64,000 nucleotides of DNA. Origin: an uncultured Candidatus Actinomarina sp. Its GTDB lineage: Bacteria > Actinomycetota > Acidimicrobiia > Actinomarinales > Actinomarinaceae. Below are positions 1 through 64,000 of this stretch, in pieces (within the stretch, counting starts at the first letter, position 1; each line of letters begins with the position of its first letter). The stretch spans positions 160,001 to 224,000 of the forward strand of contig CACPJC010000001.1 of the NCBI GenBank assembly GCA_902634185.1, in the 5' to 3' direction. A program made the position numbers and the translations under genes. The notes below the pieces were generated by a model. That model had not been told where the DNA came from and did not search any database. It saw only the letters and a program-made list of their open reading frames with translations.

Positions 1-15
1 AATAGTGGAAGTGAA

Positions 16-702
16 TTATGAATTTATCTCAATAGGGATCGAGGGGCCCATTGTCGAGGATATAAATACTGATTTAATATAATCACCTTTTGCAGAGGCT
101 GGCTTTGCTTTATTGACTTCAGCAATGACCTCATTTAAATTCTCGAGAAGACTTGATTCTTCAAATGAAACTTTTCCGACGCTTAAATGTATATTTCCTA
201 ACTTATCATTTTTAATCTCGACTTTTCCTTTTTTAAAATCCTCAACTGCCTTTGCGACATTTGGGGTAACTGTCCCAGTTTTTGGATTTGGCATTAATCC
301 CTGAGGTCCAAGGATTTTACCAAGTTGTCCTACCTCAGCCATCATTTCAGGAGTGGAAATCACAATATCAGCATCGAGTTTTTCTTCAGACGAAACTTTT
401 GTTGCTAAATCTTTACCTCCAACAATATCTGCACCAGCTTTTTCTGCTTCAGTTAAAGCCTCTCCTCCTGCAAAAACAGCAATCCTTACATCTTTACCAG
501 TTCCATTTGGTAGTGATACAGTTGTTCTAATATTCTGTTCTGGATCTTTTGTGTCTAAATTTAAAGAAAAGACAACATCAATGGACTCATCAAACTTTGC
601 ATTAGCAGTTTCTTTACAAATTTTTAAAGCATTGGAAATTTCCTGTTTTTCCTCAGGAATTTGGTTTTTTATAGCTTTATATCTTTTACCTTGTTTTTTC
701 AT
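16..702 (-). CDS. rplA: 50S ribosomal protein L1
   Basis: [23 protein letters not shown] and STMGP motifs; follows rplK. Confidence 0.98.
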
Positions 703-710
703 TTTTCTCC

Positions 711-741
711 TTTTGGTACAGTCGACTTTTGTCTCCCAAAA
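711..741 (-). promoter_or_regulatory. Putative L1-binding autoregulatory mRNA hairpin
   Basis: Minus strand TTTTGG-GA-GAC-AAAA-GTC-GACTGTA-CCAAAA (stem, internal loop, stem) directly before the rplA RBS AGGAG, between rplK and rplA. Confidence 0.6.
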
Positions 742-743
742 TA

Positions 744-1169
744 TTAGTTTTCTACAGTGACTCCCATTGATCTGGCTGTTCCTGCAATAATTTTTACTGC
801 TGCTTCTAAATCGTTCGCATTTAAATCTTTCATTTTTGTTTCCGCGATTGTTTCAAGTTGTGATTTAGTAATTGATGCAACTTTTTCTTTATGTGGTTCA
901 GGAGACCCAGACTCTAAACCAATTGCTTTTTTTATTAAATAAGATGCAGGAGCTGTTTTTGTTTCAAATGAAAATGAATTATCTTCATATATAACAATTT
1001 CAACAGGAACTGTTTCACCTTGTCTGCTTGATGTATCATTATTAAAAGCTTGAACAAAGTCCATTATGTTTACACCATATTGTCCCAATGCTGAGCCTAC
1101 AGGTGGTGCAGGTGTTGCTCCGCCACCAGGAATCTGTAATTTTAATTTTGCTTTAACTTCTTTTGCCAT
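744..1169 (-). CDS. rplK: 50S ribosomal protein L11
   Basis: [12 protein letters not shown] and GTARSMG motifs. Confidence 0.98.
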
Positions 1170-1175
1170 AATTTA

Positions 1176-1778
1176 TTAATTTTTAACTATATCTGTAAAG
1201 CCTAGCTCTACAGGAGTTTCTCTTCCAAATATATTAACTAATACTGTAACTTTTGATTGGTCTAAATTTATTTCCTCTATGATTCCATTGAAATCTGCAA
1301 ATGGCCCTGTAGTCACACGAACAGTTTCACCAACCTCAAAATCTGGTTTGAATTTTGGACTTTCCTTCTTAACTTCGATTTCTTCATTGGTTCCAAGAAT
1401 TCTTTCAACTTCTCTTTTTGAAAGTGGGATAGGAACTTTACCAGAACCTACAAAGCCAATTACAGAAGGAGTGTTTCTAATTTCGTACCATGTTGTGTCA
1501 TCTAAATCCATTCTGACAAGGACATACCCTGGAAAGGTTTTTTTCTCAATATTGACTTTTTTCCCGTTTCTAATTTCTACCACTTCATCAGTGGGAATGA
1601 TAACTTCGTAAACTTTTTCTTCGAGATGTAAATTCTTAATTCTTGTAAGTATGTTTGTTTGAACTTTTTTTTCGTGACCAGACTGAGCGTTTAATACAAA
1701 CCATTCTCCTGGAAGATCATAAGGATGTACTGAAACTTCTTGATCTTCTACTTCTTCTACTACTGTATCTTCGCTCAT
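1176..1778 (-). CDS. nusG: Transcription termination/antitermination factor NusG
   Basis: FPGYVLVRM, KOW motif GPFADFNG, IFGRETPVEL. Confidence 0.98.
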   Translation of the reverse strand: MSEDTVVEEVEDQEVSVHPYDLPGEWFVLNAQSGHEKKVQTNILTRIKNLHLEEKVYEVIIPTDEVVEIRNGKKVNIEKKTFPGYVLVRMDLDDTTWYEIRNTPSVIGFVGSGKVPIPLSKREVERILGTNEEIEVKKESPKFKPDFEVGETVRVTTGPFADFNGIIEEINLDQSKVTVLVNIFGRETPVELGFTDIVKN

Positions 1779-1781
1779 AAT

Positions 1782-2081
1782 TTATCCTCCAAGAGATAAC
1801 ATGCTAATTAGAGTATTTTTAAAACCAAAATCCATTCCAAAAATAAGTAAGGTCATTGTAATTATTGTGACAATAGTAACAATGGTAAATGTTGAAAGGA
1901 TTTGAGTTGAGGGCCAATTTACTCTCTTTAATTCAGTTCTCACTTCACCCATATAACTAGAGATTCTTTTAAATCGAGAAACTTTTTCATTGTTGTATTT
2001 TCCAATATTTCTATCAGCCTTTTTTGCCAAGCGTTCCTCACGCTCAGACATTCTTCTCATTTCTCTATTCATTTCATTCAT
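1782..2081 (-). CDS. secE: Preprotein translocase subunit SecE
   Basis: ELKRVNWPS plus a C-terminal TM helix; lies between tRNA-Trp and nusG. Confidence 0.95.
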   Translation of the reverse strand: MNEMNREMRRMSEREERLAKKADRNIGKYNNEKVSRFKRISSYMGEVRTELKRVNWPSTQILSTFTIVTIVTIITMTLLIFGMDFGFKNTLISMLSLGG

Positions 2082-2094
2082 AATTACCTCTTAG

Positions 2095-2168
2095 CAGGGG
2101 CGGTGAGATTCGAACTCACAACCTCCGGTTTTGGAGACCGGCGCTCTGCCAGTTAGAGCTACACCCCT
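2095..2168 (-). tRNA. tRNA-Trp(CCA)
   Basis: AGGGGTGTAGCTC...CCGGT-CTCCAAA-ACCGG...GTTCGAATC...CGCCCCTG; 3' CCA not encoded. Confidence 0.96.
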
Positions 2169-2547
2169 AATCTTTTTCAATATCATTAGTTTCGTTAGAA
2201 GAGCGCTTTATTCCAAAAACTAAAATTAGTAATGATATTAAACCAATCAAAGACAATAGTATTATTTTTGTACCCTTATTAGTAGTCGTTTTTATTTTTT
2301 TATCTAAAGAGTCAATTACTTTGGATGCAAAATCATTTGGCACTTCAACTTCTTTACTTATCTCAGATTCTAGTTCCTCCCTAAACGCTTTATATCTTTT
2401 TCCAGAAATCTGGCATTTAGGACAAAAAGAAATATGATTATCTGAATCGAACATGAAATATTTGCCACTCAAATAAGTTTTCATCATAAGACTTCTTTTT
2501 CTTCTACAAATTAAATTATCTCTTATATTTTCAAATAGATCTTTCAT
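2167..2547 (-). CDS. Putative zinc-binding anti-sigma factor (zf-HC2/ZAS-like) with C-terminal TM helix
   Basis: HxxxCxxC (HISFCPKC) with an upstream Cys, one hydrophobic helix, ATGA overlap with the ECF sigma gene. Confidence 0.75.
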   Translation of the reverse strand: MKDLFENIRDNLICRRKRSLMMKTYLSGKYFMFDSDNHISFCPKCQISGKRYKAFREELESEISKEVEVPNDFASKVIDSLDKKIKTTTNKGTKIILLSLIGLISLLILVFGIKRSSNETNDIEKD

Positions 2548-3131
2548 GCTTCAATTTCCTCAAGTATATTTCTTAATTTTTGGTGAGCTCTGTGCAGTCT
2601 TACTTTTGCAGCCGTGACACTGATATCCAAATAATCTGCAATCTCTTTATGTGATCGGCCTTCGATATTTTTTAATTCAACAATAATTCTTTGTTCCAAA
2701 GGGATTTGATTTAATGCCTTCCTCAAAACTAACGATAAGTCAGAGTTAATAGCAACAAGTTCAGGATCTTTTTTCTCGTCAACGACGACTGGTTCTTGAG
2801 TGTCTTCAATATTAAGTGAGTAGTGTTTCTTTGCTTTTTTTCTTAAAGTCCAAGCTGTATTTACTGTAATCCTGTAAATCCATGTTCCAAAAGTTGAGTC
2901 ACCTCTAAATTTTCCTATTGCTTTCCATGCTCTAATAAATGCTTCTTGGGCCACATCATTAGCAAGTTCTCGATTTCCAGTTAATTTAAAGGAAAGTGAA
3001 AAAACTAATTCTTGATGACGCTTTACAAGTTCTTCAAAAGCACTTTTGTCTCCAAGTTGTGATTTTTTCACAAGTTCGGAATTTGAGACGTCTTCACCAA
3101 AGTGATTTAGTTTTGCGATATTTTCCATCAA
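2544..3131 (-). CDS. ECF-family RNA polymerase sigma-70 factor
   Basis: Region 2 DVAQEAFIRAW...FGTWIYRI; region 4 SHKEIA...KVRLHRA. Confidence 0.95.
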   Translation of the reverse strand: MMENIAKLNHFGEDVSNSELVKKSQLGDKSAFEELVKRHQELVFSLSFKLTGNRELANDVAQEAFIRAWKAIGKFRGDSTFGTWIYRITVNTAWTLRKKAKKHYSLNIEDTQEPVVVDEKKDPELVAINSDLSLVLRKALNQIPLEQRIIVELKNIEGRSHKEIADYLDISVTAAKVRLHRAHQKLRNILEEIEA

Positions 3132-3161
3132 TATTAAGAATAAAGTAAATTTCTAGTTTTT

Positions 3162-3323
3162 CTATCTTTTTTCTCTATGCAAAGTGTGTTTTCTCAATCT
3201 TGGACTATATTTCATTAACTCCAGTCTATCTGGCGTATTTGTTTTATTTTTAGTAGTCACGTAATTGTGATCTCCAGTTTCAGTACAGACCAATGTAATT
3301 GGTGGTCTCTTATCTGAAGCCAT
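3162..3323 (-). CDS. rpmG: 50S ribosomal protein L33 (53 aa, zinc-ribbon-less form; missing from the ORF track)
   Basis: Manual translation [53 protein letters not shown]; upstream RBS AAGGAG. Confidence 0.96.
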
Positions 3324-3345
3324 TATTTTCTCCTTTATTTTGTTG

Positions 3346-3419
3346 TAGCGGCGGGCAGACTTGAACTGCCGACCTCACGATTATGAGTCGTGCGCTCTTA
3401 CCAACTGAGCTACGCCGCC
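3346..3419 (-). tRNA. tRNA-Met(CAT), probably elongator
   Basis: GGCGGCGTAGCTCAG...CACGA-CTCATAA-TCGTG...GTTCAAGTC...CGCCGCTA. Confidence 0.93.
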
Positions 3420-3446
3420 AAATCTAAAATTAATTATAGACTTGTG

Positions 3447-3519
3447 AGCCCTCTTCCGGGATTGAACCGGAGACCTCTTCCTTACCATGGAAGTGCTCTA
3501 CCAACTGAGCTAAGAGGGC
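3447..3519 (-). tRNA. tRNA-Thr(GGT)
   Basis: GCCCTCTTAGCTCAG...CTTCC-ATGGTAA-GGAAG...GGTTCAATCC...AGAGGGCT. Confidence 0.95.
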
Positions 3520-3522
3520 GTG

Positions 3523-3604
3523 TGCCGGGAGAAGGATTCGAACCTACGTAGGCATAGCCGGCAGATTTACAGTCTGCTCCCTTTGGCCGCTCGGGCATCC
3601 CGGC
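3523..3604 (-). tRNA. tRNA-Tyr(GTA)
   Basis: GCCGGGATGCCCGAGCGGCC...GCAGA-CTGTAAA-TCTGC, long variable arm, GGTTCGAATCC. Confidence 0.95.
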
Positions 3605-3681
3605 AAAAATTAGTCATTTTTAAAGTTTAGATTAAATATGAATTTTCGTAAGAGGTAATTTAATTTGATTAGGATTAGTTT

Positions 3682-4626
3682 GTGGATAAAAAAATTCAAA
3701 AAAAACTAAAAACATGGCTTGATAATGATTTAATAACTGAAGATGTTTTTTCTTCGATTGAAAGTTTTGAAAGTAGTGAGCCACAAAAAACAGAAAAAGG
3801 AACCCTTTCAAAAACAATAATTCTAATTGGAGGACTTTTAGTTTTTAGTGGAATAACTCCACTTATCGGGCAAATTCCAGATTGGGCTCAATTAATATTG
3901 TTAATTTTATTTACGTTTGTACTTTTTTATTCAGCTTTTTATATTGAAAAAAAATATCAAGGAAACACATTTTTATTTGATTCGAATGAAACTTTAAGAA
4001 ACTTTTTATTTTTATTAGCTACAGGAGCTTCTGGTTTTACATTCTTATTTATTTTTGAATTTTTCAACACTGCAGAAGAAATTACAAATACAATAACATC
4101 TTTTTTAATTTTTATTTTGTCTATATATTTATTCAATAAGACAAGATATTTATATCAACAATTTACACTCTTTGTTAGTTCACAAGTACTTTTATTCAAC
4201 CTTTTGGAATTTTTATCCTCTGATACTTTTAATGATTTACTTTATGGTGCTTCTCAGTTATTAATTGGTTCATATTTTTTAAGGTATACATTTAAAGAAT
4301 TTGAACCAAAATGGCTAGGATATTTTCTTTCAAGTATCTCATTAGTGACTGGTATGGGAATTATTGATTCATACCTTGGCAGTGATGAATTAATCGGAAA
4401 AATTCTTAATATTTTACTCTCAACTGTTTTGATATGGTTAAGTGTTCGATTAACGAGTCAAACTATTCTTTTTGTAGGATCAATTGGTTTATTAATTAAT
4501 CTTTCGTTTTTAATTTATGAAATATTTCCAGAACTTGGTGCTCTACTCTATCTTGTGATTGGAACACTTTTTATTTTTGCTGGTCTTTATCTCAATAGGC
4601 TTCGAGAAGATATAAAAAAAATTTAA
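3682..4626 (+). CDS. Multi-pass membrane protein, DUF2157-like
   Basis: N-terminal LKTWLDNDLIT followed by many TM helices. Confidence 0.6.
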   Translation: MDKKIQKKLKTWLDNDLITEDVFSSIESFESSEPQKTEKGTLSKTIILIGGLLVFSGITPLIGQIPDWAQLILLILFTFVLFYSAFYIEKKYQGNTFLFDSNETLRNFLFLLATGASGFTFLFIFEFFNTAEEITNTITSFLIFILSIYLFNKTRYLYQQFTLFVSSQVLLFNLLEFLSSDTFNDLLYGASQLLIGSYFLRYTFKEFEPKWLGYFLSSISLVTGMGIIDSYLGSDELIGKILNILLSTVLIWLSVRLTSQTILFVGSIGLLINLSFLIYEIFPELGALLYLVIGTLFIFAGLYLNRLREDIKKI

Positions 4627-5582
4627 AGAGTGAAGGGTTTTTCTGGCCTTACTCCAATTTCACTAATTACATGGGCAGCGCTTTTATTTGCAATTAATGC
4701 GGTCTCTTGCATGGATAATTTTTCTTCTATTCCAAATAAATATCCTGCAGCAAAATAATCCCCTGCACCTGTTTTATCAACAACCTTTGCTTCTGTAGCT
4801 TCAAAAAAATACTGTTTATTTTCTTTCATAACTATGACCCCATTAGCTCCTAATGTGCATATAAGTTGATCAAGTTTAGGAAAATTTTTACTTATAAAAT
4901 CTAAAGACTTTTCTGTTGAGTCCTGTTCTGTAAGAGCTTTTATTTCATCTTCGTTACAAAATACATAGTCTATATTTTCTTTTATTAGATCAATAAAACT
5001 GTCCCTATGTGCCTCAACACAAAAAACATCGGACAAGGATAAAGCATTTTTTCCACCAGATTGTTTATTTATCGATGATGCATACATAAATGCTTCCTTG
5101 CTTGGTAACCTGTCCCACAAATAACCTTCCATATATAAAATGTTGCAATTTTTTATAGACTCCTCATTAAGATCTCCCATTGATAATTGGGCACCAGCTC
5201 CTAAATATGTATTCATTGTTCGTTCACCATCTGGTGTTATAAAAATTGCACACAATCCAGTTTGTTCATTCTCTTCTCCAAGAACTGTAAAGTCACTGAG
5301 TCCATGCTCAGATAAGCTTGACCTGAACTGTTTTCCAAGTTCATCATCTGAGATTTTACCAATAAATCCTGCGGAGCCTCCTAAGGCCGCTATCCAATAA
5401 GCAGTATTTGCTGCAGAGCCTCCTGCAGCATAAGTTGGATTTGGCATATTGCTAAGTAAATAGTTTGATCTCTCTTTATCCACAAGAGTCATTCTTGCTT
5501 TGTTAAGGTTTAGTTTATCAATAACATCTTCATCGATTTGTTGAAGTGAATCAACAAGTGCATTTCCAATACAAATAATCAC
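4623..5582 (-). CDS. PfkB-family carbohydrate/adenosine kinase
   Basis: GNALVD, GGSAANT, PDGERTMNTYLGA, VVDKTGAGDYFAAG. Confidence 0.9.
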   Translation of the reverse strand: MIICIGNALVDSLQQIDEDVIDKLNLNKARMTLVDKERSNYLLSNMPNPTYAAGGSAANTAYWIAALGGSAGFIGKISDDELGKQFRSSLSEHGLSDFTVLGEENEQTGLCAIFITPDGERTMNTYLGAGAQLSMGDLNEESIKNCNILYMEGYLWDRLPSKEAFMYASSINKQSGGKNALSLSDVFCVEAHRDSFIDLIKENIDYVFCNEDEIKALTEQDSTEKSLDFISKNFPKLDQLICTLGANGVIVMKENKQYFFEATEAKVVDKTGAGDYFAAGYLFGIEEKLSMQETALIANKSAAHVISEIGVRPEKPFTL

Positions 5583-5591
5583 AAATTGATT

Positions 5592-5951
5592 TTAAATGAT
5601 AATACCTGGATTTCCATCAGAACTGATAATTTTATTTGATTCATTTGAAAGCTTTTTCATTCCACCAATAAGATTATATGATTGGTAACCAATCGAATTT
5701 AAAAACTCTGAAACCTTGCCTGATCTATGACCTGATCTACATACAATAATATAAGAAGATTCCTGATCAAATAATTCTAAGCTTTCTGGTACTTCACTCA
5801 TCTTTACATGTTTTGCTTCTTCATGATGTCCATACGTCCATTCATCATCTTCCCTAACATCTATCAAGCTCCAGCCTGATGATAATTTAGCATCTAGTTC
5901 ATTTGGAAAAACACCTGTTGAGTCTCCGGTATTATCTATATCTAATTCCAC
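5592..5951 (-). CDS. Single-domain rhodanese-like protein
   Basis: LIDVREDDEW..GH, active-site loop CRSGHRS, NLIGGM. Confidence 0.9.
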   Translation of the reverse strand: MELDIDNTGDSTGVFPNELDAKLSSGWSLIDVREDDEWTYGHHEEAKHVKMSEVPESLELFDQESSYIIVCRSGHRSGKVSEFLNSIGYQSYNLIGGMKKLSNESNKIISSDGNPGIII

Positions 5952-6771
5952 TAGCTTCCTCTCTAAGCCTTCTTACTCTTTCTTTAGTAGGTGGGTGAGT
6001 AGAAAATAATTTTCTCAATCCGGAACCAGTAAATGATTTTAGAGGATCAGATATAAACAACTGACTAACCGCAGGATTAACATTCAATGGGTTTTTTGAA
6101 TACATCTCAATCTTTTCAAGAGCTGAGGCTAATGCTAGTGGATTGCCAGATATGGAAGAACCTGTTTTATCTGCGCCATATTCTCTTGTTCTTGATATTG
6201 CCAATCTAATTATTAAAGATGCAATAGGCGCTGCGATAAATGCTATCAAGATAATAAATGGATGTGTTCCTCTATCCCTTTGTCCCCCACCCCAAAAAGC
6301 TATTCTTGACATAAATGAAATTGCAGCTGCAAGCATCGCTGCGATACTTGATACCAAGATATCTCTATTTTTGATATGTGATAATTCATGAGCTAGAACA
6401 CCCTCAAGCTCGTCTCTGTTTAGAACTTTCATAATCCCTGTTGTAACAGCAACAGCAGAATTTTTTGGGTTTCTTCCTGTTGCGAACGCATTTGGTTGGT
6501 CACTTTCAATTACATAAAGTTCAGGCATTGGCATTTTTTCTTTTTGTGCAAGAAAAGTAATTATTTCTCTAACCTCATCATATTCTCCATCTTCAAGTTT
6601 TCTTGCTCTGGTTGAAGCAAGTGCTATTCGAGATGAATAAAAATACATTATGAAATTAAAGATAAAAGCAAAGAATAAGGAAAAAATAAGATCAAAACCC
6701 AATGCTTGAGCAGTAAATATTACTAAAACTGTCATAAGCGTCAGTAAAGTAGTAGTTTTTAAAACATTCAT
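5932..6771 (-). CDS. htpX: Membrane zinc metalloprotease HtpX (M48)
   Basis: PNAFATGRNP, HELSH, SRTREYGAD, LFSTHPP. Confidence 0.95.
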   Translation of the reverse strand: MNVLKTTTLLTLMTVLVIFTAQALGFDLIFSLFFAFIFNFIMYFYSSRIALASTRARKLEDGEYDEVREIITFLAQKEKMPMPELYVIESDQPNAFATGRNPKNSAVAVTTGIMKVLNRDELEGVLAHELSHIKNRDILVSSIAAMLAAAISFMSRIAFWGGGQRDRGTHPFIILIAFIAAPIASLIIRLAISRTREYGADKTGSSISGNPLALASALEKIEMYSKNPLNVNPAVSQLFISDPLKSFTGSGLRKLFSTHPPTKERVRRLREEASGIRYR

Positions 6772-6795
6772 ATTTTTAATTATAATTTATCTGGC

Positions 6796-7830
6796 TTATA
6801 GTTTTTTGGCCTCAATACAATAAAAACCTCCTAAACCACGATCATTATGTATTGCTTCTAGCCCAACAATATCTGATTTTAATTTAAGTTGGTCTACGCC
6901 ATAAGTTTCAACAAATTGGTTTTTTAAACTTGAATAATTTTCCTGATAACCATATTTATCAAGAAATTCATATTGTTTCATAATCTTGTATTCAAAATTA
7001 TTTTCTTCAAAATATTGTTTTAAAAAGGAAAAATTTACATCGTACGTGATATCGGTCTCCGTAGGCATTTCTATTGGATCACTTGAAAGATGGTGTTCTT
7101 TATAAGTTCTAATTAATGATTTATATGGTTTTAGATTTCTCTCTTCGTATTCGAATCCATAATCAAAAATTAGTAGATGATTTGGGTCAACTTTTTTGAT
7201 GAGTTCGTCTAAAAATTGTTCTGTATTGTATTGAATTTCAAGCTCATTATCTTGGTTATCTAAAAAATTATATTTTTTAATCCATTTAAGATTTGATTCA
7301 CGCATTTCTACTTTTCCATATCTAAGTTCATTATCTTTTGTTAATTCAATTGTTTTTTCATACCAAGTATTGTCTACTTCTATACCGACAGAACAAGGTA
7401 TATTATCTAACACTTCATTCATATAAATAGTTTTTATCTGAGATGCACCATAGTTGTCTAAATTGCTATCAACCAAAAAATTTTTACTTTTAAGTGCTTT
7501 TAGGGCATTTAACGAAATTTCGGAAACATAGATTTCTTTTTCAAGATACTTTGACACCTGATTCGCAAGTGAACCTGTTCCTGCTCCAACTTCAAGTATA
7601 TTTGAATCACTATTGATTCTATTTTCTTTAATCCAGTTTGAAATAAATAATCCAAAGTAATTAGATACTTCTGGTGAGGTTAAAAAATCACCAGATTTAC
7701 TGGAGCGGACTTCGCCCTTTGCAAAAAATCCATAATCAGAATAAAGACATTCCTGCATGAATTCATCAAAGTATAAATAGTTTTTACTGTATTTATTTTT
7801 GAGGTAATCAATAAATATTTTTTCTACCAC
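6796..7830 (-). CDS. SAM-dependent methyltransferase, MidA/NDUFAF7 family
   Basis: GDFLTSPEVS, ILEVGAGTGSLA, NEVLDNIP, DYG, DITYDVNF; starts 4 bp after the nuoN stop. Confidence 0.9.
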   Translation of the reverse strand: MVEKIFIDYLKNKYSKNYLYFDEFMQECLYSDYGFFAKGEVRSSKSGDFLTSPEVSNYFGLFISNWIKENRINSDSNILEVGAGTGSLANQVSKYLEKEIYVSEISLNALKALKSKNFLVDSNLDNYGASQIKTIYMNEVLDNIPCSVGIEVDNTWYEKTIELTKDNELRYGKVEMRESNLKWIKKYNFLDNQDNELEIQYNTEQFLDELIKKVDPNHLLIFDYGFEYEERNLKPYKSLIRTYKEHHLSSDPIEMPTETDITYDVNFSFLKQYFEENNFEYKIMKQYEFLDKYGYQENYSSLKNQFVETYGVDQLKLKSDIVGLEAIHNDRGLGGFYCIEAKKL

Positions 7831-7834
7831 TTAA

Positions 7835-9316
7835 TTAGCTATTAAAAAATATTGATGAAGCTTCACCTAGATTGCTGAATATGCCTGGAAAAATTCCAGA
7901 GACAATTGTCAAAATTAAACTTACAAAACCAACAACTTTGAGTGGGCTTGGGATGATTGAATTTTCGGTCTTTTGAACATCTTCTTTTGGACTATCCATC
8001 CATATAATTTTTGAAATTCTTGAATAATACACCAAGCCTATTACAGCATTAATAGCACCAACTATAGCTAGAGATAATCCAAAAATTTCACCTGTGCTTA
8101 GTAAGCTTCTGAAAACTACAAATTTTGCAAACCATCCTCCAAGAGGCGGAATTCCTGCAAGAGAGAAGAAAAATATTACTGCAAAGATTCCTGCTAATGG
8201 TGTTTCTTTTGCAAGACCTCCCCAGTCATACATATTTTCTGAGTCAATATTTCTTTGTAACAAATTAATCACTAAAAATGCACCTATATTCATAAATGCA
8301 TAAATAATTAGATACGTAACACTTGCATAAACACCATCTTCAAAATTATTTGTTATGTTTGCAACAGCTATCGGCGCAAGAATAAACCCTGCCTGTGCAA
8401 TCGATGAATATGCTAGAAGTCTTACTGGATTTGTTTGTTGTAAAGCTGATAAATTACCAACAAACATTGTTATACCAGAAATGAATACAAGTACTATCCC
8501 TAATCCATCTCCAGATTCAAAAAATATTTTTGACATCAAAATAATTAATGCAATAAAGCCAGTCGCTTTGGAGCTAACAGATAGATAAGCCGTTACTGGT
8601 AAAGGTGCTCCTTCATAAGTATCAGGTGCCCAAGAGTGAAATGGAACTATTGATATCTTGAAGCCTATACCCGCCAAAATAAGTATTGCGCTTAGTAAAG
8701 CAACAGGTGATTGGGCAAGATCTTGCTGAATTAAAATATTAGCTATATCTGAAAAAACTAGCTTTCCAGTTACTCCATAAAGTAGTGAAAAGCCATAAAG
8801 AATTAAAGATGCTGATAGTACTCCCAGTAAAAAGAATTTAATTGAACCTTCATTTGATTTTTGATCGCCTTTTTTCCAGCCAGATAAAAGAAACATTGGC
8901 GTTGAAGCTAATTCAATTCCAATAAACATTGTTAGTAAATCTCTTGAAGAGGTTACTACTAATGCTCCAAGCAGAGAACTTAACAGAAGAAAATAATATT
9001 CTCCCTGGTAATATTCATCACTTTCCACAAAATTTACGGACAATAAAAATGTCAGATAAGTAACCAAGATAAATAGACCTTTTAGAATCAAGGAAAATTT
9101 ATCAATTACATAACTTCCCTCAAACATAATCTCTGGAGTTGTATAGTTGGCAAATTGAAAAATAATTGGAAGGAATGCAAATAGCGATCCAAGAATTGAT
9201 ACCATTGCAATGATGAATTTAAATTTTCTTGGTAAAAGTATATCTAATGTTATAGCAGCCACAATCGTTAGGATTACTATTAATTCACTTGATATAGCGA
9301 AATAATTAATATTAAT
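7835..9316 (-). CDS. nuoN: NADH-quinone oxidoreductase subunit N (operon 1); probable ATT start at 9316, ORF track gives GTG at 9262
   Basis: GFKISIVPFHSWAPDTYEGAP, RLLAYSSIAQAG, SLAGIPPLGG. Confidence 0.95.
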   Translation of the reverse strand: MNINYFAISSELIVILTIVAAITLDILLPRKFKFIIAMVSILGSLFAFLPIIFQFANYTTPEIMFEGSYVIDKFSLILKGLFILVTYLTFLLSVNFVESDEYYQGEYYFLLLSSLLGALVVTSSRDLLTMFIGIELASTPMFLLSGWKKGDQKSNEGSIKFFLLGVLSASLILYGFSLLYGVTGKLVFSDIANILIQQDLAQSPVALLSAILILAGIGFKISIVPFHSWAPDTYEGAPLPVTAYLSVSSKATGFIALIILMSKIFFESGDGLGIVLVFISGITMFVGNLSALQQTNPVRLLAYSSIAQAGFILAPIAVANITNNFEDGVYASVTYLIIYAFMNIGAFLVINLLQRNIDSENMYDWGGLAKETPLAGIFAVIFFFSLAGIPPLGGWFAKFVVFRSLLSTGEIFGLSLAIVGAINAVIGLVYYSRISKIIWMDSPKEDVQKTENSIIPSPLKVVGFVSLILTIVSGIFPGIFSNLGEASSIFFNS

Positions 9317-9318
9317 TT

Positions 9319-10896
9319 TTAGCCTCCGAACGCTTTAGATACCAAAGCAATAACTGCATCATTAGTTGCTCCAAATATAAGTTTTGGAAATACTCCTATC
9401 AGAACAGTGAGTATTACTAAAGGTATCCAAGCAACAAGTTCATAATTGTCTGCATCATGAAGCTCTTTATCTAACCATTCTTCTTTAGGCTCACCAAGAT
9501 TAACTCTTTGAAGCATCCATAGTAGATAACCTGCTGTTAAAACAGTTCCAATTGCACCTGCAACCATGGAGGATCTAAAAATTGTAATATTTAAACCAGG
9601 TAATGGATTGTATGCTCCAAGGAGAGCCATAAATTCTCCCCAAAATCCTGCCAATCCAGGTAAGCCAAGTGACGCCATAGCTGTAAAAGCTAAAATAGCT
9701 CCAGTCTTTGGAAGAAGTTTCATATTTCCACCTAATCTTCCCATGTCTCTAGTGTGATAAGTATGTGCCATAGAACCAGAAACAAAGAATAATAAACCAG
9801 TAATTATTCCGTGGGCAACCATTCCAATCATTGCAGCATTAATACCTATTGAGGTTAGTGAAGATATCCCAAGCATTACAAAGCCCATATGTCCTACTGA
9901 AGAAAATGCAATCAATCTTTTAAGGTCTGTTTGTGCCAAGCAAGCAAGAGAGCCATATATTATTCCAATTGCTGACAGCACTGCAATAGCTGGAGCCCAA
10001 GCAACAGCCTGTTCTGGAAGAATAGGTAAAGCAATTCTTACAAAACCATAGGATCCAAGTTTTAATAAAATTGCAGCTAATAAAACAGATCCAACAGTTG
10101 GTGCAGCTGTGTGTGCATCAGGCAACCATGTATGTAGTGGCCACATTGGTACTTTTACTGCAAAACCCAAGAATAAAACAGCAAAAACTAACGTTGCAAA
10201 TGTACCTGTGAATGCTCCACTAGAACCAAGCTCAATTAGTTCGGGAATACTAAATGTTCTATTTCCCCTGAAATATAAACCTAGGAATCCTAAGAGCATG
10301 AAAGCAGATCCAAATAAAGTAAATACAAAAAACTTAATACTTGCATAAAGTCTTGTTTCAATATCATTCTTAAGTCCAGAAACACTTCTGACAGTTTTAT
10401 CTCCCCAAATACCAATCATGAAATACATTGGTAGTAAAACAAGTTCAAAGAACACAAAAAATAAAATTAGATCTAATGCCACAAATGTACCATTCATTCC
10501 AGTTTCTAAAATTAAAATCAAAGACATCATTCCTTTTGCATTTTTTGGTTCAGGTAAATGTTCAAAAGAATAAATAATTGCTAATACAGAAATGAAAGTA
10601 GATAAAAGTAATAAAGGTAAAGAAATACCATCTATACCTATTTCATAATTTGAATTAATACTACTAATCCATGAGACCTTAGTACCAAGCTGAAGGTCAC
10701 CAGCATTATTAAAATCAAATTGCAAGGCAACAATTAAACTTACTCCAAAAGTAAGAAGTGCAGATCCAAGAGTTACTAATTTAATTAGCATCTCTTGTTT
10801 CTTAGGTATTAAGAATATAAAAATTCCAGATACAAGCGGAAGAAAAACTACTATGGTTAAACCTAATCCACTCTCCAAAAAAGAAAAACTACTCAA
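9319..10896 (-). CDS. nuoM: NADH-quinone oxidoreductase subunit M (operon 1)
   Basis: VKVPMWPLHTWLPDAH, GLPGLAGFWGE. Confidence 0.97.
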   Translation of the reverse strand: MSSFSFLESGLGLTIVVFLPLVSGIFIFLIPKKQEMLIKLVTLGSALLTFGVSLIVALQFDFNNAGDLQLGTKVSWISSINSNYEIGIDGISLPLLLLSTFISVLAIIYSFEHLPEPKNAKGMMSLILILETGMNGTFVALDLILFFVFFELVLLPMYFMIGIWGDKTVRSVSGLKNDIETRLYASIKFFVFTLFGSAFMLLGFLGLYFRGNRTFSIPELIELGSSGAFTGTFATLVFAVLFLGFAVKVPMWPLHTWLPDAHTAAPTVGSVLLAAILLKLGSYGFVRIALPILPEQAVAWAPAIAVLSAIGIIYGSLACLAQTDLKRLIAFSSVGHMGFVMLGISSLTSIGINAAMIGMVAHGIITGLLFFVSGSMAHTYHTRDMGRLGGNMKLLPKTGAILAFTAMASLGLPGLAGFWGEFMALLGAYNPLPGLNITIFRSSMVAGAIGTVLTAGYLLWMLQRVNLGEPKEEWLDKELHDADNYELVAWIPLVILTVLIGVFPKLIFGATNDAVIALVSKAFGG

Positions 10897-10912
10897 TATT
10901 TACCACTCTCTC

Positions 10913-12931
10913 TCATAACACTAACAAAATTATTAAGCTAATAACTATCACTCCTATTAAAAAATACATTAAGTATTGTTGAGTTTTACCAGTTTGAATT
11001 AATTTGACTTTACTACCAATAGTGTCTGTACCTGTTGAGGATAAATTAAGTACCTTGTCAATACCTCCTTGGTCAAGATTTGTATATACAATTCCTCCTG
11101 CTTTTGAAGCAGTTGTCCCAACACCATTAACAAACCGATCAAGGACATTTGAATTAAATGAGTCAACAAATTTAGCAAAAGTTATTTTTACTGGATCAAT
11201 TATGAATTTGAAGTAGAAAAAATCTAAATAGTATTTATTTTCCAATAAATTCCATATTGGTTTTATTTTAATTTTTTCATCGCCGTCAGTTGCATTTCCT
11301 GAAATTTGATAGACGTAGTAGGCAAGTCCAATACCCAAAAGTCCGGATGTAAGACCACTGAACATAGCAACCAAATCAAATGATTCAGGATGATATTCTA
11401 CAATGTAATTTTTCCTGGTTGTAACCCATTTTGTAAATCCTGTATAAACACCAGGTATGTTTGCCCATCCTGCAACAATGGCAAAGCCTGATAATATTAT
11501 CAAAGGAATTGTCATCATTTTGTCAGATTCGTGAGGGTGTCCATCACCCCGATAGTCACCAAAAAATGTTAAAAGAACTGCTCTTGTCATATAAAACGCA
11601 GTGATAAAGGCTCCAAGAACTGAAATAATAAAATATAAATTATGCCCTTCATGATTGAGTGATGCGAGTATTTCATCTTTTGAGAAAAATCCAGCTAATG
11701 GAGGAAGTCCAGCAAGAGCTACAGTTCCAATAATGAAGGTTGAAAATGTTCTGGGCATTTCTTTCCTTAGGCCACCCATTTCAGACATGTTATTTGTGTG
11801 CACTGCATGAATTACCGAGCCAGCACCTAAAAATAATAAAGCTTTAAAAAATGCATGAGTCCATAAGTGAAAAAGACCTGCAGTGTATGCACCTGAACCC
11901 ATTGCCGTAACCATGTAACCAAGTTGACTTACTGTTGAATATGCAAGAACTTTTTTGAGATCATCCTGGACTACAGCAACTAATCCTGCTCCAAGAAGTG
12001 TTATTACTCCAAATAAAAGAACTATATCTAAGGCTTGTGAAGCCATTCCTTGGTAGAAAGGAAACATGCGGCCAAGAAGATAGACACCCGCGGTGACCAT
12101 AGTTGCTGCATGCATTAGAGCAGATACTGGTGTTGGTCCTGCCATTGCATCAGGTAACCATACATGAAGTGGAAATTGGGCACTCTTTCCCATTGCACCT
12201 ATAAACAGAAGTACTCCACCTAAATATGCTACGGTTTTGATATCTGCATAATCATGAGTTGATTGATACAATATCTCAGAAATTCTCAAGGTTTTTGTTG
12301 ATAATGCAAGAACAATGATTCCAATCATTAACCCAACATCAGCAATTTTATTAGTTATAAATGCTTTCATCGCTGCGGAAGAATTTTCCTTTTTTTCCCA
12401 GTAATGACCAATTAGTAGATAAGAACAAACTCCAACTAATTCCCAACCAATCAACAATTGCAAAAGTGTTGGAGAAGAGACTAAAACTAACATACTCCCA
12501 GCAAATAATGTGAGTGATGTAAAGAAGAAAGTATATCTTATTTCACCTTGCATATAATTTGTTGCATATATAAAAACTAAAGATGAAACAGTACCAACTA
12601 CGAAGTACATCATGATAGACAATCCATCTACGACCCAGCCAAACTCAAGATCATAAGAACCAATACTTCCTACGTTGATAAAAAATTCATTGGCGATTCC
12701 TTTTGTCGAATGCTCATAAAGTAAAGCTGCGCTAAATGAAAATATGAATAAAACTGTTCCTAAAGCAAGCTCTGCACCTTGTAAAGGGAGATATTTTCCA
12801 AAAAAAGTAATCAAAATTGCAGCTAAAAAAGGAAGTACAACAATCAACCAAGTAAATTCAGCGAGTACACCGCCATCAGTATATTCTGGCTTACCTTCAG
12901 CGAGTAAATTTATAAAATTCTGATTCACCAT
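10913..12931 (-). CDS. nuoL: NADH-quinone oxidoreductase subunit L (operon 1)
   Basis: KSAQFPLHVWLPDAMAGPTPVSALMHAATMV, HAFFKALLFL. Confidence 0.97.
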   Translation of the reverse strand: MVNQNFINLLAEGKPEYTDGGVLAEFTWLIVVLPFLAAILITFFGKYLPLQGAELALGTVLFIFSFSAALLYEHSTKGIANEFFINVGSIGSYDLEFGWVVDGLSIMMYFVVGTVSSLVFIYATNYMQGEIRYTFFFTSLTLFAGSMLVLVSSPTLLQLLIGWELVGVCSYLLIGHYWEKKENSSAAMKAFITNKIADVGLMIGIIVLALSTKTLRISEILYQSTHDYADIKTVAYLGGVLLFIGAMGKSAQFPLHVWLPDAMAGPTPVSALMHAATMVTAGVYLLGRMFPFYQGMASQALDIVLLFGVITLLGAGLVAVVQDDLKKVLAYSTVSQLGYMVTAMGSGAYTAGLFHLWTHAFFKALLFLGAGSVIHAVHTNNMSEMGGLRKEMPRTFSTFIIGTVALAGLPPLAGFFSKDEILASLNHEGHNLYFIISVLGAFITAFYMTRAVLLTFFGDYRGDGHPHESDKMMTIPLIILSGFAIVAGWANIPGVYTGFTKWVTTRKNYIVEYHPESFDLVAMFSGLTSGLLGIGLAYYVYQISGNATDGDEKIKIKPIWNLLENKYYLDFFYFKFIIDPVKITFAKFVDSFNSNVLDRFVNGVGTTASKAGGIVYTNLDQGGIDKVLNLSSTGTDTIGSKVKLIQTGKTQQYLMYFLIGVIVISLIILLVL

Positions 12932-13230
12932 TTCATTAAATCAAATTCATTAATATTGGCTGTTTCTCGATTTCTGAAAAGCATTAGAACAATAGCTAAT
13001 CCAATACCAACTTCTGCTGCTGCAATTGTGATAATAAATATTGAAAAAATCTGGCCATTTAAAAAAACATCTGAAAGCATAGCATTGAATGCAACAAAAT
13101 TTATATTTACTGAATTGAGAATCAGCTCAATTGAAAGTAAAACCATTACTGCGTTTCTTCTGACAAGAATTCCATAAATACCTATCGAGAACAAAGCTGC
13201 TGCTGCAATTAGTAATGGTTGAATGCTCAT
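12925..13230 (-). CDS. nuoK: NADH-quinone oxidoreductase subunit K (operon 1)
   Basis: IELILNSVN, AAAEVGIGLAI. Confidence 0.96.
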   Translation of the reverse strand: MSIQPLLIAAAALFSIGIYGILVRRNAVMVLLSIELILNSVNINFVAFNAMLSDVFLNGQIFSIFIITIAAAEVGIGLAIVLMLFRNRETANINEFDLMKW

Positions 13231-13745
13231 ATTTGGTCTTCGTCCATTAATGCATTATCTTTTCTCGCTAGTGTAATGCCACCAATTAAAGCTCCCAACA
13301 AAACAAATGAAACTAGCTCAAAAGGAAAGACAAATCTACTCAGTAAAATTTCTCCTAATAATTTAGTAGATGTTCCTTCACTAATAACAACTGTTGAGTC
13401 AAATGTTTGTAGAAGAATATATGTAAATATTCCAAAAATTGAAAGTGATATTACAGCAGCCATTAATTTATTTTGATCATTATCTAGTTCAGCGTTTGGA
13501 CCTAAAGGAGCTCTAGTGATCATCACACCAAATAAAAATAGAACAATAACTGCTCCTATATATACAAGTATTAGGACTAAAGCTACAAATTCAGCGGATA
13601 ATAATATGAATAAAACAGCAGTAGTAGCAAGAGTAAATACTAAAAATATTGCAGCGTGTATAACATTTGAAGTGGTAACAACTTTTACTCCACTTAGTAA
13701 TAGCAACAGCAAAAGAAAATATGAAAATATGTCTATTGCTTCCAT
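13227..13745 (-). CDS. nuoJ: NADH-quinone oxidoreductase subunit J (operon 1)
   Basis: LVYIGAVIVLFLFGVM, FPFELVS. Confidence 0.95.
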   Translation of the reverse strand: MEAIDIFSYFLLLLLLLSGVKVVTTSNVIHAAIFLVFTLATTAVLFILLSAEFVALVLILVYIGAVIVLFLFGVMITRAPLGPNAELDNDQNKLMAAVISLSIFGIFTYILLQTFDSTVVISEGTSTKLLGEILLSRFVFPFELVSFVLLGALIGGITLARKDNALMDEDQI

Positions 13746-14230
13746 TAGCTCTCTAAACCTGGACCTTCAGGAACTGTCTTTAACCATTCGTCAAGCCTGT
13801 CTTTATCATGGAGCATATCGCCCATAGAAAATTCTGAATATTCGTATTCCGGTGACCAGAACAATGCATCAAATGGACATACTTCAACGCATATCCCACA
13901 ATACATACAAAGTGCATAATCAATATCAAACCGATCGAGTACTGCCCTGCTTCTCTGACGTCCTCCTGGTTTTGAGGGAGGTTGTAGTTCTTTGTGACCC
14001 TCTATGTAAATACACCAGTCGGGACAAGATCTTGCACACAACATGCAACTTGTACATGCTTCAGAATCTAAAGCAATGACACCCCTAGTTCTCGGTGCGA
14101 GTATTTCTTTTTCAAATGGATAATTAACGTTAGGATTTTCAAAAAAAGGAAGAAGGGTTTTAAACATATTGCCAATAACAATTTTTAGTCCAGTTAAAAA
14201 TCCAGGAATCCTTGGTTTGAATTTTTGCAT
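13745..14230 (-). CDS. nuoI: NADH-quinone oxidoreductase subunit I (operon 1); start reassigned to ATG 14230
   Basis: Two CxxCxxCxxxCP motifs; TAATG coupling to nuoH. Confidence 0.93.
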   Translation of the reverse strand: MQKFKPRIPGFLTGLKIVIGNMFKTLLPFFENPNVNYPFEKEILAPRTRGVIALDSEACTSCMLCARSCPDWCIYIEGHKELQPPSKPGGRQRSRAVLDRFDIDYALCMYCGICVEVCPFDALFWSPEYEYSEFSMGDMLHDKDRLDEWLKTVPEGPGLES

Positions 14231-15210
14231 TAAAAAACAACTTTCATGATTGCTGTAGCCATTATATTCAAAAGAGATAGAGGTATAAGGATTTTCCAAG
14301 CAAGAGTCTGAAGTTGATCCTCCCTAAATCGTGGAAAAGACCATCTAATAGCAATGAGGATAAATGCTAGTAAAAATGTCTTTCCAATTAGAACCAATGG
14401 ACCATAAAAATTAACCCATTCTGTCGGTAAAAGTGGGACATGATAACCCCCCAAAAAAAGAGTTGAGGCAATCGCACACATTACAAATAAATTTATATAT
14501 TCAGAAATATAAAAAATAAGAAATCTAATCCCAGAATATTCTGTAAAAAAGCCCATAGTTAATTCAGATTCGCCAATTGGCATATCAAATGGTGTTCTCA
14601 TCATTTCAGCAGTTGCAGCAATCATAAAAATAATAAAAGCAATACCCTGTCCTGCTATTACAAAAGGAAAACCAAATTCAATCTGTTTTTCAACTATTCC
14701 AACTGTTGACATTGTTTCAGCTTGTATAACGACACCAACTACAGATAAAATAAGTGGCAATTCATAAGCAATAAGTTGACCTGCTGCTCTTAAGCCACCC
14801 ATTAGAGAAAATTTGTTTGCAGAAGACCATCCAGCGGTAAGGACTCCAATGGTGGAAATGGAGCTAATTGCAAGTAAAAAGAAAACACCCAGTTCCAGAT
14901 CACGAACAATTAATGTGGGACTTAATGGAATAATTGTGAATAGGCCTACTACAGCAGCTATAACCCAAGCTGGCGCCCACTTAAATACGGGTTCGTCAAC
15001 ATCATTTGGAATGATTGTTTCCTTTTGTAGATATTTTGCAGCTGTTGCGAGTGGAAATATAAAACCTCTTAAACCAACATGAAGAGGACCTGGTCGCCTT
15101 TGCATCCAGGCAGAACCTTTAACCTCTAGCAATGTAAGTCCTAAAGCCATAACTGGAGCTGTAGCTAAAACAACCAAAACTTTGATAAGCAACTCGGTAC
15201 TAAAACTCAT
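14230..15210 (-). CDS. nuoH: NADH-quinone oxidoreductase subunit H (operon 1)
   Basis: QRRPGP, GGLRAAGQLIAYE, RTPFDMP..ESEL, PRFREDQL. Confidence 0.96.
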   Translation of the reverse strand: MSFSTELLIKVLVVLATAPVMALGLTLLEVKGSAWMQRRPGPLHVGLRGFIFPLATAAKYLQKETIIPNDVDEPVFKWAPAWVIAAVVGLFTIIPLSPTLIVRDLELGVFFLLAISSISTIGVLTAGWSSANKFSLMGGLRAAGQLIAYELPLILSVVGVVIQAETMSTVGIVEKQIEFGFPFVIAGQGIAFIIFMIAATAEMMRTPFDMPIGESELTMGFFTEYSGIRFLIFYISEYINLFVMCAIASTLFLGGYHVPLLPTEWVNFYGPLVLIGKTFLLAFILIAIRWSFPRFREDQLQTLAWKILIPLSLLNIMATAIMKVVF

Positions 15211-16403
15211 CTGTCTACATCTCCAAGAACAAAATCTAAACTACCCATTATTGCTATCAAGTCAGGAAGCAAGGCCCCCTCAAGCATGATTGGCAAAATT
15301 GAAATGTTACTAAATGAAGCTGTTCTTATTTTTAACCTATAAGGTCCTAAACCACCTTCAGAAATAATATAATATCCCATTTCACCCTTTGGGTTTTCTG
15401 CTCTTACATATGTTTGCCCTTTAGGAACTTTTATAACTTTTGGTACCTTTGCTTGGATTGGTCCAGAAGGCATGTCTTCAATTGCTTGTAAAATAATTTT
15501 TGCAGATTCTCTCATTTCGGATGTTCTTACAGACCATCTATCAAAACAGTCACCATTTTCACCTATTGGTATTTCAAAATCAAATTTGTCATATGGTAAG
15601 TAATTTGATTGTTTTCTCAAATCAAACTCAACACCTGATGCTCTCAATATTGGACCAGATACTCCATACTCTTCGGCAACTTCTTTTGGTAATACACCAA
15701 CATTCTTTGTTCTAATTTGAAATACTTCATTTCCACCTATTAAATCTTCAAATCTATCAACAGCTTCAAGTACTTTTTGCATTGCAACTTTGGTATCGTG
15801 ATAAAAACCTGCAGGTAGATCCTGTATGTCTTTTTTTGTTGTTGGCCCAGCACCTGCGGCAGGTTTTACCCCACCGATTCGATTAAAGTTTGGATGAAAT
15901 CTTCCACCGGTAACTGATTCAAGCAAATCAAGAACCCTTTCTCGATCTTCCATAGCTAAAAATATAGGTGTAAGTGCGCCAATTTCGAGCGGGAAAGCTC
16001 CATTAAAAACAAAATGTGAACTTATTCTTGCCATTTCAGTCAAAATCAGTCTGATGTATTGTGCTCTTTCAGGTACTTCGATTTCCATTAATTTTTCTGC
16101 ACCAGCGATAAATGGAATTTCATTCGCAAAACCTGAAACCCAGTCAATTCTATTTACTAATGTTGTTACTTGTGGATAAGTTCTGACCTCTGCAAGTTTC
16201 TCATATCCTCTGTGCATATATCCAAGTACAGGTTCAACACTGGATATTTTTTCTCCATTAATTTTAGCTACTAACCTCAAAACACCGTGAGTCGATGGAT
16301 GTTGAGGGCCAATATTTAAAGTCATATCTTCTGTTTCTATTTCAACAGAAACTGATGCTTCAGATAAGATTGGCATATTGTTTGGATCCATTGTTTGAGC
16401 CAT
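15207..16403 (-). CDS. nuoD: NADH-quinone oxidoreductase subunit D (operon 1)
   Basis: GPQHPSTHGVLR, GYMHRGYEKL, ENPKGE, GDVDR C-terminus. Confidence 0.97.
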   Translation of the reverse strand: MAQTMDPNNMPILSEASVSVEIETEDMTLNIGPQHPSTHGVLRLVAKINGEKISSVEPVLGYMHRGYEKLAEVRTYPQVTTLVNRIDWVSGFANEIPFIAGAEKLMEIEVPERAQYIRLILTEMARISSHFVFNGAFPLEIGALTPIFLAMEDRERVLDLLESVTGGRFHPNFNRIGGVKPAAGAGPTTKKDIQDLPAGFYHDTKVAMQKVLEAVDRFEDLIGGNEVFQIRTKNVGVLPKEVAEEYGVSGPILRASGVEFDLRKQSNYLPYDKFDFEIPIGENGDCFDRWSVRTSEMRESAKIILQAIEDMPSGPIQAKVPKVIKVPKGQTYVRAENPKGEMGYYIISEGGLGPYRLKIRTASFSNISILPIMLEGALLPDLIAIMGSLDFVLGDVDR

Positions 16404-16963
16404 TAGCTACCTTCTTCTGAGACTACGATGTTATCTTCTGGCATACCTTCTACATCAACTTCACCTGGCCAAGGTTTAACTTCTCTACTTATCAACTCAA
16501 ATGATTTAAGTAGAGGATTCCCTTCATAAGCATCAGGAAGATAGAGTTTCTTTAAATTTGGATGGTTCAAGAAATTTATGCCAAACATTTCATAAGCTTC
16601 TCTTTCATGCCAGTTCGCTCCACCAAAAACTTCAACTAATGAATCAATCTGCGGATCATCTTTTGAAATCTTTGTAGATGATATAACTAAGTCGTCAGAA
16701 TTTGTTTTTGATAAACAACTTAATATTTCAAAACTTGGGGTTACTGGTTCTTTTGGTGCGTCGCCGGTCTTTACATCGTTATCCCAGTCAACAGCAGAAA
16801 GCCAATTAAAAAAATTTAAGTTAAATTCTACTTTCAATGTTTTATGCGTATCAACCCAAGACTGAGAATCTACTTCAATTTTTAATGTATCAAATTCAAC
16901 TGATGAATTTTGAAATTTACTTTGAATTGAATTTACGAATTCGTTTTGATCAGACTGGTTCAA
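16403..16963 (-). CDS. nuoC: NADH-quinone oxidoreductase subunit C (operon 1)
   Basis: [24 protein letters not shown]. Confidence 0.94.
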
Positions 16964-17447
16964 TGTCTTTTTCTCTCCACTTTTCTTTCATATCTTCACC
17001 TTTTATTTTTTTCTGTAATAAAACTATTCCTTCTTGCAAAGCTTCCGGTCTTGGAGGACATCCGGGAACATAAACGTCAACTGGAATTAATTGATCTACT
17101 CCTTTTGTAACAGAGTAAGAATCCCAATACGGTCCCCCACTGTTTGAACATGAACCCATTGAAATTACATACTTTGGTTCCGGCATTTGATCATATAATC
17201 TTTTAACTGCTGGGGCCATTTTGTCGGTCACGGTACCTGCAACTACCATTAGGTCAGCTTGCCTTGGCGATGCAGGAAGTGGAATTATACCTAATCTCAT
17301 AAAATCATGTCTCGGTCCACTTGCTGCCATAACTTCAATGGCACAGCATGCTAAACCAAATTGAAAATACCACATATCATATGCTCTTGCCCAATTCAAT
17401 ATTTTAGAAATAGGCTTGGGAATTCCAAACTTTTCAATTACTCCCAT
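16950..17447 (-). CDS. nuoB: NADH-quinone oxidoreductase subunit B (operon 1)
   Basis: [23 protein letters not shown]. Confidence 0.97.
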
Positions 17448-17803
17448 TTGAGGACATCCTTTCTAATGGCATATATCAAACCAAGTAAGAGAATAAAAAT
17501 AAAGATAAACATTTCAACCAAGCCAAAGTATCCAAGATTTTCAAGATTTAGTGCCCATGGAAAAATAAATACTGCCTCAACGTCAAAAATTACAAATAAT
17601 AAACCAAATATATAGTATCTAACATAAGTTTGGCTCCATCCACCACCTACTGGATCTACTCCGCACTCGTATGTTTTAACTTTTTCTGGAGTTGGTTTTT
17701 TGGGACTAAGTAATGCAGATACAGAAATAAATACTAGAAACAAGACAAGTCCGAGACCTATCATCGCCCCAACAGTAACGTAATCCTGAAAATAAGAAAT
17801 CAT
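17438..17803 (-). CDS. nuoA: NADH-quinone oxidoreductase subunit A (operon 1)
   Basis: [19 protein letters not shown]. Confidence 0.96.
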
Positions 17804-17879
17804 ATAATAACTTTAGTATGCTCTTAAAAAGTTTAGTTTTATTTCAAACTTCAGAGGAATTCTTTTGTAAAATTTTTTT

Positions 17880-18965
17880 ATGGATAAAAATAATTTTTTT
17901 CTAGATTCTCCAAATTTAACTGATCTTGTTCAGGTATTAATCAATAACATTTGTTCAGAAAAGATATTTAGTGTTAATCCAAAATTAGTTCTAAAAAAGT
18001 ACGATAAATCAATCAAAAAAATAAATTTTATTTTAGTTGATGGCTTAGGTAGCAAAAATATCGAAAATTTAGATAATTTATTTACCAATAACCAAACCGA
18101 TGAGATTGTCTCTACATTTCCCAGTTCTACAAGTGTTGCCTTAAGTTCTATTAATTTTGCTTCTAAACCAATAGATAATGGTTTGATTGGATATTTTCAT
18201 TTTGATAAACAGGAAAATAAATTAATCAATACCTTAAATTGGAAAGGTTCTGAGACTTACCTAAAAAATAATGATTTCTTCTCTTCCCAAAAAACTATTT
18301 GGAATATATTGAGTCAAAATAAAATTAATTTCAATGTTATTCAACCTAAAAATTTGATTGGTAGCCCTCTATCTGATCACATATATATGGGTGCGAATCA
18401 AATAGGCTATGAAAATTTAAGCGAGCTTGAAAATATTTTATCTTTACCCGAAATATTAGATAATCACTTTAATTACATATATTATCCAGTGATTGATGTT
18501 GCAGCACATATATATGGAACAAATAGTGACGAATGGCAAAATGAAGTTAACATCTTTTCAGATTTTTTATCAAGAATGATAAAAATAGATTCAAATAGAT
18601 ATACATGTATAACTGCTGACCATGGAGTTGTAAATATTGAAGACCAAAACAAATATAGACTTAAATATGATGAATCTGTAAAAATTTATGGCGATCAAAG
18701 AGCAGTATATATAAATGGGGAAGTTGAAAAAATTGAAAAAGTATTCAAGAACGTTCCAGGGTATTTTTTAGAAAAAGAAGAAATAATCTCTTTATTAGGT
18801 ACACCTACTAATGAACATATAGAGAATTTTTATCCAGAGCAAATTTTTCTTCTTGATGATGGAAACATAATTTTTCCAAATCATCTAAGTGCAAACTTAA
18901 AAGGCTATCACGGAGGAATTTCTAAGACAGAGGTCTCTATACCTTTGATTGAAATAATAAATTAA
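17880..18965 (+). CDS. Alkaline-phosphatase-superfamily protein (nucleotide pyrophosphatase/phosphodiesterase-like)
   Basis: LVDGLG, STFPSSTS, D...H, TADHG, GYHGG. Confidence 0.85.
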   Translation: MDKNNFFLDSPNLTDLVQVLINNICSEKIFSVNPKLVLKKYDKSIKKINFILVDGLGSKNIENLDNLFTNNQTDEIVSTFPSSTSVALSSINFASKPIDNGLIGYFHFDKQENKLINTLNWKGSETYLKNNDFFSSQKTIWNILSQNKINFNVIQPKNLIGSPLSDHIYMGANQIGYENLSELENILSLPEILDNHFNYIYYPVIDVAAHIYGTNSDEWQNEVNIFSDFLSRMIKIDSNRYTCITADHGVVNIEDQNKYRLKYDESVKIYGDQRAVYINGEVEKIEKVFKNVPGYFLEKEEIISLLGTPTNEHIENFYPEQIFLLDDGNIIFPNHLSANLKGYHGGISKTEVSIPLIEIIN

Positions 18966-18967
18966 TT

Positions 18968-19039
18968 ATGGTCTTGTCTTATATAGGTATGTTGTTTGTC
19001 TTAATTATGATGATTTTTCTATTTAGAAAAATAAAGTAA
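18968..19039 (+). CDS. Putative 23-aa single-TM micropeptide
   Basis: MVLSYIGMLFVLIMMIFLFRKIK; fills the gap between two convergent stop codons. Confidence 0.4.
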   Translation: MVLSYIGMLFVLIMMIFLFRKIK

Positions 19040-19864
19040 TTAGTTTGGTTGGTAAGTCCCAAAGAAGACTTGCCAGGCAAGAGCAGTCTTTGCTAATAAG
19101 CTAAGCCATATATATGCCCTCTCACCGTAAAGATAATCTTTCCATTTGCCTACACCTTTATATTGGAGAACCATGTTTATTGAAAAAGTGTTAAAGAATA
19201 AAAATATACTTACAAAAATCCAGACAACAAACTGAGGTACACCTTGTGGGTTTGAATCTGTTGCAACACCATCCCCAATTAAATTGATAAATATGAAAAT
19301 CCATGGTGCAACACCTACAAGACAACCCATAATGTAACTTGTCCAGTCGACTTTTTCAGTATATTGATTGTTGACTTCCATCATCCACCCAAACCAACAC
19401 ATTGCAGCATTCATAAAAAATATACCAAGTAATGCCCAGATATCATAAATTCCAACTAGTAAGGCAATTAAAACTATCATGACAGAAGCACTTATGGAGT
19501 ATTCAATCCAACGAACTTTATTGATTCCTTTTCCAAGGTCTTCTTGGTATTTATTGTAAAAAGGACCTGATATCAAAAAATGTGCAACTGCGGATGCTAA
19601 CAAGAAGGTTGCAACAGCAGGTCCAAAGTTTGTTACTTCTCTCCATATTTCTAATTTTGGTACTAAAGCAAATGATGATGGATCATTTGGACTGCCCTCT
19701 CCGACCAATTGTGTAAGAGTTATTGGGACTACAAAATCAGAATTTACTACAGTTCCTAACCAAAATAATGCTGATCCTTGGACAAGGTGCATAAAGCCCA
19801 TAATGATATTAAAACGCCTTAATTTTCGGATTTTTTCAGATATCAAATTTCCCCCCTTTGACAC
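19040..19864 (-). CDS. Heliorhodopsin (true start may be TTG 19846, after a G-rich RBS)
   Basis: LRRFN..MGFMHLVQG, RWIEYSISAS, YLYGERAYIWLSLLAK (retinal Lys), seven TM helices. Confidence 0.95.
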   Translation of the reverse strand: MSKGGNLISEKIRKLRRFNIIMGFMHLVQGSALFWLGTVVNSDFVVPITLTQLVGEGSPNDPSSFALVPKLEIWREVTNFGPAVATFLLASAVAHFLISGPFYNKYQEDLGKGINKVRWIEYSISASVMIVLIALLVGIYDIWALLGIFFMNAAMCWFGWMMEVNNQYTEKVDWTSYIMGCLVGVAPWIFIFINLIGDGVATDSNPQGVPQFVVWIFVSIFLFFNTFSINMVLQYKGVGKWKDYLYGERAYIWLSLLAKTALAWQVFFGTYQPN

Positions 19865-19902
19865 TCATATATTAATATGGAATTTACAAACATCTACCAA
19901 AA

Positions 19903-20097
19903 ATGAATAAACAAGAAATTTATCAAGAAATTCAAAAAATTCTACATGAAATTAATGATATTTCAAAGTCTTTATCTTCTTCAAGAGAGTTTATATCTGA
20001 AGATTCAAATAAAAGAGCTCAAGTAAGACTGGCAGAGATCGAGAGTGACTTGCAAACTATTGCTGGAAGAATAGCAAAAATTAGTTCAGTTCTTTGA
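19903..20097 (+). CDS. Small hypothetical helical/coiled-coil protein (64 aa)
   Basis: ATG-start ORF filling the intergenic space; heptad-like pattern. Confidence 0.65.
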   Translation: MNKQEIYQEIQKILHEINDISKSLSSSREFISEDSNKRAQVRLAEIESDLQTIAGRIAKISSVL

Positions 20098-21111
20098 AGG
20101 AAATGTAGTGACTTCAGTCACATCTATACAAACTTTATCACCTGGTTCAAAAATCATAGATGGCAAAGATCTTGCTCTAAATATCTCACCGTTTTTGTTT
20201 TCAAATGAAATTACTTGATCATGCCCATAAAAAATACATTCTTTAACGACATAATCCCCATTGGAATCTAGGTTGACTTCAATACATTCAGGTCTTATCG
20301 AAACATCTAATTCTCCATCATAAGCAGAATTGAATGTTCCTAATGATGTTTTAACTCTTCCGTTTGTTGATACTCCTTTTATGATATTTGGATCTCCAAC
20401 AGAGTTTGCAACAGTTTGACTTATTGGATTGAGATATATTTCCTGCGGAGTAGCACTTTGGATCACTTTACCATTTTCAAGAACACTCACAATATCACAA
20501 ACTGATAGTGCTTCTTCCTGATCATGAGTAACTATGATTCCAGTTGTTTTAGTGGCTCTTAATAATGAAACAACTTCTTCTCTTAAGTCTCTTGCCATCT
20601 GTGCATCTAAACTTGTGAAAGGTTCGTCTAGCAAAACCACTTCTGGATTTGGAGCCAATGCTCTTGCTAGCGCTACCCTTTGTTGTTGACCTCCTGATAT
20701 ATCCTGTGGAAATTTTTTTCTGTATGAACTTAAGTTTGTCATACTTATTACCTCATCGAGTCTTCCGTTTTTAATTTCTTCTTTACTTAAACCAAAAGCA
20801 ATATTTTTTTCAACTGTTAAATGAGGGAATAGTGCATAATCTTGAAATACCATACCAATTTTTCTTTTTTCAGGTGGTACGTTAGTTTTCTCATCAAATA
20901 TAACTTTGTTATGCATTTCGATTGTTCCTTGATCTGGGTTTTCAAAACCAGCTAGAAGTCTTAATGCTGTTGTTTTACCAGAACCAGAGACACCTAAAAT
21001 TCCAAATATTGATCCGTACCAAATGTCAATATTGAAATCCGTTAAAACATCTTCACTGCCATAAGATTTTGAAAGGGATCTTGCTCTTATAATTAAATTA
21101 TCGAATACCAT
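20086..21111 (-). CDS. Fe3+ ABC transporter ATP-binding protein (FbpC/AfuC-like); start reassigned to ATG 21111
   Basis: GVSGSGKTT, VFQDYALFPHL, ISGGQQQR, LLDEPF, C-terminal TOBE-like region. Confidence 0.9.
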   Translation of the reverse strand: MVFDNLIIRARSLSKSYGSEDVLTDFNIDIWYGSIFGILGVSGSGKTTALRLLAGFENPDQGTIEMHNKVIFDEKTNVPPEKRKIGMVFQDYALFPHLTVEKNIAFGLSKEEIKNGRLDEVISMTNLSSYRKKFPQDISGGQQQRVALARALAPNPEVVLLDEPFTSLDAQMARDLREEVVSLLRATKTTGIIVTHDQEEALSVCDIVSVLENGKVIQSATPQEIYLNPISQTVANSVGDPNIIKGVSTNGRVKTSLGTFNSAYDGELDVSIRPECIEVNLDSNGDYVVKECIFYGHDQVISFENKNGEIFRARSLPSMIFEPGDKVCIDVTEVTTFPSKN

Positions 21112-21113
21112 AT

Positions 21114-22670
21114 TTAAACTGTTAAATTCCTTGTACTTAATATATAAGTAGGGATTGCACTTATTGCCAACAATATAAAGGCAGAAAATGCAGCTTGTGT
21201 AAAGAGTGCTTCTGAAGCAAAAGACCATACATCAACAGCCATCGTACTAAATTCTGTTGGTCTTAATAAAAGTGTTTGTGGAAGTTCTTTCATAGTTGAA
21301 AGAAATACTAGTGCTCCACCAGCAAATAATCCTCTATAAATTAATGGAAATGTAATCTTTTGAAAAGTTTCAATTTTAGACAAGCCCAGGCCAAGACTTG
21401 CCTCAATATATGACGATTTTACTTGTTCCATTGAGGCCTGGCCACCTCCTATCGCTTGTGGAATAAATACAATTAAATAGGAAACAACTAGTGCGAAAAA
21501 ACTTTGATATATACTTGGAAATATTTTTACAGAAATAAACAGTATTGAAACTCCAACAGCAATATGTGGCAACCCATAAAGTGATAACATTAATTTTTCA
21601 ATAATGTCTCCAAATTTTGATTTATATTGAGAAATCAAAATCACAATTGGCATTGAAATAATGATGGCAAATATGGAAGTTACTATCCCCGCAGAAAATG
21701 AACCAAATATTCCGGGCAACGATGAGCTGACATCATTTCCGTAATAGATTCCACGTAATAACCAAAAACTTAATACAGATATTGGAATAATCAGTCCAAG
21801 CATGATCACAAAGCCAAGAAAGCCATATGTAAGCATTTTTCCACCACGCTCTAATTTTATTTTTTTTGGAACTTTTGGTGTTCCCGATACTTTCGCAGAT
21901 CTAGAGGTTGCTGAACCTCTTTGAACAAAACTGATAATCAAGGCCAACACAATAAGAAGACTTGAGTAAAAAATAACAGGATCACCTAGAATACTAAATT
22001 CGTAATATGCATATATTGCTTTTGTTACAGTTGAATATCTCATCAAAGAAACAGCACCAAAATCAGATATGACATAAAGGCCTACTAACAGACCTGAATA
22101 TATTATCGGTTTCTTTAACCTCGGTATTACAACATTTGTATAGACTTTGAGCTGACTCACTCCTAGTGATCTAGCAGCATCTTCAACTGTTGAGTCAAGA
22201 TTTCTCAGTGCGCTACTACAAATTAGTTGAACATATGGATATGTGAATAAAGTTAGAACTAGCCAACTACCTAAAAATCCATCAATACCTGCGATTTCTT
22301 CTAATCCGAAACTATTAAAAAGTTGTACAAATAACCCTTTTGGAGAGAATGCAGAAATATAAGTTAATGCTCCTATATATGATGGAATTACTAACGGTAG
22401 TGCACATAGGGTAAATAAAATTTTTGACCCTGCAAACTCGAACCTAATTGTCACAATCGATATCAATAAACCAACAATAAGACTTGAAATTACAACTGCA
22501 ATAAATACTGCAATTGTATTAAATAGTAATCCAAAAACATCCCATGATTGAAAGAAACTTGACAGTGATCTTGAAAAATTAATAAATCGCCAAAGCATAT
22601 AAATTACAGGCATTAGAAAAGTAATTAAAATAAACGAATTTATCGAAATTAGACTTTTTGGGATCTTCAC
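21114..22670 (-). CDS. Fe3+ ABC transporter permease (FbpB/AfuB-like)
   Basis: Two EAA loops (EDAARSLG, EASLGLG), PLVIPSYIGA, MKELPQTLLLRP. Confidence 0.92.
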   Translation of the reverse strand: MKIPKSLISINSFILITFLMPVIYMLWRFINFSRSLSSFFQSWDVFGLLFNTIAVFIAVVISSLIVGLLISIVTIRFEFAGSKILFTLCALPLVIPSYIGALTYISAFSPKGLFVQLFNSFGLEEIAGIDGFLGSWLVLTLFTYPYVQLICSSALRNLDSTVEDAARSLGVSQLKVYTNVVIPRLKKPIIYSGLLVGLYVISDFGAVSLMRYSTVTKAIYAYYEFSILGDPVIFYSSLLIVLALIISFVQRGSATSRSAKVSGTPKVPKKIKLERGGKMLTYGFLGFVIMLGLIIPISVLSFWLLRGIYYGNDVSSSLPGIFGSFSAGIVTSIFAIIISMPIVILISQYKSKFGDIIEKLMLSLYGLPHIAVGVSILFISVKIFPSIYQSFFALVVSYLIVFIPQAIGGGQASMEQVKSSYIEASLGLGLSKIETFQKITFPLIYRGLFAGGALVFLSTMKELPQTLLLRPTEFSTMAVDVWSFASEALFTQAAFSAFILLAISAIPTYILSTRNLTV

Positions 22671-22710
22671 AATACTAAGAATATCTTTGATTTTGACTTA
22701 TTAAAAGAAA

Positions 22711-22742
22711 AATTCTGGCCAAAGAAACTCTTGGCCAGAATT
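22711..22742 (-). terminator. Hairpin between the binding-protein and permease genes (terminator or mRNA stabiliser)
   Basis: AATTCTGGCCAA-N8-TTGGCCAGAATT, followed by TTTCTTTT on the minus strand. Confidence 0.75.
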
Positions 22743-22780
22743 CTATTCTGTTTCGAGCTTACTAGTTAATTAATGACGGA

Positions 22781-23881
22781 CTAGAAACCTGCTTGCGCAA
22801 TCAACTCGACAGCTTTTTCCTGCCAAAGTGATAGCGCTGACCAGTTCAAATTTGATGGAGAATTTAAACTGTCAATATCTGGGAGTAAAACGTTTGGTGT
22901 TACACCTGCAGCGAGAGGGAACTCATAAACAGAATTAGTAAAATGCTCTTGGGCACTTGTTGAGTGTAAAAACTCAATAAATGCTAAAGCAGCAGGTTTG
23001 TTTTGACTTGTAGCCAAAATACCTGCACCCGCTGGCATAACCATAGCACCACAACCACCATCTAAGTACACATTTTTAACAGGACTATCTCCGTTTTCAG
23101 CAACTACCCTCAATGTGTAATAGTGATTAATCATTCCAATGTCTAATTCACCAGCATCTGCTGCAGCAACTTGTGGAGAGTTCTTTGGATATTCTGTATA
23201 TCCAAGTCCATTAATAGCGGTTAGCCACTCTAGAACTTTTTCTTCACCATCAGATTCAATCATGCAAGCAATCATTGCAATGAATGATGAGTTTGTTGGT
23301 GCTAGTCCTAATCTATTTCTAAACTTTTCATCTGCAAGACCATAAATATCACTTGGCATCTCTGCATCACTTACATCTCTAGTATCAATTACTAATGATC
23401 TTGATCTTCCTGATGTACCAACCCAAAAACTATTTTTATCAATAGCCCAAGTTGGAACATTGTCTAGTATGTCAGCTGGTAATTTATCAAATAGGCCTGC
23501 TTTTGCAACAACACCAAGGCTTACCGGATCTTGTGAAAAGAATACGTCAGCTGGGCTAATTGCTCCTTCAAGTTCTAATGTTCCGGCAAGGGCAGCACTC
23601 TTTGCATATCTAACTTCAACATCAACACCAAATTTAGATTCAAATTCTGCGATTAAATCAGAAACTAAGCTTTCTTTTCTGCCACTGTATACCACAAGCG
23701 TTCCACCGACTTCTGCCTCTGGTTCTGCTAGAGCTGCTTCTACAGCAGAGTCAATATTCTCTTGAGATACTTCGCCCGGTGGACCTGCTTCGCCCGGTGG
23801 GCCTTGTTCTCCATCTTGACCAGCACACCCTATAAATACCAATACAAGTAAAGAAAATAATGCAACAGATTGTTTTTTCAT
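22781..23881 (-). CDS. Fe3+ ABC transporter substrate-binding lipoprotein (FbpA/FutA-like)
   Basis: Lipobox FIGC, LVVYSGR, SPADVF, NHYY tandem Tyr ligands. Confidence 0.92.
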   Translation of the reverse strand: MKKQSVALFSLLVLVFIGCAGQDGEQGPPGEAGPPGEVSQENIDSAVEAALAEPEAEVGGTLVVYSGRKESLVSDLIAEFESKFGVDVEVRYAKSAALAGTLELEGAISPADVFFSQDPVSLGVVAKAGLFDKLPADILDNVPTWAIDKNSFWVGTSGRSRSLVIDTRDVSDAEMPSDIYGLADEKFRNRLGLAPTNSSFIAMIACMIESDGEEKVLEWLTAINGLGYTEYPKNSPQVAAADAGELDIGMINHYYTLRVVAENGDSPVKNVYLDGGCGAMVMPAGAGILATSQNKPAALAFIEFLHSTSAQEHFTNSVYEFPLAAGVTPNVLLPDIDSLNSPSNLNWSALSLWQEKAVELIAQAGF

Positions 23882-23903
23882 TTTTTACCCTTCTTAAATA
23901 TGT

Positions 23904-23921
23904 TGTTAATAGTAGTTAACA
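23904..23921. promoter_or_regulatory. Candidate metal-regulator operator upstream of the Fe3+ binding-protein gene
   Basis: TGTTAATA-GT-AGTTAACA, a 14/16 match to the palindrome at 24329-24346. Confidence 0.6.
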
Positions 23922-24051
23922 AAATTCGTTAAGTAAAGTTAAAAATATAAACTGTAATGATAAAAAAATTTTTAATATTTTTTTCTATAGATCAGATTTA
24001 AAAACTTTTAAGAATTTAACTTTAAAATATAAGGCGTAAGAAATTCAAGAC

Positions 24052-24156
24052 TTAAGCTTTTGTGAACTGCTTAATTAATGCACGAGGGAATATTTTTCCA
24101 CCGTTACGCACAACCCACATAAAGGCAACTAATAAATATGCGAAAGGACATGCCAT
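24052..24156 (-). CDS. Putative 34-aa micropeptide
   Basis: MACPFAYLLVAFMWVVRNGGKIFPRALIKQFTKA; TAAAAT 6 nt before the ATG. Confidence 0.5.
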   Translation of the reverse strand: MACPFAYLLVAFMWVVRNGGKIFPRALIKQFTKA

Positions 24157-24190
24157 ATTATTATTTTACAGCAATGTTAAAATAAAAGAA

Positions 24191-24307
24191 ATGGATAATA
24201 ACATAAAAGAAATTAACAATAATCCAAAAATTATAACAAAATTTGAACCTCTGCTTTGGATTGCATTTGTAGCATTAACTGCTGTAGTCGGTTGTCCAAT
24301 TTTTTGA
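24191..24307 (+). CDS. Putative 38-aa micropeptide with C-terminal TM helix
   Basis: MDNNIKEINNNPKIITKFEPLLWIAFVALTAVVGCPIF; TGT-TAAAAT 7 nt before the ATG. Confidence 0.5.
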   Translation: MDNNIKEINNNPKIITKFEPLLWIAFVALTAVVGCPIF

Positions 24308-24324
24308 AATATTATTAAATAGCT

Positions 24325-24350
24325 AATATGTTAACACCTGTTAACATATT
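24325..24350. promoter_or_regulatory. Perfect palindromic operator candidate overlapping the -10 of the DtxR-family gene
   Basis: AATATGTTAACA-CC-TGTTAACATATT, ending 3 nt before ATG 24354. Confidence 0.75.
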
Positions 24351-24353
24351 TAT

Positions 24354-25064
24354 ATGAGTAAACCTCAGAACATACTATCTCATGAACGAGAAGGTCAAGA
24401 GTTAATTGAAAACTTCCCAGTTTCATTTTTTTCTCATGCTGAAGCAATCTATCATTTACAAGAAGTTGGTATAGATTTAAAAAAGACTAGGGTTGCTGAC
24501 TGGCTGCAAACTAGTCGTGCAAATGTTTCTCAAGTCATTGGAAGAATGCAAAATAGTGGTTTGGTAGATTTTGGAGAAAATTTAAAGCTTACTGAAAGTG
24601 GAGATTGTCTTGCAAAGATTGTTATTAGACGACATCGAATTACTGAAAGATTCTTATCAGAGGTTTTAAATCTTCCTTGGGCTGATGTTTATAAAGAAGC
24701 ATCCAAATGGGAAAATGTGCTTAGTCCTCTTACTGAAAAAGCTATGCTAGAAATCTTGGGAAATCCAACTACAGGTCCCTTTGGGAATCCAATTCCTTAC
24801 TCAAATTACAAAGAAAAAAAAATGTATCCAATCTTAGATGCTAAAGCAGATAACAATTACTTTATTGAAAAGATTACAGAGGAATTAAAAAGAGATAATG
24901 AAACAATCTCTTTTTTACAAAACCACGATATGACACCAGGGAAAAAAATAAAGGTCGCAGACTCTGGAGATTATTCAATAACGATAAGTACTGACGACAA
25001 AAAATATTTTGGAATAGACAAATTTCTAGCAAAAAGAGTCTTTGTAAGCTCTACCAATTTATGA
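24354..25064 (+). CDS. DtxR/IdeR/MntR-family metal-dependent transcriptional regulator
   Basis: wHTH, RRHRITERFL, EASKWEN, GPFGNPIP, FeoA/SH3-like C-terminus. Confidence 0.9.
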   Translation: MSKPQNILSHEREGQELIENFPVSFFSHAEAIYHLQEVGIDLKKTRVADWLQTSRANVSQVIGRMQNSGLVDFGENLKLTESGDCLAKIVIRRHRITERFLSEVLNLPWADVYKEASKWENVLSPLTEKAMLEILGNPTTGPFGNPIPYSNYKEKKMYPILDAKADNNYFIEKITEELKRDNETISFLQNHDMTPGKKIKVADSGDYSITISTDDKKYFGIDKFLAKRVFVSSTNL

Positions 25065-25092
25065 TTAATTTAAATATATTCAATAATTAAGT

Positions 25093-25572
25093 ATGGAAGA
25101 TTTTTTACAACAATTACCAAGAAATCTATTTCTCTATATAGGTGCTGGTATATTTGCATTAATTTTTACTTATAGGTTCTTTCCAAAAGTATTCTTGAAA
25201 ATTCACAAACCTTTCTTTTTTACTTTAGGAATTTTGTCTCTATCTCTAGGATATGTAGGGATTTTAATTCCTGGCCTTCCAACAACTGTATTTATTCTTA
25301 TTGCAGCATGGGCATTTTCAAAATGTTCTGATAGATTTACTGCTTGGCTTGAAAATCACAGACTTTTTGGACCAATGATATTAAATTGGAAGACTTATAG
25401 AGGACTGTCAAGAAGAGCTAAAAAACTTGCTATTTTGATGATAATTCCTACTTTTGTCTTAACCATATTTTTAGTATTTTCATTAGTTGGGGACTTAATA
25501 TTTGGATCTTTTGGAATTGCTCTTTGTGTATGGTTGGCAACAAGACCTGAACCCCCACTAGAACAAAATTAA
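25093..25572 (+). CDS. YbaN/DUF454-family inner-membrane protein
   Basis: GILIPGLPTTVFILIAAWAFSKCS..F..WL..HRLFGP. Confidence 0.88.
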   Translation: MEDFLQQLPRNLFLYIGAGIFALIFTYRFFPKVFLKIHKPFFFTLGILSLSLGYVGILIPGLPTTVFILIAAWAFSKCSDRFTAWLENHRLFGPMILNWKTYRGLSRRAKKLAILMIIPTFVLTIFLVFSLVGDLIFGSFGIALCVWLATRPEPPLEQN

Positions 25573-25573
25573 A

Positions 25574-26176
25574 CTAATTAGCTTCTGGAATTTGATAATC
25601 TATTGGTGAAACTTTATCTAGTTCAAAAACATCTCTTGCCTGTGCCTCATAGTTCAAACCAATAGAAATTTGATCACCTTCAGTTACTCTATTTCCATTT
25701 TCATCAAGACGAGCGTTAAACGTTGCTTTCTTTCCTGATTTACAAATAGTTTTTAGTTCGATTAACTCATCGGCCCACCCAAGAAGATAAATACTACCGG
25801 GAAATGGCTCTCCCCTAAAATCAGTTCTTAAACCATAACAAAGAACGGGTATTTTCAATTTATCAACAACAAGAGATAACTGTAATACTTGTTTAGGTGT
25901 TAAGAACTGGGCTTCATCAACTAAAATGCATGAAACTTTTTCTCTCTGATGTTCATGTGCGGTCCAAACATATAAATCATCTTCACCCTCGAATCTCTCA
26001 ACATCTCTTTCTAGACCAATTCTTGATGTAACTTTGCCTTCTCCAAATCGATCATCTAATTTAGGTGTAAAAATTAATGTTTTCATGTTTCTTTCTTCGT
26101 AGTTATGAGCTGATTGAAGAAGGTTTGTACTTTTTCCGGCATTCATTGCTGCGTAATAAAAATAAAGTTTTGCCAT
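25574..26176 (-). CDS. tdk: Thymidine kinase
   Basis: [24 protein letters not shown]. Confidence 0.96.
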
Positions 26177-26228
26177 ATTTTTATATTACCTTTTTATTTT
26201 TATCTTTATCCTTTTGTAAGATATAAAT

Positions 26229-26609
26229 ATGGAAAATATTTTAAAATTTTCTCACATGCTTGGACTCTCAATATGGTTAGGGTCAATGGTAATGTGGGCA
26301 ATGTTTGCACCAAAATTATACAAAATTGATCCAACAAAAAATACAACTAATACCTTAAGAAAAACTTTCAGCACTCTTTCTTGGAGCTCTTATTCTTTAT
26401 CTTTATTGAGTGGTTTAGGAATTTTTCTAGTCATTGACAATAATATGTCAACATGGGGAACTGAACTATTAGTTCTTATTTTTGCAGGAATAGTAATAGG
26501 TCTACATAGCTTTGCTTCAAAGTTAAGTTCTGCATTAAGAGGTATGTTGAATGGAGTTATGTTATTAAGTGCTTTAGTAGTTGTTTACCTGGCAACAATT
26601 AATATCTAA
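26229..26609 (+). CDS. Hypothetical 4-TM membrane protein (DUF4149/CopD-like)
   Basis: H....IWLGS motif and four hydrophobic segments. Confidence 0.6.
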   Translation: MENILKFSHMLGLSIWLGSMVMWAMFAPKLYKIDPTKNTTNTLRKTFSTLSWSSYSLSLLSGLGIFLVIDNNMSTWGTELLVLIFAGIVIGLHSFASKLSSALRGMLNGVMLLSALVVVYLATINI

Positions 26610-27148
26610 TAAGATTGAATTAGTTCTAATTCTTTCTCAGTGATAATCCCTTCACCTTGGATCAAAATTTTGCTAGTTCCCTCTTCTATTAAAAACCAAT
26701 AAATTGTTTCTTCATTTGGTATATCAAGATCTTCCTTAAATTCTTCTTTGTTTAAATAAGCAGTTATCGTGCGATTTCTAATTCTATCGTCTCTAATACC
26801 AGCTCTCATTACACCATCTAAATATATTTCATTTAACTTATTTGTTTTTCTAATTGTTGGAACTTCAATAATATTGTGAGTTAAATCCATTTCATTATTT
26901 TCAAGAAGATTAATTGATTGATCAACTAAGCCTTGATGCCATTGTTGAAAGGCAACAATGATTATTAGATCTTTATCCACAAAATCGTCTGGAACAACTT
27001 TTTTTTCTTTATTTAAATTGTTTCCTTCAATTGAAGGAAATTCATTAATTTCTCCACTCATATACATATTCTCGCTTGGTTGACAGCTTATTGTAAGAAG
27101 AAATACTATTAAAAAAAGTAATTTAGGCCGGACCAAGAACTGCCTCAA
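26606..27148 (-). CDS. Putative lipoprotein, ATP10-like/thioredoxin-like fold
   Basis: Lipobox LTISC; VAFQQWHQ, EVPTI, MRAGI...TITAY. Confidence 0.55.
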   Translation of the reverse strand: MRQFLVRPKLLFLIVFLLTISCQPSENMYMSGEINEFPSIEGNNLNKEKKVVPDDFVDKDLIIIVAFQQWHQGLVDQSINLLENNEMDLTHNIIEVPTIRKTNKLNEIYLDGVMRAGIRDDRIRNRTITAYLNKEEFKEDLDIPNEETIYWFLIEEGTSKILIQGEGIITEKELELIQSY

Positions 27149-27554
27149 GGTTTTTGATTTGTGTATTCATTAATTTAGTCCATATAGGACCAAAAAATAA
27201 TCCAACTATTATAAAAATCCCTTTATATTTAACGTTCACAGTATAAGTAAGCTCAGTACCTCTTGAGTTTGCAGATAAAAATATTGTATCAATTAGCGTA
27301 AAGTTTTTAGTATCTGCTTTTAATGAGGCTCTCAATGGTGCGCCCCATTCAATTACCTCGTAATCGATAATCATTTCTCTATCATTAAAAGATGTTTTTG
27401 CTTTGAATATCGATCCTTCTCTAATTGGCTCATTTGTAATTAGCTCAGCAGTACTAGCTGTTTCCCATTGATCAAGATTTCTAAAATCAGCAACAAAATT
27501 GAAAGCAGACTCAATATCTCCTTTTACAGTAATTGTTCTTGAATAAATCGGCAT
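27123..27554 (-). CDS. SRPBCC/polyketide-cyclase family protein
   Basis: AFNFVADFRNLDQW, GS.F, GTELTY. Confidence 0.8.
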   Translation of the reverse strand: MPIYSRTITVKGDIESAFNFVADFRNLDQWETASTAELITNEPIREGSIFKAKTSFNDREMIIDYEVIEWGAPLRASLKADTKNFTLIDTIFLSANSRGTELTYTVNVKYKGIFIIVGLFFGPIWTKLMNTQIKNLEAVLGPA

Positions 27555-27594
27555 GTTTTTATTTTAAGCTATTGGAAGTTTAGTATGTAAAAAT

Positions 27595-28419
27595 TTATCG
27601 AAGATTTAACGACCTGTTTCTAAAACCAATAAATCCAATTGCCAAAAATATTAAAGTTTTTCCAACTACAAGAAATATATCTTCACCAACTAAACCATCT
27701 TGATAAGGATTTCCATATGCTCCAAAGGATGAAATATTTTCATCAACCCATTGAAAGAAATCATTAGTTCCTGAAAGTGAATTTGTTAGGTACTCAAAAG
27801 CCATTAAGCCTCCACCAAAAGCCCACGCCATTGAAGACTTTCCAGTGAAAGCCCCAAGTGCAAAACCGAGTGCACCAAAGCTTACACCAGCTAATGCTGC
27901 TTGAAGTGTTGCTTTCATCAACGGCCCATAATCAAGTGTTTGACTAAGCTCCATTGTCGCAATTGGAATAAACATTATATTGGTCCATGCGAAGGTAACA
28001 AACAAGCCAAAGAGCACTGTAATGATTGCTTGTGATAAATATACTGTTGATCTTGTCATTGGTAGTGAAGCAACAAATTCAAAAGTTCCATCTTCCTCAG
28101 CTTTTGATCCCAACTTATTTAAAAGAATTATTGTCGCTGTACCAATCAAAAGTGGTACAAATGGTACTAGGAAATAAGTTGTTACCATCCCTTCTAGTGT
28201 AAAAACATTATCCCAATCTGATATTCCTAATAAACTCATCGCAGTATCATTTTCAGAGATTCCTCTAAAAGCTTCTCTTTGAGTATCAATAAGTAGACTT
28301 TCTACACTTGAATTTGCAAAAGCCAATGGAAGTATCAATAGATAAACTCCTCCTGATATTGCCCAATTTAATATGAATTTTCTAGGTACCCTAATCATAT
28401 ATTTTAGATAATTAAGCAT
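27595..28419 (-). CDS. ABC-2 type exporter permease (start likely ATG 28419)
   Basis: EEDGTFEFVASLPMTRS, about six TM helices, C-terminal FRNRSL. Confidence 0.85.
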   Translation of the reverse strand: MLNYLKYMIRVPRKFILNWAISGGVYLLILPLAFANSSVESLLIDTQREAFRGISENDTAMSLLGISDWDNVFTLEGMVTTYFLVPFVPLLIGTATIILLNKLGSKAEEDGTFEFVASLPMTRSTVYLSQAIITVLFGLFVTFAWTNIMFIPIATMELSQTLDYGPLMKATLQAALAGVSFGALGFALGAFTGKSSMAWAFGGGLMAFEYLTNSLSGTNDFFQWVDENISSFGAYGNPYQDGLVGEDIFLVVGKTLIFLAIGFIGFRNRSLNLR

Positions 28420-29131
28420 TTGTTTCCTTTCTGTCATAAAACGCAAAGAAAGCATCTTCTAAATCTTTTCCTTCTTCTTGTGCTTTACTTAAAAATGTTT
28501 CATAAGTTTCATCATAAACTTTTACACCTTCTCTTAAAACGGCCATCGAGTTAGCAACTTTTTCAACTTCAGAGATTATATGAGAAGACAAGAGTATGGA
28601 TGCTCCATTATTTGAAAATTCTTCAACTATTTCAAAAAATGACCTCTGATGAAATGGATCTAGGCCAGAAGTTGGCTCATCTAGAATTAAAGCTTTTGGC
28701 TTGTGCAGCACTGCAAGGATTATGGCTGCTTTTTGTCTGTTTCCTTTGGACAGTTCTTTAATAGATGGGTCTACTTCTAATTCAAATTTGTCTGCTAATT
28801 CCATTGCGTAGTCAGTTGACTGTCCTCTCATATCAGCACCAAGTTTAAATAGTGATTTAGAATTGAGATTTTGTGGAAGCTGTGGGTCACCAGGAAGATA
28901 TCCAATGATTTTTTTTGCTTCAACTGGATTTTCAATTGTATTGATTCCTTCAACTGTAAGAGAACCCTTCGAGGATTTTAAGAAACCCATTAAGCTTCTC
29001 ATTGTTGTAGATTTTCCTGCACCATTTGGACCGAGTAAACCTTTTACTTCACCATTATCAACAGAAATACTGATGTCAGAGACGCCTTTTCCGTTTTTGT
29101 ATCTCATTGTGAGATTTTTAATTTCAATCAC
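28412..29131 (-). CDS. ABC exporter ATP-binding protein
   Basis: GPNGAGKST, LSKGNRQK, LDEPTSGLDP, SSH. Confidence 0.92.
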   Translation of the reverse strand: MIEIKNLTMRYKNGKGVSDISISVDNGEVKGLLGPNGAGKSTTMRSLMGFLKSSKGSLTVEGINTIENPVEAKKIIGYLPGDPQLPQNLNSKSLFKLGADMRGQSTDYAMELADKFELEVDPSIKELSKGNRQKAAIILAVLHKPKALILDEPTSGLDPFHQRSFFEIVEEFSNNGASILLSSHIISEVEKVANSMAVLREGVKVYDETYETFLSKAQEEGKDLEDAFFAFYDRKETNA

Positions 29132-29188
29132 GATTTTATTTTAAACTAAAAAAATTTAAAATTAAGTAAAATATAGCTAAATAAAGAC

Positions 29189-29326
29189 TTAATTTTCGCT
29201 GTCTTCAGAATTTTGTTTTTTTCTTAGCCATGTAAGTAAAAGTGCTGGAATTAAAAACATTAGCATTTCATCCCATCCACCTTGGTGGTGAAAAACTGGT
29301 GGACTATTTGTGAAAATTAAGTTCAT
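29189..29326 (-). CDS. 45-aa single-TM protein translationally coupled to nuoN (missing from the ORF track)
   Basis: MNLIFTNSPPVFHHQGGWDEMLMFLIPALLLTWLRKKQNSEDSEN; ATGA overlap with the nuoN stop. Confidence 0.7.
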   Translation of the reverse strand: MNLIFTNSPPVFHHQGGWDEMLMFLIPALLLTWLRKKQNSEDSEN

Positions 29327-30795
29327 AAATAACTACGTACTATCCATCTTGAAATATTTATCAAAGAGCTGGGAACAAGGCCAAAAAATATAGTCAATGT
29401 CACTAAAGTACTAATTACTAAATATTCAGATTTTTTTAATTTCAATATCTCTATAGGTGCTTCTGTCTTTTCAATAGTTGCTATCCAAATTGGTCTTAAG
29501 TAAAAATAAAATCCTGCAACCGTTGACAATAAAAGAATGGAAACAAGGAGATATTTTTCATAAGCCCATAAGTTTGTTAACAAAATAAATTTTGAGACGA
29601 ATCCGCTTGTTAAAGGAATTCCCGCTAAACCAAACATAAATACGCAAAATGAAGTTGCAAGAAACCGATTATTTATAAATAATCCCTGAATACTTTGAAT
29701 GTTAAATTCTGATGATAGTTTTCCATTTATAATTGAAAAAATTATAAATATTCCAATTAATTGGAGTATGTAAGTAAATAGATAAAACATAGATGCACTT
29801 GTTCCATTTATACCTGATACAATTCCAGATAAAATAAATCCAGACTGGACTACACCACTATAAGCTAAAAGCCTTTTTAAATCTTCTTGTATAGATGCAA
29901 ATAAAGAACCAATGAGAGCAGAAGAAACAATAACTATTAAAAAGAAGATATTGAAATTTTCAATAATCAAGTTTGTTGATACCAAACAAAGTCTTGCAAT
30001 AACAATAAATGATGAAACTTTGGCTATTGAAGACATGAATCCAACATATCCCGTTGGTGAACCTTGATAAACATCAGGAGCCCAGGATTGAAAAGGTGCA
30101 GCAGCAATTTTAAATAGTAAACCAATAAAAATAAGCAAAACACCTATTGATGTTGTAAGTGGTACAGAATCAGGTCCAACATAAGCGATACCTAAGGCAA
30201 GGTTATAAACACTAAAAACTGAAAAAGATACATAGACTAAAGAGACACCGTAAATCAATATACAAGATGCGAGCGACCCTAACAGAAAATACTTTAGGGA
30301 AGCCTCATTACTTAGCTTGTCGCCTCTATTTAAACCAGCGAGAGCATATAAACTAATAGATCCAATCTCCAAACCAATAAATAACATTATTAAATTTTCA
30401 GAGTCCACCATTAACATAAAGCCAGAAGCACTCATCAGAGTGAGAATTATTGCCTCCGTTGTTTTTTCTTTTAATTGTTTTGATGAGTCCCAAATAGGTA
30501 AAAAATTAAATAATAAAATAAGCGAAATTAAGACATTACCAAACAGAGAAAATTCGTCTAATAATATTTTTTGAGTGAAATATGAACTTACTCCATTCTC
30601 TAAAAACAATCCAAACTTTAAAAATACACAAAAACAAGTAATAAGCATTCCCATAAACGTAATTGATTTTTTTACAATTTCATTAGATTCAATAGTGATT
30701 GTAAAAAATAGAAGAACCAAGGCTGTACCAACTAAAGCAATGGTTGGAGAAATTACAATTAAATTGAAACCTATTGCTGCACTAATTTCACTCAT
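29323..30795 (-). CDS. nuoN: NADH-quinone oxidoreductase subunit N (operon 2)
   Basis: FKIAAAPFQSWAPDVYQGSP, KRLLAYS, LAGIPLTSGF. Confidence 0.95.
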   Translation of the reverse strand: MSEISAAIGFNLIVISPTIALVGTALVLLFFTITIESNEIVKKSITFMGMLITCFCVFLKFGLFLENGVSSYFTQKILLDEFSLFGNVLISLILLFNFLPIWDSSKQLKEKTTEAIILTLMSASGFMLMVDSENLIMLFIGLEIGSISLYALAGLNRGDKLSNEASLKYFLLGSLASCILIYGVSLVYVSFSVFSVYNLALGIAYVGPDSVPLTTSIGVLLIFIGLLFKIAAAPFQSWAPDVYQGSPTGYVGFMSSIAKVSSFIVIARLCLVSTNLIIENFNIFFLIVIVSSALIGSLFASIQEDLKRLLAYSGVVQSGFILSGIVSGINGTSASMFYLFTYILQLIGIFIIFSIINGKLSSEFNIQSIQGLFINNRFLATSFCVFMFGLAGIPLTSGFVSKFILLTNLWAYEKYLLVSILLLSTVAGFYFYLRPIWIATIEKTEAPIEILKLKKSEYLVISTLVTLTIFFGLVPSSLINISRWIVRSYL

Positions 30796-32282
30796 TGTGA
30801 AACTCCTATGAGATTGCTAATTGATTCATAAATTACTGATACATCTTGAACAACGTAGCTTTCTATAAAACTTGGATATATGCCAATGAACAACATTAAA
30901 GCAAGTAATGGACCTACTGCTACCAGTTCTTTTGAATTTAAATCTGTCAACACAGCATTTTCATCATTATCTATTTGTCCATTAAACATCCTTTGATAAG
31001 CCCAAAGCATATAAATTGCTGCAAGGACAACACCAAATGCTGCAACAGAGGTAAGAACTTTAAAAGTCGGATAACTTCCCATTAAAATCATAAACTCACC
31101 AACAAATCCATTGAGTCCCGGTAGTCCTATCGAAGCAAATGAGGTAAATAAGAATATTGATGCATATATTGGCATTGATTTTCTCAAACCCCCAAAATCT
31201 GATATTCTCCTTGTGTGTCTTCGGTCATATAAAAATCCAACAAGCATAAATAATGCACCAGAAGTTATACCGTGATTTATCATTTGAATTACAGCGCCTT
31301 CAAGACTTAAGTATCTTCCTGCTGAAATACCGAGCATTACAAATCCCATGTGGCTTATTGAGGAATATGCAATTAGTTTTTTAATGTCTATTTGAACAAT
31401 TGCTACGATTGCACCATAAATTATCCCTACAACAGATAGAAATGCAATTATGAATTGGTACCTAAGAAATCCTTCTGTAAAAAAAGGAATTGATACTCTT
31501 AATATTCCATAAGCTCCAACTTTCAAAAGAACTCCAGCCAACAAGATACTTCCAGCGGTAGGTGCTTCCACGTGAGCATCTGGTAACCAGGTGTGAAGTG
31601 GAAATAAAGGTACTTTTACAAGGAAACCAAATGTGAATAGTAAAAATAATATTTCTGACTGGTTGGTGGTAATTGGCATAACTGCTATTGATTCAAAATC
31701 TAGCGCAAATTTACCAGATGAAATGTAGCTTAAAACTCCCGTATATATTGTTCCAGCGAGGATAAAAATTGAACCAAAGACTGTATATAAAATAAATTTA
31801 ATTGTTGCATATCTTCTATTACTTCCACCCCAGATACCCATTAAAAAATACATTGGAATTAGCAAGGCTTCAAAAAATATAAATAATGAAACTAAATCAC
31901 CTGCCAAGAATACTCCATTTACAGCAGCTTGTAAGAGCATGATTGATCCCAGAAATCCTTTACTTTCTGCATATTCTTGATTTACTGAAAGAATTGACAA
32001 TAATACAAGCAAACAATTTAATGTAATTAATAAAAATGACATTCCAGAAAGTCCAATAATCAAATCTATTCCATATGCTGTAATCCAAGGTATTGAATCA
32101 AATTTTAAAAAGCTTGTTTTTAAATTTTGATTTACAAACATATACAAACAGAGACCTAATGGGATCAAGCTTAAATAAACTGTTAAAGGTCTGAAAAGTT
32201 CTTTCCTTCTGTTTGGTATAAGAAAAACAAATATTGAATTAATTACTGGAAGCAATATAAAGCTATAAATCAAACTTGTCAT
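30792..32282 (-). CDS. nuoM: NADH-quinone oxidoreductase subunit M (operon 2)
   Basis: VKVPLFPLHTWLPDAHVEAP, GLPGLNGFVGE. Confidence 0.97.
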   Translation of the reverse strand: MTSLIYSFILLPVINSIFVFLIPNRRKELFRPLTVYLSLIPLGLCLYMFVNQNLKTSFLKFDSIPWITAYGIDLIIGLSGMSFLLITLNCLLVLLSILSVNQEYAESKGFLGSIMLLQAAVNGVFLAGDLVSLFIFFEALLIPMYFLMGIWGGSNRRYATIKFILYTVFGSIFILAGTIYTGVLSYISSGKFALDFESIAVMPITTNQSEILFLLFTFGFLVKVPLFPLHTWLPDAHVEAPTAGSILLAGVLLKVGAYGILRVSIPFFTEGFLRYQFIIAFLSVVGIIYGAIVAIVQIDIKKLIAYSSISHMGFVMLGISAGRYLSLEGAVIQMINHGITSGALFMLVGFLYDRRHTRRISDFGGLRKSMPIYASIFLFTSFASIGLPGLNGFVGEFMILMGSYPTFKVLTSVAAFGVVLAAIYMLWAYQRMFNGQIDNDENAVLTDLNSKELVAVGPLLALMLFIGIYPSFIESYVVQDVSVIYESISNLIGVSQ

Positions 32283-34168
32283 GATAAGACTCCAGGTGAC
32301 AATAAAAATACAAGAATAAGTGCCAGCATGAAAAGTCCAAAATACACAACATAGCTTCTTACAAGACCAGTTTGTGAAAAGGAAATTTGTTGAGATGATT
32401 TTAAAAATGACCTTGCTACTCCGTTAATAAATCCATCAATAGTCATACCATCAACACTTACAGCGACTTTTCTTGATAATGATTTCATACCTTTAACAAA
32501 AATTAGATTTCCTATTTTATTTAAATAAAGAACATCTTTTGAAAGCTTTTTGAATAGTTTTAAAAAAGGTATTTTTATTTTAAAGTAGCTAAAAATATCA
32601 AAGATATAAATCAAGTATGCAAGTGCAAGGCCTGTAAAGCCTGCACCAATTGATAGAAATGCCAAAACTGCCAGAGTTATACCTTTTGGAAGGTGAGTAA
32701 CTTCTACGTTGTAAAGAGTTTCATGTAATACTTTTTCTAAACCATGAAAAAAAGGTGTATTTATAAATCCAATAAATATAGAAAAAAGGCCAAGTAGAAT
32801 CAAAGGCCTTGTCATATTTTTTGGTGCTTCATTTACACTGTCTAATTCATTGGATGGCTCTTTTACAAAAATTAATAACCAGTGCCTACCCATGTAAAAA
32901 GCAGTCATTAATGCAGCTAAAAGAGATAAAGCCCAGAATCCATAATAAATACCTCCTCTAGCAAATACCGAAGCTAGTATTTCATCCTTTGACCAAAATC
33001 CTGCAAGCGGTGGAATACCAGATATAGCTAAAGTTCCAATTCCCATCATTGCAGCAGTTACTGGCATTTTTTTTCTAAGACCGCCCATTTTATAAATATT
33101 TTGTTCGTGATGCATTTCATGAATTACAGCCCCTGCTCCAAGAAATAGCAGTGCTTTAAAAAACGCATGTGTTACGAGATGAAATATTGCTGCAACATAG
33201 GCTCCTGCTCCAATAGCTATGAACATAAATCCAAGTTGTGAAATTGTTGAATAAGCCAAAACTTTTTTTATGTCGTCTTGATTTATCGCAGCAAAAGCAG
33301 AAATTAGAGCTGTTAAAAGTCCAAGACTAATTATTGTGATACTTCCTATTTCTGAAAATTGCAATAGTGGTGAAATTCTAACCAGCATAAACACACCAGC
33401 TGTAACCATTGTTGCGGCATGAATCAATGCGCTTGCGGGTGTTGGTCCTTCCATTGCATCTGGTAACCAGCTAAATAGAGGAAACTGAGCAGATTTTCCG
33501 AAAGCACCTAAAAGTAAAAACAAAATTATAAGGTCTAAATTTTCAGGTCTTGTTTTTAGAGTGTCTTCAAATATACTCAAAAAGTTAAAGGTTTCAAAAT
33601 AATTTAAAATCATCATGAGACCAATAAGGAATCCAAAGTCTCCTATCCTGTTCAAAATAAATGCTTTGTTTCCTGCTTTTGATGCTGATTTCTTTTCTGA
33701 CCAAAAAGATATTAAAAGATAAGAGCTTAATCCAACTAGTTCCCATCCAAAAAACATTACTAAAAAATTTCCAGACATCACAAGCAGTAACATTGAGAAA
33801 ACAAAAAAATTGAAATATTCAAAGTATTTTGTGTACTTTTCATCTTTGCTCATATATGAGGTTGAAAAAAGTTGAATTACAAGACTTAAAGTAGAAATTA
33901 AAACCATCATTACCCCAGATAGTCCATCTAGATAAAATTCAAATACTATTTGTGGATCAGGAAACCACTCAAAGAGCTCGAACTTAAGTGGTTTAAATTT
34001 ATCCAAAAAAATATATCCAAATAAGAAAAAAGATACAGCAACAGATAAAAGGGAAGCATTCAAAGTTACAAAATTTGTAAGTAACTCATTCATGTATTTT
34101 CCAGCAACTTTTAAAAGTAGCGATGTAAGAAACGGAATTAGTAATACTCCTAGAATTAAAATTTCCAA
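32279..34168 (-). CDS. nuoL: NADH-quinone oxidoreductase subunit L (operon 2)
   Basis: NRIGDFG, KSAQFPLFSWLPDAMEGPTP. Confidence 0.97.
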   Translation of the reverse strand: MEILILGVLLIPFLTSLLLKVAGKYMNELLTNFVTLNASLLSVAVSFFLFGYIFLDKFKPLKFELFEWFPDPQIVFEFYLDGLSGVMMVLISTLSLVIQLFSTSYMSKDEKYTKYFEYFNFFVFSMLLLVMSGNFLVMFFGWELVGLSSYLLISFWSEKKSASKAGNKAFILNRIGDFGFLIGLMMILNYFETFNFLSIFEDTLKTRPENLDLIILFLLLGAFGKSAQFPLFSWLPDAMEGPTPASALIHAATMVTAGVFMLVRISPLLQFSEIGSITIISLGLLTALISAFAAINQDDIKKVLAYSTISQLGFMFIAIGAGAYVAAIFHLVTHAFFKALLFLGAGAVIHEMHHEQNIYKMGGLRKKMPVTAAMMGIGTLAISGIPPLAGFWSKDEILASVFARGGIYYGFWALSLLAALMTAFYMGRHWLLIFVKEPSNELDSVNEAPKNMTRPLILLGLFSIFIGFINTPFFHGLEKVLHETLYNVEVTHLPKGITLAVLAFLSIGAGFTGLALAYLIYIFDIFSYFKIKIPFLKLFKKLSKDVLYLNKIGNLIFVKGMKSLSRKVAVSVDGMTIDGFINGVARSFLKSSQQISFSQTGLVRSYVVYFGLFMLALILVFLLSPGVLS

Positions 34169-34170
34169 AT

Positions 34171-34479
34171 TTACCCTTTCGAAGAACTTAACATGTCAAC
34201 AGAGGCTGATTCTTGTTTTTTAAATATTGAGACAATTATCGCAAGACCAACTACAACTTCTGCAGCAGCAACGACTAGTACAAAAAAGACTGCAATTTGA
34301 CCATCGACTAATCCCAAATGGTTTGAAGCTGTGATAAATGTTAAATTAACAGCGTTAAGCATAAGCTCAATACACATAAACATAATCAATGCATTTTTAC
34401 GAATCATCATACCGAGGAATCCAATTGAAAAAAGTATGGCTGACAGAGTTAGATACCAATCAGAGGTTACTTCAATCAT
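34171..34479 (-). CDS. nuoK: NADH-quinone oxidoreductase subunit K (operon 2)
   Basis: [22 protein letters not shown]. Confidence 0.96.
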
Positions 34480-34999
34480 TGGTCTCTCTTTTTCTAAACT
34501 CGTAAGCTAAAGCTAATGCTGCAGTTGTAGCAACGATCAGAAGGATTGATATAACTTCAAAAGGAAAGACCCACGACGTAAACATTGCAGATGCTAAAAG
34601 TGACGGTGTACCTTCTAATGTATTTTGAGATTGAGGAAATAATAAATTCCAATTGAATCCATTTTCTAAACCAATAAATACAACAACCGAAACTAATAAA
34701 ATTAAAGTTCCAGATATGAGTAATTTTTGACCTTTAATTTGCTCTTTGGTTTGTTCTGGTTTGTCAACACCAATCATCATTATGACAAACAAAAATAATG
34801 TCATTACAGCGCCTGCATAAACTAACATCTGGACCATTGCAACAAAAGTTGCGTTAAGTGAAATATACAAAATAGCTAGTGATGTAAGTGTTAGTACCAG
34901 TCCCATTGCATTGTGTACTGGATTTCTGGCAAAAATTACTATGAGCGCTCCTAGAATTATAAACAATCCAGGAATCGCAAATAGCAGTAAATCTGTCAC
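34472..34999 (-). CDS. nuoJ: NADH-quinone oxidoreductase subunit J (operon 2)
   Basis: [27 protein letters not shown]. Confidence 0.95.
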
Positions 35000-35000
35000 A

Positions 35001-35615
35001 CTATTCTTCTTCTAAAAATTGACCCTTTTCAGGATCTCTTTTTCCAACTCCAAGGGACCCTGTCCAGCTTATAATATTTTGATAGTCTGGATTACCATTC
35101 GATGATGTTGCTCTCATCCATCCATCAGCTGTTTTTAATTCATTAAAATTTGTTAATTTTGTTTGCTCTTCATGAACATTTGGGTTTCCATCATCTCCCA
35201 CCAATAAGACCTCTTTATCAAAGACTGCTTCATCTCTAGAACCAACACTCATCTCAAATAAAGATGTCATGGTTATAGCTTCAGTAGGACATGCTTCAAC
35301 GCACAAACCACAATAAATACATCTGAGCATATTTATTTCATATATAAAACCATATCTCTCACCTGGACTTATTGGTTGTTCCTCAGGATTATCCTCACCT
35401 CTGACATAAATACACTGGGCAGGACATACTCCAGCACAAAGTTCGCACCCTATACATTTTTCCATTCCATCTTCATATTTATTTAAAACATGTCTTCCAT
35501 GAAATCTTTGTGGTTTGTTTCTAAACTCTTTAGGGTATTTGTCTGTTACAGATTTTTTGAATAGCTCTTTAAAAGTTACCTTCAATCCTTTAACTAAGTC
35601 ATAACCTGCACTCAT
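35001..35615 (-). CDS. nuoI: NADH-quinone oxidoreductase subunit I (operon 2); start likely ATG 35615
   Basis: CIGCELCAGVCP, CIYCGLCVEACP. Confidence 0.95.
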   Translation of the reverse strand: MSAGYDLVKGLKVTFKELFKKSVTDKYPKEFRNKPQRFHGRHVLNKYEDGMEKCIGCELCAGVCPAQCIYVRGEDNPEEQPISPGERYGFIYEINMLRCIYCGLCVEACPTEAITMTSLFEMSVGSRDEAVFDKEVLLVGDDGNPNVHEEQTKLTNFNELKTADGWMRATSSNGNPDYQNIISWTGSLGVGKRDPEKGQFLEEE

Positions 35616-35622
35616 AATTTTC

Positions 35623-36720
35623 CTAACTCCAAGGTAGTCCAAACTCTCTTATACCAAGCACAATTGATGAAATCATTAGCCATATTAGTGATAGGGGTAT
35701 AAGTCTCTTCCATCCTAACTCCATTAGTTGGTCATATCTTAGTCTTGGGAGTGTTGCTCTAATCCAGAAGTAAACAAATAAGAGACCGAAAGTTTTAACA
35801 CCCAACCATATTGTTGGCATTATTGCTGATAGAAACGGTGGTAAAACTCCAGCGAAAGTTGGGCCTAACCATCCGCCCAAGAAAAAAGTTGCTGTTATTG
35901 CACACATATTAAACATATTTATATATTCAGCTAAAAAAAACATTGCAAATCTGAAACCTGAATATTCTGTATGAAACCCACCAACTAATTCTTGTTCTGC
36001 TTCTACAAGATCAAAAGGAGCTCGGTTTACTTCAGCAATCGAGGCTATGAAAAATATTCCAAAAGCTAAAAATTGCGGAAAAATGTTCCAGTTAGGAATG
36101 AATCCAATTATTGAATCAACTATTGGAATGGGGCTAGATAAATATCCTGATTGACTCTCTACAATTTTCGACATTGACATAGATCCTGAATACAAAATAA
36201 TTGGTACTAATGAAAGACCCATTGCAGCTTCGTATGAAATCATTTGGGCAGAAGCTCTTACACCACCCAATAACGGATATTTTGATCCAGAAGACCATCC
36301 TGCTAAAACTACGCTGTAAACTGCCAACGAACTCACTGCAAGAAAAAATAAAACGCCAACATTAATATCTGCTCCTACCATATTAATAAATTGAGATTCC
36401 TGACCAATTGTTAAATCAAAACCAGGGCCCAATGGAATTATCATAAATATTAAAAAAGATGGAACCAACGCAATAATAGGAGCTAATAGATACATAGCTT
36501 TATCAGCTTTCATTGGTAAGATTTGCTCTTTTAACAAAAGTTTTATCGCATCTGCTAAAGTTTGTAATATTCCAAATGGACCAGCTCTATCAGGACCAAC
36601 TCTTGATTGCATCCCAGCAACAACTTTTCTTTCTAACCAAATAAGAATAATTGTATTGGTTAATAAAAGTCCTAAAACTAAAAGTGGTTTAATTAATGCA
36701 AGAATAATTTCAGGTGACAA
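35623..36720 (-). CDS. nuoH: NADH-quinone oxidoreductase subunit H (operon 2)
   Basis: ERKVVAGMQSRVGP, NRAPFDLVEAEQEL, RLRYDQL. Confidence 0.97.
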   Translation of the reverse strand: MSPEIILALIKPLLVLGLLLTNTIILIWLERKVVAGMQSRVGPDRAGPFGILQTLADAIKLLLKEQILPMKADKAMYLLAPIIALVPSFLIFMIIPLGPGFDLTIGQESQFINMVGADINVGVLFFLAVSSLAVYSVVLAGWSSGSKYPLLGGVRASAQMISYEAAMGLSLVPIILYSGSMSMSKIVESQSGYLSSPIPIVDSIIGFIPNWNIFPQFLAFGIFFIASIAEVNRAPFDLVEAEQELVGGFHTEYSGFRFAMFFLAEYINMFNMCAITATFFLGGWLGPTFAGVLPPFLSAIMPTIWLGVKTFGLLFVYFWIRATLPRLRYDQLMELGWKRLIPLSLIWLMISSIVLGIREFGLPWS

Positions 36721-39046
36721 TTAATTGCTCCCTATTTTTTGCTGCCTCTAATTCCACTTTTTTCTCAGGATTAATTTCTTGGAATCCCCTTCTGTTTATT
36801 GGAACTACTAAAAGATTATCAGGAAGATTTTCGTTAATATTAACGTTAACTTGAATCGAGTTATTTTCCTGTATTAAAGTTACAACGTCGCTATTAAGCA
36901 TATAGGATCCAAAGTAAGTTGCTGAATTCATTTCAATGAATCTTTCAGAACCTAGCATAGAAATTGAGGGAGAATTAATTTGTGATGAAGAATCTCCATA
37001 AAGTTTATGAACAAATAATATTTCAAGATTTGTCGAATCAATGTTTTCTACTTCTATATTGATTGTCTTAGAGTTTAAAATTCCATCAAGATTAGATGGT
37101 TTATTCAAATTATCAAAAGATGGAATGTTAGCATTATCAATGTAGTCTTTACACAACATGGAGTTTAACTCTGCTTCAGTTCCATAAGATTCTAATAAAT
37201 TCATTTTGTTTGATAGAATCAACCAATATTCCCATTCATTTAATGCAGATCCCGGAGTAGGTAATATTTTATTTTGCATTAGCGTTCTCATTTCAAGATT
37301 TGTGAATGTACCCTCCTTTTCACCAAATGTTGTTGTCGGAAGAATAATATCTGATAGTTCAGTTGTTTCATTTTTAAACAAATCAAGAGAAACTACAAAA
37401 TCTGCATCAATTAAAGTGTTCTTTATTTTATGGCTATAAATTGAATTATTTACGGGGTTTGAGCCTACTGTGAATACAATATTTTTTTTACTACTATCAA
37501 ATTCTGTTACAAACTCATTTAGACCCTTTACAATGTCTAAATTTTGTAATGCTCCAAATGTGTTACCTTTTGAAAAACAATTAAGTATTTTTAAAGTGGA
37601 ATTTTGATCTAAATGTTTAACCAATTGGAAAATTGGATTAACATTTTGGAGTGGAGAGGCTTTTCCTACAATAGCTAAAACATTTTTTCCATCAATATAA
37701 TTCGAAAAATTTGGTATATCTGATAAGTCGACATTGAATTCAAAATTATTTGTGACAATATTTTCGCCATAATATTCTTCTGAAAGTTGTTTAATTGCAG
37801 TATTTGTGTGGCCAAATATTAATAATTTTTTTCCATTTCTGACAGCCTGTTTAATTCTTAGATAAAGAGTTGGAAGATTGTCTTTTATATCTTGTGCCCA
37901 CAAAATTATGGTGTCAGCAGAATCTAAATCTTTAATTTCTCCAAGTGAGTAATCATCATTGAAAAAACCATTGTATAAATAATCATCACTCAGATAAAAA
38001 TTTATATTGCTAACTGTATTTTCATTTTCAACTTTATTAAGGTTTTCTGCAAATTTATTTAATGCATAATACTCTTCATTAGTAGAGTTGTGTCCAACAA
38101 TAAAACTTATGTTCGGATTGTCGCTCGTAAGTATTTCATTACTAATTAACTCCATAGTTTCATTAATGGTTAATTCCTTGTTTGAATTCTTGACAAGTAA
38201 TGGTGTTTCAATTCTCTTATCCGAATGTAAATATTCAAAGTTGTATCGCCCTTTATCAGAAAGCCATCCTTGATTTGTAAATTCATTGTCCTCACCTAAA
38301 ATCCTAAGCATCTTATTCTGTGAGACATTTAATTCAACCGAGTCACCAACTGAAGAACAATTAGAGGTTGATGAAACTTTTTTTAAATCCCAAGGACGAG
38401 CTTTGAATCTATAAGAAGATGATGTCAAAGCGCCAACTGGGCAAATTTGTACTGTATTGCCTGAGAAGTATGATCTAAAAGGCTCATCAGGAAAAGTATT
38501 TACTTGTGTCTTATTTCCTCTTTGTATAAATTCAATAAGTGGATCTCCAGATATTTCATCGGAAAATCGAGTACAACGAGCACATAAAATACATCTCTCC
38601 CTATCAAGTAAAATTATTTCTGAAATTGGGATAGGTTTTTCAAAATGTCTTTTGTCTTCGACAAATCTTGATTCTCCTGGTCCATAAGCCATTGTTTGAT
38701 CTTGTAAAGGACATTCTCCAGCTTTATCACAAACCGGACAGTCTAAAGGATGATTAATCAATAAAAACTCTAAAACTCCTTCTTGAGCTTTTTTTACAAC
38801 ATCAGATTCAGTATCTACGACTAAATCCTCTGAGACTTTGGTTGTACAGGATGGAACAAGAGCTTTACCTCTTGGAGTTTCAATCTCAACCAAGCACATA
38901 CGACACATGCCAACAGGATCCATACGTTTATGCCAGCAGAACCTTGGTATGTGAATACCAGAATCTTCACAAGCTTCAATTATTAGCTGGTCGGGTTTTG
39001 AACTTATTTCAGAACCATTAACATTTATCTTTATTTGATCCGTCAT
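36710..39046 (-). CDS. nuoG: NADH-quinone oxidoreductase subunit G
   Basis: IPRFCWH..CRMC, HPLDCPVCDKAGEC, CILCARC, CPVGAL. Confidence 0.96.
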   Translation of the reverse strand: MTDQIKINVNGSEISSKPDQLIIEACEDSGIHIPRFCWHKRMDPVGMCRMCLVEIETPRGKALVPSCTTKVSEDLVVDTESDVVKKAQEGVLEFLLINHPLDCPVCDKAGECPLQDQTMAYGPGESRFVEDKRHFEKPIPISEIILLDRERCILCARCTRFSDEISGDPLIEFIQRGNKTQVNTFPDEPFRSYFSGNTVQICPVGALTSSSYRFKARPWDLKKVSSTSNCSSVGDSVELNVSQNKMLRILGEDNEFTNQGWLSDKGRYNFEYLHSDKRIETPLLVKNSNKELTINETMELISNEILTSDNPNISFIVGHNSTNEEYYALNKFAENLNKVENENTVSNINFYLSDDYLYNGFFNDDYSLGEIKDLDSADTIILWAQDIKDNLPTLYLRIKQAVRNGKKLLIFGHTNTAIKQLSEEYYGENIVTNNFEFNVDLSDIPNFSNYIDGKNVLAIVGKASPLQNVNPIFQLVKHLDQNSTLKILNCFSKGNTFGALQNLDIVKGLNEFVTEFDSSKKNIVFTVGSNPVNNSIYSHKIKNTLIDADFVVSLDLFKNETTELSDIILPTTTFGEKEGTFTNLEMRTLMQNKILPTPGSALNEWEYWLILSNKMNLLESYGTEAELNSMLCKDYIDNANIPSFDNLNKPSNLDGILNSKTINIEVENIDSTNLEILFVHKLYGDSSSQINSPSISMLGSERFIEMNSATYFGSYMLNSDVVTLIQENNSIQVNVNINENLPDNLLVVPINRRGFQEINPEKKVELEAAKNREQLIVT

Positions 39047-40338
39047 TGTGTAATTGGAATTTTTGTTGGAAGCATATTTGTTATCTCCTCAGAAAAGTTA
39101 TTTAGCAACGATGTTATCGGAGATACAGCTGAAGGACCAAGTGGACATATTGTTGTCATTTTTGGTGGCCAATCTAATCCAGGTGAAATATTGTCGCAAA
39201 TATCAATCAACAAACTAATGTCAGAAAGTCTACCTCTGCCGCTCGCAATTCTTTCTAAAATCATTTCTAGCCAAGTTGTCCCTTCTCTGCAGGGAGTACA
39301 TTGACCACATGATTCATGAGCAAAAAAACTTACGATACTCTTTGCCGCATAAACTAAATTAGTATCTTCATCCATCACAACTACCGCACCAGAACCCAAC
39401 ATTGATCCTGCATTTGCAACATCATCAATTGTCATTTTTATATCTAACTGATCACCGGTGAACCATGGCGCTGAGGCACCTCCGGGAATATAAGCTTTGA
39501 CATTTTTGTTATTTTTGATTCCTTTTCCAAATGTATCTATAAATTCACCAAAGCTTTGACCCATTTCAATTTCAAAATTTCCAGGATTATTTACGTGGCC
39601 TGACAAGCTAAAAATTCTTGTTCCCGTTGATCCTTCAACACCAAGTTTTGAGTACTCTTTTCCCGAATTTTGAATTATCCAAGGAACTGAAGATATTGTT
39701 TCTACATTATTTACTAGTGTTGGTTTGTTGTATAGTCCCATTACTGCGGGAAAATAAGGTGGTTTAAGTCTTGGCTCTCCTCTTTTTCCTTCAAGTGAAT
39801 TCAAAAGAGCTGTTTCTTCACCACATATGTACGCTCCTGCTCCAAGATGAACTACAACATCCAAGGAAAAATTTGTTCCTAATATATTATTTCCCAAATA
39901 TCCTTTTTCATATGCTTGCTCAACTGCATCCTGCACTCTTCTTGCTGGCTTCGCATACTCACCTCTTATGTAGATAAATGCTTTTTTGATGTTTGAAGCA
40001 AAGCATGTAATTATTACACCTTCAATTAGTTGGTGTGGATCTCTCTCAAGCAAAATTCTATCTTTGAATGTACCGGGTTCAGATTCATCACCATTAATTA
40101 CAAGATACCTGTCCTCATTTTCTGCTAAAAAACCCCACTTTACTCCTGTTGGAAAGCCTGCTCCTCCACGACCCCTTATGTTTGAATCCTTAATCTCATT
40201 AATAACATTCTCGGGATTGTCTTCTTTTAGAACTTTTTTGAGTGCACTATAACCGTTATTTTTCTCATAAATTTCAATCTGATGGCTATCTTCAGGAAAT
40301 TCACGCATATGCTTTGTAAGTAATAAAGTTTCTTTCAT
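39043..40338 (-). CDS. nuoF: NADH-quinone oxidoreductase subunit F
   Basis: GRGGAGFPTG, DESEPGTFKD, GAYICGEET, ESCGQCTPC. Confidence 0.97.
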   Translation of the reverse strand: MKETLLLTKHMREFPEDSHQIEIYEKNNGYSALKKVLKEDNPENVINEIKDSNIRGRGGAGFPTGVKWGFLAENEDRYLVINGDESEPGTFKDRILLERDPHQLIEGVIITCFASNIKKAFIYIRGEYAKPARRVQDAVEQAYEKGYLGNNILGTNFSLDVVVHLGAGAYICGEETALLNSLEGKRGEPRLKPPYFPAVMGLYNKPTLVNNVETISSVPWIIQNSGKEYSKLGVEGSTGTRIFSLSGHVNNPGNFEIEMGQSFGEFIDTFGKGIKNNKNVKAYIPGGASAPWFTGDQLDIKMTIDDVANAGSMLGSGAVVVMDEDTNLVYAAKSIVSFFAHESCGQCTPCREGTTWLEMILERIASGRGRLSDISLLIDICDNISPGLDWPPKMTTICPLGPSAVSPITSLLNNFSEEITNMLPTKIPITQ

Positions 40339-40952
40339 TAGCTTTTTTCCTTAGCAGTACCGATATTTTGAAATCCCGGAACAGAATAAGATGAACCTGT
40401 ATTGTCTTTAATTGCCCAGTCAAATGACTTTACACCTCCAAATTTCTCTTGAAGTTCTTCAGCTATAATTATTTCTGGTCGTTCTTCTTTAAGCCATTCA
40501 CACATTTGGAGTGACTTTTCAGGTGTCAATCCTTCAACTGTTTCGTAATTAACTTGAACAGCTGGTGCTCCACCGCAAGCACCGATGCACTCAACTTCCT
40601 CAAAAGTAAAAACCTTCTCAGTATCTGTTTCATAATTTTCTAAGCCTGTAAAGTTTTTGACAGAATCTATCACGCTTCTTGAGTCATTTATTTCGCATGA
40701 GATTGACTTACATACACTTAATAAATACTTACCGGTTTGCTCTTCTTTGTACATAGAGTAAAAGGATGCAACTGACTTTACTTGAACTTCAGTAATGCCA
40801 ATAAGATTACTAATCTCTACAATTGAATCATTTGATATATATCCGTCTTTTTCTTGTGCTAGATATAAAAGTGGCCCTAAAGCAGATCTTTTTTGAGGAT
40901 ACATATCAATAATTTCTTTTGCTTTATCAATCAATGCTTTTTCCCAACTCAT
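40338..40952 (-). CDS. nuoE: NADH-quinone oxidoreductase subunit E
   Basis: VASFYSMY, CKSISC, ECIGAC. Confidence 0.96.
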   Translation of the reverse strand: MSWEKALIDKAKEIIDMYPQKRSALGPLLYLAQEKDGYISNDSIVEISNLIGITEVQVKSVASFYSMYKEEQTGKYLLSVCKSISCEINDSRSVIDSVKNFTGLENYETDTEKVFTFEEVECIGACGGAPAVQVNYETVEGLTPEKSLQMCEWLKEERPEIIIAEELQEKFGGVKSFDWAIKDNTGSSYSVPGFQNIGTAKEKS

Positions 40953-42307
40953 CTGTCAACATCTCCTAAAACTGGATCTAAGGAGGCTATTGCTGCAACT
41001 GCGTCTGCAATTGGACTGTCTGACATTACTACTGGTAAAGCTTGAAGATTACAGAAGGATGGTCCTCTTACGTGCATTCTATAAGGTTTTGATGATCCGT
41101 CTGAAACAATAAAACAGCCCAACTCTCCTCTAGGAGATTCAACTGTGGTATATACTTCTCCTTCTGGAACTTTAAAGCCTTCTGTGTATATTTTAAAATG
41201 GTGGATCAAAGCTTCCATTGACTCATCAAGTCTTTTTCTTGGCGGAGGGGTTATTTTTTTATCTTGAATTTTGAACGGGCCTTTAGGCATATTTCCCATA
41301 GCTTGTTCAACAATCTTTAAACTTTCAAAAATTTCTAAAACTTTGATTCTCCACCTTGAAAAGACATCTCCTTCTTCAAAAACCGGAATATCAAACTCAT
41401 ATTTTTCTATACCTGAATAAGGTTGCATTTTTCTTAAATCCCATGCATATCCGCTAGCTCTAAGACTTGGACCAGTTATGCCGTATGCCAAACATTCTTC
41501 AGTCGTTAATATTCCAACATTCTTAAGTCTTCCTTGCCAAATAGGATTGTCTAAAAGCATTTCATCATAGTCTTTTAGTTTTTCAGGTATAACTTTCAAT
41601 ATCTTTTCAATATCTTTTTGCCAATTATCTGGTAAATCTGCTGCGACACCACCCGGTCTTATAAAGTTGTGATTCATTCTAAGACCTGTTGTCTTTTCAA
41701 AAAAATCAAGAATTAATTCTCTTTCTCTAAACCCAAAAATCATCATTGATAATGCTCCGATATCCATTCCACCAGTTGCTAATGCAACAAGGTGTGAGGA
41801 GATTCGATTTAGTTCGGTCATTAATATTCTTATTGTTGATGCTCTATCAGGAACTTCAATATCTAGTAGTTTTTCAGTCGCTAATGAAAAAACAAGTTCA
41901 TTGAAAAAAGGCGAGAGATAATCCATCCTTGTAGTGTTAGTAGGTCCTTGAAAGTAATTTAACTCTTCTCCCGTCTTCTCCATTCCAGTATGAAGATAAC
42001 CAATTACAGGCTGTACTCTTCTTACGACTTCACCTTCAAGTTCTACTTGTAACCTTAAGACACCATGTGTTGATGGATGCTGAGGTCCCATATTTAAAAT
42101 CATTCTTTCATCATCAGAAATATCATCATCAATAAAATAATCATCGATAACTTCTGAACCCATTTGAATTTTTGTAGTTACTTCGTCTTCTTGATCCAAC
42201 ATTTTTTGTGATCCTTCATCAGTTGAAGAAATGTTCCATCCACCCTCTTCTGAATTTGTAGCCCAGAAGTCTACATCTTTTACAGTATCTTTATTTTCTT
42301 CCATCAT
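40949..42307 (-). CDS. nuoD: NADH-quinone oxidoreductase subunit D (operon 2)
   Basis: GPQHPSTHGVLR, GYLHTGMEK, ESPRGE, GDVDR. Confidence 0.97.
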   Translation of the reverse strand: MMEENKDTVKDVDFWATNSEEGGWNISSTDEGSQKMLDQEDEVTTKIQMGSEVIDDYFIDDDISDDERMILNMGPQHPSTHGVLRLQVELEGEVVRRVQPVIGYLHTGMEKTGEELNYFQGPTNTTRMDYLSPFFNELVFSLATEKLLDIEVPDRASTIRILMTELNRISSHLVALATGGMDIGALSMMIFGFRERELILDFFEKTTGLRMNHNFIRPGGVAADLPDNWQKDIEKILKVIPEKLKDYDEMLLDNPIWQGRLKNVGILTTEECLAYGITGPSLRASGYAWDLRKMQPYSGIEKYEFDIPVFEEGDVFSRWRIKVLEIFESLKIVEQAMGNMPKGPFKIQDKKITPPPRKRLDESMEALIHHFKIYTEGFKVPEGEVYTTVESPRGELGCFIVSDGSSKPYRMHVRGPSFCNLQALPVVMSDSPIADAVAAIASLDPVLGDVDR

Positions 42308-42714
42308 TAATCAACCTTTGGTGCATTTTTGAATTGAACTGGTATTCTTCCTGTTCCATAATCTTTTCTCAAAGGGTGTCCAACCCAATCATCAGGCATA
42401 AGAATTCTTGTTAAATCAGGATGGTTTTCAAAATTAATTCCAAACATATCAAATACTTCTCTTTCATAAAAGTTTGCACTTGGATAAAGACTTGTAATTG
42501 AAGGAATTGTTAACTCATCATTTAATTTGACTTTGATAGAAATTCTTTTGTTTTTTGAAACGGAGAGAAAGTTTACAACTACTTCAAACCTAGGTTCTTT
42601 TTTTCTAAACCAATCTATAGCAGTTAAATCAACCATCATTTCATATCCATCATTTTTCAACTCTTCAACTTTTTGAAAATAATCTTCAATTGATATATCT
42701 AGATTTTCTTTCAT
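42307..42714 (-). CDS. nuoC: NADH-quinone oxidoreductase subunit C (operon 2)
   Basis: [28 protein letters not shown]. Confidence 0.96.
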
Positions 42715-43175
42715 TATCTATTTATCTCTCTATCCATAATTTTTTGATGAAGTGTTAAGATTCCGTGCATTAATGATTGGGGTCCGGGTGGACATCCAGG
42801 TACATATATGTCTACAGGAACTATGTGGTCAACACCTTGTACAAGAGCATAGTTATTAAACATCCCACCAGTTGAAGAGCAAGCACCCATTGCTATTACC
42901 CATTTTGGCTCTGCCATTTGGTCATAAACTTGTCTCAATACTGGTGCCATTTTTTGAGAAACTCTACCAGCAACTATCATCAAATCAGCCTGTCTTGGTG
43001 ATGCCCTGAATACCTCCATTCCATATCTTGCCAAGTCGTATTTTGCAGATCCTGCAGCCATCATTTCAATAGCGCAGCATGCAAGTCCAAAAGTAACAGG
43101 CCACATGGATTGCGTTCTTGACCAACGGACCGCTTTATCAATAGTTGTTGTGAAAATATTATCAGGAGAAAACAT
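42714..43175 (-). CDS. nuoB: NADH-quinone oxidoreductase subunit B (operon 2)
   Basis: [24 protein letters not shown]. Confidence 0.97.
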
Positions 43176-43585
43176 TATTCATTAGCTCCTTCATAGTTAG
43201 AAACTGGATCATGATATCTTTGCCTTCTTGGAACATTCCAATCAAGAACATTTCTTTTCCAGACATAATAAAGTGTCTCAAGTACAAAGAATGTGAATAT
43301 GAAAATAACCACTATTCCGTACCAGCCAAGTTGCTCAAATCGGGTTGCCCAGGCTAAAAGAAATATTATTTCAATATCAAAAACAATATACAACATAGCG
43401 ACCATATAAAATTTGACTGGAAATCTCTGTGAGGGCTCTTCTTCGGGGAAAATACCAGACTCATAAGGTGTTAATTTTTCAGGTGTAGGATTTTTTGGTG
43501 ATAAAAGATAGCTGACACCAAGTGAAGCAATTGCAAAACCAATACCAATAAATAGCATTACCAAAATTGGTAACCAATTAATCAC
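43175..43585 (-). CDS. nuoA: NADH-quinone oxidoreductase subunit A (operon 2)
   Basis: PYESG, IVFDIE; upstream RBS AGGGAGG. Confidence 0.96.
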
Positions 43586-43598
43586 ATTCCCTCCCTAT

Positions 43599-43616
43599 TT
43601 GTGAAATATTTCACAA
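43599..43616. promoter_or_regulatory. Rex operator
   Basis: Perfect TTGTGAA-ATAT-TTCACAA 13 nt upstream of nuoA; rex gene about 1.4 kb away. Confidence 0.9.
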
Positions 43617-43652
43617 TGTACTACTTCATTTTAGTACTGATTTTGCTTTTTG

Positions 43653-44942
43653 TTATAAGGAAAAGGCTGGAGATTTACTGAAAAACCTTACTGTTCTAAA
43701 GGGTAAAATGAATTTAAAAGCTAGCGAAAAAGTCTCTTTAATCGTCAATCTTGCCTCATCGAACAAGAGCTCAACAACAAAATTAATAGTGTTTTTATCA
43801 ACTGATGCAATTTTAAGTAATCTCTTTGTCATAAATGGACTTTGCAAAACTAGTCGAGCAACCGTACAGCTCAGAAAATGCATTCCAAATCTTTTATTTA
43901 AGGCTCTTTCATATTTATTTAAATTATTATTTAAATTATTTTCTTTGTTGGAATTTAATGAACCGAATGTTTCTTTTGCAAGTAAATATCCTGCTTCCAT
44001 GCCGTAAAAAATACCTTCTCCACTCATGGGGTTGATCATTGAACCGGCATCTCCGACAAGAGCTACTTTATCATGAGCAAGCTTTGGTCTGGAGGATGCA
44101 AATGGAAGCATATAACTTTTTTCCATCCTTAAGTTTTCAACAATTACTCCTTTGGATTCCAATGTACGTATAAAGCTATCAAGCATTTCATTAATATCCA
44201 TTTTGTCTTTTTTAAATAAATTTAAAGGCATACCAATACCAATATTTATTAAATTACCTTTACTAGGGAACGCCCAAGCATAACCTTTTAATGCTGAAAC
44301 ATTGATTTCAAACATAAGTGTTCTTTCCTTAAATATTTCTAAATAATTTGGACTGTCAATATAAGCTCTTATAGCAATTGCTTTGTGTATGTCACTATTT
44401 TGTTTTAAATCCAAACTTTTTCTAACTCTTGAATTTGCACCATCTGCACCTACTAACAATTTTGTGAATAAGAAGTTTTTTTCTTTATCACTATTTTCGA
44501 TCTCTACTTTTAAAATATCTTCATTTTCAGTTTGTTCATAATTCAAATACCTAACACCCTCATATGAATGTACATCGAGATTTTTTGCAATTTCAAAAAT
44601 TCTATTGTCGAGTTCATATCTTGGGATAACGTAAACAACAGAATCATCTTTGTTTTTAACTTTTGGAATATAATTTTGGATTCCTATATTATCGGGGCCA
44701 AATAAAGATGTTGAGATAACCTCCGGTTCACCATCAAGTATATGTTCATTGTTAAATCTTTTTAAAGCATTAATTACGCCGGGTCCAATTGCATCACCAC
44801 AAGATTTATCTCTTGGAAAAATAGCTTTGTCAATAATTCCAACTTTTAAATCAGGATTTAAATTTTTGTAAGAAATTGCAGTATTAGATCCAGAGGGACC
44901 TGCCCCTACAATTAATACATCGAATATTTCTTCATTTTTCAT
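43653..44942 (-). CDS. Geranylgeranyl-reductase-family flavoprotein (MenJ-like menaquinone reductase candidate)
   Basis: VGAGPSG, FPRDKSCGD, GADGANS, GYAWAFP, GDAGSMINPMSGEGI; upstream of nuoA as in many actinobacteria. Confidence 0.85.
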   Translation of the reverse strand: MKNEEIFDVLIVGAGPSGSNTAISYKNLNPDLKVGIIDKAIFPRDKSCGDAIGPGVINALKRFNNEHILDGEPEVISTSLFGPDNIGIQNYIPKVKNKDDSVVYVIPRYELDNRIFEIAKNLDVHSYEGVRYLNYEQTENEDILKVEIENSDKEKNFLFTKLLVGADGANSRVRKSLDLKQNSDIHKAIAIRAYIDSPNYLEIFKERTLMFEINVSALKGYAWAFPSKGNLINIGIGMPLNLFKKDKMDINEMLDSFIRTLESKGVIVENLRMEKSYMLPFASSRPKLAHDKVALVGDAGSMINPMSGEGIFYGMEAGYLLAKETFGSLNSNKENNLNNNLNKYERALNKRFGMHFLSCTVARLVLQSPFMTKRLLKIASVDKNTINFVVELLFDEARLTIKETFSLAFKFILPFRTVRFFSKSPAFSL

Positions 44943-45033
44943 GATTTATGAACTAAAAATACCTTATTTATTAATAAATCATAAATTTAAGTAAAAATAA
45001 AATATTTTTAATGTAATTTACCTTATTTTTATA

Positions 45034-45699
45034 TTGTTATTAGATTGTGCATTAGTGAAAGAAAATAGCAATATACCACCAGCAACAGTAAAGAGGTTAC
45101 CTCTATATCTTCAATGCTTAGAACAAATTGATGACCAAAATATTGGAATTTCTTCAAAAAAATTAGCAGAAATTGCAAAAGTTAATGATGCTCAAGTTCG
45201 AAGAGATTTATCATATTTAGGCACACTAGGAACTAGAGGTGTCGGATATGATATTTCAACATTGAGAAATCAGATTCAATTAGAACTTGGTCTAGTTGAA
45301 GGATGGAGCGCTGTAATAGTTGGAGTTGGTAATCTTGGATCAGCACTTGCACATTATGGAGGATTTCAAGAACGAGGATTTGGTGTTGTCGGATTATTTG
45401 ATGACGATCCAAAAAAAATCAATAAACAAATAGCTGGCCTTGTAGTTAAACCCACATCTGATGTTAAAAGTGTTTGTGAAAAGTACAACGTTGCAATTGG
45501 CATTATTGCAACACCTGGAAAAGTTGCTCAAGAGATTGCAGATCAGTTAGTCGACTGTGGGGTTAAGTCAATTTTAAATTTCGCTCCAGTATTGTTAAAA
45601 AATATTCCAGATGTTCAAATTAGATCTGTCGACCTCTCACAAGAATTACAAATATTAAGTTACTACTTAGATAGACCCGTTCTTAAAGCTGTCAAATAA
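45034..45699 (+). CDS. rex: Redox-sensing transcriptional repressor Rex (start may be GTG 45055)
   Basis: IPPATVKRLPLY, VRRDLSYLG..GTRGVGY, VGVGNLGSAL, ILNFAP. Confidence 0.96.
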   Translation: MLLDCALVKENSNIPPATVKRLPLYLQCLEQIDDQNIGISSKKLAEIAKVNDAQVRRDLSYLGTLGTRGVGYDISTLRNQIQLELGLVEGWSAVIVGVGNLGSALAHYGGFQERGFGVVGLFDDDPKKINKQIAGLVVKPTSDVKSVCEKYNVAIGIIATPGKVAQEIADQLVDCGVKSILNFAPVLLKNIPDVQIRSVDLSQELQILSYYLDRPVLKAVK

Positions 45700-45700
45700 T

Positions 45701-46981
45701 TTATTTCTGATAAATATATCCAAGTAAAGATCTAAATAGCAAACTAACATTTAAACCAATCCAAAGTGTTGATATTGTATTCTGTGTTCTTAATAAATAA
45801 GTGCAAACTAAAAATCCAGAAACTGAAGAAGCAACAGTAAGAAAAGAAAATTCTTTAGCCCTATCAAGTCCTAAAAGAACTCCGTCCCAAAGAAATGCGT
45901 AACAACCTATAAATAGACTTAGAGCAACAAGAACTGTTAATTTTAAATCGATATAAATATCAAATTTGTCATCTCCAAACATTTCAACAAAATTATTTAA
46001 AAATAAAACAGTTATTATTGCAAGGATGAAAGATATCACTGTGGTTACCGACACAAGTTCTTTTTGTAAAATGGATTTTTGGTATTTTTCTTTTTTTGAA
46101 ACAAGTTCAGAAATTAGTGTTTGAGAAGCAATCGCAATTGCATCAACAAAAATATAACCTACTGACCATAACTGAAGCAAGATGTGTTGCAAGGCTATTT
46201 CCTGCATAGACATTAGGGAAGCTCTATTTCTTAAATATGCCATGAACAAGGTAAGAAATAAAGATCTAATCGAAATATATGTTCCGATGCTAAAAAATTT
46301 TTTTCGCAAACTAGGTTTGCCTATTTGCTCTTCAGTAGAAGGAATATCACTTAATTGTTTTTTTAGGATAAATGTTGAATAAATAGAAGCACAAAAAAAG
46401 GCAAGAGAACTAGCAAACCCAATCCCGCCAGCACCAAAACCTAGAAATAGTCCAAAAAATAAGCTAAAAAATATATTTGAGATTGAGACTATTAATGCAC
46501 TATAAAAAGTAATTTTTGCATACTTTAAACCCCTTAAAACAGCAGTAGAGTGCATATTTACCAAATAAAATGGTAGCCCGATACATCTAAAGACTAAATA
46601 ATCAGAAGAAAGTAGCTGTATGTTTTGAGTAGGTTGAAAAGTCGAAATTAAATAACCACTACTTACGTACAAAATTAAAAATGATCCTAGACCTAGCAAT
46701 ATGGAAACATTTCTTCCAAACTTTACAAAATAATTTAATTTATTGATTTCATTTTTAGTATTAAGAGAGGAAACAAGTGGTGTTGTTCCATATGCTAGAA
46801 AGATAAAAACCCAAATAAAAACAAAATAAATCGTTTCTCCAATACCAATTGCAGAAAGCGTTTCTAAATTTATAATACTAGCAATCTTTGAATCAATTAG
46901 ACCTACTATTGGTTCTAAGGCTAGCCACAAAAAAATGGGATATGAATTAATCCAAATATCTTTTCTAACTGTATTAATCAT
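45701..46981 (-). CDS. MATE-family efflux transporter (DinF-like)
   Basis: LEPIVGLID, FLAYGTT, DAIAIASQ, DGVLLG; about 12 TM helices. Confidence 0.85.
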   Translation of the reverse strand: MINTVRKDIWINSYPIFLWLALEPIVGLIDSKIASIINLETLSAIGIGETIYFVFIWVFIFLAYGTTPLVSSLNTKNEINKLNYFVKFGRNVSILLGLGSFLILYVSSGYLISTFQPTQNIQLLSSDYLVFRCIGLPFYLVNMHSTAVLRGLKYAKITFYSALIVSISNIFFSLFFGLFLGFGAGGIGFASSLAFFCASIYSTFILKKQLSDIPSTEEQIGKPSLRKKFFSIGTYISIRSLFLTLFMAYLRNRASLMSMQEIALQHILLQLWSVGYIFVDAIAIASQTLISELVSKKEKYQKSILQKELVSVTTVISFILAIITVLFLNNFVEMFGDDKFDIYIDLKLTVLVALSLFIGCYAFLWDGVLLGLDRAKEFSFLTVASSVSGFLVCTYLLRTQNTISTLWIGLNVSLLFRSLLGYIYQK

Positions 46982-47273
46982 TGTAATTTTTAGCTTTTAA
47001 AAGACCCCAAATCATAATCTGCTCATGAGCTTCAATACCTAAATTTTGAGGAGTAATAACTTTTTCAAATTTATAAATTGTTTTGGTAAAATTATTCAAC
47101 AATTGAGTTGGAGTTTGTGTTTGGTCAGAATATGGAAGATTGAACTCATTAATTAATATATTTTCTAACTCTTGAAAATCTACATCATTGATTTTGATAT
47201 TTTCATTTTTTAAATATTGTTTTAAACCTTCACAGAGAGTTTTTGCAAAAGAGGTTATTTCTAAATTTGTCAT
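46974..47273 (-). CDS. Hypothetical protein (99 aa)
   Basis: ATG ORF overlapping both neighbouring genes. Confidence 0.6.
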   Translation of the reverse strand: MTNLEITSFAKTLCEGLKQYLKNENIKINDVDFQELENILINEFNLPYSDQTQTPTQLLNNFTKTIYKFEKVITPQNLGIEAHEQIMIWGLLKAKNYND

Positions 47274-48346
47274 GCAAATATTTGAACAATAATTAAACCA
47301 TTTGGACCAGACACTATTCCAAGACCAATTCGTTTAAATTCATTGTCAATTATTGTCGCTCTATGTGATTCAGAATTCATTAGGCTTTGATGGCCAGAAT
47401 AAATTGTAGATGCCATTGCTAGATTTTCTCCAATAAATTTTGGGGGTGGATAACCAACTTCTAAAAGTCTTTCAGTAACTAAATAACCATTGTTTGGATC
47501 TTTATGACACCAAAAACCCTCTGTGTACATTTTTTTTGCATAGTTTTCTGCAATATTCGATAATGTTTGAGAGAACTCTAATGGATCAGAATTTACATTT
47601 ATTCTTTCGATATTAACCATTTCAAACAACTCCCTTGTTTCACTAGTCTTTGAAATTAATTTTGATTGAGTAAAAGAAGGAATTTCAAGACATCCTGATT
47701 CATCTAACGAAATAGAGGTGCTACCTGTAAGTTCCTTAATTCTTGAAGTAACTTTTAATAAATCTGTTCCTGTTATGACTTCGAGTGTTTGTTGCGGTAC
47801 TCCTTCAGAATTTAGATAAAAGGATACAATATTTGACTGATCAATATTTTCTTGAACATATTTTGGTAATGAAAGAAGAGATAAGATTGTAAATATAAAA
47901 GTAAGAACTAAATTGCTCAAAACAATAGAAGTAATGCTTCCCAATAACTTATTTCCTATATCTTTTTTAGATCCTTCCCTGTAAATTAAATTTTGAAAAA
48001 TCGAACTTAATGTCAAGATTGTAATGAATATTGCTACACCTGCAAAAATTTGTGAAGTTTGTTGGTTAGAATTTAGCCAGCCACTTATGTATTCACCAAT
48101 CGAAAAGGAATAAGTGAAGCTTAAATAGATTGATATAAGAAAAGCTATTAAATAATAAATTATTAATACAGAGCCTTTTTTCCATCCGAAATAAATAAGA
48201 TAAACAATAAAGATATATATAAATATGTCTAAATAATCTAAATTATTGAGAAAAGTTAACAAATTTTCTAAATTTTCAACCATTTTTTTAAATTTTTTGC
48301 TTCTGCTATTGAAGAGTACACAAATTACGCTATTGTTGTTATACAT
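47270..48346 (-). CDS. CvpA-family membrane domain fused to a CAP/SCP domain (start may be near 48283)
   Basis: N-terminal LDI...GWKKG...NKLLG; C-terminal GENLA, LMNSESHRATI, F.RIGLG. Confidence 0.8.
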   Translation of the reverse strand: MYNNNSVICVLFNSRSKKFKKMVENLENLLTFLNNLDYLDIFIYIFIVYLIYFGWKKGSVLIIYYLIAFLISIYLSFTYSFSIGEYISGWLNSNQQTSQIFAGVAIFITILTLSSIFQNLIYREGSKKDIGNKLLGSITSIVLSNLVLTFIFTILSLLSLPKYVQENIDQSNIVSFYLNSEGVPQQTLEVITGTDLLKVTSRIKELTGSTSISLDESGCLEIPSFTQSKLISKTSETRELFEMVNIERINVNSDPLEFSQTLSNIAENYAKKMYTEGFWCHKDPNNGYLVTERLLEVGYPPPKFIGENLAMASTIYSGHQSLMNSESHRATIIDNEFKRIGLGIVSGPNGLIIVQIFA

Positions 48347-48366
48347 TCCTACAAATATGTAGGAAT
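48345..48366. promoter_or_regulatory. Palindromic operator candidate upstream of the Liv-type binding-protein gene
   Basis: ATTCCTACA-AATA-TGTAGGAAT. Confidence 0.55.
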
Positions 48367-48397
48367 TTTTTAATTTCAGTGACTGAAAGGAAATTAT

Positions 48398-49696
48398 ATG
48401 AAAAATCGCAAAGCTTTAGCTTTGATTGCGGTTTTAGCGTTAGTAATAGCTGCATGTGGTGGTTCCGATGGTGGTTCTGATGATGCTGTTGAAGAAGTAG
48501 TTGAAACTACTGAAGCTCCAGCTGAAGAAGCTCCAACTACTACTGCTGCTCCTGAGCCTGCGGGTGACCCACTTGTATTGGCATCATTAATGCCATTATC
48601 AGGTGACTTAGCTGCACTTGGACCTGGTATTGCACTAGGAGCTGCTCTCGCTGTACAGCAAATCAACGCTGCTGGCGGTATAAATGGAGTCCCTGTCGAA
48701 CTTATTGAAGGTGACAGTGGATGCGATGGTGCGATTGCCCTCGACAGTCTTACTGAAGCAATAGCTGGAGGAGCACAAGGGGTTATGGGTGCTGCATGTA
48801 GTGGTACTTCCCTTGCTATATTAGACACAGCTATAGCTGCAGAAGTTGTTATGGTATCCCCATCAAATACAAGTCCTCAATTTACCAAAATGGATAAAAA
48901 AGGATTTTATGCAAGAACCGCTCCATCAGATCTATTACAAGGTGATGTACTTGCATCATTATTGTTAGAAGATGGAGTTGAATCAATCTCAATCATTTCA
49001 AGAGCAGACGCTTATGGTAGAGGTTTAGCAGAAGCTACTGCATCAGCATTTGAAGCTGGTGGAGGAGTTATAAAAAATATTGTTTATCATGCTCCTGATG
49101 CAACAGAATTTAACTCCGAAGTAACAGCTGTAGGAAAAGGTTCACCAGACGCAATTGTCGGTATTCTTTTCCCTGCTACTGGTTGTGGAGTTCTTCAACC
49201 TGCATTTGAGCAAGGCCTTCTTGATACACCTTGGTACATGACCGATGGTGTTAAAGATGCTGGTCTTGCATCACTTTGTAACTTAGGAACTGCACTTGAC
49301 GGAATGAAAGGTACAGCACCTGGATCTGCTGCTGGAGAAGCATTTGATGCTTTCTCAGCTGCATATGCAGAAGTAAGCGCAGATGGCGCTGGAACCTTTA
49401 TTTTCGCTCCTCAAGCATATGATGCTGTCATGTTAATGGCAATATCAGCTGCTGCTAATGGTGTTACAGGACCAGAAATTGCTTCTGGACTTGTTGCTGC
49501 ATCATCAGGTGGAGAAAAATGTATCGGAGTTGCTTGTATTGAACTTGCAGCTAACGGTGTAGATGTTGATTATGTTGGAGCATCTGGCGAAATTGAATTA
49601 AATGAAGCTGGAGATCCTACAGCAGCAACATATGATATTTGGACAACAGAGGGTGATACAAACCCAGTCTTAAAATCAGTAGATTTTGGTTCTTAA
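48398..49696 (+). CDS. Branched-chain-amino-acid-type ABC substrate-binding lipoprotein
   Basis: Lipobox IAAC, PLSGDLA..G, INAAGGING, RTAPSD, AYDA. Confidence 0.9.
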   Translation: MKNRKALALIAVLALVIAACGGSDGGSDDAVEEVVETTEAPAEEAPTTTAAPEPAGDPLVLASLMPLSGDLAALGPGIALGAALAVQQINAAGGINGVPVELIEGDSGCDGAIALDSLTEAIAGGAQGVMGAACSGTSLAILDTAIAAEVVMVSPSNTSPQFTKMDKKGFYARTAPSDLLQGDVLASLLLEDGVESISIISRADAYGRGLAEATASAFEAGGGVIKNIVYHAPDATEFNSEVTAVGKGSPDAIVGILFPATGCGVLQPAFEQGLLDTPWYMTDGVKDAGLASLCNLGTALDGMKGTAPGSAAGEAFDAFSAAYAEVSADGAGTFIFAPQAYDAVMLMAISAAANGVTGPEIASGLVAASSGGEKCIGVACIELAANGVDVDYVGASGEIELNEAGDPTAATYDIWTTEGDTNPVLKSVDFGS

Positions 49697-49710
49697 AATT
49701 TACAATTAAT

Positions 49711-49742
49711 AAAAAAGGCCTGCCATGTGCAGGCCTTTTTTT
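49711..49742. terminator. Bidirectional intrinsic terminator
   Basis: AAAAAAGGCCTGC-CATGT-GCAGGCCTTTTTTT between convergent genes. Confidence 0.9.
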
Positions 49743-50457
49743 ATAGTTTTCCTAAATATAAGTCCACGACGCGTGGATCACTCAAAAGCTCTTGACCTTT
49801 GCCCTGATAAGCATTTCTTCCTTGATCTAGAACATAACCACGATCACTAAAATTTAATGCCCTTTTGGCATTTTGTTCAACCAAGAGAATTGCGACCCCT
49901 TTTGAATTTATCTCTTTAACTATTTCAAATACTTCCTTAATTGCAACCGGTGAAAGACCTGCTGATGGTTCGTCTAATAATAGAATCTTTGGAGAAGTAG
50001 CTAATGCTCTTGCAAGAGCGAGTATTTGTCTCTGTCCGCCAGATAAATTTCCAGCTTTGTTTTTTCTTCTTTCTTTTAACATGGGAAAATCATCAAATAT
50101 TTTTGATATTGATTGTTTGATGCTTGTATCGATAGACCAAGAGCCAATTTCTAAATTTTCTTCAATTGTTAAGGATGGAAATACATTTTCAACCTGAGGG
50201 ACATAGCCAACTCCCTCTTTAACAATTTGATGAGTAGGAGTATTGGTTTTTTCGACACCATCTATAAAAAATCGTCCACCTGAAATATTAATTATTCCCA
50301 TAATCGCTTTAAGTAATGTTGATTTTCCTGCTCCATTAGGACCAATAATTGATACTATTTCTTTTTCGTTTATGATCATGTCAATGCCCTGAAGGATATT
50401 TAAACCCTTTACGTATCCTGCTGCGATTCCATTACATTCAATCACTGTTTTATTCAT
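49741..50457 (-). CDS. livF: LivF-type ABC ATP-binding protein
   Basis: GPNGAGKST, LSGGQRQ, LDEPSAGLSP, LVEQNA. Confidence 0.85.
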   Translation of the reverse strand: MNKTVIECNGIAAGYVKGLNILQGIDMIINEKEIVSIIGPNGAGKSTLLKAIMGIINISGGRFFIDGVEKTNTPTHQIVKEGVGYVPQVENVFPSLTIEENLEIGSWSIDTSIKQSISKIFDDFPMLKERRKNKAGNLSGGQRQILALARALATSPKILLLDEPSAGLSPVAIKEVFEIVKEINSKGVAILLVEQNAKRALNFSDRGYVLDQGRNAYQGKGQELLSDPRVVDLYLGKL

Positions 50458-51220
50458 TTTCGGATCCTAAATATGCTTCGATTACTTTTTCATCAGTTCT
50501 TATATTTTCTGGAGTACTATCAGCAATAACTTTTCCCTCAGCTAATACTATGACCCGTTCAGAGATTTTCATTACTGCTTCGATATTGTGCTCAACCATT
50601 AATATCGAAATTCCTTTTCCTGCAAGATTTAGAATAATTTGAAGTATCTCTTCTGCAAGTTTTGGATTTACTCCAGCAAGTGGTTCATCTAATAATAAAA
50701 CACTTGGATTATTTATTATTGATCTACCAAGTTCTAATAACTTTTTTTGACCTCCGGACATTTCTCGTGCATAAGAATTTGCCATATGATCAATATTTAA
50801 TTCTTTCATAATTTCAAATGATTTGTCTCTAATTTTTTTTTCAGTCGTTTTTTGACTTGGTAATTTAGCTAGGGATTTTAAAAATGAATCGTTATTAACA
50901 GTTGATGCTGAAAACATCATATTTTCTAAAACTGTCATCCGGTCAAAAACTTTTGTTAATTGAAAAGTTCTAATCATTCCTAATCTAGCAATTGCGTAGG
51001 GCTGACTTTTGCTGATATTTTTGTTGTTTAGATAAACTTTCCCTTCATCACTGTCTTGGAATCCAGAAATTAAATCAAAGAAAGTTGTTTTTCCAGCTCC
51101 ATTTGGACCAATGATTGAAGTTAATTCATTTCTGTTTAAATTAAGACTTTCAACATCAACAGCTTTAATCCCACCAAAACTTTTTTTTAGACTTGTAACT
51201 TCAAGGTATTTATTTGACAT
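50450..51220 (-). CDS. livG: LivG-type ABC ATP-binding protein
   Basis: KSFGGIKAV, GPNGAGKTT, RTFQ, VIEAYLG. Confidence 0.85.
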   Translation of the reverse strand: MSNKYLEVTSLKKSFGGIKAVDVESLNLNRNELTSIIGPNGAGKTTFFDLISGFQDSDEGKVYLNNKNISKSQPYAIARLGMIRTFQLTKVFDRMTVLENMMFSASTVNNDSFLKSLAKLPSQKTTEKKIRDKSFEIMKELNIDHMANSYAREMSGGQKKLLELGRSIINNPSVLLLDEPLAGVNPKLAEEILQIILNLAGKGISILMVEHNIEAVMKISERVIVLAEGKVIADSTPENIRTDEKVIEAYLGSENE

Positions 51221-52265
51221 CTAAGAGAAGTTCCTCTTTCTTTCCCATTAATCCACTTGGTCTAAAAATCATTAAAATCATTATTAATAGTCCTACCAAA
51301 ACAAATCTAACTCCAGCTATTTGTTGACCATTTGCATTTTCAAAAATTAGTTGAGCAATTCCATTCGTTTCACCAATGATGACCCAAAATATAATTGATC
51401 CAAAAATTGGTCCCGTAAGACTCCCTACTCCTCCAAGAATCATAATTGCCCACACATAGAATGTAAGTATTGGTACAAAGGTTGATACTTGAATAGTGCC
51501 ATAATTAAAAGCTAATAAAACTCCAGACAATCCTGCGATACCTGCGCCAAGCATAAAACTTTGAAGCTTTAACCACACGGCATTTTTGCCTAAAGCTCTG
51601 ACTGCATCTTCATCTTCACGTACTGCTCTGAGAGCTCGACCCCAGGGCGAATTTGTTAGTCTCCTTAAAAGGAGTAAAACAAGAACTATTGAAATCCAAG
51701 ACAAAAAAGCTACAAATACTTGAGATGGATTTAGGCTATTTGAAGAGGCAAAATTATCAATAAATCCTAACCTATATTGTTGTAATGAACTTGAAAAATT
51801 GATGATGCCGTAGACACCACCTGTTACAGATTCAAGATCCCGTACAAGTAAACGAAAAATTTCTGCAGCAGCAATAGTCACTATTGCTAAATAATCACCT
51901 CTTAATCTAATAGCAGGAAGCCCTAAAAGAAATCCAAAAAGTGCAGCCGAAATAACTCCAATCAATAAAGCTAGAAAAAATGGAAGTCCAGTAGTAATAA
52001 CAACACCTTCCCGACCAGCTGCATGGGGTATTAATAATACAGTCACATAAGCTCCAAATCCCATAAAAGCTGCGTGACCAAAATTTAATAATCCTGTTAA
52101 CCCAAAATGGACATTTAACCCTATCGCAGCTAATCCATAAATGCCTGCGAACGTTAACAGGTTAAAAAGGATTGGTATTTCTCCATCTTCGTTTAAAAGA
52201 AAAACAAGAAATATTGAAAAAATAGTTAAAAATATTGTTAAGGAACCTTTAATGGAAAATTTCAT
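51210..52265 (-). CDS. livM: LivM-type ABC permease
   Basis: GLLNFGHAAF, RLRGDYLAIVT, SPWGRALRAVRED. Confidence 0.85.
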   Translation of the reverse strand: MKFSIKGSLTIFLTIFSIFLVFLLNEDGEIPILFNLLTFAGIYGLAAIGLNVHFGLTGLLNFGHAAFMGFGAYVTVLLIPHAAGREGVVITTGLPFFLALLIGVISAALFGFLLGLPAIRLRGDYLAIVTIAAAEIFRLLVRDLESVTGGVYGIINFSSSLQQYRLGFIDNFASSNSLNPSQVFVAFLSWISIVLVLLLLRRLTNSPWGRALRAVREDEDAVRALGKNAVWLKLQSFMLGAGIAGLSGVLLAFNYGTIQVSTFVPILTFYVWAIMILGGVGSLTGPIFGSIIFWVIIGETNGIAQLIFENANGQQIAGVRFVLVGLLIMILMIFRPSGLMGKKEELLLDVK

Positions 52266-53176
52266 GAAACTCTTTCTTTCTCACCAAAAATGCCTTGTGG
52301 TCTAAAAAGTAAAATTAATATCATAATTGCAAGAGCTACAGCATTTTTTGCTTCGGTGTGTCCTTCCATGAATGGTAAACCTACCGAAACATTTACAACA
52401 ATTCCTATTATGAAACCTCCAACCATTGCACCGAAAGAGGTTCCAATTCCACCAAGAACCGTTCCTGCGAATATAAGTAAGAGTATTAGAAATCCCATAT
52501 TGTATCTGACATCATTTATAGTTGCTTGAAATACTCCAGCTAAACCAGCAAGCATACTTGAAGATATCCATGTAAATAAAATTATGTTATCTGAATTAAT
52601 TCCAGAAACACTTGCAAGGTCATTTGAGTCTCTTACTGCCCTCATAGCCTTTCCAATTCTTGTGTAATTAAGGAAAAGACCAATTAACACCATAACAATT
52701 ATTCCTAAAATTAATACCCTAAAGTTCCTAGGAGTCATATCAAAAAATAAGTATGTTTCTCTTCTTTGTAGCTCTAACGGAAAGTTTTGGGGTTTAGCGT
52801 TAAGAAGCATATATATGTGCCTTAAGAAAAGAGAAAGTCCAATCGTCACAACAAGTACAGCAATGTTTCCAACTTCAGCTTTTCTGAGAGGCCTAAATAG
52901 AAAAAATTCTAAAATACCTCCAAGTAATCCACAAAAAATAACTGAGATAATTACTGATATATAAAAATTATTACCAAGAGGAGAGAACCTGTCTAAAAAT
53001 AACAGTCTCGAATCTACAGGACTTGAAAGAAATAAAGTAGCTATGGCTCCCAAAGCAATAATTTCTCCATGTGCAAAATTAACGATTCGAGTAACTCCAT
53101 ATAATAATGAGAGCGCAACTGATGCGACTGAAATTATTATTCCCAGTAAAAGGCCATTTCCAAGTTGTTCTATCAT
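52262..53176 (-). CDS. livH: LivH-type ABC permease
   Basis: VNFAHGE, TRIGKAMRAV, LFRPQG. Confidence 0.85.
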   Translation of the reverse strand: MIEQLGNGLLLGIIISVASVALSLLYGVTRIVNFAHGEIIALGAIATLFLSSPVDSRLLFLDRFSPLGNNFYISVIISVIFCGLLGGILEFFLFRPLRKAEVGNIAVLVVTIGLSLFLRHIYMLLNAKPQNFPLELQRRETYLFFDMTPRNFRVLILGIIVMVLIGLFLNYTRIGKAMRAVRDSNDLASVSGINSDNIILFTWISSSMLAGLAGVFQATINDVRYNMGFLILLLIFAGTVLGGIGTSFGAMVGGFIIGIVVNVSVGLPFMEGHTEAKNAVALAIMILILLFRPQGIFGEKERVS

Positions 53177-53182
53177 AGTGTT

Positions 53183-54028
53183 TTACCCATCCTTAAATAT
53201 TACTTGGGAACCATCAATAATTTCAATTACAACAGTATAGGTTTTATCAGGATTATTAAGATTACCAACACTAGCATTTAGCCATTGATCAGGCACCTGT
53301 GCCTGACCTTTTACAAGTATAGATAAGTCATTTGGTACAGTTACTTCATAGTTACCACTCAATGAAAGGCTCTCAATTTCAAGATTAGGACCTAAAAATA
53401 TTTCTCCAGTGCCTGATAGTTTTGAGGGTGACAACTTGAGATCACTTAAATTAATAAATGAATCAAGTGAAAAAATATCTAGTTCCCAAATGTTTTGATT
53501 ACCTAAATTTATATTCCACCCTCCTACTTTTAATAAACTACTGGTTTCTAACTCTCTAAATATTATGGCCCTTGGTTCTCCGAGAACGGTCTCTATTGCT
53601 TCTGGATAACCAACATTTCCTGGTTCATCAATTATTTCAGCTGTGTAGCCCTTGCCCTGAAAACTATTAACATTTACTTTTCCATCAAGGTCAATTAATA
53701 ATGAGTAATTAAAATCAGAATTTAATTCGTTATTTTGAAAAAAAGAATCATACTTATAAGTAGTTAAAAATTTGGAATCAAATAAATGTCCAAATGAAAA
53801 AATCAAAACTACAACTATCAAAAAAATATTTACTATATTTCTTAGTAATTCATAAAAAGAAGCCCTTCTAAAAATAGTTACTAACAGAATTGGCAATATC
53901 GTAATAGGCCAATAATCAATATAGTCATAAATTATTGAGGGACGAAGATAGCCTAAAAAATAGAAAGTGATTTGTGCCAGCAACAATAAATACAAAGTGA
54001 ACCTGATTGTATTTTGATAATAATTCAA
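53183..54028 (-). CDS. Hypothetical protein: N-terminal TM helices plus a beta-rich domain
   Basis: YWP motif in the TM region (LiaI/LiaF-like); TTG start just after tRNA-Thr. Confidence 0.6.
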   Translation of the reverse strand: MNYYQNTIRFTLYLLLLAQITFYFLGYLRPSIIYDYIDYWPITILPILLVTIFRRASFYELLRNIVNIFLIVVVLIFSFGHLFDSKFLTTYKYDSFFQNNELNSDFNYSLLIDLDGKVNVNSFQGKGYTAEIIDEPGNVGYPEAIETVLGEPRAIIFRELETSSLLKVGGWNINLGNQNIWELDIFSLDSFINLSDLKLSPSKLSGTGEIFLGPNLEIESLSLSGNYEVTVPNDLSILVKGQAQVPDQWLNASVGNLNNPDKTYTVVIEIIDGSQVIFKDG

Positions 54029-54032
54029 TTTG

Positions 54033-54104
54033 AGCCGGAGAGGGGAGTTGAACCCCTGACCTGCCGCTTACAAGGCGGCTGCTCTACCACTGAGCTACTC
54101 CGGC
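54033..54104 (-). tRNA. tRNA-Thr(TGT)
   Basis: GCCGGAGTAGCTCAGTGGTAGAGCA-GCCGC-CTTGTAA-GCGGC...GGTTCAACTCC...CTCCGGCT. Confidence 0.95.
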
Positions 54105-54142
54105 GAATAGTTAAATATTAGCAAACATCAAAGTTGAAAAAA

Positions 54143-54874
54143 TTATTTTTTTATAAATATATGCTGCATTGCTATACCTGCGGCAACTGAAACATTTAAA
54201 GACTCTATATCTTTTGACATTTGGATTCTTACAACATTATCAAGTTTGTTTTTGATTTCATCGCTCAAGCCTTTTTCCTCTGACCCAATAAAAAATGCCA
54301 AGTTCTGTCTTCCTAAATCTAAACTTTGTATATCGACTTCTCCATACATATCCAACCCTATTGTCCAAACATCCAAAGATTGAAATTTCTTTAATAAACT
54401 AAAAATTGATTTGTATTCTAAAATATCTATTTTCTCTAATCCACCAGAGGAAATCTTAAATGTTCTTTCACTTAATCGGGCTGATCTTCTCTCTGGGACA
54501 CACATCACATTGAAATCAAATGATGCAGCCGAACGAGCAATAGCACCAAGATTATTTGTGTCTTGAATGTGGTCACATACTATAAAGTTTGTGGTGTTGA
54601 ATTTTTTTAAATCTGACTCATTATATATTTTTTTGGGTTTACACAGTGCAGCTACATACTCCGTTGATGTAAATTTCCACTCATTTTTACTTTTGATGTT
54701 TGTAACTTTTGCTTTTTTTTGCTGAGCAATTTCAATTAAGTCTTTAACTTTTTTTGAATCTATATTTTTTTCAAGAGTTACTAGTTCTAAAACTCTGTTG
54801 TTTTCTAGTGCAGAAATTACAGAATTATAACCTTCAACTATTTTTCCAATACCATCCGACATTTTCACCATCAT
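54143..54874 (-). CDS. rlmB: 23S rRNA (Gm2251)-methyltransferase RlmB / TrmH family
   Basis: DHIQDTNNLGAIARS, GSEEKGL, ESLNVSVAAGI; follows cysS. Confidence 0.85.
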   Translation of the reverse strand: MMVKMSDGIGKIVEGYNSVISALENNRVLELVTLEKNIDSKKVKDLIEIAQQKKAKVTNIKSKNEWKFTSTEYVAALCKPKKIYNESDLKKFNTTNFIVCDHIQDTNNLGAIARSAASFDFNVMCVPERRSARLSERTFKISSGGLEKIDILEYKSIFSLLKKFQSLDVWTIGLDMYGEVDIQSLDLGRQNLAFFIGSEEKGLSDEIKNKLDNVVRIQMSKDIESLNVSVAAGIAMQHIFIKK

Positions 54875-56234
54875 TCATGACTATTCCAATCTCTAATAAA
54901 TCTTCCCTCATTTTGTCAGCTTCACCATATTTCTTGTTTGATCTTAAGTCCTCCCTTTTTAGTGAAAACTCACTCATTGCAGATTCGATATCATTAAATT
55001 GGATATCATATTTTGCAAAAAATTTAGATAATAATTTTTCTTCTACTATGTTTTGTTTTGAGGTATCTAGCTCAAATCCAAGAATTTCAAATATGAATTT
55101 CACTGTTTGTTTGATTTTTAATGTATTTTCTTGATCTAAATTATTTGTATCTTTTATTTTTTCAAAAATTTCTCCAAGAAGTTTTGGAGTATTCATATCA
55201 TCATTCATACAATTAATAAAAGTATCAACTGTATCATTATCACTTGGTTCTCCAACAACACCTTTTGTAAATTCAGCTAAATTGCTCAAAGTTTTTTTAG
55301 TCTCTTCAAGCAACTGCTCACTAAATTCTTGAGGACTTCTGTAGTGGGCTCTCAAAAAAAAGAATCTTACAACATCTCCACCATATTCATCAATGTATTC
55401 ATTAAGTAATTTCACATTTCCATCTGATTTTGACATTTTTTTTCCTGAAAGATTCAACATTCCATTGTGTAGCCAATAATTTGCAAAATTCTCATTGATA
55501 TCAACACCTTTAGATTGAGCAATCTCATTTTCATGATGTGGAAAAATTAGATCGATTCCTCCACAATGAAAGTCGATTGTTTTACCTAATGTTTCACTAA
55601 TCATTGTTGAACATTCTATATGCCATCCTGGTCGACCATCTCCCCAAGGAGAATCCCAAGATGGTTCATTTTCTTTAGAAAATTTCCATAAAGCAAAGTC
55701 TTCCGCTCTTTTTTTATCATCTTCTGTTTCAACCCTTGTACCGGTCCTTACATCCTCAATGCTTCTTCCTGATAACTCAAGATACTCTTCAAATTTTGAA
55801 ACATCATAATAAACCCCAGAACTTGTAACATAACCAAACCCATTTTGAACTAGCTGTTCAATATATTTGATAATTTCAGGAATATAAGCTGTGGCCCTTG
55901 GTTCAATATCAGGAACCAAACAATTGAGATTTTCATGTGCTAAAACAAACTCCTTCCAAACATTATCTCCAAGTTCACGATAACTTATATTTTTTTCTTG
56001 TGATTTTTCGATTATTTTATCATCTATATCTGTGATATTTCTTGCAAATAATACTGAATAATTTAGATACTTAAGGTACCTTATAAAAAAATCAAATACT
56101 ACAGCTGATCTTCCATGTCCTAGATGAGGAGATGATTGGACGGTTGGTCCACAAAGATAGATCCTTACATCATCTTGATCTATCTTTATTTCTTCCTGTT
56201 TTTTAGTAAGTGAATTATATAATTTAAGCATCAT
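54834..56234 (-). CDS. cysS: Cysteine--tRNA ligase
   Basis: CGPTV, HLGH, GRPGWHIEC, FPHHENE, KMSKS. Confidence 0.98.
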   Translation of the reverse strand: MMLKLYNSLTKKQEEIKIDQDDVRIYLCGPTVQSSPHLGHGRSAVVFDFFIRYLKYLNYSVLFARNITDIDDKIIEKSQEKNISYRELGDNVWKEFVLAHENLNCLVPDIEPRATAYIPEIIKYIEQLVQNGFGYVTSSGVYYDVSKFEEYLELSGRSIEDVRTGTRVETEDDKKRAEDFALWKFSKENEPSWDSPWGDGRPGWHIECSTMISETLGKTIDFHCGGIDLIFPHHENEIAQSKGVDINENFANYWLHNGMLNLSGKKMSKSDGNVKLLNEYIDEYGGDVVRFFFLRAHYRSPQEFSEQLLEETKKTLSNLAEFTKGVVGEPSDNDTVDTFINCMNDDMNTPKLLGEIFEKIKDTNNLDQENTLKIKQTVKFIFEILGFELDTSKQNIVEEKLLSKFFAKYDIQFNDIESAMSEFSLKREDLRSNKKYGEADKMREDLLEIGIVMNDGENVGWYWKNS

Positions 56235-56694
56235 CTAATAACAAGCTTACTATCGCTAATGAAGCTTTTTGGTCTCCAATTATTCCATAATCATCTGAAG
56301 ATTTTCCTTTAATATTTATTTTTTCTACAGGGACCTTAAGTAGTTTTGACAAATTATTTTGAATCTTCACTGCTTTGTCTTGAACGTTAAATTTTTGAGT
56401 GATAATTGTTATATCCACATTTGTTAATGAAAATTTCTCATATTCAACAACATTTAAAATCTCTGCAAAAATATCTGTACTTGGAATATCTTTTGGCGTA
56501 GATTCGTTAGATGGAAAATAATGACCTAAGTCTTTTTTCCCAGTTGCTCCTAATAATGCATCACAAAGTGCGTGTAAAAGAATATCTCCATCAGAATGTC
56601 CTTCAAATCCCTGTTCGTCAAAATTGACACCACCAAGCTTTAAAGTTTTGTTTTCTGAATGTTGGTGTAAATCCCAACCATGACCAATTAACAT
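56224..56694 (-). CDS. ispF: 2-C-methyl-D-erythritol 2,4-cyclodiphosphate synthase
   Basis: IGHGWDLH, GHSDGDILLHALCDALLGA, DLGHYFP. Confidence 0.93.
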   Translation of the reverse strand: MLIGHGWDLHQHSENKTLKLGGVNFDEQGFEGHSDGDILLHALCDALLGATGKKDLGHYFPSNESTPKDIPSTDIFAEILNVVEYEKFSLTNVDITIITQKFNVQDKAVKIQNNLSKLLKVPVEKINIKGKSSDDYGIIGDQKASLAIVSLLLDDA

Positions 56695-56717
56695 TTTCTA
56701 AAAGTTTTTTAAATAGA

Positions 56718-57272
56718 TTATAACCCGTCGTCTGGCTCTTCCTCCGGAAGATATTGATTTATTTTCTCTACAGCGGCTTCTTCATCTATTTCTAATGCGC
56801 ATGCTATTTCACTTGCTAAGGTCATTCTTGCTTTTGCAAGCATTCTTTTAAGTGCAGGTGATATTCCTTTATTAATTTGTGCATGTGAAAGATCCCTTAC
56901 GACTTCAGCAACCTGAATAACATCACCGGATGTCATTTTTTCAGTTAAAACTTTGTACCATCTACTCCAGTTTGTACCAGCCTCTTCTGGTTTTTCTTTA
57001 AATATTGGAAAAACTTTTCTAGATACTGCACTTTTGGAAATTACCGGTCTTATTACTTCATCTACAGCTTCAACAGGAACCATAACTGTTAAGCCATCCA
57101 TTAAAACCTCAATTTCGAAATATTGAATTCTTTTTGATTTAGGCTCACCCTCAACAAAAATCTCAACATTTTTATTTACTTTACGAATTACTTTTGCTGC
57201 ACCGTGATGTGGATGGACCACAAATGTATTTGGTTTATATTTTTCTTTGGGTTTTTTAGCTTTTGTTGCCAT
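56718..57272 (-). CDS. carD: CarD-family transcription factor
   Basis: VVHPHHGAA, VMVPV, NWSRWYK, SGDVIQVAEVVRDL. Confidence 0.93.
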   Translation of the reverse strand: MATKAKKPKEKYKPNTFVVHPHHGAAKVIRKVNKNVEIFVEGEPKSKRIQYFEIEVLMDGLTVMVPVEAVDEVIRPVISKSAVSRKVFPIFKEKPEEAGTNWSRWYKVLTEKMTSGDVIQVAEVVRDLSHAQINKGISPALKRMLAKARMTLASEIACALEIDEEAAVEKINQYLPEEEPDDGL

Positions 57273-57304
57273 AGATTAAAACAATAGTATAGATTGAAAA
57301 CTAT

Positions 57305-58345
57305 TTAGTTACCATTTATGTAACTAAATCCAATGTTTTTTAGAAGCGTATCAAAATATTCCCTAAGTTGTTGTGCTCTGTTCCTACCAATCCCGTCAAC
57401 TTCAAATAGCTTATCAGTAGATGCTAATAATAAATTAGGTAATGATTTAAATTTTGACACTAAAGAGTCATGTAAATTATCTGGAAGGCCAGGAAATCTT
57501 GCAAGAACCCTATATCCTTTAGGAGTCGATACTTGGTCTAAGGGTTGCATATACAATAAATTCCCTAAAGTTTGTATTGAGTTTAGTTCTTCATAAGTTA
57601 AGTTAGAAATTTCATCAGCAGCTTTACTAATATTTCGAAATTTTCTAGTAGGTAAATGATCTTTTAATACCAGGTCTAATGTTTGTCTAACACCTGACTC
57701 TAATGAATCTATCTGAATCATAACTAAGCCTGAATCCTCACCTAAGTTTTCAGCTTCATTTCTTACTTGTTCAGATAATCTACCTAATAATTCTCCCCTT
57801 TGAACAACTTCCAAAACCTGTTGGTTTGTAATAGAATTTTCAATTTCTAATTCACCCAGCTCAAATACAGCATCATCAAACCTTCTTCTTGTTCTATCAA
57901 TAGATTGAAGAGACTCATTAACTCTTCCAAGAATCATTGATGACTCTTCTAATTCATTGACTTCGTCTTTTGAAAATACTTTAACTATTCCTGATTCGTC
58001 AGAAACAGCAATTACATCTAGCTCTGTTTCAACTGATACTCTATGTGCTGTTCTGTGCCTGGTCCCAGTTTGAAAAGTTTCTATTGTATCTGATGGATTC
58101 AAATGAACATTTGCTTTTAAAATCTGATTTACATTTTCATCAACTACAATTGCTCCATCCATTTTTGCAAGTTCGCCTAACATTTCTGGTGTAAAGTCAC
58201 AATTAGTTAGATTGATACCTCCTGAAGAGATTCTTTCTAATTTTGTTGAGTTACCAACAACAATCAATGCTCCTGTTTTTTTATCAGCAATTAAGTCAAC
58301 GCCTTCTCTTAATGGTTCTCCCGGTATCAATTGATTATTTTTCAT
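57305..58345 (-). CDS. disA: DNA integrity scanning diadenylate cyclase DisA
   Basis: LAKMDGAI, TGTRHRTA, PKGYR, C-terminal HhH VDGIG. Confidence 0.93.
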   Translation of the reverse strand: MKNNQLIPGEPLREGVDLIADKKTGALIVVGNSTKLERISSGGINLTNCDFTPEMLGELAKMDGAIVVDENVNQILKANVHLNPSDTIETFQTGTRHRTAHRVSVETELDVIAVSDESGIVKVFSKDEVNELEESSMILGRVNESLQSIDRTRRRFDDAVFELGELEIENSITNQQVLEVVQRGELLGRLSEQVRNEAENLGEDSGLVMIQIDSLESGVRQTLDLVLKDHLPTRKFRNISKAADEISNLTYEELNSIQTLGNLLYMQPLDQVSTPKGYRVLARFPGLPDNLHDSLVSKFKSLPNLLLASTDKLFEVDGIGRNRAQQLREYFDTLLKNIGFSYINGN

Positions 58346-58425
58346 ATTTGCTCGTTTTATTATTTGAGTATTTTATTTATTCGAATGTTACTGTATTATT
58401 TTATTATTAATCAACAGGAAAAATA

Positions 58426-59244
58426 TTGGAAAAAATTACTTGTAAAGGCTGTCAAGCAACTATTGATAATACTCTAGAATTTTGCTCAAGCTGTGGAGAG
58501 TGGCTTGGATTAAAATTAGATGAGGTTGTTGATGAAGTTGCTGTAGAAAATACTTCAGAAGCAAAAAAACAAAGAATTGAAAAGCTTATGGAGCTACCTG
58601 TTAAGCCATTAAGTAGTTATGGCGCAACTAGTCTTCCAAATAGAAAAGAAGTACCAGGAATAAGAGCAGTTTTCTTTTTAGCATTAATTGTTCCCTTGAT
58701 TGCAGGCGCAAGTTTTTTTTACAACAGTAGAGTAGCGGATGACGTTATTGAAGAGATAGCTGTTATAGAACAAACAACAATTACATCGACAAGTACCACC
58801 GTTCAAAGTAATTTAAAACCCCAAGTGCCTATATCCTGCAAAGCTTCAAGTAACTTTAATGAAGATTTTTCATGTGAAAATTTATATGATGAGTCAAACT
58901 CTATGTGGCAGGATAACAGCCTTGGTTGTGAAGATACCGTTCTTGAGTTCACGTTTTCTGACACTATATATTTTGAATTTATAGTGATTCAAAATGCTGA
59001 GAAAAGCTCATCATTCATTAGGAATTTTAAAGCCAGAGATATAAGAATTACAACGGATGAAAGTGATTATCAGGTTGAAAAAGAACTCGAAAATGACAAT
59101 TTTCAACAATGGATTGACCTAAACACTAATGCCAACACTATAAAAATAGAAGTTTTAAGTGCTTATTCAGGTGAGGAATTAAATGGGCAAAATCCATTTA
59201 CAGAATGTGCCATGCAGGAAATTAAATTTTTTGGAAAGAGCTAA
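58426..59244 (+). CDS. Zinc-ribbon + TM + discoidin/galactose-binding-like domain protein
   Basis: CKGC...CSSCG, a TM helix, a Thr/Ser linker, ASS...NLYD...W...EIKFFG. Confidence 0.65.
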   Translation: MEKITCKGCQATIDNTLEFCSSCGEWLGLKLDEVVDEVAVENTSEAKKQRIEKLMELPVKPLSSYGATSLPNRKEVPGIRAVFFLALIVPLIAGASFFYNSRVADDVIEEIAVIEQTTITSTSTTVQSNLKPQVPISCKASSNFNEDFSCENLYDESNSMWQDNSLGCEDTVLEFTFSDTIYFEFIVIQNAEKSSSFIRNFKARDIRITTDESDYQVEKELENDNFQQWIDLNTNANTIKIEVLSAYSGEELNGQNPFTECAMQEIKFFGKS

Positions 59245-60485
59245 CTTAACTCACCTTTTTTATAAGGTTTTCCGACACTTTTTGGCATCCTAAACTTCTG
59301 GCTAGCAAAAGATAACACTATGAGTGTTGTTAGGTGAGGAGTAAAATATACAAACTGAATTGGAATAGTTGTTGAATTATTGAACCAAACAAAAAAGGCG
59401 AGACCAACTAAACCAGATAAAACACCAGATCTAATATTTCTTTGATAAATATTTCTTGCAGTCAAAATAAACATGAATAAAAATATTACAATCAATAATC
59501 CATGTATGGATTCTTCAGATCTAAGTTGAAGTGCATCAGCAAAGCCAAATAAACCAGCTCCAAGAAATATTCCAAATGGTCTGTAGTTACCAAAAAGAAG
59601 AGAAGCTAATCCAATAAAGCCTCTACCATTTGTTTGCCCTTCTAGATAAACACTTGGCCCTTCAAGTACCAAATAAGCTCCTGCCAATCCTGCTAATGCT
59701 CCAGAAATAATTACACCTGTGTATTTCATGAGGTAAACGTTTACTCCAAGTGACTCACTTCCAGAAGGAAACTCGCCTACACTTCTCATTTGTAGTCCTA
59801 GCGGTGTTCTCCAAAGCAAGTAAATTGACCCTGGAATCATCAACAAAGATATTATTGAAAAATAAGAAATATTTGATGTAACACCATATAATAAGCCAGC
59901 AATATCAGATAACAAGATTATATTTTGTTCTTCAAGAGATCCCAAAATATTAAAAGTAGGTGATCCATTTATTTCTCCACCTGAAATAAATGGTAAAGTT
60001 ATTCTTCCAATTTCCCCCTCAACTATTGGAGATGCTGTTGAGCTTGCATACTCATAATCATCAAAAGCTAGGATATTAAAGAATCTACCTGCTCCTACTG
60101 CAAGAATATTTATTGCAACTCCAGAAACAATGTGGTCTACTTGAAATGAAACTGTTGCGACTGCATGTATCAATCCAAACAAGGCTCCCCCAGCTAACCC
60201 AAATAAAATACCGTACCAAGGCCCGTATAAAACGCCTCCCCAGGCTGTAAACCATGTTCCCATAATCATCATTCCCTCCAGGCCAATGTTTACAATTCCT
60301 GTTCTCTCTGAAAATAGCCCTCCTAAACCAGCAAGCAGTATGGGAATCGAAAGCCTGAGAGCTGCACCAAATGTTCCACTTGTTGTTAATTGTGAATATT
60401 GTTCAAGTTGCGCAATAGAAATTATTAATAATATTGGAGTTATTACAAGATACTTTTCTCTTAAAAAAATTGTAAGTTTATTCAT
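59241..60485 (-). CDS. Nucleoside/sugar ABC permease (NupC/NupQ-like)
   Basis: ERTGIVNIGLEGMM, SGVAIN, GRGFIGLA. Confidence 0.88.
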   Translation of the reverse strand: MNKLTIFLREKYLVITPILLIISIAQLEQYSQLTTSGTFGAALRLSIPILLAGLGGLFSERTGIVNIGLEGMMIMGTWFTAWGGVLYGPWYGILFGLAGGALFGLIHAVATVSFQVDHIVSGVAINILAVGAGRFFNILAFDDYEYASSTASPIVEGEIGRITLPFISGGEINGSPTFNILGSLEEQNIILLSDIAGLLYGVTSNISYFSIISLLMIPGSIYLLWRTPLGLQMRSVGEFPSGSESLGVNVYLMKYTGVIISGALAGLAGAYLVLEGPSVYLEGQTNGRGFIGLASLLFGNYRPFGIFLGAGLFGFADALQLRSEESIHGLLIVIFLFMFILTARNIYQRNIRSGVLSGLVGLAFFVWFNNSTTIPIQFVYFTPHLTTLIVLSFASQKFRMPKSVGKPYKKGELS

Positions 60486-60487
60486 AA

Positions 60488-61567
60488 TTAGTCATCAACC
60501 TGTCTAGATGCTTCTTTAATTTGTTGTGTGACAATATATCTTCTTATTACTTCATAAAAAACTACAACAATTAATAAAATAAATGCTGACATCATTGTTT
60601 CAATTTCTTTTGGAACATCTCTAAGATCAAGAATTTGTGAGGACCTTTCAAGAAATGCAAATAAAATAGCGCCAAAAGCCATGCCAACAGGATGATTTCT
60701 TCCAAGCAAAGCAACCCCAATACCAGCAAACCCGATTCCTGCTGGAAAATCGATTGAATATTGATGATGGTAACTTAATAATGGACCCATTCCAACTAAT
60801 CCAGCAAAACCTCCTGAAATAACCATTGCAAGCATGGTCAATCTCTTTGGATCAACTCCACTAAATTTTGCTGCCGTGGGATTTTGACCAGTTATTCTAA
60901 GGTTGTAACCAAGAGTAGTTTTCCAAATTAAAAAGTAATAGATTAACCCTAAAAATATCGCAATTGGTAAGAAACCGTGCAAACTAGGTAAGTCTTCAAT
61001 ATTTAGTAAATTATTCAAAGAAGGTATTTGACCGGTTTCAGGTAATGGAGTAGTTTGTGGAATTAGATTAGCAGCATCTTCATCATTAAAGACCTGTCCA
61101 AGAAGATATGCTATTATTCCTGTGCCAATATAGTTCAACATGATTGTTGAAATAACTTCATGGATTCCTCTACTTACTTTAAGATATCCGGCTATCGCTC
61201 CCCAAACAGATGATATTGCAGTTGCAATTAACATTATTAATAAAATATGTAATGGTCTTGAAACGCTGAACGACGCACCGATAGCAGCAGCGAGTAATGC
61301 ACTCAATAAATATTGACCTTCAACACCAATATTAAAAAGGCCCATTTTAAAACCTACTGCGACTGCTATTGCAGAAATATACAAAGGAATAAATCTATTA
61401 AAAACAGATACCAGAGACTTTCCAGTAGTTCCATAATCATACATTAAGACAAATGTCTCAATAGGGTCTTTTCCAATTGCAGTTAAAATCAAAGATGTTA
61501 ATAAAACTGATAACGATAGAGCCAAAATTGGAGCTGATAAACTAATTAATCTATATCTTAAATTCAT
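60488..61567 (-). CDS. Nucleoside/sugar ABC permease (NupB/NupP-like)
   Basis: GLFNIGVEGQ, EVISTIMLN, GIGVALLGRNHP. Confidence 0.88.
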   Translation of the reverse strand: MNLRYRLISLSAPILALSLSVLLTSLILTAIGKDPIETFVLMYDYGTTGKSLVSVFNRFIPLYISAIAVAVGFKMGLFNIGVEGQYLLSALLAAAIGASFSVSRPLHILLIMLIATAISSVWGAIAGYLKVSRGIHEVISTIMLNYIGTGIIAYLLGQVFNDEDAANLIPQTTPLPETGQIPSLNNLLNIEDLPSLHGFLPIAIFLGLIYYFLIWKTTLGYNLRITGQNPTAAKFSGVDPKRLTMLAMVISGGFAGLVGMGPLLSYHHQYSIDFPAGIGFAGIGVALLGRNHPVGMAFGAILFAFLERSSQILDLRDVPKEIETMMSAFILLIVVVFYEVIRRYIVTQQIKEASRQVDD

Positions 61568-63075
61568 TGTTTTAAACCTGTCATATAAGCACCTAGATCC
61601 TCTGGTGTTATATTTTGAGGATCTAAATTAGCTACAAATTTTCCCTGATAAATTACGATTATGCGATCAGATAATCCAATTAATTCTTCTAAATCAGCAG
61701 AGACTAGGAGTACTCCTAAGCCATTATCTCTAGTTTCTCTGAGTTTATCCCAAATTAGAGCTTGGGCGCCGATATCAATTCCTCTCGTTGGTTGTGATGC
61801 AATTAATACTTTTGGATTATCATCTAATTCCCTACCAACTACAAATTTTTGCTGATTACCTCCTGATAATGCTGTTGCAATAGTTGTTTCATTTGGAGTT
61901 TTAACGTTAAAATCGGAAATTACTTGTCTTGAGATCTCACCAGCATTTTTAAAATTTACAGTAGAGAGGTTTGTTTTATATATGTCTTTTGTTTGACGAC
62001 CTAGAATAATATTGTCATTTAGTTTCATTTCCATTACTAGGGCCTGAGCTTGCCTGTCCTCAGGAATGAAGCTTATACCTAAATCAAGTCTGTCTTTTAC
62101 TCCATAATCATTTAAATTTTGATTTTCCAGGTATACTTCGCCGTCCTCTATTGTATGGATTCCAATTATCGATTCGATTAATTCTTTTTGACCGTTTCCT
62201 TCTACACCAGCTATTCCCAAAATCTCAGATTTTTTAATTTCAAAAGAGATATCTTCAAAGACTCTCTTTCCCTCCTCATTTCTAGAATTTAAATTTTCTA
62301 CCTTTAAAACATTATCTTGACTACTTTCAGAAGTTCTTTCAGGAGGTTTTGGTAAACTTTTTCCTATCATCATTTCAGCAAGATCTTTCTTGTCTATACC
62401 TACGGAATCAACAGTGCCAACAATTTCTCCACCTCTCATTACAGTTATTTGATCTGCAATTTTCAATACTTCATCTAATTTATGTGAAATAAAGATTATT
62501 GTGACTCCATTTTTTTGCAATTCTTTAAGATTTTTAAATAATTCATCTACTTCTTGGGGAACTAAAACTGCTGTCGGTTCGTCAAGAATAAGTATTTTTG
62601 CTCCTCTGAATAATACCTTTAAAATTTCTACTCTTTGTTTCTCACCCACACCTAGATCGTCAACAAATCTGTCCAGCTCTACATTCAATGAATATCTGCT
62701 CATGACCTCATAAATTGACTCTCTGTATTTTTCAAGTTTTAGATTTGTAATACCTGCACCATCTATGCCCAAAATGATACTTTCAAGTACTGTAAAATTG
62801 TCAGCTAGCATAAAGTGCTGATGAACCATTCCGAGACCATAATTAATAGCATCTTTTGGGGAACTTAGAGAAATCTTTTCGTCGAAGACATATATTTCTC
62901 CAAAATCAGGTTTTACCATACCGTAAAGTATCTTCATTAATGTAGATTTTCCAGCTCCATTTTCACCAACAATGGCATGTATTGAAGCATTGTCAATGTC
63001 AAACGATACGTTAGAGTTAGCTTTAACTCCTGGATAACTTTTCGATATATCCTGAATTTTTATTGATTTACTCAT
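61564..63075 (-). CDS. Nucleoside/sugar ABC ATP-binding protein with two ATPase domains (NupA-like)
   Basis: GENGAGKST, GMVHQHF, LDEPTAVL, LSGGNQQK, QPTRGID. Confidence 0.92.
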   Translation of the reverse strand: MSKSIKIQDISKSYPGVKANSNVSFDIDNASIHAIVGENGAGKSTLMKILYGMVKPDFGEIYVFDEKISLSSPKDAINYGLGMVHQHFMLADNFTVLESIILGIDGAGITNLKLEKYRESIYEVMSRYSLNVELDRFVDDLGVGEKQRVEILKVLFRGAKILILDEPTAVLVPQEVDELFKNLKELQKNGVTIIFISHKLDEVLKIADQITVMRGGEIVGTVDSVGIDKKDLAEMMIGKSLPKPPERTSESSQDNVLKVENLNSRNEEGKRVFEDISFEIKKSEILGIAGVEGNGQKELIESIIGIHTIEDGEVYLENQNLNDYGVKDRLDLGISFIPEDRQAQALVMEMKLNDNIILGRQTKDIYKTNLSTVNFKNAGEISRQVISDFNVKTPNETTIATALSGGNQQKFVVGRELDDNPKVLIASQPTRGIDIGAQALIWDKLRETRDNGLGVLLVSADLEELIGLSDRIIVIYQGKFVANLDPQNITPEDLGAYMTGLKQ

Positions 63076-63091
63076 GAAATTGTTTTAAATG

Positions 63092-63126
63092 TTTATTCGT
63101 TCCAAGTAAAACTTGGAACGAATAAA
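63092..63126. terminator. 16-bp perfect hairpin between the BMP and ATPase genes
   Basis: TTTATTCGTTCCAAGT-AAA-ACTTGGAACGAATAAA. Confidence 0.7.
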
Positions 63127-63142
63127 ACAAATTTATTGATTA

Positions 63143-64000
63143 TTAGGGACGTTCTCTTGAAACTGTAACTGCTCCACTAATAATATCTGCTCTTGCAGCT
63201 TCAATAGAATCTTTTATATCATCGATGTAACCACCGGTATATGAAATATCTATTCCACCACTAGCAAGGTTTTCTCTAATAACGGCTGGTCCGCCATCAG
63301 AACCACTTCCAAAATCACCGTTTACAACATCTCTGATTGCGTTATAAACTGCAACATCAACCTGCTTTAACATTGATGATAGGAAGTATTCTTGTGTTTC
63401 TGGGAATGCTGAACCAATCGTTGTAATTTGATCAGTGTCAACACCGATACACCAGACTTTTTCACCACCAGCTGATGCTTCTGCGGTTGCTTGACAAACA
63501 CCAATACCAGTACCGCCAGCGGCGTGGTAAACAATGTCAGCTCCCTCTTCATACATAGCTAATGCGATTTCTTTTCCTTTGACAGGATCGTTGAAACCTG
63601 AAAAGTCAGGAGGTACAGATGCATATTTAGAGATAATTGTGATATCTGGATTGACTGATCTCACACCTTGTATGAATCCAGCTTCGAAAGCATGGATTAA
63701 TGGTATATCAACTCCACCAACAAAACCAACTACATTAGATGTTGTTTTGAGAGCGGCTGCTACACCAACAAGATATGAACCTTGTTCCTCAGCAAAAACC
63801 ATTGATCTAATGTTTTCACCTTGTACAAATGTTTCATCTGTAATAGCGAAATTTACATCAGGGTGATTTGCTGCAGCTTCAGTAATTGCTCCTGCAAAAA
63901 GGAAACCATTACCGATTACAAGATCGTTACCATCGGCAGCACAAAGATCTAATAATTCACCTCTGTTTTCGCCACCTTCATCTGGCTCTAAGAAGGTACC
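63143..64000 (-). CDS. BMP-family ABC substrate-binding protein (5' end lies beyond the window)
   Basis: Frame open to 64000; FAEEQGSYLVG, GADIVYHAAG, IGVDTDQ, SMLKQVD. Confidence 0.9.
   Translation of the reverse strand, partial: GTFLEPDEGGENRGELLDLCAADGNDLVIGNGFLFAGAITEAAANHPDVNFAITDETFVQGENIRSMVFAEEQGSYLVGVAAALKTTSNVVGFVGGVDIPLIHAFEAGFIQGVRSVNPDITIISKYASVPPDFSGFNDPVKGKEIALAMYEEGADIVYHAAGGTGIGVCQATAEASAGGEKVWCIGVDTDQITTIGSAFPETQEYFLSSMLKQVDVAVYNAIRDVVNGDFGSGSDGGPAVIRENLASGGIDISYTGGYIDDIKDSIEAARADIISGAVTVSRERP

Follow-up and report, generated by a model that had tools for sequence, protein, structure and literature searches.

What does a methyltransferase do directly behind the genes of a respiratory complex I, and which protein would it modify? 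The question is raised by a locus of an uncultured Candidatus Actinomarina species in a window of 64,000 nucleotides, the whole stretch of DNA that was analysed, which carries two nuo operons. The first of these (7835-17803, minus strand) has the gene order nuoA-B-C-D-H-I-J-K-L-M-N, and each of its 11 genes matches the expected Pfam family: nuoC1, nuoB1 and nuoA1 at 16403..17803 (PF00329, PF01058 and PF00507), nuoD1 at 15207..16403 (PF00346, E 3.3e-84), nuoM1, nuoL1, nuoK1, nuoJ1, nuoI1 and nuoH1 at 9319..15210 (PF00361, PF00662, PF00420, PF00499, Fer4 and PF00146), and nuoN1, the last structural gene, at 7835..9262 (PF00361). By Pfam, nuoE, nuoF and nuoG are absent from this operon, which is of the 11-subunit, NuoEFG-less type, and are found only in the second operon (29323-43585), which encodes all 14 subunits including NuoD2 (nuoD2 at 40949..42307, minus strand; PF00346, E 1.5e-113; TIGR01962 score 547 against a cut-off of 459). 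The 11-gene operon is followed on the same strand by midA (6796..7830), encoding a SAM-dependent methyltransferase of the MidA/NDUFAF7 family, an htpX-like M48 peptidase gene 24 nt after midA (5932..6771; PF01435, E 7e-36), a rhodanese gene (5592-5951; PF00581) and a pfkB kinase gene (4623-5582; PF00294). The last two complete a conserved gene string that is kept within the genus, and an htpX-like gene also follows nuoN in three distant families. Both this gene order and the assignment of NDUFAF7 to the complex as an accessory factor have been published before: the available passages of a 2021 preprint give the Ca. Actinomarina string as afuABC - heliorhodopsin - 11-subunit nuo - NDUFAF7 - htpX - pspE - adenosine kinase (bioRxiv 10.1101/2021.02.01.429150), and the heliorhodopsin gene (19040-19864) and downstream genes of the window match it.

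The original prediction had assigned the product of midA to the MidA family and placed its start 4 nt after nuoN of the 11-gene operon, and both statements are borne out. In a Pfam profile search the 344-residue product matched PF02636 (Methyltransf_28) with an E-value of 2.2e-23 and 83.5 bits (cut-off 23.3), residues 63-278 aligning with profile positions 7-242 of 249, and it is the sole match to this profile in the 974-kb genome. PF02636 matches were also seen in the Synechococcus and Haloferax control genomes. The AF2 model (pLDDT 90.9, pTM 0.90) is predicted to adopt a MidA-type fold, with the insertions typical of the family in a class I methyltransferase core. Its top six PDB chains in Foldseek are all MidA/COG1565 proteins, comprising Dictyostelium MidA (5ztz, 5zu0) and bacterial COG1565/DUF185 proteins (1zkd, 4g67, 4f3n), with E-values of 1e-19 to 2e-17 and TM-scores of 0.71-0.81, while the runners-up (E 3e-7, TM <0.5) trail by about ten orders of magnitude; phmmer E-values against solved relatives are 4.8e-7 and 2.8e-6. 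The glycine-rich motif I is the SAM-binding motif of class I methyltransferases, and LEVGAGTGSL at residues 79-88 fits it, with G84 and G86 invariant and E80 and G82 conserved in at least 90% of 15 Acidimicrobiia homologues. Across the same 15 sequences the motifs DF.TSPE, G.G..L and NE..DN are invariant. That midA is a decaying or inactive remnant could be argued from its product, which is shorter than the solved MidA/COG1565 chains (344 versus 357-401 residues, several loops being reduced) and divergent from them (16-20% identity). This is nevertheless highly improbable, given a reading frame kept whole in 37 of 39 relatives (the genomes of the other two being 69% and 78% complete), 28 invariant alignment columns that include the SAM-binding glycines, a confident structure model and coverage of the gene by contigs from RNA libraries.

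The junction itself is compact: the nuoN1 stop codon TAA (7835-7837) is followed by 4 nt (TTAA) and then by the midA GTG start at 7830. A short gap of this kind says little, since genes in the order of this organism are separated by a median of ~2 bp (PMC7771536, in the part available), and the spacing was discounted as a sign of coupling. It also suits the view that MidA has an unrelated substrate and that midA stands behind nuoN because a highly compact genome has inherited this order of genes. The weight of the linkage lies in its conservation in less compact relatives. A scan of positions 4000-19500 found no terminator between nuoN and midA; in the same scan promoter-like sites were fewer than in shuffled sequence (46 versus 68.8). 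Metatranscriptome contigs from three studies bridge the junction in three of four runs (X1, X4 and X9, not X7), a weak hint that midA is expressed, since DNA carry-over is possible and a two-gene contig does not prove a single transcript.

If MidA acts on complex I in the manner of NDUFAF7, its target would be a single arginine of NuoD, and the two NuoD paralogues differ at exactly this site. In NuoD1 the motif is GYMHRGYEKL and Arg65 has the codon AGA (16209-16211, minus strand); in NuoD2, which is 40% identical to NuoD1, it is GYLHTGMEKT and Thr107 has the codon ACT (41987-41989, minus strand). The original prediction had given these motifs and codons and held that only one NuoD keeps the target arginine, and it was right on each count: no NuoD gene besides nuoD1 and nuoD2 was found in the genome. 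Arg65 falls in an ungapped alignment with Thr64 of Thermus Nqo4 and the arginine of the Yarrowia NUCM motif GLLHRGTEKL; according to the available text of Rhein 2013, NDUFS2 Arg85 corresponds to Thermus Thr64 (PMC3829151). All 20 Acidimicrobiia NuoD1 sequences have the arginine. NuoD1 is encoded between nuoC and nuoH, matches PF00346 and scores above the cut-off of the NCBIfam profile NF004739 (417.6 versus 360), and it stays below those of TIGR01962 (430 versus 459) and NF008974 (452 versus 522). Its quinone pocket appears to be altered as well. In Thermus, His38 and Tyr87 are the ligands of the quinone head group; NuoD1 keeps the histidine (His39) and has Trp88 (TGG, 16140..16142, minus strand) at the tyrosine position, so that the ligand pair is incomplete and NuoD1 is best described as a homologue of NuoD whose quinone pocket has changed. 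Tryptophan occupies this position throughout the GYMHR-type clade, whereas NuoD2 retains Tyr130.

Within the Acidimicrobiia, midA comes directly after a nuoN1 homologue at 20 of the 21 loci from the same genus and at 17 of the 18 Actinomarina-like ones, the two exceptions being loci cut off at midA. The split between an arginine and a threonine paralogue recurs in all 16 genomes examined from other families of the class, every one of which encodes both NuoD types. In 12 of these midA lies directly behind the Arg-type operon; in the other four it is found ~6 kb further on (one genome), far away (one) or on another contig (two). Wherever a nuoD lies near midA, in this class or beyond, it is of the Arg type and never of the HTG type.

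Beyond the class, a sample of 151 Actinomycetota genomes, 54 of them MidA-positive, separates nuoD from the other subunit genes. In 16 published genomes from eight families an Arg-type nuoD stands alone, with no other nuo gene within 19 kb, and midA is found 7 bp to 7.4 kb from each of these solo genes, often in convergent orientation with 3' ends only 7-40 bp apart. The arginine is present in all 16 solo NuoDs. In the five solo-nuoD genomes examined for it, the second nuo operon reads A-B-C-H-I-J-K-L-M-N and contains no nuoD; it is therefore nuoD that midA tracks, rather than the other genes of the operon. A reading of the solo NuoD as a spare or disabled copy is not supported, given this lack of nuoD from the operon in five of five genomes and a Trp-for-Tyr change that the in-operon NuoD1 of Acidimicrobiia has as well. 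One family (f20) illustrates both states, with three MidA-positive genomes in which a solo HRG-type nuoD sits beside midA and five MidA-negative genomes that have an in-operon HRA-type nuoD only. The solo genes fall into at least two separate clades, and a tree constraining them to one clade was rejected with p-AU 7.7e-8 for a group chosen with the tree already known. Judging from this phylogeny, solo nuoD probably arose independently at least two times, with midA beside it each time. A MidA-NuoD fusion was sought and none was present among the five longer proteins recovered, which is weak evidence of absence; in three singletons among them PF02636 is joined to the NuoL/M/N domain PF00361. When the literature was searched for the solo pairing and for the Arg/Thr contrast, only the 2021 preprint came up, and its available passages are silent on both (bioRxiv 10.1101/2021.02.01.429150), and the pairing is absent from the accessible part of Spero 2015 (PMC4453560).

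These arrangements bear directly on the view that MidA has an unrelated substrate. Linkage of midA to nuoD recurs in three forms (co-directional after nuoN, convergent with solo nuoD, and upstream of solo nuoD) and spans at least 16 families, and we calculate that in genomes of 2-3 Mb the two genes would lie within 10 kb of each other by chance in <1% of cases; the repeated origin of solo nuoD next to midA adds to this. On the other side of the balance, midA lies away from nuoD in 26 of the 54 MidA-positive genomes, counts that include related genomes and hence are not independent observations. In 25 of the 26 it is on another contig, including 10 of 10 genomes of family f13 and six of the seven MidA-positive genomes of f22, and in the remaining f22 genome (G104) it is 30 kb from nuoD on one contig. 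One MidA-positive genome that is 98% complete (G111) yielded a NuoD of the HTG type only. Taken together, an unrelated substrate is quite unlikely.

The original prediction had further proposed that midA and HRG-type NuoD occur together, and this stands in one direction only. A nuoD near midA always encodes the arginine, and Arg-type NuoD is found in 49 of 50 MidA-positive genomes examined, yet it is also present in at least 39 MidA-negative genomes (nine in family f18, eight in f19, five in f20, and others); the eight f19 genomes carry the exact HRG motif. The arginine is necessary for the methylation reading, yet it does not predict MidA, and it does not need the enzyme. E. coli, which lacks MidA and has this arginine in unmodified form, is a parallel case. 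Prompted by HRA motifs in MidA-less f20 and f18 genomes, the RG dipeptide was considered as a predictor of MidA and ruled out, both by HRG motifs in genomes that lack MidA (the f19 genomes and several others) and by HRA in five of the 16 midA-adjacent solo NuoDs. The residue after the arginine in midA-adjacent NuoDs is thus either glycine or alanine, and the substrate is therefore not marked by a simple RG motif. This variation, the wide occurrence of Arg-type NuoD in genomes lacking MidA, and a gene linkage that points to NuoD or its complex as partner with the residue left unspecified would all suit a MidA that serves the EFG-less complex through another residue or subunit, or that mainly binds and holds NuoD with methylation being secondary. 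Such a role is rather unlikely, as methylation of exactly this arginine is the sole characterised activity of the MidA family in the available account of the human enzyme (PMC3829151), no midA-linked NuoD read, whether from Acidimicrobiia (20/20) or solo (16/16), departs from the arginine, and midA follows nuoD and no other subunit gene.

Methylation of NuoD1 at Arg65 is thus partly supported by comparative genomics, and midA probably encodes a bacterial protein arginine methyltransferase of the MidA/NDUFAF7 type, serving the NuoEFG-less complex I of the operon directly upstream. MidA would bind newly made NuoD1 and dimethylate Arg65 with S-adenosylmethionine as the donor. Arg65 is expected to adjoin the iron-sulfur cluster N2 at the NuoD-NuoB interface, and because of this position its modification would precede the docking of NuoB, as in mitochondria and Paracoccus. 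The 14-subunit complex, which like that of Thermus has a threonine at the site, would not need the methylation step. A more tentative proposal concerns the history of the system. At least two lineages have moved nuoD out of the EFG-less operon while keeping it by midA, suggesting that the D subunit may be made and methylated apart and then inserted, which would constitute an assembly checkpoint. MidA and Arg-type NuoD could, on this speculative scheme, form an ancient actinobacterial enzyme-substrate module, older than or parallel to the 'proteobacterial origin' that has been proposed for the modification, and only a complex I variant with tryptophan in place of tyrosine in its quinone pocket would be subject to the checkpoint.

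Actinobacteria of this kind offer a natural control within one cell, an arginine complex with a linked methyltransferase versus a threonine complex, and some families encode the target subunit in a solo gene next to that of the enzyme, which makes the substrate question testable in bacteria. The putative modification system would not be confined to alphaproteobacteria and mitochondria and, if the module exists, culturable members would provide a simple bacterial system in which to address the role of the methylation. In the available text of PMC8042128, the role of dimethylarginine beside N2 is still unclear because it cannot be parted from assembly defects in mitochondria.

The known systems frame what the Actinomarina pair may be. 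In bovine, human, Pichia and Paracoccus complex I the equivalent arginine occurs in symmetrically dimethylated form, and in E. coli it is unmodified, according to the available part of Carroll et al. 2013 (PMC3750175), and NDUFAF7 is the enzyme responsible in human cells (Rhein et al. 2013, PMC3829151). Human NDUFAF7 and NDUFS2 Arg85 share with the Actinomarina pair the Pfam family of the enzyme and the arginine itself, within an H-R-G-x-E-K motif that NuoD1 also has. Unlike NDUFAF7, Actinomarina MidA is bacterial, compact and only remotely similar, with a putative methylation activity, and its partner complex lacks NuoE, NuoF and NuoG and replaces the quinone-ligating tyrosine by tryptophan. 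The closest precedent among bacteria is Nqo4 of Paracoccus denitrificans, where this arginine is modified, whereas E. coli keeps the arginine and does not modify it (PMC3750175, in the part available). Paracoccus is an alphaproteobacterium with a 14-subunit complex; Actinomarina has two complexes, and in it the EFG-less complex alone is a possible substrate.

The source of the window is a marine actinobacterium of Ca. Actinomarina type with a streamlined genome of low GC content (about 33%). Its 11-gene operon with NuoD1 occupies window positions 7835-17803 on the minus strand and comprises nuoA-D and nuoH-N, all of which match their own Pfam families. A second operon of 14 genes (29323-43585) is the only one to encode NuoE, F and G. 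As originally noted, a MidA-family gene (6796-7830, minus strand) begins 4 nt past the nuoN stop of the 11-gene operon; its frame has 344 codons and a GTG start. A search with the PF02636 model (Methyltransf_28, the MidA/NDUFAF7 family) matched its product at 83.5 bits, well above the cut-off of 23.3, and identified midA as the single PF02636 gene of the source genome. A structure model built from 15 homologues is confident (pLDDT 90.9). Dictyostelium MidA and bacterial COG1565/DUF185 proteins fill the first six places when it is compared with solved structures (E 1e-19 to 2e-17, TM 0.71-0.81), with the remaining methyltransferases following from E 3e-7. The PF02636 score and these structural matches settle the membership of the MidA family. 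The genes upstream of the operon include, as in the published order, an Fe3+-type ABC transporter (20086-23881) and, on the minus strand, a heliorhodopsin gene (19040-19864); between the latter and nuoA1 lies a Phosphodiest/PglZ-like ORF (17880-18965, plus strand). Further along, a 180-aa ORF (26606-27148) has a weak match to ATP10, a family of assembly factors for the mitochondrial ATP synthase, which falls below the cut-off (E 2.8e-4, 20.7 bits versus 22.3) and is probably due to chance.

The contrast between the two NuoD proteins was correct in every detail: NuoD1 reads GYMHRGYEKL (Arg65, codon 16209-16211) whereas NuoD2, from the 14-gene operon, reads GYLHTGMEKT (Thr107, codon 41987-41989). 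Arg65 aligns without gaps with Thr64 of Thermus Nqo4 and with the arginine in GLLHRGTEKL of Yarrowia NUCM; Thr64 is the equivalent of NDUFS2 Arg85 according to Rhein et al. (PMC3829151). A second residue also sets NuoD1 apart. Trp88 (16140-16142) stands at the position of Thermus Tyr87, the quinone-ligating tyrosine of canonical NuoD/NDUFS2, and this tyrosine is kept by NuoD2 (Tyr130) and by more distant Arg-type NuoDs. The substitution therefore suggests an altered quinone pocket in the complex lacking E, F and G. Tryptophan occurs in all rows of the actinobacterial GYMHR-type clade, whether encoded within an operon or alone and with MidA present or absent, and is thus not peculiar to the orphan NuoD copies.

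Within the Acidimicrobiia the gene arrangement is widely kept. PF02636 is present in 37 of 39 genomes (the source and 38 relatives), the two genomes without a match being 69% and 78% complete. A nuoN1 homologue lies directly 5' of midA at 20/21 same-genus loci and at 17/18 Actinomarina-like loci from a public genome collection, the two loci that lack this order ending at midA itself; on the 3' side come htpX and the genes for a rhodanese and a pfkB kinase. Both types of NuoD are encoded in all 16 genomes from other Acidimicrobiia families, with GYMHRGYEK[LI] in every one of the 16 NuoD1-like copies and GYLHTGME[KR]T in the NuoD2-like copies of the 14 genomes that yielded a locus for it. In 12 of these genomes midA sits directly behind the Arg-type operon, and in the other four it is found about 6 kb past that point (one), about 690 kb off (one) or on another contig (two). 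Among 62 further Acidimicrobiia loci, 17 have a nuo operon upstream of midA on the same strand (gaps below 300 bp in eight and of 0.7-8.8 kb in nine); for the other 45 the available upstream sequence, often short, contains no nuo gene. Marine metatranscriptome contigs span the nuoN-midA junction in three of the four runs examined, a weak hint of co-transcription. A large protein collection includes three singleton proteins (P0121, P0123 and P0125) that join PF02636 to a NuoL/M/N domain, and in one acidimicrobial genome (G036:C3:15821-16474) the midA frame stays open over 856 codons; either true nuoN-midA fusion or the loss of a stop codon could account for these cases. No MidA-NuoD fusion was seen among the five longer proteins recovered from that collection.

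Across the phylum, the expectation that midA accompanies HRG- rather than HTG-type NuoD held only in part. MidA occurs in 54 and a NuoD match in 135 of 151 evenly sampled Actinomycetota genomes; the target position was read in 90 NuoD genes of this sample and in seven from class relatives outside it, the rows read being best NuoD1-like matches and therefore not a random sample. Every nuoD seen near midA was of the Arg type and never of the HTG type. Of the 50 MidA-positive genomes read, 49 have an Arg-type NuoD, four unpublished ones lying outside the reading. The exception (L267, G111:C9), in a genome 98% complete, has an HTG-type protein as the sole NuoD found and may reflect either a gap in the assembly or another substrate. 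But an Arg-type NuoD was also read in 39 MidA-negative genomes, including those of families f18 (n=9, HRA or HRS), f19 (n=8, HRG), f20 (n=5, HRA), f36 (n=6) and f23 (n=2, HRC), and all NuoD1-like proteins read keep the arginine irrespective of MidA. The residue is thus needed for the methylation reading, yet is no predictor of MidA, which fits the conserved but unmodified arginine of E. coli (PMC3750175). The tallies from the 151-genome sample include seven unpublished genomes (G039, G055, G083, G102, G121, G150 and G175), of which G055 and G083 read HRG and are MidA-positive, G102 reads HRA and is MidA-negative, and G121 has the solo arrangement; they lie outside both trees and the count of 16 solo genes.

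Outside the Acidimicrobiia, the Arg-type nuoD close to midA is a solo gene. Such genes occur in 16 published genomes from eight families, with midA less than 8 kb away in every one (families f20, f26, f31, f38, f42, f48 and f50; f46 comes from an unpublished genome only). Spacing was measured on fetched loci for 12 of the 16: in six the genes converge, separated by 7-40 bp between their 3' ends (four) or by 180-340 bp (two), in two midA lies upstream on the same strand, and in four the distance is 1.5-7.4 kb; match coordinates place the remaining four at about 0.9-2.5 kb. In 12 solo loci of 7.7-19 kb, nuoD is the only nuo gene found, and its neighbours are unrelated. In all five orphan-bearing genomes examined, the genes of the second nuo operon follow one another as A-B-C-H-I-J-K-L-M-N and leave no space for nuoD; the solo gene is therefore most simply the D subunit absent from this operon. 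htpX is still behind nuoN in three of these five, and midA has moved with nuoD. In family f20, a solo HRG nuoD adjoins midA in the three MidA-positive genomes, and the nuoD of the five MidA-negative ones is solely of the in-operon HRA kind. One genome of the family, G088, has three types, HTG in a 14-gene operon, HRA in an EFG-less operon and a solo HRG gene convergent with midA (L172/L250, G088:C42; L190, G088:C69). A NuoD tree of 93 rows divides the solo genes among three well-supported groups, and their constraint to one clade, a group defined after inspection of the tree, was rejected (p-AU 7.7e-8). The MidA tree tracks families, as expected under vertical descent.

Two further arrangements deserve mention. 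An htpX-like M48 peptidase gene lies behind nuoN of the EFG-less operon both in the window (5932-6771) and in three distant families (L263 10263-10970, L264 1211-1909, L265 49-753), midA being placed between the two in Acidimicrobiia, a hint that protease and EFG-less complex are linked. Three families with small genomes (f14, f29 and f44) have a single Arg-type nuoD (GYLHRG[VI]EK, tyrosine kept) about 2 kb from nuoH with other genes in between (L225, L228, L234, L236, L238); midA is on a separate contig, and G040 is without MidA.

That MidA acts on NuoD1 is the best explanation of these data, plausible if unproven, well supported by gene linkage and, in our judgement, somewhat better than an even bet. 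MidA would dimethylate Arg65 before NuoB docks; we infer the steps from nuoD linkage to Arg65 methylation, taking the one characterised MidA-family activity as the model. Shahul Hameed et al. in 2018 reportedly argued that the role of MidA is conserved from bacteria to humans. The local gene arrangement is already published: a 2021 heliorhodopsin preprint describes the same Actinomarina string of afuABC, heliorhodopsin, 11-subunit nuo, NDUFAF7 (annotated K18164/PF02636), htpX, pspE and adenosine kinase, regards its last genes as complex accessory factors and places a 14-subunit copy nearby (10.1101/2021.02.01.429150), and two nuo clusters are noted in the Actinomarinales genome paper (PMC7771536). 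A literature search, with supplements and subscription papers outside its scope, found neither the Arg/Thr contrast nor solo nuoD-midA pairs mentioned, and what is added here is the phylum-wide tracking of nuoD by midA. A bacterial precedent for the proposed modification comes from Paracoccus, where the equivalent arginine is dimethylated (PMC3750175).
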